DNA of 64,000 nt from Chiloscyllium plagiosum. Lineage: Eukaryota. The notes beneath the pieces were generated by a model. It ran no database searches, was not told where the DNA came from, and saw nothing but the letters and a program-made list of their open reading frames with translations. Below, piece by piece: positions 1-64,000 of this stretch. Numbering within the stretch: position 1 is the stretch's first letter; every line of letters begins with the position of its first letter. The stretch covers positions 2,907,269-2,971,268 of the forward strand of contig NC_057759.1 in assembly GCF_004010195.1 (NCBI RefSeq). The letters are read 5' to 3'. Made by a program: the position numbers and the translations under genes.

Positions 1-11
1 GTTCTACCATC

Positions 12-410
12 CTAGGAATCACATGGGGAAATCTTCCCTGCAGTCCCTCCATAGTCAGAACATTCTTCCTCAGATAAGGAGACCCCAAACTGCGCACACA
101 GTACTCCAGAATGTGGTCTCACCCTGTGCAAGTGCAGCAAGACAGCGCTGCTCCTGGTCTCGAATCCTCTCACTATGAAGGCCAACATTCCATTTACCTC
201 ATTTACCGCCTGTTGCTTCTGCAATGTTCACTTGCAGTGACTGGTGTATGAGGGGCACCTCACCTCACCCTTTCCCAAGCCATCACTATTCGGATTATAT
301 TTCACCACCCTGTTTTTGCTCTCAGTTGGGGAATCTCACGCTGATCCACAATAACCTGAATCTGTCGTGCATTGGTCCACTCATTCAACTTGTCCAAATC
401 ACACTGATGC
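12..410 (-). mobile_element. Degraded CR1 LINE ORF2 fragment
   Basis: Remnant 'NGMLAFIVRGFE...VLLHL..VRPH..CAQF' resembles the CR1 ORF2 C-terminus seen in better copies in this window. Confidence 0.7.
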
Positions 411-649
411 ATCTCTGCATTCTCCTTCTCAGCTCCCCATCCCTCCCAGCTTTGTGTCTGCCTTTAAACACAATGGAAAATAACCGGCAACACTTTCTCA
501 ATGGAATAGATTACTCACTGTTTCGCATTCTACTTCCAATGCCCAGAGACAAGTGAGTTTCAAAATTGGGGCAATATTAGTGTTGATGTTCCAGTTCCTT
601 TTCGTACTTTATTACAACATCAGTGACATTGACGTTAAATACTTGCCAG

Positions 650-1010
650 TCCGTTGTCATTTGCACCCAATTGGTAGCAGCAGTGTGTACCATCCACAAG
701 ATGCACTGTAGAAAGTCAGCAAACATCCTCAGACATCACCTTCCAAATTTACAGACAATTCCACCTAGAAGGACAAGGACAGCAGATGGGAAGACCAACC
801 CTTGTGAGCTCCTCTCTGAGCCACTCAACATCCTTTGGAAATACATCAGCCGTTCTTTCAGTGTCACTGCGTGAAAATGCTGGAATTCCCTCCCTAAGTG
901 AATTGTGAGTTAACCTTCAGAAGTTGGGCGTACAGTGGCTCAGGAGAGCAACTGGAGACAGGGCAACAAACACTGGGCCCAACCACGATGCTGCCGTCCC
1001 ATAAGTAAAT
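650..1010 (+). mobile_element. Degraded LINE 3' end (CR1/L2 group)
   Basis: 'VAAVCTIHKMHC' remnant; the 3' tail resembles the SacSINE1-type tail at 2625-2690. Confidence 0.55.
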
Positions 1011-1470
1011 GGAAACAAAATCAAAACTGCCTCCGTCTATTCTGTTCCAAAGAAAGCAAGCCGTGCTTATCCAGCCTCACTTCATCACTGAAATGCTCCA
1101 TCCCAGACAACATCCTGGTGAATCTCCTCTGCACCCCCCCAGTGTATCACTTCTGAGAGTGCAGAGGTTGGAATAGCACACAATGGGCTCACCAAAGTCC
1201 TGTCACACTCCAACATCACCTTCCTGCTTATATATCCATATGGCACACCACAGGAGCAGGCGGGACTTGAACCCTGCCCTTCTGGCTCAGAGGTAGGGAC
1301 AGTATCACTTTGCCGCCAGATTTCTAGCTTGCAGGCCTTGAACTGCTTGATGGTGATTCCCATTTTCCTCTGAGACTCACTGCTACTTGTACTCCAACTG
1401 ATCTCTCCTTCCCCTTCAGCTTCTTGCTCCCACTCGATTCCAATTTCATTCCAATATCATTCCATGGCAG

Positions 1471-1590
1471 GATTCGAAGACTGACCCCGATGATTATGGT
1501 ATCACATACGCCACACTGAACCTCAGTGAGCCCTCGCAGGATGAAGACGGAGGGGACAGAAATGTTTACATGAATATTCCGCGGAAGTAA
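1471..1590 (+). CDS. Terminal coding exon of ITIM-bearing IgSF receptor, paralog A (DSKTDPDDYGITYATLNLSEPSQDEDGGDRNVYMNIPRK*)
   Basis: Acceptor ...tccatggcag|GAT, phase 0, 39 codons then TAA. Contains ITIM consensus ITYATL and NVYMNI, both identical in the paralog at 21608-21727. Confidence 0.8.
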   Translation, partial: DSKTDPDDYGITYATLNLSEPSQDEDGGDRNVYMNIPRK

Positions 1591-2349
1591 GAAGCAAGAA
1601 GACAGGTTTGTTGGGGGGTTTTCGGTCGATCAGATACACCGTCTGGTGAAGTGATACAATGTACCTCCTGTGTACAGATAACTAACTTCTTAACTTTATG
1701 TTGGAAACCGTGTATCACAAGGCATTTTGACTCAACTCGTTTTCTTCCGGGGAAGCTACTTTCACGTCAGTGTGACCACCAATCTGTTCTGGACCTCGCT
1801 GGGATTTGAATTTACCAAATTATTTTGGCTGTTGGTTTTCTTTGGATATTTAATACCTACCTCTCCTTCGCTCTCATGTACATATCTGGGAATTAAGCTT
1901 TTCATTTGGTCCACGTTTAAAGGGAGAAATGGACAATCACATGTATGTCCCATTCTGAATAATTTAGAACAGAAATCATCAGACGGTTCTGACAGGTGAG
2001 AGATACTAAGACAGAAATCAGATAATTTTAGTGGTTACTTTTCAGGGTGGAAGTGTCCCGGAGCTTGCGGCTTGAACTCGCAACTTCTGGCCCCACAGAA
2101 AGAATGGACACTGAGCTGCAAACTACTGAAGATCCGGATGGGGGAAGACTGGCGGATAGGGAGTCTCCATGGAGAAGAGAACTCTCAACAATTCGATGCC
2201 GGATGCATCGGCCCAGCTTTGTGAGATTCCGTACTCCATTGTGTGAGTGTGTGGGATGTCTCTCGCTGCAGATGTTTGGGAAACGCCACGATGAAGGGGG
2301 CGGGGGTATCAGACACATCCAGAGTAGCAGACTTGAACTTGGAATGGGG

Positions 2350-2694
2350 AAGCGTTGGCCTGGGTGTGTTACCGGTGGACTGTTCATCCAGAGACCCCAG
2401 TAATATTCTGGGGACCCCGGTTTGAATCCCACCACGAAAGATGGTGAATTTTAAATTCAACAAAATTTTGGACTTTAAAGACTGACTGAGACTGCGAATC
2501 AATTGTCGGTAATACCCATCTGGTTCACTAATGTCCTTTAGGGAAGGAAACTGCCCTCCTTACCTGGTCAGGCCTACATGTGACTCTGGGCACACAGCAA
2601 TGTGATTGATTTGTAACTGCCCTCTGGGCAATTAGGGATAGGCAGTAAATGCTGACCTATCCAGTAATGCCCTCCTCCCAGGAATAAAAGAAAA
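2350..2694 (+). mobile_element. SacSINE1/DeuSINE-like tRNA-derived SINE
   Basis: tRNA-like head (ggtttgaatcccacc B-box), core cccatctggttcactaatgtcctttagggaaggaaa, LINE-like tail with A-rich end. Confidence 0.75.
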
Positions 2695-2877
2695 GTTGGC
2701 CTCTCAGTCCGGAGGTAGGGACACTGCCACGGTACCACATAAGGGCTCTGACTGATGTAAATACAGGCTTTGTTGATGATGTAATATTTTAACACCGCCC
2801 TCGTACTGATCTGATAACTGCTGTCCATCAAGAAAGGAGCAGTGCAGGTCTGATTACAAACCGATTAACACCATCAG

Positions 2878-3177
2878 GGCGGCACGGTGGCACAGTGGTT
2901 AGCACTGCTGCCTCGCAGCGCCAGCAACCCGGGTTCAATTCCTGCCTCGGGCAATTGTCTGTGTGGTGTTTGCACATTCTCCCCGTGTCTGTGTGGGTTT
3001 CCTCCGGGTGCTCCGGTTTCCTCCCACAGTCCAAAGATGTGCAGGTCAGGTGAATCGGCCATGTTAGGTAAGGGGTAAATGTAGGGGTATGGGTGGTTTG
3101 CGCTTCGGCGGGTCGGTGTGGACTTGTTGGGCCGAAGGGCCTGTTTCCACACTGTAAAGTAATCTAATCTAATCTAA
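2878..3177 (+). mobile_element. HE1-type (V-SINE) tRNA-derived SINE, full length
   Basis: A/B boxes (tggcacagtggttagc; gggttcaattcc), core tttgcacattctccccgtg, CR1-like tail ending in (AATCT)n. Confidence 0.9.
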
Positions 3178-3374
3178 ACAGTGTGAGGGCGGAAGGTTCT
3201 GGTCAATAGATGCAATTTCTCTTTCAATGGAACAGTAGGACTGTGTCGATGAATTGTTAAGCATTAGAGGGAGCAAAGACAGTGACTGAGTTACCGGTTT
3301 TTAATCACTGCAGTCCCTCATTCAGGTAAAGGATGTAGGGCATTGCTGGCAATGACAGATGCATGCTCCTAATC

Positions 3375-3956
3375 ATGGAGTCATAGAGTGATATAGCAGG
3401 GAAACAGGCACTTCAGCTTAACTCATCCATGCTGACCAGGGTTCCTAAGCTGAACCAGCCCCATTTTCGTGCACTTGACCAATATTTCTCGAAACCTTTG
3501 CTATCCATGTACCTGTCCTGTAGATGCTGGGTCCATATATGCAAAAACTACTGCATGAAAATTTGCCCCTCAGGTCTCTTTTAAATCTCTCTACTGTCAT
3601 CTAAAATCCATGCCCTCATTTCCACTTTCCTACCCTGGGATAAAGACCTTGACTATTCACTTTATGTATGCCCCTTATGATTGTATGAACCTCTATAGGG
3701 TCCACTCCTCAGACGCTGACCCTCCAGGGAAAAAAAATCGTCCCAGGTTCTCCAGCTTCCCCTTATCATTAAAACCCACGAACCTTGCTAACATCTTTGT
3801 AAAACTTTCCTGTACCCTTTCCAATTTAATAACAGCAGGGCGAGAGGAATTGTATGCAATACTCGAAACGTGGACTGGCCAATGTCTTGAACAGCCGTAA
3901 CATGACATCCCAACTCCAGTCCTCAATTCTCTTTTCCCAATCCATCGCCATTCGGA
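3375..3956 (-). mobile_element. CR1 LINE 3' fragment
   Basis: 'DVMLRLFKTLASPRFEYCIQF..LERVQ..FTKML' followed by CR1 3' UTR. Confidence 0.8.
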
Positions 3957-4588
3957 NNNNNNNNNNNNNNNNNNNNNNNNNNNNNNNNNNNNNNNNNNNN
4001 NNNNNNNNNNNNNNNNNNNNNNNNNNNNNNNNNNNNNNNNNNNNNNNNNNNNNNNNNNNNNNNNNNNNNNNNNNNNNNNNNNNNNNNNNNNNNNNNNNNN
4101 NNNNNNNNNNNNNNNNNNNNNNNNNNNNNNNNNNNNNNNNNNNNNNNNNNNNNNNNNNNNNNNNNNNNNNNNNNNNNNNNNNNNNNNNNNNNNNNNNNNN
4201 NNNNNNNNNNNNNNNNNNNNNNNNNNNNNNNNNNNNNNNNNNNNNNNNNNNNNNNNNNNNNNNNNNNNNNNNNNNNNNNNNNNNNNNNNNNNNNNNNNNN
4301 NNNNNNNNNNNNNNNNNNNNNNNNNNNNNNNNNNNNNNNNNNNNNNNNNNNNNNNNNNNNNNNNNNNNNNNNNNNNNNNNNNNNNNNNNNNNNNNNNNNN
4401 NNNNNNNNNNNNNNNNNNNNNNNNNNNNNNNNNNNNNNNNNNNNNNNNNNNNNNNNNNNNNNNNNNNNNNNNNNNNNNNNNNNNNNNNNNNNNNNNNNNN
4501 NNNNNNNNNNNNNNNNNNNNNNNNNNNNNNNNNNNNNNNNNNNNNNNNNNNNNNNNNNNNNNNNNNNNNNNNNNNNNNNNNNNNNNNN
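3957..4588. other. Assembly gap; other gaps at 8788-8928, 10609-10618, 15087-15586, 16327-16640, 36290-36773, 50526-50795, 55587-56086
   Basis: Runs of N. Confidence 1.
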
Positions 4589-6744
4589 CCCCCCTCACTC
4601 CATCGCTCTCCACCCCATGTCCCCTCAATCTCCCGCAACTCTATTCTTCTCCCCTATTTCTCCTCACTAACCATCCTCTGAACCTTGCCCCCCCCCCACT
4701 TAATTGCCCTCTCCCATTTCCTTACCTCTCATCTCTATCACCTTCCCATTTCTGTTGAGCCCCGCTCTACCCACTCCCGTTTCCCCTAAACCCCACTCTA
4801 TCCTCTATTTGTGTTCAGCACAGTAGCTCAATGGTTCGCACTGCTGCCGTACAGCGTCAGGGACCCGGATTGAACCTGTTGAATGTGGGATGGGAGGAGA
4901 TCAGGATGAAAGGGGCTATTCCTGCTCCTATTTGTGATGTGTCTATAAGTTGTTGCGGACAGGTGAGGTAACTTTACACAGAAATAATATTCCTGTTGCA
5001 CATCACCTTGACGTTGTGGCTGTGAAGGAGAGAATATGGGAATTCCGTTGGGTGGCGTGCACACACCCACAACACCCACCAGGTTAACCCGTGACTGGGA
5101 AGCAGATTGGTGACATTACCCACCGTCATTTCCACACCGAGCTGCCTCACATCACACGATGCCTTTAGAGGTCAGCTTAGCCCGGACGTCGGTCACATAT
5201 TTTCCAGCACGTCGGTTACTGTCAGGGGAGGAGCTCACTCAGATGTATCAAAGCAGAGATCGATCAGTCAAGATTGAAAGGTCACTCAAAACTGTCAGGG
5301 ACAGAGACATTGAGCTGAAGGGCCTCCTTCTATGCTTTCCCTTCTCTATTACTCCAAAGGCCAAATCCTTAGTAACCACGAGAATGTGGTCATCAACTCA
5401 ATTCAATTCATGTTAAAAAAGATCACTTTTTTTTAACATTCGCTCATGTGATGTGGGCAATACTGACTGGATTAGCGTTTATTTCCCCCCATTCCGAATT
5501 GCCCCAGAGGACAGTTAAGAGTCAATGGCAGGAAGTTGTAGAAATCGACAGCACAGAAAAAAAGTCCATCAGTACATCGTGTCTGTGCTGGTCACAAGTA
5601 ACCACCTCACTATTATCTAATCCCATTTCCCCAGCACTTGACACATAGCCTTGCAATCACGAGTGCACATCTACAAAACCTGATTCAAATTTATGAGGGT
5701 TTCGGCAAGGTGGGAGGGGAGAGATACAAAAGAGTCCTGTGGTGCAATTTTTCACACAAAGGGTGTTGAGTGTCTGGAGGTAGTGAAGGAAGCGAGTACA
5801 GTTTTGTAATTTCAGAAACATCTAAGCAGGTACATGGATAGGATTGGTATGGAAGGATACGGATCAAACACAAACACATGGGACTAGTTTTAATTGTGAA
5901 AACTGGGCGCCACTGATATGTTGGCCCAGATGGACTGTTTCCATACTGTAGAAATGTATGACACTTCACGCACACTACACACTCACACAAACGCTACCGT
6001 CTCACACACGCTGTCTCTCTCACACACAAACTCTGTCTCTCTCACTCACACACTTTTTCCTCTCTCCCACACCTTTCCTCTCACCCTCACACGCGTACAC
6101 ACGCACACACGCGACTTGCTGTGCAGTCAACAGTTAAACTGCCCAAGTACAGAAAACAAAGTAACAGCCAAATGGATAAGTTGCAAAGAATGTGATGAAC
6201 AGATTAGCAAAACTTTTAACAAGTCAACAGAAAAGGGAAGAGCAAATGTTTGTTTTAAACATAAATAGAAAAGGAGAATTGAATCGAGGCGGGGCAGATT
6301 AGGGACAGAAAGTGGGGACAGCTAATGCAGATTTGTGGTGAATGCTGATTTTACAGAGGGGAGGAAATAGATTATCTTGTTCCTCAGGGAGAAGATATTG
6401 CTCACTGCGTAGGATTAACATAAGAGCTGCCCACTGGAGATCCCAAATCATACCGTGACACTCTGCCATGCTGTCTGATGTTGTGGTACATGAGGAACAC
6501 CTTCAAAGGCACGGAGATTCTTTGAGGTCCTCAAGCAGTTGAGAAAACTAGTTTTTACGATCCAGATGTTGGTTGGTTTCCAGAGGCTGAAGCAACTTCT
6601 GACAAAGTTGAAAGACACTCCCATGGAGAATGTCCTTATCAGAGGGATCGGGAAGACATTGTCAGTGAACAACAGACAACAGCACTACTGCTCAGCTGGT
6701 CATAGGGAATGGTGGATAAGCAGCCTTTACGTCAGAGGGAATAG

Positions 6745-7340
6745 TGGATAAAGGTTCGGTAGTTTTGCTTAAAGACTATACTGGTCAGACTACAGCTGGG
6801 AGACTGAATAGTTTTGGGGATTCCTATCTGAAAGATAGACCTGGGCATTGGAGGCAATCCAGAGAGGTTTCACTCAGCTGATCCGGGGTATGGAGGGACT
6901 GTCTGACAAGGAAAGTTTGGGTAGATTGGGCCTGTCCTCATTGGAGCTTAGAAGAATGAGTGGTGACCTTATTGAAAGTTCTTACAGGGATTTGACAGGA
7001 GAGAGGTTGTTTTCCCTTGTGGGGGGGAGCATGGGACCAGAGGGGTATTATCTAAGAATAAGGAAGTAGTCGACGATTGAAGACAGAGATAAGGAGGAAT
7101 TTGTTCGTTTAGAAGGGATTGAATCTGTGAAATTCTTTTCCACAGAGGGCTGTCAAGGCTGGGTCTTTCAGGATATTCAAGGCTGCGATAGAGAGAGCTT
7201 TTTAATCAAAAAGGGAATCGAGGGTTATAGGGGAAAGGTGGCGAAGTGGAGTTGAGGTTGATCAGATCAGTCACAATCTCTTTGAAAGGCAGAACAGACT
7301 CGATGGGCTGAATGGCCTACTCCTAGTCCTATAGTTGTAT
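6745..7340 (+). mobile_element. CR1 LINE 3' fragment
   Basis: 'LEAIQRGFTQLIRGMEGLS..LGLSSLELRRMSGDLIE'. Confidence 0.8.
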
Positions 7341-8179
7341 GGATTTCATTCCCATAAGATGTAGTTACGTAATCCTGTGTTTCTATTCTGACAGAGTGAT
7401 GCAAAGTTATTTTGAAATGTGTCACCCCCGTCTTTCTTCTTTGCTGGAACAGCAGTGGACACACTTTCACCAGGAGTGTGAAACAAAGAATACACTTTTT
7501 CTCAGGTTCCAAAAGCAACATATTGCCGTATTCTCGAGATTTGAAACCAACATAGAGAGCACTGGAGAAACTCGGCAGCTCTGGTGGCATCTCTGAAGAG
7601 AGAGAGGGGGAGAGAAATCAGAGTTATCTAATCGTTTATAAAAGGTCTGCAACATTTGTGCAGAGAGAGAGAGAGAGAGAGAATTTCATTTTGAGTCTGT
7701 TGACTCATATCAATCCTCTTGCCTTGCTGGCAAGTGTTTCTGTCAGATAAGGAGCTCGCTGTCAACTGCTGAGGCTTACTTCCCTTTTCAGTTGCAGGCA
7801 GTCCATTAGACTTGTCTCTGGGTGGTTAGTATCAGTTCCTGTTCTCTCTAACCCAAGGTCATCCCACAGACGCCGCTAGAGTTTCCCTGTGACCCCACAG
7901 CTGATGATTCAGTGCTGCAGACCGATCTGCAGAAGCCAGAGCCTGATCTCCCCCTTTGGATTGTCTCCCTGGTTCCTGAGGTGGGAGATGTGGCGCTCAA
8001 TCCCTCCAGGTTCATGTACCCTTTGGAAAGGCTGTGCACACGTCAGACATGTTTGTTCAGCTTATTGATGGGAGAGAAAGGAGAGGGAAAACTGGAGGCA
8101 ATTCACTGTCTTTGAAGAATCAATTGGAGAGATTGATCCTGGTGAGAAGTCCTCCAGGGAATGAAATAAAAATGCCTGA

Positions 8180-8690
8180 GATGCGACAGGAAGGATGTTA
8201 TTAAACTGGAAAGGATGCAGAAAAGATTGACAAGGACTGGAGAATTTGAGTTGCGGGTAGAGGCTGGATAGACTGGGACTTCTTAACACTGGAGTGTAAG
8301 AGGCTGAGGGGTAATCTTTTAAAAGTTTCTAAGATCATGAGGGACATCGATAGGGTGACTAGCCAAAGCCTTTACCCCAGGGGAGGCGAGTGCAAAGCTA
8401 GAGGGCATAGGTTTAAGGTGAGCTGGGAAAGATTGATAAGGGATCTGAGGGGTACCTTGTTTCTCACAAATGGTCGTGCATTTTTGGAATGAGCTGCCAG
8501 AGGAAGTGATAGCGATAGCTGAAATTACACCATTTACAAGACATTTATACTGGATTGTATTGGATTGAATCAGACAGGTTGAGCAGGATAGGGCCCACTC
8601 GCAGGCAAATGGGGCTAGTTCAGTTTGGGAAACGTGGTCAGCATGGATGAGTTGGGCCGAAGAGTCTATTTCTGTGGTGTATGACTCTAT
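8180..8690 (+). mobile_element. CR1 LINE 3' fragment
   Basis: CR1 ORF2 C-terminal and 3' UTR signature ending tatgactctatg. Confidence 0.75.
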
Positions 8691-8928
8691 GTTTGCTGAG
8701 CTCCCTTTATTCGCCGCAGTTAAAGGGAGAAGATTGTGGGAAAAGGGGGAGGTGGAGAGAAACCAGTTTGTAACCCACTCAGGGAGANNNNNNNNNNNNN
8801 NNNNNNNNNNNNNNNNNNNNNNNNNNNNNNNNNNNNNNNNNNNNNNNNNNNNNNNNNNNNNNNNNNNNNNNNNNNNNNNNNNNNNNNNNNNNNNNNNNNN
8901 NNNNNNNNNNNNNNNNNNNNNNNNNNNN

Positions 8929-9063
8929 GGGAGAGAAAGAGCGTGGGGGCAGGATTGAGGGAGGGGAGAGAAAGAGTGTGGGGGCAGGATTGAGAGACAG
9001 AGAGAAAGAGTGTGGGGGCAGGATTGAGAGAGGGAGAGAAAGAGTGTGGGGGCAAGATTGAGA

Positions 9064-9095
<32 letters not shown>

Positions 9096-9180
9096 AGGAG
9101 AGAGAGAAAGAGTGACAGAGAAAGAGAGAGATAAAGAGAGAGAGAGATAGAAAGAGATAGATAGATTGATAAAGAGATAT
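8929..9180 (+). repeat. ~31-bp tandem repeat (gagagaaagagtgtgggggcaggattgag..) grading into (GA)n
   Basis: At least 4 visible units next to a gap; decayed counterpart at ~59310-59495. Confidence 0.85.
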
Positions 9181-10436
9181 CTGGCCCTGACTGCTTTCTG
9201 TGGCAGATAATTCTACAGGCTCCCCACTCTCTGGGTGAAATCATTTCTCCCCATCTCAGTGCTGCCCCATCGCCTTTAGACTGTGACCCCTTGATTCTGG
9301 TCATCTCCACCCAGTGATTGGGAACATCATTTAGTGTTGTCAGGTCCAGTCTGGATGTGTCGATGGGCCTCTCCTTTACTGTCAGAGTCTATTGCATTAA
9401 AGTGTACATTCCTTATAAGGTACTGTCTCCCAGATTTCTATATTGCCTATATCCAAAACTAAAAGGCATCACTTTAGGGTGAGAGGGCAAAGGGTTAAAA
9501 AATACATGAGGGGAGAACTTTTTCAACAGAGGATAGTACATATGAGGAACAAGCTGCTGGAGGAAGTGGTAGAGACAGATACAATTATGACATTTGAAAC
9601 CTATTTGGACAGAGACATGGAATAAAATGGTTTAGAGGGATACGGGCCAAACTGCAGGCAGATGAGACTACTTTAATTTGGGAAACCTGGTTGGCATGGA
9701 CAAGTTGGGCCTAAGGGTCTGTTTCTGTGCTGGATGATCCTATGACTTCATTGTGAGCAGATTGAACAGACATCTCCATTCAAAGAAGCTGTGTACCCAG
9801 GACCCTTCCCTTCCACTTTTCAGTTAAACTCTCCCACTTCCTCTCTATTCTCCTTTGTAAAGTACTGTGCAGTTCCATTCTGGCATTCTAGTCTCAGCTT
9901 TCGATTTGGACATCAGAGCTGTGGCGTCCCTGAAACAGACTGCATCATTTTCTCACGGGCTGTGGTGCTTCCAATGCAAAAGTATAAACTCAAGGTAAAA
10001 ACAAACGGTGTATCCCTTTGATAATCAGAAATGCTGCCCCAAAACCCGTGGCTGAAGGATTTCAAACAGCAGATTCCTCTTTTAGCGAATAAGACATGAT
10101 CGCACGGGTGGGTGCATCGTCTCACAGAGTTTAAAATCGATAATGAGAACTTTTGTAGGCAGGACGGCCAATTCTCTCTCGTTTCTTTTAACAGTAAGAA
10201 GGGTTTCACATCTGGAGGTACACGGTACATTTAAAATGTCACGTTGCACGATTTACATACAAAGGGAGAGAGATGTTTGGAACTCTGGCCAACAAACCAC
10301 AGTGGAGGCTGGATGAAATGTTGGTTTTCAATCTGAGAGAAATGCTGTTTGCAAAGGTATTAACAGGAGAGGGGCCAAAGGCATGTCTGTGTAGTTAGAC
10401 CACAGAGCAGCCATTGAATGGCAGATCACGCTTGAT

Positions 10437-10735
10437 GGTGTCACGTTGACTCGGTGGTTAGCACTGCTGTCTCACAGCTCCAGGGACGCGGGTTCAATCC
10501 CAGCCTTGGGCGATGGTCTGTGTGGAATTTGCACATTCTCCCCGTGTCTGAGTGGGTTTGCTCCTGGCGCTCCGGTTTCCTCCCACAACCCAAAGATGTG
10601 CAGGTTAGNNNNNNNNNNCCATGGGAAATGCAAGGTTACAGGAATAGGGTAGGGTGGTTGGTGTGCTTATGTTGTCCTTCAGAGGGTTGCAATGGACTTG
10701 ATGGGCCGAATGGCTTGCTTCTACACTGGATGGAT
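10437..10735 (+). mobile_element. HE1-type SINE
   Basis: Similar to 2878-3177; counterpart in the duplicate at 60784-61060. Confidence 0.85.
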
Positions 10736-12004
10736 TGTGTGTCCCTACGAATTCTCAGAGTTGAGGCTTTATTGTGTTTGCTATTGGCAATATCCCTCAG
10801 TACTCAGACATTGTGGAAATTCTCCACTTTTGTCCATGGAATGTCATAAATACATAAGGGTGAGAAACAAGGGGCCATTCTGCCCATTAGGAGCCTGCTC
10901 CCCCATTTCATACAATCGCAGCTGATTCCATCTCGGCCTCAACTCTATTTCCTGCCCTCGCTTCCTTTAACCTGTCACTGGTTAAAAATCAGTGTCCCTG
11001 TATTTCCCACAAACTCTGGGGAGGGAATAATTCCCACAGATTCCTGCACCCCCTTTGAGAGAACCCATTCCTCCCTATCTCTGTTCTCACTCTGTCCTAT
11101 CCCCTGCTCCTGAAACGATAACCTCTCGCTCTAGATTGTCGCACATGAGGAAACATCCTCTCTCCATCTCCTTTACCAATCTCCCCTTTAGCATCCTGTA
11201 TCTCTTAGATCTCCTCTCATTCGTCCAAACTCCAGCGGGTTTCGGCCCAAACTGCTCAATTACTCTTCCTAAGATAAATCTTTGGACTCAATCAGTACGT
11301 TTGGCTCCAGTGATGTTGGGATTGGGTGTGGGTGAAGGCTATTTGAATTATAATTCCGCTCGATCAGCTCCGATTCCTGCCTCAGGCAGAGGTTGGGTTT
11401 GGTGTAGCTTGGAAAGCTGCTTTGGAATGCCAACAGCGAGCATTCATTTCCACCACCAGCTGAGGTCACCAGGACGATTCTCCTTCTCAACCTCTCCCCT
11501 CGCCTGAGGAGTGGTGACTCCTCAGGTTAAAACACCATCCTGTCATCTCTCTTTAACGAGAGAACGCCCCTAATGATCTGGTTAGACTGTTCTGAGTTTA
11601 CAACGATCTGAAACGGCAATGTTCCAATGGCATGTTCCTTTTTAAACTTTAAAAAGCGACAGAAAGCTGTATTTTGTACCAGGTGTTACTGCGAATGTCG
11701 ATTCAATGACCATGACACTCCCCTGCCGTGGTAGAATAACCAGGGGGAGGGGGGAGAGAAAGAGCAATAGAGAGAGAGAGAGAGAAACAGAATTAACGCC
11801 ACAGCTCATAAACACAGAGAGTACCAGAGAAACCCAGCAGGTCTACCAGCATCTACGGAGAGAGAGGAACACATTTAACATTGCAGGTTAGAAACACAGA
11901 AATTACTGGAGGAACTCAGCAGGTCGAGCAACATCTGTGGAGAGAGAGAGAGAAACAGTTAGCATTACAGGTTATAAACACAGAAAATGCTGAAGAAACT
12001 CCGC

Positions 12005-12740
12005 CCTTTGAAATGGCTGAGCCAACCATTTAGTTGTATTCATCGCTCTGAAGTATCAACAATGAAATGAAATCAGACGGATCACCCAGTATCAACCTGG
12101 AAACAGGAAAAGACAATGGCAGATACAACCCTATCGACCCTGCAGAGAGCTCCTCACTAACATCTGGGGGCTAGTACTAGAACTGGGAGAGTCATCATTG
12201 TACTCACTTAATCATACCTTACAGACAATGTCCCAGACACCACCAGCACCATCCCTGGATATGTCCTGTCTCGCAGTGGGACACACCCAGCAGAGGTGGC
12301 TGCACAATGGGATACAGTCCGGAGGGAGTTACACGGCGAGTCCTCAACATTGACTCTGGACAACATGAGGTCTCATGGCTTCATGTTAAACATGGGCAAG
12401 GAAACCTCCTGCTGAATGCCACATATCATCCTCCCTCAGCTGATGAATCGGTATTCCTCCAGATAAACAACACTTTAAGGAATTTCTGAGGATGGCAAGG
12501 GCACAAAATCTAACTTGGGTGGAGGATTTCTGTGTCCACCACTACGAGTGGCTCGGCAGAAGCATTACTGATCGAACTGGTTGGGTCTTATAGACTGGGT
12601 CTGCAGCAGGTGGCGTGGGAACCAACAAGAGGGAATAACAACGTGACCTCATCCTTACCAACCTTCCAGTTGTAGATGCATCTGCCCCTGACCATATTGG
12701 TAAGAATGACCCCTGCACAGTCCTTGTGGAAATGGAGTCC
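12005..12740 (+). mobile_element. LINE APE endonuclease fragment (CR1/L2 group)
   Basis: Remnants 'TNIWGL', 'IPGY', 'HEVSWLHVKHGQGNLLLNATYHPPSADES', with frameshifts. Confidence 0.7.
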
Positions 12741-13272
12741 CATTGAAGATCATTTCTGCTTATGGGACCTGGGCATCACTGGCTGGGCACATCATTTATT
12801 GTTCCCTTCCCTGGTTGCCCCCTTGAGAAGGTGATGGGGAGCTGACTTCTTTAACCACCGCAGTCCACATGCTGTAGGTAGACCCACAATGCCCCAAAGA
12901 GGGAATTCCATGATTTTGAACCAGCAAAACTGAAACAGCAGCTGATGCATTTCCAAGTCAGGATGATGAGTGGCTCAGAGGGAATTTGCAGGTGATAGTG
13001 TTCCTATGTATCTGTATACTGTGTCCTTCTGGATGGAAGTTGCTATTGGTTTGGAAGATGCTGTCTCAGGATCTTGGGTGAATTTCTGCAGTACATGTCC
13101 TCAATGGTACACACTGTTGCTACTGAGTGTCAATGGAGGAGGGAATGGTACGGGATGGTGTCAGCAAAGAAGGGGAGTGGTTCCCTCTGAAGTGTCAATG
13201 CAACAACAGATTTATAAAGGCTTCTTGGTGGAAGAACAACTTTACAATGTGAAATCTTATGACTTTAGCCGA

Positions 13273-13555
13273 AGATTAGATTACTTACAGTGTGGAAACA
13301 GGTCCTTCAGCCCAACAAGTCCACACTGAGCCTCTGAAGAGCAACCCACCCAGACTCATTCCCCTACATTTACCCCTCACCTAACACTACGGGCAATTTA
13401 GCATGGCCAATTCACCTGACCTGCACATTTTTGGACTGTGGGAGGAAACTGGAGCACCCGGAGGAAACCCAAGCAGACACGGGGAGAATGTGCAAACTCC
13501 ACACAGACAGTTGCCTAGGCGGGAATTGAACCCGGGTCTCTGGCGCTGTGAGGCA
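13273..13555 (-). mobile_element. HE1-type SINE, slightly 5' truncated
   Basis: Reverse complement of 2878-3177. Confidence 0.9.
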
Positions 13556-13964
13556 GAAAAACTGAGGGCTTGTACAAGTGACAAATTGGGAACCTCTTTA
13601 CACAAAGTGAACCTTTGGAAGTGGTGGCCATTGGTCCGTCAACATTGAGTGTTGATGTCGTACTCTGTGTCGAACAACATTCCTTTTTGCAGAGAGACCA
13701 CACGATATATCTTACTGCACACTTTTCTATTCATCGAGTCACAAGGGGCACAGCAATGCACTGAGGAGTTCCATCCCACTTCCCAAGAAAGGGAATTCTC
13801 GAGCTTCCCAGATTTTAATGTTGACTATCAGGACCAGAAGAACTCAGAAAAGAGTAGGCCATTCGGCCACTTGATCCTGTCCACTTTTCAGTCAGTTACA
13901 CGACTGATGTGTGACCGAGTTTCAGAACCTAACTGCTCCAGGTAGATTTATCTATTTTGCTGAC

Positions 13965-15086
13965 CAGACTGGGCCTCACCGTAAACTGGGACACATCCCA
14001 AACTGAGTCCCACCCTAAATTGGGCCACATCCCAAACTGAGCTTCATTATAAACCGGGCCACATCCCAAACTGGGCCTCAGCCTAAACTGGGCCATGTCC
14101 CAAACTGGTACTTCCCTCAACTTGGCCACATCCCAAACTAGTCCACACCTGAAACTGAGCCACATCCCAAACTGGGCCTCACCCTAAACTGGGCCACATC
14201 CCAGACTGGGCCTCACACTGAACTAGAGTCAAGATTAGAGTGGTGCTGGCAAAGCTCAGCAGGTCAGGCAGCATCTGAGGAGCAGGAAATTCAATGTTTC
14301 AGGCAAAAGCCCTTCATCAGGTACGAGGAGTGTCATTCCTGATGAAGAGTTTTTTTTTGCATGAAACGTTGATATTGCTACTCCTCGGATGCTGACTGAC
14401 ATGCTGTGCTTTTCCAGCACCACTCTAACCTTGACTCTCATCTCCAGCAACTGCAGTACCCACTCCTGCCTCACACTAGACTAGGCCATATCTGAAAATG
14501 GGCCTCATCCTAAACTGGGCCACATCCCAAAATGGGCCTCACCCACACTGGACCACATCCCAAATTGGACCTTACCCTAAACTGGGCAACATTCCAAATG
14601 GAGTCTCATCCTAAACTGGACCACATTTCAAAATGTGCCTCACCCTAATCAGAGCCAGATCCCAAGAGGGCCTCACCCTAAACTGGGCCACATTCTATAG
14701 TGGGCCTCAAACTAAACTAGGCCACATCCCCAACTGGGCCTCACCCCTCAACAGGGCCACATCCCAAACTGGGCCTCACCCTGAACTAGACCACATCTCA
14801 AACTGAGCATCATCATAAACTGGGCCACATTCCAAACTTGGCCTCACACTAAGGTGAGCCTCACACTAAATTTTTTCAGATTGTCAACTAGGCCCTATCG
14901 TAAAGTGGGACACATCGTACATTGCACTTCATCCTAAACTGGGCCTCATTCTAAACTTGGCCAGATCTCACACCAGGTCTTATCCTAAATTGTGCCAGAT
15001 ATTACACTGAGCCTCACCCTAAACTGGGCCTCATTGCAAGCTGAGTACCATCCTAAATTAAGCCTCATCCTAGACTGGTGCTGATC
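13965..15086 (+). repeat. Minisatellite of 17-bp monomers in a 34-bp dimer (AAACTGGGCCTCACCCT / AAACTGGGCCACATCCC)
   Basis: Alternating units read directly; interrupted at 14227-14468; runs into a gap. Confidence 0.9.
14227..14468. mobile_element. Palindromic Penelope-tail mini-insertion with two degenerate hammerhead motifs
   Basis: 14227-14321 is the reverse complement of ~14338-14438; CTGATGA..GAAAC motif on each strand. Confidence 0.8.
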
Positions 15087-15632
15087 NNNNNNNNNNNNNN
15101 NNNNNNNNNNNNNNNNNNNNNNNNNNNNNNNNNNNNNNNNNNNNNNNNNNNNNNNNNNNNNNNNNNNNNNNNNNNNNNNNNNNNNNNNNNNNNNNNNNNN
15201 NNNNNNNNNNNNNNNNNNNNNNNNNNNNNNNNNNNNNNNNNNNNNNNNNNNNNNNNNNNNNNNNNNNNNNNNNNNNNNNNNNNNNNNNNNNNNNNNNNNN
15301 NNNNNNNNNNNNNNNNNNNNNNNNNNNNNNNNNNNNNNNNNNNNNNNNNNNNNNNNNNNNNNNNNNNNNNNNNNNNNNNNNNNNNNNNNNNNNNNNNNNN
15401 NNNNNNNNNNNNNNNNNNNNNNNNNNNNNNNNNNNNNNNNNNNNNNNNNNNNNNNNNNNNNNNNNNNNNNNNNNNNNNNNNNNNNNNNNNNNNNNNNNNN
15501 NNNNNNNNNNNNNNNNNNNNNNNNNNNNNNNNNNNNNNNNNNNNNNNNNNNNNNNNNNNNNNNNNNNNNNNNNNNNNNNNNNNNNNGTGCACGCTAACCA
15601 GTCTGTGGTGTATGAGACTACACAACGGAATT

Positions 15633-18447
15633 TTTCATGTACTTACCCCCCCCCCCCACTCTGGGTTCCTCAACTGTTCCAGAATATTCTATCGGCCTCC
15701 AAAATCAGTCGGGCGCCATTAACCATGCGGCCGGCAACCGCCGCCGCGAACCGTGACGTCACTTCCGCCCCACCGACCTCACAGTCTCCGCGATCGCCGC
15801 CCAGACAACCGCCTCCATGATCGCCAGGAAGACCATCGCCGACAGATTCGCGGACTCCGCGGGGTCCACCGCCATCGGGAAAAACACCGTTTCTGCCGTC
15901 GCCGCAGCCACTTCCGCTCCCAGCGACATCACTAACCTGCACAACCACCTCGCCACATGCGTCTCCGCCCCCACGCCGATCTCCGCCCGCACGCTTAACC
16001 CCGCCCCCACGCCGATCTCCGTCCCCGCTCCCACGCCCAACCCCGCCCCCACTCCCAGCTCCAGCCCTTCACCAGGTCCGAGCTCCCAGACTGCGGTGTT
16101 TTCACCATCCCTCCAGAACTACCCCTCTCTGAGAGTGAAAGATCAGTCCTCGGCAGAGGCCTCACCTTCATTTCCCTACGCTCTCGGATTAATGAGACAT
16201 CGAACAATTCTTCCGCCGCCTTTGCCTCCACGCCTACTTCTTCACCCACCCTCTGACGACCCCTTCTCCTGCCTCCAACACACCCCATCCACCTGGACAC
16301 CCCGTGCTGCCCTCTTACCTGCCCTCNNNNNNNNNNNNNNNNNNNNNNNNNNNNNNNNNNNNNNNNNNNNNNNNNNNNNNNNNNNNNNNNNNNNNNNNNN
16401 NNNNNNNNNNNNNNNNNNNNNNNNNNNNNNNNNNNNNNNNNNNNNNNNNNNNNNNNNNNNNNNNNNNNNNNNNNNNNNNNNNNNNNNNNNNNNNNNNNNN
16501 NNNNNNNNNNNNNNNNNNNNNNNNNNNNNNNNNNNNNNNNNNNNNNNNNNNNNNNNNNNNNNNNNNNNNNNNNNNNNNNNNNNNNNNNNNNNNNNNNNNN
16601 NNNNNNNNNNNNNNNNNNNNNNNNNNNNNNNNNNNNNNNNACCTCCTGCCCAAAATCCACAAACCTGACTGCCCCGGCCGACCCATTGTCTCAGCCTGCT
16701 CCTGCTCCACTGAACTCATCTCTGCATACCTCGACACGGTCCTGTCCCCCTTAGTCCAAGAACTACCCACCTACATTCGAGACACCACCCACGCCCTCCA
16801 CCTCCTCCACGATTTTCGCTTCCCCGGTCCTCAACACCTTATCTTCACCATGGACATCCAATCCCTGTACACCTCCGTTCCCCATCAGGAAGGACTCAAA
16901 GCCCTCCGCTTCTTCCTTTACCGCCGTACCAACCAGTACCCTTCCACTGACACCCTCCTTCGACTGACTGAACTGGTCCTCACCCTGAACAACTTCTCTT
17001 TCCAATCCTCCCACTTTCTCCAATCCAAAGGAGTAGCCATGGTACCCGCATGGGCCCCAGCTACGCCTGCCTCTTCGTAGGATATGTGGAACACTCCATC
17101 TTCTGCAGCTACACTGGCACCACTCCCCACCTTTTCCTCCGCTACATCAATGACTGTATCGGTGCTGCCTCATGCTCCCATGAGGAGGTTGAACAGTTCA
17201 TCCACTTTACCAACACCTTTCACCCCGACCTCAAATTTACCTGGACCGTCTCTGACTCCTCCCTCCCCTTCCTAGACCTCTCCATTTCAATCTCGGGTGA
17301 CCGAATCAACATGGACATTTACTATAAACCAATCGACTCCCACAGCTACCTAGACTACACCTCCTCCCACCCTGTCCCCATTAAAAACGCCATCCCATAT
17401 TCTCAATTCCTTCGTCTCTGCCGCATCTGCTCCCAAGAGGATCAGTTCCAATACCGTACAACGCAGATGGCCTCCTTCTTCAAAGACTACAATTTCCCCA
17501 CAGATGTGATCGACGATGCTCTCCACTGCATCTCCTCCACTTCCCGCTCCTCCGCCCTTGAGCCCTGCCCCTCCAATTGCCACCAGGACAGAATTGGTGG
17601 CAGACTGGTCCTCACCTACTATCCCACCAACCTCCATATACATTGTCATTTCCGCCACCTCCAAACGGATATATTTCCCTCCCCTCCCCTATCAGCGTTC
17701 TGAAAAGACCACTCCCTCCATGACTCCCTCGTCAGGTCCACACCCCCCCACCAACCCAACCTCCACTCCCGGCACCTTCCCCTGCAACTGCAAGAAATGC
17801 AAAACTTGCACCCACACCTCCCCCTTTATTTCCCTCCAAGGCCCCAAGGGATCCTTCCATATCCGCTACAAATTCACCTGCACCTCCACAAACATCATTT
17901 ACTGCATCCGCTGCACCGAATGTGGCCTCCTCTATATTGGGAGCCTACTTGCGGAAAGTTTCAGAGAACCTCTCTGGGACACCCGGACCAACCAACCCAA
18001 CCACCCCATGGCTCAATATTCAACCCCCCCTCCCACTCCACCAAAGGCAAGCAAGTCCTTCGACTCCTCCATCGCCAGACCATAGCAACACGATGGCTGG
18101 AGGAAGACCACCTCATCTTCCACCTAGGAACCCTCCAACCACAAAGGATGAACTCAGATTTCTCCAGTTTCCTCATTTTCCCGCTCCCCACTTTATCTCA
18201 GTCCCAACCCTCGAACTCAGCACCACCTTCCTCACCTGCAATCTTATTCCTGACCTCTCCGGACTATCACCCTCACCTTAACCTCCTTCCACCTATCGCA
18301 TCAACACCCCTTCCTCCTTACCTTTTATCTTAGCCTGCTGGACACACTTTCCTCATTCCTGAAGAAGGGCTCATGCCCGAAACGTTGATTCTCCTGCTCC
18401 TTGGATGCTGCCTGACCTGTTGCGCTTTTCCAGCAACACATTTTCAG
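15633..18447 (+). mobile_element. Penelope-like retroelement (RT + GIY-YIG), inactivated
   Basis: LLPKIHK..GRPIVS, FTMDIQSLYT, GVAM, FLRYIND (YIDD site), FTCTSTNIIYCIRC..CGLLYIG; frameshifts. 15-bp TSD CTACACAACGGAATT at 15618-15632 and 18448-18462. Confidence 0.92.
18355..18390 (+). ncRNA. Minimal type I hammerhead ribozyme motif in the Penelope 3' repeat
   Basis: CTGAAGA-A-GGGC(TCAT)GCCC-GAAA-CG-TT. Confidence 0.7.
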
Positions 18448-20474
18448 CTACACAACGGAATTCCCATATTCTCTCCATCACAGCCACAACGCCAAGATAA
18501 TGGGGAACAGGAATGTTGTTTTGGTGTAAAGTTACCTCACCTGGCCACAAAAAAATATGGACACATCACAAATAGGAGCAGGAATAGCCCCTTTCATCCT
18601 TCTCCCCTCCTGTCCCACATTCAACAGGTTCGAATCTGGGTCCCTGATGCTGTACGGCAGCAGTGCTAACCATTAAGCTACTGTGCTGAACACAAATAGA
18701 AGATAGAGTGAGGTGTAGGGGAAACGGGAGTTGGTAGAGCGGGGCTCAACAGAAATGGGAAGGCGATAGAGATTGAGAGGAGAGAAATGGGAGAGGGCAA
18801 TAGAGTGGGGGGTGCAAGTTTCAGAGGATGGGTTATTGAGGAGAAATGGGGAGGGGAATAGAGTTGCGGGAGATTGTGGGGACATGGGGTGGAGTGCGAT
18901 GGAGTGAGGGGAGGGGGATAGATTGTCCCTCTTCCCTGTTTCCTGTGCAACCCACTCTAGCCCCCTCCCCTGTTTGCCCTGCCACCGCCATATCCCCCTC
19001 CCCTGTTAACCTGGTCCCCACTTTATTTCCCTCCACCGCCCCCTCTGTCCCTCAACTCTATCGCCCACCCCCGTGTTCTCTGTGCAGTCACTCTATCCCC
19101 CTCCCCTCATTTTCTCTCTCCCCTAACTCTCCACATTCTATACCCCTTAAGCCCACACAGTTGCGCGGAAAGGTCACTTGACCTGAAACATTAACTCTGG
19201 TTTCTCTCCACAGATGCAACGAGACCTGCTGAGCTTTTCAAGCAATTGCAGTTTTTATTTTTGAATTACCACATTAGAATCCTTTTGGTTTGCATTCTCT
19301 GATAATCATCTCACATCTCATCAAGAGGGTTCCAGCAGCTTATCTCTACTTAATAAAGAAAATCTCCCAATATGTTATGTACAGGAATTTTGTTCATTAC
19401 TGAATATAGAATTAATGTGTACAAAAGCAAAGACCACTAAGGCAGATGCAATTTAAAGTGCATCGACGTGAGGTTAGCCAGTTTGGGAGCAAGAACAGGA
19501 AGGTGGATTATTATCCGAATGGCAATGGATTGGGAAAAGAGAATTGAGGACTGGAGTTGGGATGTCATGTTATGGCTGTTCAAGATATTGACCAGGCCAT
19601 GTTTGGAGTATTGCATACAATTCCTCTCGCCCTGCTGTTATTAATTTGGAAAGAGTGCAGGAAAGTTTTACAAGGATGTTATCAAAGTTCATGGGTTTTA
19701 ATAATAAGGGGAGGCTGGAGAACCTGGGACGATCATTTTTCCCTGGAGGGTCAGCGTCTGAGAGGTGGACCCTATAGAGATTTGTACAATCATAAGGGAC
19801 ATACATAAGGTGAATAGTCAAGGTCTTTATCCCAGGGTGGGAAAGTGGAAATGAGGGGATAGATTTTAGATGACAGTAGAGAGATTTAAAAGAGACCTGA
19901 GGGGCAATTTTTCATGCAGTGGTGGTTGCATATATGGAACCAGCAGCCACAGGACAGGTACATGGATAGGAAAGGTTTCTAGAGATATTGGTCAAGTGCA
20001 CGAAAATGGGGCTGGTTCAGTTTAGGAAGCCTGGTCAGCATGAATGAGTTAGGCTGAAGTGTCTGTTCCCCTGCTATATGACTCTATGACTCCATGATTA
20101 GGGGCATGCATGCTGTCCTTGCTAGCAATGCCCTACATCCTTTACCTGAATGAGGGACTGCAGTGTTTAAAAACCGATAACTCAGTCACTGTCTTTGCTC
20201 GCTCTAATGCTTAACAATTCATCGACATAGTCCTGCTGTTCCGTTGAAAGACAAATAGCATCTATGGACCAGAACCTTCTGCCCTCACACTGTTGTTGTC
20301 CCTGATGATGTTTATCGGTTTGTAATCAGACCTTTCTTGATGGACAGCAGTTACCAGATCAGTACGAGGGCGGTGATAAAATATTAACATCTTCAATAAA
20401 GCCTGTATTTACATCAGTCAGAGCCCTTATGTGGTGCCGTGGCAGTGTCCCTACCTCCGGACTGAGAGGCCAAC

Positions 20475-20818
20475 TTTTCTTTTATTCCTGGGAGGAGGGC
20501 ATCACTGGAAAGGTCAGCATTTACTGCCTATCCCTAATTGCCCAGAGAGCAGTTACAAATCAATCACATTGCTGTGTGCCCAGAGTCACATGTAGGCCTG
20601 ACCAGGTAAGATGGCATTTTCCTTCCCTAAAGGACATTAGTGAACCAGATGGGTATTACTGACAATTGATTATCAGTCACAATCAGTCTTTAAAGTCAAG
20701 AATTTTGTTGAATTTAAAATCCACCATCTTTCGTGGTGGGATTCAAACCCGTGTCCCCAGAATATTACTGGAGTCTCTGGATGAATAGTCCACTGATAAC
20801 ACCACCAGGCCAACGCTT
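20475..20818 (-). mobile_element. SacSINE1/DeuSINE-like SINE (duplicate of 2350-2694)
   Basis: Reverse-complement match. Confidence 0.75.
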
Positions 20819-21607
20819 CCCCATTCAAAGTTCAAGTCTGCAGCTCTGGATGTGTCTGATACCACCACTCCCATCATCGTGGCGTTTCCAAAACATCTGC
20901 AGCAAGAGACATCCCACACACTCACACAATGGAGTACAGAATCTTACAAAGCTGGGCCGATGCATCCGGCAGGGGTTTCGGATTGTTGAGAGTTCTCTTC
21001 TCCATGGAGACTCCCTATCCGCCATTCTTCCTCCATCCGGATCTTCAGTGGCTTGCAGCTCAATGTCCATTCTGTCCGTGGGGTACGAAGGTGCGAGTTC
21101 AAGCCGCACGCTCCAAGACACTTTCACCCTGAAAAGTAACCAGTAAAACTGCCTGTTTTTTGTTTTAGTGTCTCCCACCTGTCAGAACCGTCTGATAATT
21201 TCTGTTCTAAATTAGTCAGAATGGGACATTCACGTGATCATCCATTCATAGAAAGAGACAGATGATGCATTCCTCCCTTTAAACGTGGACCAAATGAAAA
21301 GCTTAATCCTCAGATATGTACATGAGAGCGAAAGGAGAGTCAGATATTAAATATCTAAAGAAAACCAGCAACCAAATAGTTTGATAAATTCAAAACCCAG
21401 CGAGGTCCAGTACAGATTGGTGGTCACACAACATGAAAGTAGCTTCCCCGGAAGAAAACGAGTGGAGTCAAAATGCCTTGTGATACACGGTTTCCAACAT
21501 AAAGTTAAGACGTTTATTATCGGTACACAGGACGTACATTGTATCGCTTCATTAGACGGTGTACTGAATCGAACCAACACCCCCCAACCAATCTGTCTTC
21601 TTGCTTC

Positions 21608-21727
21608 TTACTTCCGCGGAATATTCATGTAAACGTTTCCGTCCCCTCTGTCTTCTTCCTGCGAGGGCTCGCTGAGGTTCAGTGTGGCGTATGTGATACA
21701 ATAATCATCAAGGTCAGTCTTCGAATC
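21608..21727 (-). CDS. IgSF receptor paralog B, terminal exon (DSKTDLDDYCITYATLNLSEPSQEEDRGDGNVYMNIPRK*)
   Basis: Acceptor ttccatcgcag|GAT, phase 0, matching the preceding exon's donor; ITIM ITYATL. Confidence 0.8.
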   Translation of the reverse strand, partial: DSKTDLDDYCITYATLNLSEPSQEEDRGDGNVYMNIPRK

Positions 21728-23710
21728 CTGCGATGGAATGATATTGGAATGAAATTGGAATCGAGTGGGAGCAAGAAGCTGAAGGGAAAGGAGAGGTCCA
21801 TTGGATTACAGGTAGCAGTGAGTCTCTGAGGAAAATGGGAATCACCAGCAGGCAGTTCAAGGTCTGCAAGTTAGAATTCTGGCGGCAAAGTGATACTGTC
21901 CCTATCTCTGAGCCAGGAGGACAGGGTTCAAGTCCCACGTGCTGTTGTGGAGTGCCATACGGATATAGAAGAGGGAAGGTGATGCTGGAGTGTGACAGGA
22001 CTTTGGTGAGCCCATTGTGTGCTGTTCCAACCTCTGCACTATCGTAAGGATGTGATACACTGGAGGGGGTGCAGAGGAGATTCACCAGGATGTTGTCTGG
22101 GATGGAGCATTTCAGTGATAAAGTGAGGCTGGATAAGCACGGCTTGCTTTCTTTGGAGCAGAGTAGACGGAGGCGGTTTTGATTTTGTTTTCATTTAATT
22201 ATGGGACGGCAGCATCGTGGTTGGGCCCAGCATTTGTTGCCTTGTCTCCAGGTGCTCTCTAGAGCCACTGTACTCCCAACTTCTGAAGGTTAACTTACAA
22301 TTCACTTAGGGAGGGAATTCCAGCATTTTGATGCAGTGACACTGAAGGAACAGCTAATGTAATTCCAAAGAGCGTTGAGTGGCTCAGAGTGGAGCACACA
22401 ACGGTTGATCTTCCCGTTTGCTGTCACTGTCCTTCCAGGTTGAATTGGCTGTGGATATGGAAGGTGATGTTTGTGAATGTTTTCTGACTTTCTACAGTGC
22501 ATCTGGTAGATGGTACACACTGCTGCTACCAATTGGGTGCAAATGACAACGGACTGGCAAGTACTTAACGTCAATATCAGTGATGTTGTAATAATGTATG
22601 AAAGGGAACTGGAACATCAACACTAATATTGCCCCAATTTTCAAACTCACTTGTCTCTGGGCATTGGAAGTGGAATGCGAAACAGTGAGTAATCTATTCC
22701 ATTGAGAAAGTGTTGCTGGTTATTTTCCATTGTGTTTAAAGGCAGAACAAAGCTTGGAGGGAGGGGGAGCTGAGAATGAGAATGCAGAGATGCATCAGTG
22801 TGATTTGGACATGTTGAATGAGTGGACCAGTTTATTGTGAATCAGCGTGAGATTCCCCAACTGAGAGCAAAAACAGGGTGGTGAAATACTATTGAAATAG
22901 TGATGGATTGGGAAAGAGTGAGGTGTAATAAGACTGGGTGCCCCTCATACACCAGTCACTGCAAATGAACGTTGCAGAAGGAGGTAAATGGAATGTTGAC
23001 TTCCATAGTGAGAGAATTCGAGTCCAGGAGTAGGGATGTCTTAGTGCGCTTGCACAGGGTGAGACCACAGCCTGGAGTACTGTGTGCGCAGTTTGGGGTC
23101 GCCTTATCTGAGGAAGAACGTTCTGGCTATGGAGGGACTGCAGGGAAGAATTCCCAATGTGATTCCTGTGATGGCAGGACAGATGGATAGAGAGAAACTG
23201 TATTAATTAGGATAAGATTCACAGCAGTTTAGAAGAATGACGGGGATTCTAATAGAATTGTAAGAGGAGTAAGCAGGGTAAACACAGGAAGGATGTTCCT
23301 GGTGAACATGAGGGAGTACAGAACCAGGACGTCACAGTCTGAAGGAGATTGGGTAGGACGGAGATAGGGCTTAATGCTTTCACACAGAGAGTGTGGGAGC
23401 CTGTGGAATTCTCTGCCACAGAAAACAGTCAGGGCCAGAACACTGAATGTCGTTCAGGAAGGCGTTTGGATAGAGTTCTTGGGGCTAAAGGGAGAAAATG
23501 GGGAACAGGAGACTGAGTTGGATGATACTATTGAACGGGAAGAATAGTTTGGAAGGGCTGAATGACCTATTCCTGCCCCTACATTTTACGGTGTATTCTT
23601 CAATTAGTCTGATAATAATCCATAGTTCATGTTTTACACTGTGGATGCAAATCTACCTGCGCGTTCTGTGGCAATTGCCGTGGTCTATTTAGACATAAAA
23701 TGTGACATAC

Positions 23711-23745
23711 CTTTTTCAAATCGGAGGAGAAAGCAATTCTGTTGC
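23711..23745 (-). CDS. Paralog B cytoplasmic exon ((G)NRIAFSSDLKK)
   Basis: Strong acceptor tcttttcctatttgattttcag and donor AAG|gtatgt; phase 1 to 0 bridges the neighbouring exons exactly. Confidence 0.75.
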
Positions 23746-25272
23746 CTGAAAATCAAATAGGAAAAGATGAGAAGGGACTCTCTGCAGGCATTAGCGTTTC
23801 AATCTGGACCCATTAAGGGCTGATCAACACTAAAGACAGAGCTGCATCTTAGGAAAGTGTAGCTGTGCTTTTGTCAATCAAAAAACAATCAGTGCAACAC
23901 TTTCTGAATTGTGTCCCTCTCAATCAATCCAGACATTTCAGAATATCGCATTTAGAAAAGTCGGCTCTGTTGAAATCCAGCAATTGGTTTTCTAACCATT
24001 AAGACGGTGTATCAGTTTTTACGATACTTGTCAGCGCAATATGTTCGACAGGCCGTCTTAATCTCGTCAGCCTTTGCATCACTTGCTCATAAAAGACAGG
24101 AGTGAACTATTCAGGTTCCATACATTTGGGTTTTAACTGCTGAGCACTGCTAGTTCAGTGTGATTCAGCTGGCTGCATTGCTAGTTTTTGCAAAGCATTA
24201 TATGCCAACCTTTGCCATCAACATGGTTACAATTCCCACACCAGCTGAAGTTGCCCTGAGGGACTCTCCGTCTGAACGTCTCCTCCCTCATGACGCACGA
24301 TGACCGGCAAATTAATTTTGATGATCCTCCCACTTCTCTCTCTCTCTCTGTGTGTGTCTGTCTCTCGCTGTCGAATGAGAGGACAGGATAATGGCCTGGA
24401 ATAACATGACTTTTACAGCTCATCCCCTGACATGGTGATTAGAATGTGATCTGAGAGACAGATTTCATTGTAGATAAGACCAATTTCGGTCCAAATGTCG
24501 CTTATAGGTGTTGAGAAGTATCTGAATGATAATTGTAAGCTCAACTTTCTGAGCAACAATATGATTGGTGATGCTTTTATTTTCTCGGCTATCTCAAAAC
24601 ATTGAGTGGCAGTATTTGGTAAATTGGCCTTGAGTATTATGTAACAAAAACAGGACTTGCTTTCTCTCTCTCCACAGATGCTGCCAGACCTGCTGAGTTT
24701 CTCCAGAATGTCCGAATTTGTTTCAGATCTGCAGCATCTGCAATTCTTAGTTTTATTTGAGAATGATCTGTTTCTGCCTCTGAGAAGAATAAGGTACGTG
24801 TTGCACTGCCATTCTCACCCACAGAATCCCTCTCTAATTGCTCTGTGAGTTTGTTCTGGGTCACTGACAACATGTAAACTATCTCTGAATTCTTTGTCTT
24901 TACCCTATCCGAAGGAGAAGAAAGGGACAGAGCAGATCAGATTAAAACTTGTTACTGAATGGCTGGTTTACTACACAATCTTTCTAAGTGCTGGAGATTT
25001 CTTTTGCGCATGCTCCAATCCCTCACACTCCCTTCACTGCAAGCACCATGCTACTGGATTTTCCTGTTTGGAATTGGTCTCTCTCTCTCTCTCTCTCTTT
25101 CACTATTTCTCTCGCTCGCTCGCTCTCACACACACAACTTCCCCAGCAACTAGGATCGTGCTATTGTTGGAGCTTCAATGATTCCACCCCCCCCCCACCA
25201 CCCCCATCACCGACACCCACCCCTCCCATCCCATCTCACACGATCGTAGTATTGAAGTAAAAAGATCTTTAC

Positions 25273-25332
25273 CGGGCTCTTTTCTCTCTTTGATGGTGAC
25301 CTCTGAATAAACCAGATCCGCAGTTGTGTTTT
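25273..25332 (-). CDS. Paralog B cytoplasmic exon ((E)NTTADLVYSEVTIKERKEP)
   Basis: Acceptor ctttatttctttgtag, donor G|gtaaag, 60 nt, phase 1-1; ITIM LVYSEV. Confidence 0.8.
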
Positions 25333-25696
25333 CTACAAAGAAATAAAGTGCCACAAGAAACACACATCAATCCGACAGCTTCACTATAAAGGGCTAAATG
25401 ATTCATAGATAAAATGGATAGATAGATAAGAGAGATTGATAGACAAATACATTTTAGACTGAGATAGATAGGAGCTTGGTTAGAAAGGGGGATGAAGGTT
25501 AAAGGGGAGAAAGGAGAATGAGGTTGAGGCACACACTAGCTCTAATTGAGGGAGTGAGGTGCCTTGATCGGCTGAATTGCCTAATTCTGCTCCTATATCT
25601 TATTTTACCTTGACAGATTGATAGATAAACATGCATACAGAGACATTTCATTAGGAAGCATTAAGTTAGCCACGACTTCTCGAAAGACTATTGTAC

Positions 25697-25743
25697 CGGA
25701 AACGTGCACCTCGTCATAATCAATTGTCCGGTTGCTCGTGTGT
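25697..25743 (-). CDS. Possible alternative cytoplasmic exon ((I)HTSNRTIDYDEVHVS)
   Basis: AG/GT bounded, phase 2 to 1 fits, IDYDEV motif; both splice sites are weak. Confidence 0.3.
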
Positions 25744-27239
25744 CTGAGGAACCAGATCTTTGCACATAATCGTTCGTTGTAAACAACCTCTGTTGGATTT
25801 CTCAACACCAGAGAACTCCGCCCTCAGTTTCCAATGTTACTTGAGATAAAATAAGCATTAGTAAGTCGAGCAAAACAACCTAACGGAGTTCCAATCACAG
25901 AATATTAACAGCAGTAGCCATTTAGAAAAGAGATTGGTTGAAGATAAAGGTTTACAGCACAGAAAAAAAGCCAGTGTGCGCCAGTCAAAAACAAGCACCT
26001 CACTACTTTCTGATCCCATCTCCCCTGCGCTTGACCTGTAGGTTTAGCATCGCAAGTGCACATTTAAATTCTTCTTCAATGAGGATTGCTGCCTCTCCCA
26101 CCCTTACAGGCTGTCGTTTTCAGACTTCCCACCACCCTCTGGTATTCCTCGCATTCCCTCTGAATCTCCTGCTCCTTACTTCAATCTATGGTGGCCAAGG
26201 TGATGTAGAAGGCATATGGCATGCGTGAATTCATCAGACAGGGCATGGAGTACAAGAGTTGGCAATTTATCTTGCAACTATATAAAATCCTTGTTAGGTC
26301 ACAATTGGAGCATTGTGTACTGCTTTGGTCGCCACACTACCAGAGGACATGGAAGCTTTAGAGAGAGTGCAGAGAAGGTTCATTAGGATGTTGTTAGCTC
26401 TCAAGGACATTGGCCAGGAGGAAAGGTTCAAACACTATGATTGTGTTCATTGGAAAGACGACAGCTGAGAGGAGACCTGATAGAGGTCTTCAAAATTATG
26501 AGAGGCACATAGGGTAGATTGTCAGAGGCTTTTTTCCCAGGGTTGATGTTTTAATTTACAAGGGGGCACAGATTCAAGGTGAGGGGGGAAATTTACGGGA
26601 GATGTGCGAGGGAAGCTTTTCATGCAGTGTGTAGTCGGAACCTGAAAAACATTGCCAGAAGTGATGGTGGAAGCAGGAAGAAGTGATGATCAGCACAGGC
26701 TTGGAGGGCCAAAGGGCCTGTTCCTTTCCTGTACTTTCCTTTCGTTCGTTTTTTTTCTTTTCATGGCCCCTATTGATCTTTCCACCGGGAAAGAAATGTT
26801 TCTTCCTGTTTACCTTTTCTAAGCACGTTATCATTTTGTACATCCCAAACAAGAAGCAGTTGGCAACTTTGGGGGTTAAAGGGATTGAAGGGTATGGCGG
26901 AGAAAGCAGGGAACCTGGGACTGAGTTGGATGTTCAGCCGTGATTCTATCAAACAGGCGGAGCAGGCTAGAAGAGCCAAGTGGTCTATTCCTAGTTTCTA
27001 TGGGAACCGGAGGTTGAGTTGAATGGTCAGCCATGATTATAGTGAATGGCGGGGCAGTCTAGAAGGGCTGAATGGCCTCCTCCTGTTCACTGCTTTCTGC
27101 ATTCCCCTTCAGCCACCGCAGATTCAAGGAAATCGGCCCCTCATTTGACGGCTCGGATGTTTATCCAGAATTTCTAAAAGGTTACAGTGCACTGTCACTG
27201 TGCGGGGCTCTTTACTCACACCGATACAATGACACTCAC

Positions 27240-27319
27240 CAGCATTGTGTACTGCTCCAACTACCGCATACTCCAGATTGCTGGCTGCTGCCCCTTCACC
27301 AGAAGGTTGGGATTTAGTT
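27240..27319 (-). CDS. Paralog B cytoplasmic exon ((I)TKSQPSGEGAAASNLEYAVVGAVHNA), acceptor apparently mutated
   Basis: Strong donor G|gtgagt. Long pyrimidine tract ends ctactGG instead of AG. Phase 2 to 1 fits. ITIM LEYAVV. Confidence 0.6.
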
Positions 27320-27865
27320 CCAGTAGAAAGGGGAACAAAAGGAAGTCATCATTTAGAACACAAAGCTTTCAAAACCATGTTCAACTTCAACAAAACGGCA
27401 AAGCTAGCAAACAAAATACAAAACCCAGCGAGATCTGGTATTCCCTGGTCCCATGTCTTTGGTTTCCATCCGAACATGAAGTTTTCTCACCCTCCAGGAG
27501 CTGCCCAGTTCTCCATCTTGTTGTCACTTATGGCCTTTGGGGGAAGGTAATCCGCCATCCTTACCTGGTCTGTGCCTACATGCGACTCCATACTCTGGTT
27601 AAATATTTCTGCCCTCTGGGGCATTTAGGGATGGACAACAAATGCAGTCCTAGCCAGTGACAGCATCATCCCCTTGAATAAGTAAAAAGCTGTATGGGAC
27701 TTTCCTGGAGTATGGTTTCCTGGTTTGTCGATAAGACGCATGTTAAAAGGATGCAGTTATATCCAAGTCATATCTATGACTTCTTCATTTCTGTTGTCTT
27801 TCCCTGATTGTGAGGAATCGGGATAAACAGTGACAAATATAAAAACTGTAGTTTCAATCACTTAC

Positions 27866-27893
27866 ATCCTGGGCTGTGGCACAATTGAATTGC
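27866..27893 (-). CDS. Paralog B juxtamembrane micro-exon ((G)NSIVPQPR)
   Basis: Acceptor ttctctctttccctgcag, donor gtaagt, 28 nt, phase 1 to 2. Confidence 0.7.
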
Positions 27894-28065
27894 CTGCAGG
27901 GAAAGAGAGAATATTCTCAGCATAATTTACAGTAGCTCTGCACTGTCACAGACAGGAGCTGCCAAAGCGTTATCTTAGTCATAAACAGGGAACATACATA
28001 TCAATAGGTGATAATTATCAAACCTGTCTTAATGCATCAAACAGCTTAATATTAAACAGCTGCAT

Positions 28066-28460
28066 TGGGTTAGTATAATGGGTAGGGCTAGGACTATGAT
28101 AAGATTAAGGCTAGTGTTAGGGTGTTTGGTTGAGGGCCACGGTTAGAATTATGTTAAGGGTTAGGTTTAAGGTTAGAGTTATAGTTCGGTTTATGGTTTG
28201 GATTAAGATTATGGTTAGAGACAGGGTTAGGTTTAAGGTTAGGGCTAGGGCTAGAGTTAGGGTTAGGATTAGCGTTAGCTGTTTCATTAGGGCCAAAGTT
28301 AGAGTTAGGGTTCAGTTGAGTTACGTTTAAGTTTAAGGTCAGAGTTTGCGTTAGAGATGGGTTTGAGTTTATGGTTAGGTTTAGGATAAGGATTAAGGTT
28401 GAGCTAGGTTTAAGTTTAGTGTTAAGCTTCGGACTAGGGTTCAATTTACAGGTAGGGTTA
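28066..28460 (+). repeat. Degenerate (TTAGGG)n-like interstitial tract
   Basis: 6-bp period with TTAGGG, TTAGGT, TTAGAG, CTAGGG and TTAAGG variants. Confidence 0.8.
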
Positions 28461-28750
28461 AATCAGCCTGCCCAGTGGACACTGAATAAATTTAATGAAG
28501 AGATAGACAATGTTTTAACGAGTCATAGTTTAAAGAGGGTGAGGCAGGAAAGTGAAGTTGATCCAGGTACATTGCATTAAATAATAGAGCAAGACCCTGA
28601 GGAGCTGAACGGGCTCTTCCTGTTCCCGACTGTCATGGTCTTACGTCTCTCCTCCTCCCTCGGGTGCTCTGCCACAGTGTGGTGGGTCACAGTTACCCCG
28701 ATCCAGCAGGCCAACATTTGTGAGTACTCTTCCTCCCGACTGTCAGGAAC

Positions 28751-28865
28751 GCTTTTGCCCGAAACGTCGATTTTGCTGCTCGTCGGATGCTGCCTGAATT
28801 GCTGTGCTCTTCCAGCACCACTGATCCAGAATCTCGTATCCAGCATCTGCAGTAATTGTTTTTAC
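28751..28865 (+). mobile_element. Penelope-tail mini-insertion
   Basis: Matches 51889-51965; 11-bp TSD CTGTCAGGAAC at 28740-28750 and 28866-28876. Confidence 0.9.
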
Positions 28866-29016
28866 CTGTCAGGAACACGGTCTACTTTAGTTCCCGACCC
28901 ACCACTTCCTTCCCCCGGCTCCCCCCATTCAGCTGTAAGGTTACATTGTGACGGAGATGGCAGTGTCATGGTGTGGGGACGTGGAACAAATCTCATTCTC
29001 ATGGAATGTTACAGAG

Positions 29017-29115
29017 CTGTGGCCCTCCGGTGGATGCAGCACCCTAACACAATCAGGCCAGCCAATAGCAGAACTGGGAAGAGCGACTCCACGATTTCCT
29101 TGGAACAAAACCGAG
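29017..29115 (-). CDS. Paralog B transmembrane exon ((A)RFCSKEIVESLFPVLLLAGLIVLGCCIHRRAT)
   Basis: Acceptor ttcttgttgggttccag, phase 1, in frame with the Ig exon. Hydrophobic run followed by CC and HRR. The expected donor reads CT rather than GT. Confidence 0.75.
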
Positions 29116-29946
29116 CTGGAACCCAACAAGAATATTCAGCTCACGTTAACAAATTCACCAGGAAATTTTATCACATCAGTCCTCCGTGAGGTACACAGTT
29201 AACACCAGACTGACCAACACTCACATATATATAACTCCCTGCCACCATGGAGGTTTTGCGAGTCTCACTGTGGAGGAGAATTCGGCCCATTGAGCTACCT
29301 AACCAATTCCACTTTCCCATCTACCACCACTTCCCCACCCCCCACCCCTCACAACAGCCTTCAATGTTTGACATTTCAAGTGCTGATCCAGGTAGTTTGT
29401 AAATGTTATCCTGTAAGGCATTATGTTACAACTCCCACCACCCTTTGGGTGAAACAATCCTCAAATCCCCCCTTTAAACCTCCCATCCTTCACTTTAAAG
29501 TGACGTCTCCACCCCAGCCCTTGTTACTGACCCTTTGACAATGGGGAACACCTGCTTCCTACTGCCCAGTCCCTTCCCCTCACAATCTTACACATCTCTA
29601 TTGGGTTCGCCTCTCAGCATTTACTCTAAATATCATAAGGTTATCCAGTCTCCCTCTCTTCCTCGCTAAACTCCCGGGAACATTCTGGTAAATCTCCTCT
29701 GCACACTGCCACCTCCATGGGGCGTGCAATTCCAGATTTTTATTGTATTCAAATTTCACCATCTGGTATAGGTGGGATCCCAGGAACACCATGCACCATC
29801 ACTTTGGATCAATAGACTATTATAATACCACGCAGCTATCACCTCCCCAATTGAGATGGTTAACAGTGTCTGATTGGCACAGACTGGATGTAACGAATGG
29901 CCTTTCTCTGTGGTCTGTCTATGTTCGATCCGAGTGTCACTGTTAC

Positions 29947-30249
29947 CTCGCAGCGTGAATTCGTTGTAGTCGCTGGTCACATTAAAAATGGTGTTGATGG
30001 CTCCTTTGTTGATTGCTGCACAGTGATACCTCCCGACATCGTCTCTCTGGAATGAATGAATAACCAGCTCACCACCATCGGCAGTCACATGGTAGCTTGC
30101 ACTGCCGTTTCTTAGCAGGACGTTGTCACGGTACCAAAGGAACTGGGGCTCTGTGCCTTCCCTCACCAGACACCGGAGAATAAGGTGGTCCGCTGATTGT
30201 ATCTCAGTCCCATTAATGAAGAAAATTAGCACAGCATCTGTGACAGGAA
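29947..30249 (-). CDS. Paralog B Ig-like (C2/I-type) domain exon; FCRL/PECAM-like appearance
   Basis: 303 nt, phase 1-1, ttttctcctcag|...|gtaaca. xPVTDAVL..LILRC..FLWY..LVI..DDVGRYHC (C-W-DxGxYxC pattern). N-glycosylation sequons NGT, NGS, NVT. Confidence 0.92.
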
Positions 30250-30557
30250 CTGAGGAGAAAACACACCGTGATCAAAAAGCATGGAGTTTACCCATTGATT
30301 CAGATCGTCAGTGGGAATCAATTTGACACAATGATTTCAAAACAGAGTTAGGTCAGAATATAGAGTGACAACTGCAAAAGGCCAGGAAGACACGTGACAA
30401 AGCACAACCCTGACAATATGGGACAAATAAGGAACTTCAACAACAATGAGGAGGTAACAAGTCAGTCTTCAAGATAACTTTTAAAAAGTGCTCTGTAGAC
30501 ATTGAATGTTGTAATTAAGCAAGTGTCTAGATGCTATAGTTGGTAGAATATGGTAAG

Positions 30558-30614
30558 AGCTGAAAATGTGTTGCTGGAAAAGCGCAGCAGGTCAGGCAGC
30601 ATCCAGGGAACAGG
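30558..30614 (-). mobile_element. Penelope-tail mini-insertion
   Basis: Reverse complement of the ~18390-18449 tail; 13-bp TSD AGAATATGGTAAG at 30545-30557 and 30615-30627. Confidence 0.85.
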
Positions 30615-30879
30615 AGAATATGGTAAGGTAAGACAAATGAAATAACCAAAACCATTAATTGTAATTGAATGTTGGTAACCTTAAAACAAGTGTATACTAT
30701 TGATTGGTACATGTAAGCTGTTCTTCAATTGACAACAGCATATAAAACGGATGTATTTTTTTATTTGGGGAGTTTGTTGCCACCTTGTGGAAATGGCTCT
30801 GCAAGCTTGGATGAAAGCAGTGTAAGAAGAACGTGTCCACGTGTCATCGGGTCAGTTACAGAGTCCAGGCAGTTCTCGA

Positions 30880-31160
30880 ATCCCTACAGCGTGCAAGCAG
30901 GCCATTCAGCCCGTCGAGTTGACACTGACTGACCGCCCCATCCCGCTATCCTATCCCTTTAACTCTACATTTTCGAAAGCCAATCCACACCAACCTACAC
31001 ATTATTTGGAATATGGGAGGCAGCCGAATATACTGAAACCCGCACAAACAAGGGGGAGCCGAATGCGGAAACACCACCCAGACAGTCGCCCGAGGCTGAA
31101 ATCAAACCGGAGTCCCTGATGCTGTGAGACAGCAGTGCTAACCACAGTGCAACCACCCCA
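30880..31160 (-). mobile_element. Old HE1-type SINE
   Basis: Head gtgagacagcagtgctaaccac on the reverse strand; decayed body. Confidence 0.7.
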
Positions 31161-31784
31161 TGCTGCTCGCTGGAGAAGTGAATTCCAAAGACTCGGGAAC
31201 CCCTGAGAGAAAAACAAAACTCTCCTACCTTAAATGAGAGGACACTTATTTCTTAACTGCGTCAACTCATGTTTAGTCCCTCGCACAAAGGGATTCATAC
31301 ATTCACATTGTTAAGTCCTTTCGGGATGTTGTATACCTCCATTAGATCATTTGATTATTCTAAGTTGTAACTGATGCAAGCCCGGCCCGACATTCCCTTG
31401 CCCCCAATTGTAAGTTGAGTAAGTCAGCTCTGAGCTGCTTTGAACCACTTTACAGATTCCTTAAGCCCTGTTTGTACTTAAGTTTTGGGCCATCACCAAA
31501 TTTAAAACCTTTGCATATGCTTCTTTCATTAAAGCTGTGAACAGATATTGGAAGAAAAAAACTGAAGCACTTGCATTGTATCCCATTCATCACCTCTTGA
31601 CAACCCTAAACGTTTTGACGACTTTCTTTCCTGTTCATTTAGTAATGCTGTTAATGTTATTCACCATTAACATTGTTAAATGACCTGAACATGATGACCT
31701 CTTCTTTGAAATGATGACTATCAATGTGGGACAATGCCGAAAGACTTCTGGAATAGAAGGGCATCCATGGGTTCCTCTACTCCA

Positions 31785-32610
31785 TAAGAACTAGGAGCAG
31801 GAGTGGGCGGTCTGGCCCTTCGAGCCAATTTTACCATTCAATATTGTTGTGGCTGATCCTTTCATGGCCTCAGCTCCACTTGCGCACCCTCTCGCCATAA
31901 CCCTTAATTCCATCATTGTTTTAAAACATATCTATCTTAGCTTTAAAAACATTTACTGAGGAAGCCACAAATACTTCACTGGGCAAGGAATTCCACAGAT
32001 TCACAACCCTCTGGGCAAAGAAGCTCTTTCTCATTTCTGTCATAAACCTGCTACCCCTAAATTTGAGGCTATGCCCTTTTTTCGCAGTTTCACCCACGAG
32101 TGGTAAAATCCTCTCTACGCCTGTCTTGTCTATTCCCTTCATAACTTTATATGTTTCTATAAGATCCTATCTCATTCTTCTAAATTTCAATGAATATAAT
32201 CACTGCCTACGCAGACTGTCTTCATAAGCCAACCACCTCAACCCTGGAATCAACTAGTGAACACTCTGCACACTCTCCAGTTTCAGTACATGCTTTCTTA
32301 AGCAAAGAAACTAAAACTGCATGCAGTACTCAGGGGTGGCCAGCATCCTATACAGCTGCAACATACCCTCCCTACTCCTAAATTTTATCCTGTTAGCAAT
32401 GAACAATAACATTCTATTTGCCTTCTTAATTACCTTTTGTAACTGCATACTAACCTTCTGTGATTCATGCACCCAGGTCCCTCTACTTACCAGCATGCTG
32501 CAACTTTTTGCCATTCAAGTAATAGTCCTTTTTACTCTTATTCCTACTTAAATGGATGACTTCACATTTATTAACATTGTACTCCAACTGTCAGATCTTC
32601 GATCACTCAC
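31785..32610 (-). mobile_element. CR1 LINE 3' fragment
   Basis: 'IKKANRMLLFI..MLQLYRML..EYCMQF', 'FFAQRVVNLWNSLP'. Confidence 0.85.
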
Positions 32611-32619
32611 TTATCCTAG

Positions 32620-32960
32620 CTCAGGAGGTTCAGCATATCTGTAAAGACTCTTACGAATTTAAAAGATGCACTGAAGAAAGAATTCTATCCAGATGCATCG
32701 TGGCTTAGTATGGCAACTACTGTGTCGAGGACCATAAGAAACTACAGATAGTTCCAAACACAGCCCAGTCCATCACAGAAGACAACCTGTCATCCATTGA
32801 CTCAACATGTACTTCCTGCTGCCTCAGGAAAGCAGCCAACATTATCAAAGACCCCTCCCACCCCAGGTATCATCTCTTCCAACGGGCAGAAGATGCAGAA
32901 GATTGTACAGATGGACCAATAGATTCAAGAACAGCTTTTTCCCTTCTGCTATTGGACTTC
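32620..32960 (+). mobile_element. Rex1/Babar-like LINE 3' part, split by the CR1 insertion (continues ~37594-37775)
   Basis: 'KAANIIKDPSHP', 'LPTGRR..TNRFKNSFFPSAIGL'; the continuation 'LNG' and 3' UTR resume after the CR1 tail. Confidence 0.75.
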
Positions 32961-34258
32961 GGAGCAGCAAGAGGCGGGAGCCGGGAGGAGGTGACGTTGG
33001 TGCGAGGTGATTGTCGGGAAGGCCGTAAGTATGTTTAAACCTCTTACCTTCAGGCCAGTGAGGGAGGAGCGAGCAAAGGACTTCTGGGAAGAGTAAGTAG
33101 AACAGTTTATATTTGCGTGATTATTGACAGGACTTACAGAGAGGTAGTCACTCTCCAGGTAAAAGAAAAAGATAGATGAGTGACAGGAGACAGAAATGGA
33201 ACTGGCAGGCAGTGCAGGGATCCCTGTGGCCATTTCCCTCAACAATAAGTATACCGTTTTGGATACTCTTGGGGGGATGACTTACCAGGGGAAAGCAGTG
33301 GGGCACCTGCTGCTCAGAAGAGAAGGGGGAAGAGGAGCAGAGCAGTAGCCATTGGGGACTCAATAGTTAGAAGGACAGAGAGGAGGTTCTGTGTGGATGA
33401 AAGAGACTCACAGTTGGTGTGTTGCCTCCCAGGTGACAGGGTCCGTGATATCTCTGATCGTGTTTTTGGGGTCCTTCGGGGGGAGGGAGAGCAGCCCCAA
33501 GTCGTGGTCCACATTGGCGCCAACGACATTGAAGAGAGATGGGATCTTGAGGCAGAAATTCAGGGAGCTAGGATGGAAGCTTAGAGCTAGGATAAACAGA
33601 GTTGTTTTCTCTGGTTTGCTGCCCGTAAAACGTGCTAGTGAGGTGAGGAATAGGGAGAGAAAGGAGTTGAACACATGGCTACAGGGATGTTGCAGTAGGG
33701 AGGGTTTCGGGTTTTTGGATAATTGAAATTACGATGCAATTAGGAAAGATTTAGGAAGCGTAGAATGGGGAAGGAAACTGCGGGGGATGAGCACATTAAA
33801 AATGTGGAGCTTATTCAAGGAAAATCTCCTGTGTGTCGCAGATAAGCATGTACCTGTCAGGCAGGGAGGAAGATATAGAATGAGTGAGCCGCGGTTTACT
33901 AAGGAAGTGGAATCCTTAGTCAAGAAGAGGAAGAAGGCTTATGTTAGGACAAAATGTGAAAACTCAAATAGGGCGCTTGAGGGTTACAAGGAAGTCAGGA
34001 AAGACCTAAAAAGAGAGCTCAGCAGAGTCAGCAGGAGACATGAGAAGTTGTTGGCAGATGGGATCAGAGTTAACCCTAAGGCTTTCCATAGGTATGTCAG
34101 GAATAAAAGATTGACGAGAGTTAAATTATGGCCAATCAAGGATAATAGTGGGAAGTTGTGTGTGGAGTCCGAGGAAATAGGGAAAGCACTAAATAAATAT
34201 TTTTCGACAGTGTTCACTATAGAAAATGAAAATGTTGGCAAGGAAGATACAGAGATAC

Positions 34259-34391
34259 AGAGATTTCCTGAAGAAGGGCTAATGCCCGAAACGTCGATTC
34301 TCCTGTTCCCTAGATGCTGCCTGACCTGCTGCGCTTCTCCAGCAACACATTTCCATCTCTGATCTCCAGCATCTGCAGACCTCATTTTCTC
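34259..34391 (+). mobile_element. Penelope-tail mini-insertion in CR1
   Basis: 11-bp TSD TACAGAGATAC at 34248-34258 and 34392-34402. Confidence 0.9.
34264..34299 (+). ncRNA. Minimal hammerhead ribozyme motif with intact core
   Basis: CTGAAGA-A-GGGC(TAAT)GCCC-GAAA-CG-TC, with a GUC triplet. Confidence 0.72.
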
Positions 34392-34459
34392 TACAGAGAT
34401 ACTTGCATCTAGACTAGATCAGATTGAGGTTCACAAGGAAGAGGTATTAGAAATACTGC

Positions 34460-34665
34460 TGAAAATGTGTTGCTGGAAAAGTGCAGCAGGTCAGGCAGCA
34501 TCCAAGGAGCAGGAGAATCGACGTTTTGGGCTTCGTCAGGCTGAAGAAGCGCTCATGCCCGAAATGTCGATTCTCCTGCTCCTTGGATGCTGCCTGACCT
34601 GCTGCACTTTTCCAGCAACACATTTTCAGCTCTGATCTCCAGCATTTGCAGTCCTCACTTTCTCC
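34460..34665. mobile_element. Palindromic Penelope-tail mini-insertion in CR1
   Basis: ~73-bp near-perfect inverted arms (34458-34531 vs 34557-34630); 15-bp TSD TATTAGAAATACTGC at 34445-34459 and 34666-34680. Confidence 0.92.
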
Positions 34666-37600
34666 TATTAGAAATACTGCAGAGTGTGAAAAAAGACAAG
34701 TCCCCTGGGCCGGATGGGATCTATCCTAGGATCCTCTGAGAAGCAAGGGAAAAGATTGCCGAGCCTTTGGCATTGATCTTCAAATCATCATTGTCTACAG
34801 GAATAGTGCCTGAGGACTGGAGGATAGCAAATGTGGTTCCCTTGTTCAAAAATGTTAGTAGAGACAACCCTGGTAATTACAGACCAGTGAGTCTCACTTC
34901 AGTTGTTGGTAAAGTGTTGGAAAAAGTTATAAAAGATAGGATTTCTAACCATCTAGAAAAGAATAATCTGATCTGGGACAGTCAGCATGGTTTTGTGAAG
35001 GGTAGGTCGTGCCTAACGAATCTTATTGACTTTTTTGACAAAGTGACCAAACAGGTAGATGAGAGTAAACCAGTTGATGTGGTGTATATGGATTTCAGCC
35101 AGGCGTTCGATAAGGTTCCCCACAGTAGGCTATTATACGAAATGCAGAGAATGGGATTGTGGGAGACATAGCAGTTCGGATCAGTAAGTGGCTTGCTGAA
35201 AGAAAACAGAGGGTTGTAGTTGATGGAACATATTCATCTTGGTGTCCAGTTACTAGCGGCGTACCGCAAGGGTCGGTGTTGGGTTCACTGCAGTTCGTCA
35301 TTTTTTTTAAATGACCCGGATGAGGGCTTAGAAGGGTGGGTTAGTAAATTTGCGGACGACACTAAGGTCGGTGGAGTTGTGGTGGATTGTGACGAAGGAT
35401 GTAGTAAGTTGCAGAGAGACATAGATAGATGCAGAGCTGAGCTGAGAGGTGGCAAATGGAGTTCAATGTGGGAAAGTGTGAGATGATACACTTTGGATAG
35501 AGTAATCGGAATGCAAAGTACTGGGCTAATGGTAAGATTCTTGGGAGTGCAGATGAGCAGAGAGATCTCGGTGTCCATGTACACAGATCCCTGAACGTTG
35601 CCACTCAGATTGACAGGGTTTAGATTAGATTTAGATTAGATTAGATTACAGTGTGGGTTGTTACGAAGCATAGAGTATTTTGGCCTTTAGTAATAGAGGC
35701 ATTGAGTTCTGGAACCAGGAGGTTATGCTGCAGCTGTACAAAGCTCTGGTACGGCCACACTTGGAGTATTGTGTACAGTTCTGGTCACCACATTATAAGA
35801 AGGATGTGGAAGCTTTGGAAAGAGTGCAGAGAAGATTTACTAGGATGTTGCCTGGTATGGAAGGAATGTCTTACGAGGAAAGGCTGAGGGCCTTGAGGCT
35901 GTTCTCGTTCGAGAGAAGAAGGTTGAGAGGTGACTTAATAGAGACATACAAGATAATCAGAGGGTTAGGTGGGTGGATAGGGAGAGTCATTTTCGAGTAT
36001 GGGAATGGCAAACACGAGGGGACACAACTTTAAAGTGAGGGGAGATAGGTATAAGACAGATGTCAGAGGTAGTTTCTTTACTCAGAGAGTAGTAAGGGTA
36101 TGGAATGCTTTGCCTGCAACGGTAGTAGATTCGCCAAGTTTAAGTGTATGTAAGTCGTCATTGGACAGGCAAATGGATGTACATGGAATAGTGTAGGTGA
36201 GATGGGCTTCAGATTAGCATGACAGGGTGGCGCAACATCGAGGGCCGAAGGGCCTGTACTGCGCTGTAATGTTCTATGTTCTATGTAACNNNNNNNNNNN
36301 NNNNNNNNNNNNNNNNNNNNNNNNNNNNNNNNNNNNNNNNNNNNNNNNNNNNNNNNNNNNNNNNNNNNNNNNNNNNNNNNNNNNNNNNNNNNNNNNNNNN
36401 NNNNNNNNNNNNNNNNNNNNNNNNNNNNNNNNNNNNNNNNNNNNNNNNNNNNNNNNNNNNNNNNNNNNNNNNNNNNNNNNNNNNNNNNNNNNNNNNNNNN
36501 NNNNNNNNNNNNNNNNNNNNNNNNNNNNNNNNNNNNNNNNNNNNNNNNNNNNNNNNNNNNNNNNNNNNNNNNNNNNNNNNNNNNNNNNNNNNNNNNNNNN
36601 NNNNNNNNNNNNNNNNNNNNNNNNNNNNNNNNNNNNNNNNNNNNNNNNNNNNNNNNNNNNNNNNNNNNNNNNNNNNNNNNNNNNNNNNNNNNNNNNNNNN
36701 NNNNNNNNNNNNNNNNNNNNNNNNNNNNNNNNNNNNNNNNNNNNNNNNNNNNNNNNNNNNNNNNNNNNNNNNNTAGGATGCAGAGTTGGGCTGAGAGGTG
36801 GCAAATGGAGTTTAATGTGGGCAAGTGTGAGATGATACACTTTGGATGGAGTAATCAGAATGCAACGTACTGGGCTAATGGTAAGATTCTTGGGAGTGCA
36901 GATGAGCAGAGAGATCTTGGTGTCCATGTACGCAGATCCCTGAAAGTTGCCACTCAGATTGACAGGGTTGTTACGAAGCATAGAGTATTTTGGCCGTTAG
37001 TAATAGAGGGATTGAGTTCTGGAACCAGGAGGTTATGCTGCAGCTGTACAAAGCTCTGGTACGGCCACACTTGGAGTATTGTGTACAGTTCTGGTCACCA
37101 CACTATAAGAAGGATGCAGAAGCTTTGGAAAGAGTGCAGAGGAGATTTACTAGGATGTTGCCTGGTATGGAAGGAATGTCTTACGAGGAAAGGCTGAGGG
37201 CCTTGAGGCTGTTCTCGTTCGAGAGAAGAAGGTTGAGAGGTGACTTAATAGAGACATACAAGATAATCAGAGGGTTAGATAGGGTGGACAGGGAGAGCTT
37301 TTTTCCAAGTATGGGAACAGCAAACACGAGAGGACACAACTTTAAAGTGAGGGGAGATAGGTATAAGACAGATGTCAGAGGTAGTTTCTTTACTCAGAGA
37401 GTAGTAAGGGTATGGACTGCTTTGCCTGCCACGGTAGTAGATTCGCCAAGTTTAAGTGTATGTAAGTCGTCATTGGACAGGCAAATGGACGTACATGGAA
37501 TAGTGTAGGTGAGATGGGCTTCAGATTATTATGACAGGACGGCGCAACATCGAGGGCCGAAGGGCCTATACTGCGCTGTAATGTTCTATGGTCTGAATGG

Positions 37601-39039
37601 ACACTTCAAATTTCAAAGTTGATATTGATCTCACCCTTTCTGCACCCTCTCTGTAGCCTTAGCATTCATTCCTCACTCTGCTCTATTACCCTAATGCATT
37701 TGTGTTACATAACCTGCCTGCATTTTCACTGTACGGAGGTACGTGCAACAAGAATAAAGCAAAACAAATCAAATTGAATGATCCACATTGTTTGTTTGTT
37801 TTTCTACAAATAAAACTCCTATTAAATGATTCCCTTTTGCAAAGCAATGTCGACTGTGCCGGATTGTAACTAGATTTTATGTGTTACATTTGTCTTCCTT
37901 CACGACTGATTGCAGCATTTTCCACCGTGACTGATGTTAAACCCAGCAGCCTATACATTCCTGCCTTTTGTATCCCTGCTTCCATGAAGAGAGGAATATC
38001 CTGCCGTCTGCTGTGGCCACTTAAGAACCTCGAACATTTTGCAAGATTAAAACTCATGTTCTGCCCCCTTCCGGATTGAAGATGGGATGATGAACTCTCT
38101 TGTAGCATTGCATGACTCACAGAAAGAACATGCACATTTCGGGCAGGTGGATCACCTCTCACTGTGTGACATTCCACTGCAAAGGTTCTTCCTTCACCTC
38201 AGTAGTCAGAGTGCAATGTGTGGACACGCAGTCAGCCTCACGTCATGTTATAGTCATGTGATGCATCAATAAGCACACGGTAGTAGATTCGCCACATGTG
38301 TCTCAGCCTGAGGTCTTGCAATATTGAGTGTTGTTAATAAATTTCAAAACATCTGTCTCAACAACAACACAGACTACACGCTATTGGGATGATTCTGCCC
38401 CTTTACCAGTGTTATGTTGTCCTTGTTTTGTTTTTTCAAAAGGGTTTGTAAAGGCAGTGGTGCCGAAATAGTGAATAGACACAGCCTGACTCAACAACCA
38501 GGGGAAGCCTTGATGTTTTTTTAAGTTGTACAATGAAAGGCGAGTGGCCAGTTCTCTCAGCTCAGGTGTTATTTCAGTTTGATTTAATATTACTGGAATA
38601 AAAAAAACGGCTGAGGACCTAGAGAAGCAGCTACAATGAAACAAAGTTCTATGCTCTCAGAGACGTTTTCTTGATTGACTCTACTCTCTGAAACAACCAA
38701 TACTGACCAGAATGTGTAGGTTAGGGTGAATTGGCCATGCTAAATTACCTATAGTGCCCAAGGATGTGATGGTTGTGATAGATTGGTTGTGCGAAATAAC
38801 ACATGTGCGGGTTATTGTGGTTTGCCATACTAAATTACCGATAGTGTCCAGGAATATGTAGGTTAGGTGCATTAGTCAGGGATAAATGCAGAGGGGTAGG
38901 GAAATGCGTCTGGGTGGGTTACCCTCCGGAGGGCCGGTGTGCACTCGTTAGGCCGAGTTACCAGCTTCCACATTGTAGGATTTCTCTGAAAGGAAGGGAT
39001 TTTTGCAAACTGTTCTCTCCTCCTGGTGCACTGCAGGGA

Positions 39040-39120
39040 AACGCAGGCGCAGTGTGGGTTCCGCCGTCGACCTCGCCCTGACTCTCCCCCCCATTATGAC
39101 GTCACAACGCGGAAGTGCCT
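39040..39120 (+). promoter_or_regulatory. Putative CpG-rich promoter of the zinc-finger gene (CRE + ETS)
   Basis: TGACGTCA at 39097-39104, CGGAAGTG at 39110-39117, GCAGGCGCA nearby. Candidate donor CGG|gtatgt at 39243/39244 and acceptor tctcttcttacag at 45559. Confidence 0.55.
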
Positions 39121-39689
39121 TTGTCAGTTTCAGAGTGAATCTCCCTTCTCTGGGCAAATCCTCGACCTGGAAGGCAGAGAGAGAGAGAGAGAGAAGGGGG
39201 CAACTGGAGTGAATGCAGGGACAGAGCAGATTTGCAAACTCGGGTATGTGTGTTAATTACCCGGGTGAGGAGGGACGGAAGGACAGAAATTGGGAAGGGG
39301 GAGGGATAGAGATCTTTTCTGTTTTTACTTTTAAAATGCACAAGGTCCCCACAACTAAATACAGTAGTTAAAAGTGCATGCAATATGCCTCATTGCATCT
39401 TCAAGCTGGCTGCAACGGTTTTGCATCCTCTGTTCGTCCTCCGCCTTGTCTCCACCACATTCTGCTTTCTTCCCCCATCGCCAACCCCCGCCCCCAGGGG
39501 TTGATGCTCAAAATTTCGGTTTGTTCCTCCATTCTTTCCCGGTTGTCTTTTCTAATTATTGAGAACTTTCCCAATCCTCTGAGTATAGGAGAAGGATGTT
39601 ATGTTGAGGCTGTGCAGGACATTAGGTAGGCCACTCTTGGAATATTGTGTGCAATTCTGGTCTGCCACCCCCTCCCCCATCGGAAGGAT

Positions 39690-42600
39690 AAAGAACAAAG
39701 AACAAAGAAAATTTACATTCCAGGAACGTGCCCTTCGGCCCTGTAAGCCTGAGCCGATCAAAATCCACTGTCTAAAGATGTCGTCGAATTCCTAAGCATT
39801 CCTTGCTCCCTACCTACTCATGCATCTGTCCAGAAGCATCTTAAATGAATCTACCATGCCTGTCTCCATTACCTCTGCAGGCAACGCGTTCCAGGCATCT
39901 ACCACCCTCTTGCTGCATGTATCCCACTTTATCTTTTCACCTGTCACCTTGAAAGCTATCTCTATCTCCCCTGTCAATACCCTTCATGATTTTGGTAAAA
40001 ACAATGACTGCAGATGCTGGAAACCAGATTCTGGATTAGTGGTGCTGGAAGAGCACAGCAATTGCTCCCCACCTACTCATGCATCTGTCCAGAAGCATCT
40101 TAAATGAATCTACCATGCCTGTCTCCATTACCTCTGCAGGCAACGCGTTCTAGGCATCTACCACCCTCTTGCTGCATGTATCCCACTTAAACTTTTCACC
40201 TATCACCTTGAAAGCTATCTCTATCTCCCCTGTCAATACCCTTCATGATTTTGTCGACCTCAATCCGGTTCCCCCTCAATCTCCTTTTTTCTAATGAAAA
40301 CAAACTGAACCTACTTAACCTCTCTTCATAGCTAGCACCTTCTATACCAGGCAAAATCCTTGTAAACTGTTTCTGCATCCTCTCCACATCCTTTCGGTAA
40401 TGTGGCGACCGGAACTCTGCACAGCATTCTAAATGAGGCCGAACCAATGTCATGTACAATTTTAACATGACCTGCCAGCTGTTATACTCAATACCCTGTC
40501 CAATGAAGGCAAGCATACCATATGCCTTCTTGACCACTCTACCCACCTGTGCAGCAACTTTCAGGGTACAATGGACCTGAACTCCCAGATCTCTCTGGTC
40601 ATAACTTTTCTCAAGGCTCTTCCATTTACTTTATAATTTGCTCTAGAATTAGACTTCCCAAAATGCATCACCTTACATTTACCTGGATTGAACTCCATCT
40701 GCCATTTCTCCACCCAACTCTCCAGTCTATCTATATTCTCCTGTATTCTTTGACAGTCCCCTATGCTTTCTGCTACTCCAACAATCTTCATGTCATCTGC
40801 AAACTTGCTGATCATACTAACAGTGCCCACTTCCAGATCATTTATGTATCACAAACAACAGTGACCCCAGCACTGATCCCTCTTGAACACCACTGGTCAC
40901 CTTCTCCATTTCGAGAAACTCCGTTCAACTACTATCTCTGTCTGCTATTGCTCAACCAGTTCTTTATCCACCTAGCAAGAACACCCTGCACACTATGTGA
41001 CTTCACTTTCTCTATTCGTTCATCAAACACCTTACTACAGTCCTTACTACAGTCATATACAGTATATGACATCTATAGCCCTTCCTTCATCTATCAACTT
41101 GGTCACTTCCTCAAAGAACTTTATTAAGTTGGTAAGTCACGATCTCGCCCACACAAAACCATGTTGCCTATCACTGATAAACCCATTCTTTTCCAAATGT
41201 AAATATATTTTATCCCTCAGTACCTTCTCCAGCAAATTTCCCACCACTGACGTCAGGTTTATTCATCTGTAGTTACCTATAATATCCCTTCTTGTACAGG
41301 AGACAATATGAGCAGTCCTCTAGCACCTCACTTGTGTTAAAGGATGCTACAAAGATAGCTGTCAGGACCCCAGCTATTTACTCTCTCGCCATCCTCAGCA
41401 CCTGGAATAGATCCAATCCAGTCCTGGGGATTTATCAACCTTAAAAATCTCTAGCCTACCCAACACATCTTCATTATTTATGTCAATGTGATCCAGAATA
41501 ATCAAACTTCTATCTCTAATCTCAACACTCATCATGTCCCTTTCATCCGTGAACACTGATGCAAAGTAATCATTCAGAATCTCACCCATTCTCTCAGGTT
41601 CGACACACAGCCTTCCTTCATTATCCTTTAGTGTACCAATCCTTTCCCTCGTTACCCGCTTGCATTTTATATAAGAATTAAAAGCTTTGGGAATCTCCTT
41701 AATCCTGCTCACTATAGCTACTTCATGACGCCTTTTAGCCCGCTTGATTCCTCGTTTAAGACTGGTCCAAGTCTCCCAATGTTCCTCCAGGGAGCGTTCT
41801 GTTCTTAGCTGCCTGGATCTTATGTATGCTTCTCTTTTCCTCTTAGCGAGTAACAAGATTTCTCCTGTCATCCAAGGTTCACGAATCTTGCCTTTCCTAT
41901 ATTTTGCCTTCAACGGAACATGCCTATTCTGCGATGTCTTTAACCTATCTTTGAAAGCCTCCCTTATATCAAATGTGGACTTCTCTTCAAATAGCTGTGT
42001 CCAATCTGCATTGCCCAGCTCCTGCCTAATTTTGATATAATTGGTCTTACCCAGTTTAGTTATCTTCCCCTAGGACCACTCTCATCTTTGTCTACGATTA
42101 TTCTAAAACTTACAGAATTGTGGTCACTATTCCAAAAAAAAACCCCAAGGTAACTTTTCCCACCTGGCCTGGCTCATTCCCCAAACCCAGTTCCAATATG
42201 CCCCCTTCCCTCGTCCTACTATTGACATATTGTTCAAGAAAACTCTCCTGGATGCTTCTTACAAATTCCGCCCCATCCAGACTTCTGACACAAAGTGTAT
42301 CCCAGTCAATGTTGGGAAAATTGGAATCTTCCATCTCCACCACCCTGTTGCCTTTACATCTTTCCATAATCTGTTTACCTATTTGTTCTTCTACCTCACG
42401 CTAACTGTTGGGAGGCCTGTAATACAGCCCCAACAATGTAACGGCACCCTTCTTATTTCTCAGCTCCACCCATAATGCCTCACTATTCAAGCCCTCCATA
42501 GTGTCCTCCTTTAGCACAGCCATGAACAGCAATGCAACTCTTCCTCACCCCTGCTTTTTACTTCCCTCCCTGTCCTGTCTGAAGCATCTATATCCTGGAA

Positions 42601-44155
42601 CATTTAGTTGTCGATCATGTCCTTCCCTCAAACAGGTCTCTGTGATTGCAATAACACCATACTCCCAGGCACCAATCCAAGCCCTAAAGCCCTAAGTTCA
42701 TCTGCCTTACCCACTGTACTCCTTGCATTGAAGTACATGCACTTCAGGCCACCAGTTCTTTTGCGTTCATCTGCTCTCAGCCTACTCTTTCCCCTTATTA
42801 ATGCTATCTTCATCATTCTTACAGTCTCCAGTTTCCACCTCACTCTCTACTTGTCTTCTCTTCTGGCCCCCTGCCACATTAGTTTAAAACCTCCCCAACA
42901 GCAGTAGCAAAAACTCCCCCAAGGACATTAGTTCCAGTCTGATTCAGATGTCGACCGTCCAATTTGTAATAGCCCCACCTTCCCCAGAACCGGTCCCAAT
43001 GTCCAAAAAATCTGATCCCTTCCCTCCTACACCATCCCTCAAGCCATATGTTCATCTTGCCTATTCTTTGATTTCTACGCTGGCTAACAGTGGCACTGGT
43101 AGTAATCCTGCGATCACTACGTTTGCGGTCCTCCTTTTTAACTTCTCTCCTAACTCCATGAATTCTGCTTTCAGGACCTCATCTCGTTTTTTACTTATGT
43201 TGTTCATGCCTAAATGGCTGTTCACACTCCCCTTTTAGAATGCTCTGCAGCCGATCGGTGACATCCCTGACCTGAGCATCTGGGAGGCAACATACCGCCC
43301 AGGAGTCCCATTTTCGGCCACAGAGCCGACTATCTACTCCCCTTACAATTGAATCCCCTAATACTATGGCCTTACGAATCTTTTTCTCGCCATGTGCCAT
43401 GATCTTGGCAACTGCTGCCCTCCCCTGGTGAGCCATCTCCCTCAACAGTATCTAAAGCGGTATACCTGTTTTGGATGGAGATGACCACAGGGTACACCTA
43501 CACTGCCTACCTACTCTTTTTTTCTGCCTATTGGTCACCTATTCACTGTCTCCCTCAGCAATTCTAATCTGCTGTGTGACCAGTTCACTAAACGTGCTCT
43601 CCAAGCTTTCCTCAGCATTGTGGATGCTCCACAGTGAGTCCATCCGCAGCTCCAGAGCCATCATGCGGTCAAACAAGAGCTACAGCTGAACACACTTCTT
43701 GCAAGAAGTCAGGAATGTCCGCAACTTGCCTGAGCTTCCACATCAAGCAAGAGGCACATGCCACGGGTCTGAGTCCCTGCCATTGTAAGCCTTAGCTTTA
43801 AATCAACTAACTAAAACCAAACAATACACTTAAATATATGAAAGAAAAGAAAGAGAAAATTTAAAAAAACATACCTTACAGAGTCTTTTTCTTTTGGTTA
43901 GCGGAGGGGGAATGCGGGAGGGAGATATCACATGTCTAGTATCTCGGGTTTAGCCGTTGCCCAAAATACATACTAAGTCCTTACCTTCCCGGCACCCTCC
44001 TGGTCTCCACGTCACCTTCGCTCTGTCTCCTGCTGCTCCTGAACAGGAAAAAGGCTGTGGGTTCCGAAAGTAAGAATTTAAACAGTGTCCTTACCTTCCC
44101 TGCACCCTCCTGGACTCCACGTCACCTCCGCTCTGTCTCCCATTGCTCCCGGACT
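39690..44155 (-). mobile_element. CR1 LINE, near full length, inactivated, nested in an older CR1
   Basis: ORF1 esterase (IVLGDSIVRG..CCLP). ORF2 start GLKCMYFNARS, NFPNIDW, DKSPG, KFADD. (GTTCTTT)n tail. Tandem ~65-bp repeat in the 5' UTR (43977-44040 / 44087-44150). Confidence 0.92.
39803..40253. repeat. 192-bp direct duplication flanking a 67-bp Penelope tail (39995-40061, minus)
   Basis: 39803-39994 matches 40062-40253 with about 5 mismatches. Confidence 0.92.
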
Positions 44156-45954
44156 GGATATTGTGTAACTTGAAAGAGTTCAGAAAAGATATACAAGGAT
44201 GTCTCCACGGTTTGAGGGTTTGAGGTGAATATGCTGAGGCTGTTTTCCCTAGTGCACCGGAGACTGAGGGGTGACCCAAGAGACATTTAGAGTCATAGAG
44301 ATGTACAGCATGTAAACAGACCCTTCAGTAAAACTAATCTATGCTGAACAGTTATCCCAACCTAATCTAGTCTCTTTTGCCAGCACTTGCTATATCCCTC
44401 TAAATCTTTCCAATTCATATACTCATCCAAATGTCTTTTAAATGTTGCAATTACCAGCCTCCAGCACTTCCTCTGGCAACTCATTTCATACATTCACCAC
44501 TCTCTGTGTGAGAATGTTAACTCTTAGGTCCCTTTTATATCTTTCCCTGGTCACCGTAAATCTGTGCTCTCTAGTTCTGACTCACCCACCTCAGGGAAAA
44601 ATACTTTGTCTATTTATCCTATCCATGCCCATCATGAATTTATAAATGTCTATGAGATCACCCCTCAGTCTTCGACTCTCCAGCGAAAACAGCTCCAGTG
44701 TATTTGTCCTCTCCCTATAGCTGAATCCTCCATATTGGTGGTGGATTTCCAGTGCGAGCAGCACTTGGATCGGCGCAACATCGAGGGCCAAAGGGCCTGT
44801 ACTGCGCTGTATTCTTCTATGTTCTATGAGTCCAGAAGTAGAGGATAATAGGTTTAGGGTGATTGGTGGGGGGGGGGAGTGTTTTAAAAGTGACCTCAGG
44901 GGCAACTGTTTCGTTCAGAGGGTGGTCTCTGTGAAGAATCAGCTGCCAGAGGAAGTGGTGGATGCTGGTACAATTATGACATTTAAAAGGTGGGTTTCTG
45001 AAAAGGAATGGTTTAGAGGGATATAGGCCAATCGAACGAGATTAGGTTGGGATATCTCTATGACTCTCGCTTGCCCTCAAGCACGTTTGTATGTTCAGTT
45101 TCTCTCTGATATCAGTGTCAATGCATTGATGTCTTATTCATCCCAACCCCTTTCTGGGGACGTTAACTATTTCATGTACAGTTGTTTCTCAAGAAGCTGC
45201 ATTGCAGGTTCATCCTGAATTTACACACTTTTTTTTGCCTCCCAAAATCAGGCCCGCTCAATCCCAGCAGTATCTCAATGTCGTGAAAGATATTAACTTT
45301 CAGGTGGAGTTATCCAAAATTCAAAGAGATGCCAGTCTTGATGTTTTTGCTTTTCTGTCTCTGTAAGATCCTGAATCAGCACCTTCAGGAGAATTAGTTA
45401 GAGCAGAGTGAGAACAGAGCGGGAGAAAGAGGTCGTGGGATGGTGCTTTCAATGTTTCAGAATAACAAAAGAAAAGAATTTTCCATAGAAAGTGAAACTG
45501 CTTTTTCGAAATTTCTACCTTGCACTAATAGTGATGAGTTTTGTAATCTCTTCTTACAGAGTATTTGAAGATCTAAAGGTGGATGTTTCAAAATTAACAG
45601 ATGAAAGGCTTATGCCTGACTCTCCTCGTCTGTGGATGCTGCCTGAACTGCTGTGCTTTTCCAGCAGCTCACTTTTTGACTTTAACTCTCCAGCGTCTGC
45701 AGTTCTCACTTTCACTTCAATGTCTGCAAGTCACTCCAATCCATCGGGACTGCATCGATTTTAGACTATGATCCTGTGAGATGGAGCAAAGCTTTTTTCT
45801 TCCTGTTTCAGTATGTTTTCAGCATCAGTGGGACTGGGTGAGAGAGCCCAGTGTGGACTGAGTGTGGAACCTGAAACATTTATACAGCCTGGAAAGAGGA
45901 GTTCAAGGAGGGAAGCGGCTGTACACGCGTTTGTGTATAGCTGAAGCTTCAGCC

Positions 45955-47010
45955 ATGGAGAAACCCGAGGAATCCCAGCCCATAGGGAAACCATGGAAGT
46001 GTGGAGACTGCGGGAAAGGCTTTTGTGTCCTATCTGTCCTGGAAAGTCATCGACGCAGTCACACCGGGGAGAGGTCGTTCACCTGCCCTGAGTGTGGGAA
46101 GGGATTTACCCACTCCTCCCACCTGCTGCCCCACTGGCGTCCCCATGCGTCCACCCTCTGGGCCCACCGAGGGGTCCACAATGGAGAAAAGCTATTCTCC
46201 TGCCCTGAGTGTGGGAAGGGATTTCCCTGCTCCTCCCACCTGCTGTCCCACCAGCGGGTCCACACAGGGGAGAGGCCATTCACCTGCTCCCTGTGTGGGA
46301 AGGGATTCAGTCAGCTGGGCAACCTGCAGAGGTATGAGTGGGTCCACACAGGGGAGAGGCCTTTTAGGTGCCCTGAGTGCAGGAAGGGGTTCGCATGTTC
46401 AGCTAAGCTAATGACCCATTAGCGGATCCACACCGAGGAGAGAACGTTCACCTGCTCTCAGTGCGGGAAGGGATTCCTCGATTCTTCCACCCTGCTGACC
46501 CACCAGTGTGTCCACACCGGAGAAAGGCCATTCACCTGCTCTGTGTGCGGGAAGGGGTTCAGTCAGGTGGGCAACCTGCAGACACACCAGCGGGTCCACA
46601 CCAGGGAGAGACCATTCACATACTCTCAGTGCGGGAAGGGATTCCTCGATTCTTCCACCCTGCTGACCCACCAGCGGGTCCTCACTGGAGAAAGGCCATT
46701 CCCTTGCTCCGTGTGCGGGAAAGGATTCAGCGGTGTGCACCCACTGGTGGGTCAGTCAGGATCCATACTGGGCGACGCTTTTCACCTGCCCGAGTTCAGA
46801 AAGGGATCCATTAATTATTATGGCCTACTGACCTACCAGCAGGTCCACACCGGGGAGCAGCCGTTCACCTGCTCCGTGTGCAGTAAGGAATTCAGTCAGG
46901 TGGGCGACCTGCAGATGCACCAGTGGGCCCACACCAAGGACAGCCCTCTCATCTGCTCTAAGTGGGATTTATCCACTCCTCCCACCTGCGGAGGTACCAG
47001 TGAGTTCATG
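45955..47010 (+). pseudogene. C2H2 zinc-finger array gene, disrupted
   Basis: GCCATGG start, MEKPEES..KPWKCGDCGKGF, repeated TGERPF linkers. In-frame TAG at 46420-46422, one half-deleted finger, lost Cys/His ligands, degenerate 3' fingers. Confidence 0.85.
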
Positions 47011-48235
47011 TACCATTGCAGGGGGATTGAAGGAGCAACGGCCTCATGCCGTTCATTGGCTGGACAGTCAACCCAGCTCTGGGGACTTCCAGGTTCAAAT
47101 CCCGCAGTGCAAGATGGCAGAGTTGGAATTCGGGCAGGATCTGTTTTCCCTGGAGAGGGACCTTTTATAGAGGTTCATAAAATCACAAGGGGCATGGAGA
47201 AGTGGTGGAGGCTGGTACAATTACAACATTTAAAAGGCATCTGGATATGTATATGAGTAGGAATGGTTTAGATGGACATGGGCCAAGTGCTGGCAAATGG
47301 GACTAGATTTGGTTAGGATACCTGATCGGCATGGACGAGTTGGATCGCAAGGTCCATGCTGTACATCTCTATGACTCAATGATTCCTTGTGCTCACCAAC
47401 ACGACAGGAATTGTGCCGCACTGCACCTTGTCTGGAGATTGTGTTTGATTTTTCATATGATTCGATACCAATTGAGTGAGACCTAGAAACTGACCAACTA
47501 CTGCACAGCTCCATGAATGGGACTACTCACCACCGGGATGCTAATACAGTTCAATATCCTACTCCCAATATACTACCTGTTGGCGAGAGGAAAAATGATG
47601 CAATATCGAATGGATTTACCAAGACCCATATGTTTGTCCTTTTAAAGGAGTATCTCATTCCTACAGTCGGTCTGCGATTCCACTATTGATTGCACACTTT
47701 CAACAAACAGTGGGAAACAGAATGAAATTTCAACAGGGTTCAGAGGATTGTAAACCCCAAGAATGTCCCACAGCAGCTTCTTCCCGCTCTTCCTCCCTCA
47801 GCAGGCCCACACACAGCCCGAGAATGGCCTCTCTCTTCCCCCCAGCCCACTCACTCCAAGTTCCGGGACCAGTTCCTGCTCCGCTCGGCCTCTTACAAAC
47901 AGTCCCCAGTTCTCCCTGAACTCACCCCGAATCAATCCCGGTCTCGGAGCCCCCTGTGTCCCAGGCTACCATCCCGATGTGCTGCTGGAAGGAGCTGTTC
48001 CCTCACTTCCCTGGGCGCTGATCTCTCCATTGCGGTCTGTTTCAAACAAACCTCTTGTACTCACTGAGTAAATGCTCCTCAATGGCAGCACTGGGGGAGG
48101 GCCTCACGCATGTGCTCCTCTACTCAGGAACAGTAAGCTTTGTGGACAAAAGGCTCAGTTCCAGATACAGTTGGGGCTGGAGTGAGCTGGAGGTGAAGCT
48201 GGATGATCAAAGACATTTCCCTGCTTTGTCTGTCA

Positions 48236-51200
48236 CTCAATTTCGACTCCGGAACCGCCACTCACTCTCTGACACGCCCCCCCACAGATCCCACTGTCAC
48301 CATTCCCGGCCCCCAGAACCCTGAGGGGAACACTACCCTTGCTCATGACTCCACCCCCATTCCCCCCACCATTACACCCACTCCAGGTATTGGCTCCGAC
48401 CCCACTCCCAGCTCCACACCCACACCAGCACCCAGCCCTGCCGAGTTTTCACCATCCATCCAGACCTCCCCCTCACTAAGGACGAACGATCAGTCCTCAG
48501 CAAAGGACTCACCTTCATTCCCCTCCATCCACGCATCAATGAATTTAATACACTTCTTCCATCGCCTCCGCCTCCGAGTTTACTTTCACAATCAGGACTC
48601 CCGCCCACCTTCCGAGGACCCCTTCGCCCACCTCCAACACACTGGATCCACCTGGACACCCCGCCCTGGCCGATTACCTGCCCTCGACCTCTTCATTTCC
48701 AACTGCCGCTGGCACATTAACCGCCTCAACCTGTGGACCCCCCTCCCCCTCTCCAGCCTCTCACCCTCACAACACGCAGCCCTCCAATCCCTCTGCTCCA
48801 ATCCCAACCTCACCATTAAGCTAGCAGATAAAGGGGGCGCAGTGGTAATCTGGCACACTGATCTCTACACCGCTGAAGCCAAATGCCAACTCGAGGACAC
48901 CTCTTCCTACTGCCCGCTCGACCATGACCCCACCCCCCAACACCAAACCATCATCTCCCAGACCATACTGAACTCATCACCTCAGGAGATCTCCCATCCA
49001 CAGCTTCCAACCTCATAGTCCTGGAATCCCGCACTGCCCGGTTCTACCTCCTTCCCAAGATCCACAAGCCTGACCACCCTGGCTGACCCATTGTCTCAGC
49101 ATGCTCCTGCCCCACTGATCTCATCTCTACCTACCTCGACACTGTCCTATCCCCCCTAGTCCAGAAATTCCTCATATACGTTCGAGACGCCACCCACGCC
49201 CTCCACCTCCTCCAAGACTTCCGTTGCCCCGGCCCCCAACGCCTCATCTTCACCATGGATATCCAATCCCTCTACACCTCCATCCGCCATGACCAGGGCC
49301 TCCAGGCCCTCCGTTTTGTCCTCTCCAGAGGTCCCCAACAGTACCCTTCCACCGACACTCTCATTCGTTTGGCCGAACTGGACCTCACCCTTAACAATTT
49401 CTCCTTTGAATCCTCCCACTTCCTCCAGACCAAAGGGGTAGCCATGGGCACACGTATGGACCCCAGTTATGCCTGTCTCTTTGTTGGCTACGTAGAACAG
49501 TCGATCTTCCGGAATTACACCGGCACCACTCCCCACCTCTTCCTCCGCTACATTGATGACTGCATTGGCGCCACCTCGTGCTCCCGCGAGGAGGTTGAGC
49601 AATTCATCAACTTCACCAACACATTCCACCCTGACCTAAAATTTACCTGGACCATTTCTGACACCTGCCTCCCCTTCCTGGACCTCTCCATCTCCGTCAG
49701 TGACGACCGACTTGACACTGACAATTTTTACAAACCCACCGACTCCCACAGCTACCTGGATTACACCTCTTCCCAACCTATCTCTTGCAAAAATGCCATC
49801 CAGTATTCCCAATTCCTCCGCCTCCGCCGTATCTGCTAACAGGAGGACCAGTTCCACCACAGAACACACCAGATGGCCTCCTTCTTTAGAGATCGCAATT
49901 TCCATTCCCACGTGGTTAAATATGCCCTCCAATGCACCTCGCCCACATCCCGCACCTCCACCCTCAGTCCCCACCCCTCCAACTGTAACAAGGACAGAAC
50001 GCCCCTTGTGCTCACCTTCCACCCTACAAACCTTCGCATAAACCAAATCATCGGCCGACATTTCCGCCACCTCCAAAAAGACCCCACCACCAGGGATATA
50101 TTTCCCTCCCCACCCCTCTCCGCCTTCCGCAAAGACCGTGCCCTCCGTGACAACCTGGTCAGGTCCACACCCCCCTACGATACACCCTCCCATCCTGGCA
50201 CTTGCCCCTGTCACCGCAGAAACTGTAAAACCCCGCCCACACCTCCTCCCTCACCTCAATCCAAGGCCCTAAAGGAGCCTTCCACATCCATCAAAGTTTT
50301 ACTTGCACATCCACTAATATCATTCATTGTATTCGTTGCTCCCGATGCGGTCTCCTCTACATTGGGGAGACTGGGCGCCTCCTAGCAGAGCGCTTTAGGG
50401 AACATCTCCGAGACACCCGCACCAATCAACCAAAACGCCCCGTGGCCCAACATTTCAACTCCTCTTCCCACTCTGCCAAGGATATGGAGGTGCTGGGCCT
50501 CCTCCACCCCCGCTCCCTCACCACCNNNNNNNNNNNNNNNNNNNNNNNNNNNNNNNNNNNNNNNNNNNNNNNNNNNNNNNNNNNNNNNNNNNNNNNNNNN
50601 NNNNNNNNNNNNNNNNNNNNNNNNNNNNNNNNNNNNNNNNNNNNNNNNNNNNNNNNNNNNNNNNNNNNNNNNNNNNNNNNNNNNNNNNNNNNNNNNNNNN
50701 NNNNNNNNNNNNNNNNNNNNNNNNNNNNNNNNNNNNNNNNNNNNNNNNNNNNNNNNNNNNNNNNNNNNNNNNNNNNNNNNNNNNNNNNNNNNNNNCCACC
50801 TCTGCCGTATCTGCTCCCAGGAGGACCAGTTCCACCACAGAACACACCAGATGGCCTCCTCCTTTAGAGACCACAATTTCCCTTCCCACGTGCACATCCC
50901 GCATCTCCACCTTCAAAGCCCACCCCTCCAACTGTAACAAGGACAGAACGCCCCTGGTGCTCACCTTCCACTCTACCAACCTTCGCATAAACCAAATAAT
51001 CTGCCGACATTTTCGCCACCTCCAGTGGACCCCACCACCAGGGATATATTTCCCTCCCCACCCCTTTCCACTTTCCGCAAAGACCGTTCCCTCCGTGACT
51101 ACCTGGTCAGGTCCATGCCCCCCTACGACCCACCCTCCCATCCTGGCACCTTCCCCTGCCACCGCAGGAACTGTAAAACCTGCGCCCACATCTCCCCCCT

Positions 51201-51965
51201 CTACCTCCATCCAAGGCCTTAAAGGAGCCTTCCACATCCATCAAAGTTATCACGGAGCACTTTGCGGTGCCGCTTCGCTCCGCCTTTTCCCAGGCCTTTG
51301 CCTCCTTTACCTCTTCCAGACACCACGCTTCTTCAGTCCAATCGCTGCGCATCCACCAATATCATTTATTGTATCCGTTGCTCCCATGCGGTCTCCTCTA
51401 CATTGGGGAGACTGGACGCCTCCTAGCAGAGCGCTTTAGGGAACATCTCCGAGACACCCGCACCAATCAACCACACCGCCCTGAGGCCCAACATTTCAAC
51501 TCTCTCTCCCACTCTGCCGAGGACATGCAGGTCCTAGGCCTCCTTCACCGCCGCTCCCTCACCACCAGATGCCTGGATGAAGAACGCCTCACCTTCTGCC
51601 TCAGAACACTTCAACCCCAGGGCATCAATGTGGACTTCAATAGCTTCCTCATTTCCCCTTCCCCTACCTCACCGCAGTTCCAAACTTCCAGCTCAGCGCT
51701 GTCCCATGACTTGTCCTACCTGCCTATCTTCTTTTCCAGCTATCCACTTCACCCTCCTCCCTGACCAATCACCTTCATCCCCTCCCCCACTCACCTATTG
51801 TACTCCATGCTACTTTCTCCACACCCACACTCTCCTCTAGCTTATCTCTCCACCCTTCAGGCTCTCTGCCTTTATCCCTGGTGAAGGGCTTTTGCCCGAA
51901 ACGTCGATTTTACTGCTCATTGGATGCTGCCTGAACTGCTGTGCTCTTCCAGCACCACTAATCCA
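48236..51965 (+). mobile_element. Penelope-like retroelement (RT + GIY-YIG), inactivated, 3' part repeated across a gap
   Basis: FYLLPKIHK, MDIQSLYT, GVAMG, FLRYIDD, CGLLYIGETGRLLAERFREH; stops and frameshifts. Terminal hammerhead motif at 51878-51905 has CTGGTGA (core A6G). Confidence 0.92.
51246..51348 (-). pseudogene. Inverted histone H4 5' fragment embedded in the Penelope element
   Basis: Reverse complement matches 52036-52138 with 4 differences in 103 nt, including ATG to GTG. Confidence 0.95.
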
Positions 51966-52051
51966 CACCTCTTTCTCAGCCAGGTCGGACCGGGCTGCAT
52001 AAAAAAGGAAGGGGAGGCAGCTCTGCTCTCATTCAGCAGCGATTGGAGTGA

Positions 52052-52372
<321 letters not shown>

Positions 52373-52404
52373 GGATAAAGCGACCCTTTTCCAGCGAACC
52401 CAAA

Positions 52405-52420
52405 GGCTCTTTTCAGAGCC
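52405..52420 (+). terminator. Histone 3' stem-loop
   Basis: GGCTCTTTTCAGAGCC followed by ACCCA; purine-rich HDE-like atagagagcgg about 15 nt downstream. Confidence 0.95.
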
Positions 52421-52960
52421 ACCCAAACCCTCCCATAGAGAGCGGAGACCTGAGGACGGTTCTTTAACGTGTCATTTTGCCCAGACACTGATGCGGGACT
52501 ATTGCGGTATTTATTTCATTGACCCGTCCAGAATACTTTCATGAGTTGTGATGCTGGGACACAGCGGATATTTTCATAGCCTGCTCTGTCCATGTGCCTG
52601 TTACAGACCGTTCAGGCGGCCATTAAGTTGTGTTTCGGCTGATTATAATCTGGTTGAAACAAAATATCGATTCGGTGAGCTTCTGTTATTTTATCGTGGT
52701 ACAATTTCAAGATGTTTAACTCGGCGGGGTTATTTAATTGTTTCACGGCGGGTAGACGTTCGGCTGTTCAGTTTGTCTGGGCTGTTTTAAACCCAGCCTT
52801 TTCTCCTGCCTGTTACAGACAGATCAGGCAATAATCCCGCCTCCTGTCCGCGCTGACAGCTAACTAGGTTTTAATCGATTACTATAAAGTATCTGAGTTG
52901 CGAATGAGTGGCGTAATATGTCTTAATATGTTATTTGATTTCAGGGTTTGAGAGGGTGAT

Positions 52961-53012
52961 TTTGGCGGGCATTTTGAAATTCACCAACTGTCATTTCACG
53001 TTACCCAATCAG
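52961..53012 (+). promoter_or_regulatory. Orphan cell-cycle promoter remnant (CDE/CHR-like + CCAAT)
   Basis: GGCGG-4nt-TTTGAA at 52964-52978; CCAAT at 53005-53009. Confidence 0.45.
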
Positions 53013-53140
53013 ACTCCAACAATTTTTTTCCAGCCTTTTCTGTCCCATCCGGAGCTGTTTCTCTGTGGGCTGAGGGACAGGGCTGTATCCAATCCCAATG
53101 AGAAGAATGCATGTGTAATTAATAGTGGGTTTGTTTTTAG

Positions 53141-53380
<240 letters not shown>

Positions 53381-53436
53381 ACGGAGCATAGCCGGCCCTA
53401 CACATTCACCCCGAGAGAGAGAGAGAAAAACACAAC

Positions 53437-53452
53437 GGCTCTTTTCAGAGCC
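53437..53452 (+). terminator. Histone 3' stem-loop (H3 remnant)
   Basis: GGCTCTTTTCAGAGCC with downstream cagagagagcgg. Confidence 0.93.
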
Positions 53453-54299
53453 ACTAAACCATCCAGAGAGAGCGGGAAACGATGGGTTGCATTAGTATTG
53501 TAATTATAAAACAAGGAAGTAAATACGGAATTAGTTATAAGCGATATTGACATGGGCAGTGAAGTCATATATCTAATGAGATCTCCTGTATTCGCAGAAT
53601 TTATTATGACAGATTGTGAAATATAATTTTAACGTCACATTGTGGTAGTAGATTATGAATTCCCGCAACTCTCCTTCTCTGTCGCGGTATTCATATGGCT
53701 TGTCGTTGGAGGATGGGAAAGATTTGGTGCTAAGAGATTGATTTGTAACGTGCGGACATAGGTTCTGTGCACTTCCTAAAATACGATACCAGAGTAAAGC
53801 ATTGATGGGGAGTCAGTTAAACAACAAAGTTGCAGACAGCGGCAGTCAAGTTCCGACTACAGAGATCTCCGGTGATCGCAGATTTTGATATAATAGATTC
53901 CAGAATTTAACTAATGGGGGATGGGATAGAATTGGTGCCGAAAGATCAACGGCTCATTTTCAAATTTGAAAAGCCCAGTAACATGTAGAAAAGACGTTTT
54001 ACAGAGGAGAATGCCTAGGTACTCAGACGTTGATTTGTCTATCGATTACAGAAGTGTAGTTTATACAATCTCACTTAACTCCTTCCCTCCTTTACAGCTG
54101 AAAAACATCACTCACGGGTATTTAATATGCTCTCTCTCTGGGGACAGAGAAGAAAGCCTGTCTCTGAACACACGAGTGAACAAAGTACAGTGGGAAAGGG
54201 ACCGCTCAGTAGTATTTGCTATATCGACTGTGTACTTAATGCACTGGGTGAATTCAGCTCTTCCTGATGCAGTTGAAGGGAATGTGAAATAAAGTCAAA

Positions 54300-54947
54300 C
54301 ATTTCTCGTTCTGCAAGTACAAATTCACCATGTGCGTGCGTGTTTTGCCGAGGGATGGGGGTATGAGTGTGTTTGTGTGCGCGAGTGTCAAGGAGTATAC
54401 GCGTACGTCTGTGTGGGGGTGCATGCCTGAGTGAGGGATAGTATGTGTGAGCGTATGAGAGAGGGTCTCTGTGAGTACCTGTTTGTGGAGAAGTGTCTGT
54501 GTGTACTTCGTTCAAAAGCTGTATGAATCCAAGATTCTGTAAATTCATTTTTTTAGATTAGAATCAGTCTGACCATTGTGGCACAGAGTCTCACACACGG
54601 CAGCTTACAGCTTAAAGGCATTAGCTGGGCCAACGTGACACCAGTTGTTCAGGTTCACTTGAGAATGTAACATTTAGTTGTTCTGCGATTTACATTTGTA
54701 AAAACTGAAACCAACATGGTCATTATAAAAGATTAGAGATTAACAGACAATCCAGGCCTTTTTAAATATGATTTCAGTAACATCACACTGTAAACGTTTG
54801 CGAAAAGTTGTCTTACGATCTTAGATTCCACAGGCACGTGAGGAAAGCTCCGAAAGCTAGTGCATACAAATAAACTTGTTGGGCTATAAGCTGATGTTGC
54901 GTGATTTTTAACTTTATACACCCCAGTCCAACATCAGCATCTCCAAA
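54300..54947 (+). mobile_element. Degraded repeat, probably the 3' region of a second Penelope-like family
   Basis: Ends gctccgaaagctagtg..aataaac..ccccagtccaacatc, which includes half a hammerhead (GAAA-GC-TA). Confidence 0.4.
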
Positions 54948-55077
54948 CCACAAGCGTTCAATAACAAGACGATAGTATTTGACTGATCTCAGGTTCAAAG
55001 TTCAAGCTTCTCCACATTAAAAGTAAACTAAACCCAACAGAAATGACAGTGTAGCTCCCTTCACAGATGCTGTGAGT

Positions 55078-55093
55078 GGCTCTGAAAAGAGCC
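55078..55093 (-). terminator. Histone 3' stem-loop (H2A)
   Basis: Reverse complement GGCTCTTTTCAGAGCC; HDE-like gaagggagct downstream. Confidence 0.95.
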
Positions 55094-55119
55094 TTTGGGT
55101 TGTCAGATTCAAGAACACT

Positions 55120-55569
<450 letters not shown>

Positions 55570-58500
55570 TTATACCTTCGGGAGGANNNNNNNNNNNNNN
55601 NNNNNNNNNNNNNNNNNNNNNNNNNNNNNNNNNNNNNNNNNNNNNNNNNNNNNNNNNNNNNNNNNNNNNNNNNNNNNNNNNNNNNNNNNNNNNNNNNNNN
55701 NNNNNNNNNNNNNNNNNNNNNNNNNNNNNNNNNNNNNNNNNNNNNNNNNNNNNNNNNNNNNNNNNNNNNNNNNNNNNNNNNNNNNNNNNNNNNNNNNNNN
55801 NNNNNNNNNNNNNNNNNNNNNNNNNNNNNNNNNNNNNNNNNNNNNNNNNNNNNNNNNNNNNNNNNNNNNNNNNNNNNNNNNNNNNNNNNNNNNNNNNNNN
55901 NNNNNNNNNNNNNNNNNNNNNNNNNNNNNNNNNNNNNNNNNNNNNNNNNNNNNNNNNNNNNNNNNNNNNNNNNNNNNNNNNNNNNNNNNNNNNNNNNNNN
56001 NNNNNNNNNNNNNNNNNNNNNNNNNNNNNNNNNNNNNNNNNNNNNNNNNNNNNNNNNNNNNNNNNNNNNNNNNNNNNNNNNNNNNNCCCTCTCTCTCACA
56101 CGTCCTATTCATTCACAAAGGCATCCCAAATCGTTTATCAAAAGTAAGCCAGCTGGAGATACAACGACTCGAAATGAGGGTGAAAATTGACTTGCTGTGC
56201 AGTCAACCGTTAAACTGCCCAAATACAGAAAACAGAGGGCTAACATAACAGCCAAATGGATAAGTTGTGAAGAAAGTTTGATGAACAAATTAGCAAAACT
56301 TGAAAAAAGTCAACAGCAAAGGGAAGAGCAAATGTTTGCTTTAAACACAAATTGAAAAGGAGAATTGAATCAAGGCTGGGACAGATTAGGGACAGAAAGA
56401 GGGGACAGCTAATGCAGATTTGTGGTGAATGCTGATTTTATAGAGGGGAGGGAACTAGATTATCTTTTCCTCAGTGAGAAGATAGCGTTCACTGCGTAGG
56501 ATTAACATACCATCTGCCCACTGGAGATCCCATATTATACCGTGGCACTCTGCAATGCTGTTTGATGTTGTGGTATATGAGGAACACATTCAAAACCACC
56601 AACTGCACTTTGCAAAGGTACAGAGATTCTTTGAGGTCCTCAAGCAGTTGAAAAAAGCTAGTTCTTACGATCCAGCTTGGTTTCCAGAGGCTGAAGCAAC
56701 TTCTGACAAAGCTGAAAGACACTCCCATTGTGAATTTCCTTATCAGAGGGATGTGGAAGACATTGTCAATGGACAACAAATAAGCGTACCATAGTTCAGC
56801 TGATCATAGGGAAGGCAAGGAGCCTTTATTTCAGAGGGAATAAAAGTTCAGAAGTTTTGCTTAAAGACTATATAAGGCACTCGTCAGACCACGGCTGGGA
56901 GACTGTGAATAGTTTTGGGGATTCCTATCTGAAAGATAGACCTGGGCATTGGAGGCAGTCCAGAGAAGTTCCACTCAGCTGATCCGGGGTATGGAGGGAC
57001 TGTCTGACAAGGAGAGATTGGGTGGATTGGGCCTGTCCTCATTGGAGTTGAGAAGAATGAGAGCTGACTTTATTTAAAGTTCTTAGAGAGATGTGGAGAG
57101 AGGTTGTTTCCCCTTGTGGGGAAGAGCATGGGACCAGAGGGATATCATCTAAGAATAAGGGAGTGGTCGCCAATTGGAGACGGAGATAAGGAGGAATTTG
57201 TTCCTTCAGAAGGGATTGAATCTGTGAAATTCTTTACCGGAGATGGCTGTCAAGGCAGGATATTCAAGGCTGAGACAGAGAGGTTTTTAATCAAAAAGGG
57301 AATCGAGGGTTTAGGGGAAAGGTGGCAAAGTGGAGTTGAGGGTGATCAGATCAGTCACAATCTCTTTGAATAGCAGAACAGACTCGATGGGCTGAATGGC
57401 CTACTCCTAGTTCTACAGTTGTATGCACCCCACTCCCATAAGGTGTAGTTACGTAATCCTGTGTTTCTATTCTGACAGAGCGATGTAAAGTTATTTTGAA
57501 ATGTGTCACCCCCGTCTTTCTTCTTTGCTTGAACAGCAGCGGACACACTTTCACCAGGAGTGGGGCTATTGGCGTCTGATACAAAGAATACATTTTTTTC
57601 TCAGGTTCCAAAAGCAACACATTGCCAGATCTGGAACCAACACAGAGAGCACTGGAGAAACTCAGCAGCTCTGGTGGCATCTCTGAAGAGAGAGAGGGAG
57701 AGAAAGAGGGAGAGAGTAAACAGTGTTATATCATAGTTTATAAAAGATCTGGTAACATTTATGCAAAGAGAGAGAGAGAGAATTTCTGTTGACTCACATC
57801 AATCCGCTTGCCTTGTTGGCAAGTGTTTCTGTCAGATAAGGAGCTCGCTGTCAACTGCTGAGGCTTACTTCCCTTTTCTTTGTGTATCAGTTGCAGGTAG
57901 TCTATTAAACTTGTCTCTGTGTGGTTAACATCACTTCCTGTACTCTCTAACTGAAGGTCATCCCACAGACGCCGCTAGAATTTCCCTGTGACCCCACAGC
58001 TGATGATTCAAAGCTGCAGACTGATCTGCAGAAGCCAGATCCTGATCTCCCCCTTTGGATTGTCTCCCTGGTTCCTGGGGTGGGAGATGGGGTGCTCAAT
58101 GCCTCCAGGGTCATGTACCCATTGGAAAGGCTGTGCACACGTCAGACATGTTTGTCCGGCTTACTGATGGGAGAGAAAGGGGAGGGAAAACTGAAGGCAA
58201 TTCACTCTCTTTGAAGAATCGATTGGAGAGATTGATCCTGGTGAGAAGTCCTCCAATGAATGAAATAATAATGCCTGAGATGCGACAGGAAGGTGTTAAA
58301 GTGTGCAGAAAAGATTGACAAGGACTGGATAGTTTGAGTTGTAGGTTGGATAGGCTGGGGCTTTCTAACACTGGAGTGTGGGAGGCTGAAGGGTAACCTT
58401 ATCAATGTATACATTTTTCTAAGATCATGAGGGACATGGATAGGGTGAATAGCCAAAGTCTTTACCCCAGGGGAGGGGAGTCCAAAGCTAGAGGGCATAG

Positions 58501-60783
58501 GTTTTAGGTGAGCTGGGAAAGATTTAAAAGGGATCTGAGGGGTAACTTTTTCTCAAACATGATGGTGCATTTTTGGAATGAGCTGACAGAGAAAGTGATA
58601 GCGATAGCTAAAATTGCAACATTTAAATACATTGGTACTGGGTTATATTGGATTCGATTGGACAGGTTGAGCAGGATAGGGGGCTCGTTCAGTTTGGGAA
58701 TCCTGGTCAGCATGGACGAGTTGGGCCAAAGAGCCTATTTCCATGCTGTGTGACTCTACATTTGCTGAACTCCCTTTACTCGCCACAGTACAAAGGAGAA
58801 AATTTTGGAAAAAGGGGAGGTAGGGAGAAACCAGTTTGTAATCCACCTCAGGGAGATGGATAGTCACAGATTGCAAGTATCCACCACCTGGTAGATGGAC
58901 CGAGTGGCCTCATTCCCTACTCAATGAAGCCATACACCAATTTATTTCCTTTTTTCAGAAAGGCAGAAGGAGGAATTATTTACCTGCCTGAAGTACTTAA
59001 ACTCATAGATGGATAGATAGATAGATAATTAGATAGATAGATTTTATATATATAGAGGGAGAGAGAGAAGTCGACTTTATGTTTGGATTCCATTAGATCA
59101 TGCATATGAAGGTATTTTGCCTGCTTGTTTTCTCTAAGCGGTTGCTACAGGTTTATATCTAAATGAAACATTGTGTGTTTGTCTCTTGGATTACTGAGAT
59201 GCGAGTGTCCTGCTTTTAGGGGGAGTTAAATTATTCAAATTGGTGTGTGTGTTCGAGCTTGCTGTTAAAATAATTGTGACACGGGATTGTGGGGTGAGAC
59301 ACATATAAAGAGAGAGAGGGTCAGGATTGAGGGAGAGAAAGAGATGGGGCAAGATTCAGAGAACAGGATTGAGGGGGAGAGATGGGGCAGGATTGATGGG
59401 GAGAGAGAGATGAGTGTAGAATTGAGGGAGAGAAAGAGTGTGGGGGGCAGGATTAAGAGAGAGAAAAGGATGGTGACAGGACAGAGAGAGAGAGCGCGCG
59501 CGCGAAGGGTGCACTTCCATGTTCTGGCCTGACTGCTTTCTGTGGCAGAGAATTCTACAGGCTCTCAACTTCCTTGGTGAAGACATTTCTCCACATCTCA
59601 GTGCTACCCTGTCTCCCTTAGACTGTGACCCTCCTGGTTCTGGTCACCCCTACCCGGTGATTGGCAACATCCTTTAGTGTTGGTAGGTACAGTCTGGATG
59701 GTTCAAAGGGCCCCTCTTTCCTGTCAGAGTCTATCATATTAAAATGTACATTCCTTATCACGTTCTGCCACCCAAATTTCTATATTGCTTTTGTCAATAA
59801 CTACAGGGCATCAGTTTAGGGTAAAAAGACCAAGGGTTAAAAGGTACCTGAGAGGTTACCTTTTAAAACAGAGGGTGGTACGTATAAGGAACAAACTGCC
59901 AGGGGAAGTGATAGAGACGGGTACAATTACAATTTAAAATATATTTGAACAGGGACTTGGATTGGAAATGTTTAGAAGGATATGGGCCAAACTACAGGAA
60001 AGTGCGGCTACTTTAATTTAGGAAACCTGGTCGGCATGGACAAGTTGGGCCGAAGGGTCTGTTTCTGTGCTGGATGACCCTGGCTGTCTATTGTGAGATG
60101 CCCTGAGCTATCCATCTGAGCAGATTGAACAGACATCTCCATTCAAAGAAGCAATGTCCCCAGGACCCTTCCCTACCACTTCTCGGCTAAACTCTCTCAC
60201 TTCCTCTTCTTTTCTCCATTATAAAGTACTCCCTGGCTCCATTCTGACATTCTGGTCTCAGCTTTCCATTTGGACATCAGTCTGTGGAGTCCCTGAAATA
60301 GAATGCATCATTTTCTCACGGGCTGTGGTGCTTCCAATGCAAACGTACAAACTCAGGGTAAAAACACACGGTGTGTCCCTTTGACAAACAGGAATGCTGC
60401 CCCAAATCCTGTGGCTGCAAGATTTCAAAGAGCAGATTCCTCTTTAAGAAAATGACACTTGATCGCACGGGTGTGGCATCACCTCACAGAGTTTACAATT
60501 GAAAATGAGGACGTTTGTAGGCGTGATGGCGAATTCTCTCTCATTTTTTTTAACAGTAAGAATGGATTTCACATCTGGAGGGACACGGTACGTTGAATGA
60601 CTTACACACAAAGAGAGGGAGAGGTTTGGAACTCTGGCCCACAAACCACAGTGGAGGCTGGATTAGATGTTAGTTTTCAAACTGAGAGAGATTGCGTTTG
60701 CTAAGGTATTAACGGGATGAGGCTAAAGGTGGATCTATGGAGTTAGGCCGCAGGTCAGGCATTGAACGACAGATCAGGTTTCA

Positions 60784-61060
60784 GGGTGGCACATTGGCTC
60801 AGTCGTTAGCATTGCTGTTTCACATCTCCAAGAACCCAAATTCAATCCCAGCCTTGGGTGATGGGCTGTATGGAATTTGCACATTTTCCCCGTGTCTGAA
60901 TGGGTTTCCTCACATAATCCAAAAATGTGCAAATTAAGTGGATTAGCCATTGGAAATGCAGGGTTATAGGGATAGGGTAGGGAATTTGCTCTGTGTAGGA
61001 TGCAGTTCAGAGGGTTTCTGTGGACTTGATGGCTCAAATGGCTTGCTTCTACACTGCTGG
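60784..61060 (+). mobile_element. HE1-type SINE (decayed)
   Basis: Counterpart of 10437-10735. Confidence 0.75.
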
Positions 61061-62364
61061 AATTGTGTGTTCCTACAGATCCTCAGTATTGAGGATTGAT
61101 TGTGTTTGCTACTTTCATTGTCCCTCAGTACTCACACCATGAGGAAATTCTCCGCTGTTGTCCATGGTACATCATAAATACATAAAGGCTAAAAACAGGA
61201 GTCATTGAGCCCCTTGGGAGACGATTATCTCATTCCATACAATCGCAGATGATTCCATCTCGAACTTAACTCCACTTTCCCCCCCTCGCTTCCTTTAATC
61301 CGTCACTGATTAAAAATCATTCTACGCCCTCAGCTTAGTCAGCGTCCCAGTATCCCCCATACACTCTTGAAAGAGGTTGGTGATATTCACGCTCCACCTT
61401 TGAGAGAAGCCATTCCTCCAGTCTCTGTTCTCACTCTGTCCTAACCCCGCTCCTGAAATGATAACCTCTTGTTGCAGATTGTCCCACATGAGGCAACAAC
61501 CTCTCTCCTTCTCCTTTGTCACATCTCTCTTTAGCATCCTATATCCCTGAGTTAGATGACCTCTCATCCTTTTAAACTTCAGAGAGTATCGGCCTAAACT
61601 GCTCAATCACTCTTCCTAAGATAAATCTTTGTAATCAATCAGTTTCTTTGATGGAGGGTTGTGATGGGGTGGTGTAGTTTGGATATTTGCTTTGTAATAC
61701 GATAGGTTGAGTTCCCACACCAGCTGAGATCACCTTGAAGGACTCTCCTCTCAACCTCTCCCCTCGCCTGAGGAGTGGTGACCCTCAGGTTAAACGACCC
61801 CCCAATCATCTCTCTGTAATGAGAGAGCAGCCCAAAGGTCTAGTAAAACTATGGTGAATTTACTGTGATCTGTAAGTGATACCAATTTTCCAATGGCATG
61901 TTACTTTTCAAACGTTCAAAATCCATAGAAAACTAATTTGTACCAGCCGTTACTGTGAACGTGGATGTCATTGTTGTTGATACCCCTGCTCTGCCCTGAC
62001 GAGATCCCAGCCACTTTGGGAAGTTGGGAAACTTTGCCGATATTCATTTGGCAGTACTGCACCCGAAAAATAAACTGACTGTGTTAGAGACTTCTCGTCT
62101 CATACCAATCAGGACTGGAAAACAAGTATGCCAAAATTCAACATCTTAATCTGTCTGTGGACAAAGGTATTGGGAGTGGGGGCGAGGAGAGAGGGAGCGA
62201 GAGACACAGAGCGCGAGAGCGATGGACAGAGTTAACATTGCTGATTATAAGCAACTAAATTTCTGGAGAAATTCAACTGGTATAGCAGCATCCATGGCAG
62301 AGAGGAACAGCATTAACATATCGAGTCCAGTGACCCTTTATCATGGTTGACACTTAACTGTCCA

Positions 62365-63105
62365 TTGAATTGGCCGAGCAAGTCAGTCAGTTGTATCTAT
62401 TGGTATGAAATCTCAACAACGAAATGAAACTGGATGGATCACCTGGTATCACCAAGGAACCAAAAAAGACGATGGCGGAAACAGCCCTGCCAACACTGAA
62501 AAGACCTCTTACTAACATCTGGGAGCTGGTGCCAAAATTGGAAGAGTCATCATCATACTCACTGAATCATGCACACAGACAATGTCCCAGACACCACTAT
62601 CACCATCGTTGGATATGTCTTGTCACACAGCAGGAAAGACACAGCAGAGGTGGTCGTACAGTGGGATACACCCCAGAGGGAGTTACTCTACGAGTCTTCA
62701 ACATTGACTTCGGACAGCATGCCGTCTCATGGCTTTAGGTTATACACGGGCAAGGAAACCTCCTGCTGATTATCACATATCATCCCTCCTCAGCTGATGA
62801 ATCGCTAATCCTCCATTTTGAACAACACTCAGGAGGAGAACTGAGGATGGCAAAGGCACAAATTCTGGGTGGGGAATTTCATTGTCCACCACTAAGAGTG
62901 GCTCAGTGGCAGCACTCCTAATCGAGCTGGTCGGGTCCTAAGGGACATAGCTGTTAGCATGGGCCTTTACCATGTGGAGTTAGCACCAACAAAAGGGAAA
63001 ACCAATCTGACATCATCCTTACCAACCTGCCAGCTGGAAATGCATCTGCCCATGATCGCATCTGTAAGACTGACCCCTGCGCAGTCATTGTGGAGATAGA
63101 CACCC
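62365..63105 (+). mobile_element. LINE APE endonuclease fragment
   Basis: 'LTNIWELVPKL', 'TDNVPDTTITIVGYVLSH', 'SRGG'; counterpart of 12005-12740. Confidence 0.7.
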
Positions 63106-64000
63106 ATTAAAGTTCATTTCTGCCTGTTGGACATGGGCATCATTGGCTGGGCGCATCGTTTATTGTTCCCGTCCCTAGTTGCCCCCTTGCAAAAATGCTG
63201 TTAATCTGCCTTCATGAATCATTGCAGTCCACATGCTATTGGTATACTCACAATGCCCTTTGGGAGGAAATTTTAGGATTTTCAACATTGAAGGAATGGC
63301 CGATATATTTGCAAATCAGCATGGTTAGTGGTTTGGAGGGGAACTTGCAGGGGGTGGTGTTCTCAAATATTTGCCGACCGTGTCCTAACAGATGGAAGTG
63401 ATTGTATGTTTGGAAGGTTCTGCCGAAGGATTTTTTGTGAACTTTTGCAAAGCATCTTGTAGATGGTGCACACTGCTGCGAATGATCATTGATGGTAGAC
63501 CGAGTAGAGGTTTGTGAATGTGGTTTAAATCATGTGGGGGCTGCTTTGTCCCTGGAAGGCGCCGAGCTTCTCGAGTGTCATTGGAACTGCATCCAACCAG
63601 TTAAGTGAGGAATATTCCCTCACACTCCTGGCTTGTGCCTTGTCGATGGTGGGCAGTCTTTGGTGAGGAGAAAATCTGATCAATTGGCCGAGAGCAGTTT
63701 TTGCATTGGGCAGAAACAGCAAATTCATGCACTGCGGTGAAGAGTGAAAGATTTCGCTAGAAGTTTTACTTATTAGAAATGACTAATATTGTTGTTCTAC
63801 AGGCCAATCCCCAGAGATTGTCATATCTAATTCTAGGGATGGAGTCATCAAAAAAGGGAGTAATTCACTCTGAAGGTCAGTGCAACAGCAGATTCCTCAA
63901 GGTTGGCTGTTACAAGAATAACTATTACAAGGTTAATGTTAACTACTTTTGAAGAAGCGCTGACAATAAAAGTGGAGGCTCTTACCAGTGTCAAATTGGG

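Follow-up and report, generated by a model that had tools for sequence, protein, structure and literature searches.

A truncated gene copy from a cluster of shark immunoglobulin-superfamily receptors with ITIM-rich tails and probable FCRL kinship

Introduction

The described receptors closest to the locus studied here are those of the FCRL and PECAM1 families. Mammalian FCRL5, FCRL4 and FcγRI combine a D1-D2-D3-like run of Ig domains with a two-exon leader (31-nt first part) and an ITIM-rich tail. According to the rule given for the FCR/FCRL family, the second leader exon measures 21 bp (PMC7940838, PMC10003336). This rule is not strict outside mammals, since the report on the Xenopus XFL family states that only a fraction of XFL genes follow it (PMC2413239). 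The same report describes XFLs as paired activating/inhibitory receptors and as a lineage-specific expansion with shuffled domain architectures; by this description, the shark family below is similar in the latter respect.

The presence of such receptors in sharks has been reported inconsistently. Papers of 2014, 2021 and 2026 describe cartilaginous fish as lacking FcR or FCRL; a 2024 single-cell paper assigns fcrl3, fcrl5 and fcgr1a-like to the B cells of bamboo sharks (PMC11372145). In the openly accessible literature covered here, no paper had the FCRL genes of sharks as its main subject. Given this 2024 report and the FCRL-like names assigned by automated annotation, the claim that sharks have FCRL genes is not wholly new.

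Here we analyze a minus-strand locus within a 64 kb stretch of bamboo-shark DNA, referred to throughout as the window, together with its paralogs and homologs. A first-pass annotation had read the locus as a hidden inhibitory receptor assembled from seven small exons.

Results

As summarized in Table 1, the locus contains seven exons that form a single open frame ending at a TAA at 21608. The coordinates and peptide of the first-pass annotation were reproduced, and a Pfam match to Ig_3 (E 2e-10) confirmed that the first exon encodes an Ig domain. The three ITIM-consensus motifs proposed lie, as claimed, in three separate exons, the last of which also holds the terminal YMNI. In shuffles of the 112-residue tail, at least three such motifs arose by chance in 13 of 20000. 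All seven exons are still stop-free.

Table 1. Features of the window copy and its surroundings (positions within the window).
Feature	Position	Strand	Remark
Membrane-proximal Ig exon	29947..30249	-	open frame, both cysteines; most 5' family exon remaining in window copy
Transmembrane (TM) exon, 99 nt	29017..29115	-	
Dead splice donor	29015..29016	-	CT (GT in 7/7 paralogs)
Cytoplasmic exon c1, 28 nt	27866..27893	-	31 nt in 3/3 paralogs
Dead splice acceptor	27320..27321	-	GG; AG 6 nt downstream, present in paralog B, also missing
Cytoplasmic exon c2	27240..27319	-	ITIM-like LEYAVV
Cytoplasmic exon c3	25273..25332	-	ITIM-like LVYSEV
Cytoplasmic exon c4, 35 nt	23711..23745	-	
Last coding exon (c5)	21608..21727	-	ITIM-like ITYATL and terminal YMNI
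Candidate polyadenylation signal, AATAAA	21513..21518	-	read from sequence
5' truncation point	30342..30352	.	end of homology to paralog intron for 12/13 paralog Ig loci
Last exon of neighbouring inverted paralog (copy C)	1471..1590	+	remaining exons left of window

The chain is phase-compatible on paper, but it cannot be spliced as written because two of its 12 intron ends are non-canonical, namely a CT donor and a GG acceptor. At the c2 acceptor, all three paralogs compared have an AG at the site or 6 nt after it, and the window copy has neither. Both changes were read in the assembly; in the comparison that could bear on an independent individual, 40 of 170 variant rows were covered and none of the pieces listed spans either site. 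When 20 splice paths that retain the TM exon were tested, one kept the tail motifs, through two cryptic sites and an exon skip.

The suspicion that this copy is incomplete at its 5' end was borne out. Homology breaks off sharply near 30352, within gap-free sequence and 5.9 kb from the nearest N run. For 12 of the 13 paralog Ig loci, the alignment stops at this boundary, about 100 nt upstream of the window Ig exon; paralogs usually have the preceding Ig exon at a distance of about 1 kb upstream. Neither an upstream Ig exon nor a signal exon was found within the 64 kb window, and five full-length homologs match it at the last Ig, TM and tail exons only. Peptides of the window copy matched none of the stored proteins, whereas five of the 13 paralog Ig loci match RefSeq multi-Ig models exactly.

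The family to which this copy belongs is large. The genome (G000) contains 13 further copies of the Ig exon, 12 of them on one contig (C50), and the family has members in five orders of sharks, in which the tyrosine motifs are conserved. The type I receptors encoded by intact paralogs begin with a leader split over two exons; 5-10 Ig domains and a TM helix follow, and the tail holds at most three ITIM-like motifs ahead of a terminal YxN motif. In 31 family proteins, chosen for a full last exon and scored with patterns written after the tails had been viewed, the motif of c3 was present in 29, that of c5 in 30, the terminal YxN in 31, and that of c2 in 23 (a strict ITIM in 15). Exon boundaries and tyrosine motifs are kept across homologs, as the first-pass annotation had anticipated.

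The family is not hidden, contrary to the earlier description, because its intact paralogs are already RefSeq models, automatically named FCRL-like or PECAM-like. Among these models, for example P0226, P0005 and P0217, whose names in sharks are either “Fc receptor-like protein 2/3/5” or PECAM-like, the exon chain and tail motifs are shared, with 75-90% Ig-exon identity among carpet sharks. Unlike the window copy, with its one Ig exon and two dead sites, they possess a leader, functional splice sites and 5-10 Ig domains. A profile-free search among representative proteins was dominated by giant multi-Ig proteins but yielded four distant shark members.

Transcripts joining these exons exist, and the only one assignable to a locus comes from a paralog. 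Spliced contigs of run X2 carry CT..AC joints between c2 and c3 and between c2 and c4. Another contig joins c3, c4 and c5; over c4, its sequence agrees with paralog A at all 32 positions and with the window copy at 28 of 32. Two single-cell runs were uninformative on expression of the window copy: X5, sampled at about 2 in 100 reads, gave 1264 reads, almost all on repeats, and X6 gave none that mapped.

Discussion

The window locus is very probably a pseudogene, unprocessed and truncated at its 5' side, that represents the 3' end of a shark receptor gene expanded in tandem. Of that gene, it would retain the last Ig exon, the TM exon and five cytoplasmic exons; the cut apparently fell about 100 nt 5' of the last Ig exon, and two splice sites were lost afterwards. 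The proposal that it is itself a hidden receptor does not stand: the leader or start of a functional type I receptor, 5-7 upstream Ig exons and two canonical splice sites are absent. The dead-copy reading also draws on P0008, an ab initio model of the sister species in which this Ig exon is connected to matching non-Ig DNA farther upstream (window ~44030 and ~39170) and the tyrosine of the YxC motif has been lost. Substitution rates were tried as a measure of dead versus live copies and rejected. Omega for lineage-specific changes was about 0.84 in the window copy, 0.24 in intact paralog A and 0.93, above the window copy, in intact paralog B (Fisher p 0.35).

Transcription from around 39100 through the fragment, yielding either non-coding RNA or a short cytosolic product with Ig and ITIM segments, is improbable, as is a role of the fragment as a gene-conversion donor. 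With the TM exon skipped, five of ten splice paths leave the tail in frame, and such a joining is predicted by P0008. However, the Ig exon has neither a leader nor an in-frame Met upstream, the segment near 39100 contains a stop relative to P0008, CpG o/e is only about 0.5, and the sole assignable spliced contig is that of paralog A. Less probable still is a full functional receptor disguised by assembly errors: every exon is stop-free, the scaffold has N gaps and upstream-type Ig exons occur on small unplaced contigs such as C30804 and C43021, but the sequence around the break is continuous, with the nearest gap 5.9 kb away, three separate lesions would be required, and P0008 has the same upstream context. 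The gaps at 36290-36773, 50526-50795 and 55587-56086 could conceivably hide a mis-join. Read as a pseudogene, the locus is an unremarkable remnant within a cluster of immune genes, and the family is of greater importance.

The shark family probably belongs to the FCRL lineage, of which it would be the shark branch. Outside sharks, it is matched best by FCRL5, FcγRI and the FCRL3 proteins of turtle and gar. Among PDB sequences, FCRL5 scored 453 bits and FcγRI 119, with other Ig proteins at 95 or below; the family profile scored 379/348 on turtle FCRL3, 259 on gar FCRL3 and at most 238 on PECAM1. Intact paralog B is collinear with D1-D3 of FcγRI, none of which the window copy retains. Likewise, shark domain profiles match domains 1, 2 (in gar; weakly in turtle) and 3 of the turtle and gar FCRL3 proteins in order, and for five of seven shark domain-type profiles the top score falls on a protein of this set from turtle, gar or sturgeon. 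Four shark tails align to the turtle FCRL3 tail with z 5.9-11.6 (0 of 500 shuffles), compared to z -1.4 to 1.7 for three PECAM tails.

The turtle and gar FCRL3-like proteins (P0172, P0173, P0174), one of which (P0172) is a clear relative of FCRL5 and FcγRI, share the membrane-proximal Ig type and the order of tail motifs with the sharks. However, identity is only 26-27%, the sharks carry an additional domain type at the N terminus, and the two are not grouped in the concatenated tree. In paralog A, the one paralog tested, two exons share the signal peptide, the first contributing 31 nt of coding sequence and the second being a mini-exon; the latter departs from the mammalian rule, with 30 bp rather than the 21 bp of FCRL5, FCRL4 and FcγRI. 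PECAM1 may also have a two-exon signal peptide.

It is unlikely that, instead of being FCRL proper, the family represents the PECAM1/MILR1 lineage expanded in sharks or a sister to both lineages. In the best tree, the sharks join PECAM1 (support 79/79, unstarred); a shark+FCRL grouping was not rejected (p-AU 0.071), and the topology joining FCRL with PECAM1 gave p-AU 0.185, one fish PECAM isoform without a TM having been excluded from the test. Another tree returned a trichotomy. A quick single-domain tree (81 rows x 95 columns), in which 34 of 78 branches are open, places the window Ig with the last domains of turtle and gar FCRL3 at an SH-aLRT of only 82-85. The trees do not separate FCRL from PECAM1. 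The first-pass description as an elasmobranch multi-ITIM Ig-superfamily receptor of FCRL/PECAM-type build holds for the family and fails for the window locus.

The PECAM1 placement also draws on the penultimate domain type, which scores highest on mammalian PECAM1 (59.3 vs 55.3), on the PECAM-like names of many RefSeq models and on the departure from a 21-bp leader exon. A further domain type scores highest on CD22. PECAM1 (CD31) thus resembles the shark family in its related Ig domains, one type being nearly tied, and in its tyrosine-motif tail. Nevertheless, FCRL and FcγRI score higher both over whole proteins and per domain, and the tails match FCRL3 rather than PECAM1, to which their similarity is no greater than that of shuffles. 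In addition, a separate PECAM-like Ig locus may exist on C24; it is only a candidate because no PECAM1 tail exon was found across 30 kb of that contig.

Other lines of evidence did not discriminate. The AlphaFold model (pLDDT 72.9, pTM 0.41) shows generic tandem Ig domains, and in a fold search, likewise generic, FcγRI came after PirB, titin and contactins. For the FCR/FCRL neighbourhood with SLAMF8, IGSF9, DUSP23 and TAGLN2, or the wider FcR region, three proxy families were tried and none lies on C50: the MPZ tail was unmatched, NDUFS2 is on an unplaced contig and the TPH family maps to C36, C13 and C33. A 7q22-type synteny read from neighbouring LOC numbers was dropped because the Bin3 family maps to C48 and C43.

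Some skate MDIRs carry ITIMs and domains like those of FcR homologs. That the shark family is, or overlaps, the MDIR family is improbable: PMC3031540 does present MDIRs as a multigene family of activating/inhibitory Ig receptors in a cartilaginous fish, but it compares them to CD300, TREM and pIgR, and no MDIR-named protein appeared in our word-limited homolog searches.

ITIM tyrosines recruit the SH2 phosphatases SHP-1/2 or SHIP. By analogy with FCRL biology and from the motif consensus, the tail tyrosines of the intact shark receptors would be phosphorylated after ligand-driven clustering and would then recruit SH2 phosphatases, damping B-cell signalling. Motif consensus suggests that SHP-1/2 or Grb2 may be recruited. 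Immunoglobulin as the ligand is a guess, and a doubtful one. In the PMC11372145 supplement, LOC122544513 and LOC122544517 are bamboo-shark B-cell markers (48% vs 3% and 43% vs 4%), tied to the paralogs described here by product name only.

Taken together, we consider it probable that B cells of sharks bear inhibitory receptors truly of the FCRL lineage, encoded in a large cluster that evolves by birth and death. These receptors would combine a D1-D2-D3 module like that of FcγRI with a tail whose layout persists as far as turtles, and the window locus would be one of the dead copies. If this is true, the origin of the Fc receptor family would shift back to the jawed-vertebrate ancestor, and sharks would offer candidate receptors for IgM, IgW or IgNAR. 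The intact paralogs provide named, testable candidates.

A probably broken copy within a live receptor family

The seven minus-strand segments proposed by the first-pass annotation join into a single open frame encoding the identical peptide. The first segment is an Ig domain, as claimed, and the tail contains three ITIM-consensus motifs, one in each of three exons, followed by a terminal YMNI; at least three such motifs were obtained by chance in 13 of 20000 shuffles of the tail. The proposed exon chain stands as regards its frame, but two intron ends are non-canonical: CT directly follows the TM exon and GG directly precedes exon 27319-27240 (c2, the first ITIM exon), both as read in the one individual of assembly G000. 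The TM donor is GT in all seven paralogs examined, while at c2 paralogs A and C have the acceptor AG and paralog B has one 6 nt farther downstream; the window copy has AG at neither position. Among 30 splice paths with canonical sites, 20 retain the TM and one of these retains the motifs, though even that path lacks a leader.

The copy is also truncated. Matches of five full-length homologs to the window are confined to the final Ig exon, the TM exon and the exons of the tail, and in paralogs the preceding Ig exon is usually located about 1 kb upstream of the last. Alignments to 12 of 13 paralog loci end at 30342-30352, the thirteenth being cut by that locus's own insertion; the closest N run is 5.9 kb from the break. 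The truncation probably predates the species split, since the same upstream DNA is joined to this Ig exon in P0008, an incomplete ab initio gene model of a sister species that shows additional decay. Two observations count against a pseudogene: the exons are still stop-free, and dN/dS fails to set the copy apart. We nevertheless regard the locus as very probably a pseudogene fragment of a shark FCRL-related family.

The window spans G000:C50:2907269-2971268. The Ig exon has 13 further copies (59-89% identity; 24 matches in all), 12 of them on contig C50 at 0.47-7.06 Mb and several with stops or breaks; the last-exon region has 18 matches. A second, remoter set of Ig exons (L015, L017-L021, L023-L024; 36-42% identity), mostly on C50, may represent another family branch. 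Among the homologs found are shark RefSeq models that reach 1059 aa and carry FCRL-like or PECAM-like names. Exact matches link five paralog loci to such models, and the window locus matches none of them. Family members come from carpet sharks, Heterodontus, Heptranchias, Mustelus, Scyliorhinus, Carcharodon and Cetorhinus; none from rays or chimaeras was among the matches of these word-limited searches. Architectures are shuffled among 25 family proteins, as judged from domain-type profiles, and intact and dead copies are found together in the cluster, which fits birth-and-death evolution.

The receptor family is alive. In contigs of run X2, c2 is joined to c3 and to c4 at canonical ends, and a further join links c3, c4 and c5; the c4 letters of the latter match paralog A at 32/32 and the window copy at 28/32; none of these joints was among the 15 listed of 378 in run X3. 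Homologs keep the tyrosine motifs, each being present in 23-31 of 31 selected proteins. Two bamboo-shark genes, linked to paralogs by product name, are B-cell markers in supplement rows of PMC11372145.

In paralog B (L044, C50 ~4.9 Mb), RefSeq models P0004/P0005 double the LVYSEV exon, giving four ITIM-like motifs. Repeated or extra tyrosine exons are also seen in other sharks.

Features of the window other than the truncated copy
Feature	Position	Strand	Remarks
Inverted paralog (paralog C; L045/L014), 3' end	1-5056 (last exon 1471-1590)	+	~89% identical to 18447-23180
Older segmental duplication	6113-13126 vs 56189-63485		73-85%
Older segmental duplication	16043-18439 vs 48396-51958		73-85%
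C2H2 zinc-finger array	45862-47253	+	broken by frame changes
Histone H4 ORF	52061	+	one variant residue near end
H3 3' half	~53216	+	unrelated sequence before
H2A ORF	55509	-

The inverted paralog has TM and tail exons with canonical splice sites; its last Ig exon is split by unrelated, probably retroelement, sequence. Decayed reverse-transcriptase-like ORFs are also present. With regard to the histone ORFs, human FCGR1A too has histone genes as neighbours.

Relationship to FCRL and PECAM1

An inhibitory family of FCRL/PECAM type had been suggested. Architecture and FCRL likeness support this, but the Ig tree does not separate FCRL from PECAM1, and its best topology places the sharks with PECAM1. 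The top PDB sequence matches are FCRL5 and FcγRI, D1-D3 are collinear with the FcγRI-type order, and domain-profile scores of five of seven shark domain types favor the FCRL side. Turtle and gar FCRL3 outscore PECAM1 in most rows, profile and pairwise, the gar margin being small. Shark tails match turtle FCRL3 (z 5.9-11.6) and, weakly, gar FCRL3 (z 1.9-3.9), whereas PECAM1 gives no match. A shark paralog shares the split leader of FCRL; its 30-bp second leader exon counts against membership. Fold search did not discriminate FCRL from other Ig families, and none of the three proxy families searched for as markers of the FCRL region mapped to C50. The family is predicted to act as an inhibitory FCRL does, and strict FCRL membership is likely on these sequence comparisons.

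Four PECAM-like Ig exons form a separate locus (L048-L049, G000:C24:48.066-48.079 Mb), with no PECAM1 tail within the 30 kb examined. P0246, a sturgeon-labelled protein that its source flags UNVERIFIED_CONTAM, scores highest on D3-like shark domain profiles.

Predicted function and significance

Intact paralogs comprise a leader, 5-10 Ig domains, a TM and a disordered tail. By analogy with inhibitory FCRLs (PMC10003336) and from the ITIM consensus, clustering would lead to tail tyrosine phosphorylation, phosphatase recruitment and damped B-cell activation; the terminal YxN may also have a role.

Searches of the open-access literature turned up no paper specifically on shark FCRLs. Cannon 2006 reportedly concerns MDIR. 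Sources for comparison are PMC3031540 (skate MDIR), PMC7940838 (leader-exon rule) and PMC2413239 (Xenopus XFL). Passages in PMC4016189, PMC13337447 and PMC7916673 state that FcR or FcRL are absent from cartilaginous fish; fcrl3, fcrl5 and fcgr1a-like are named in bamboo-shark B cells in PMC11372145. The shark FCRL-related family is already annotated, though apparently uncharacterized, and the interest rests on this family rather than on the window copy.
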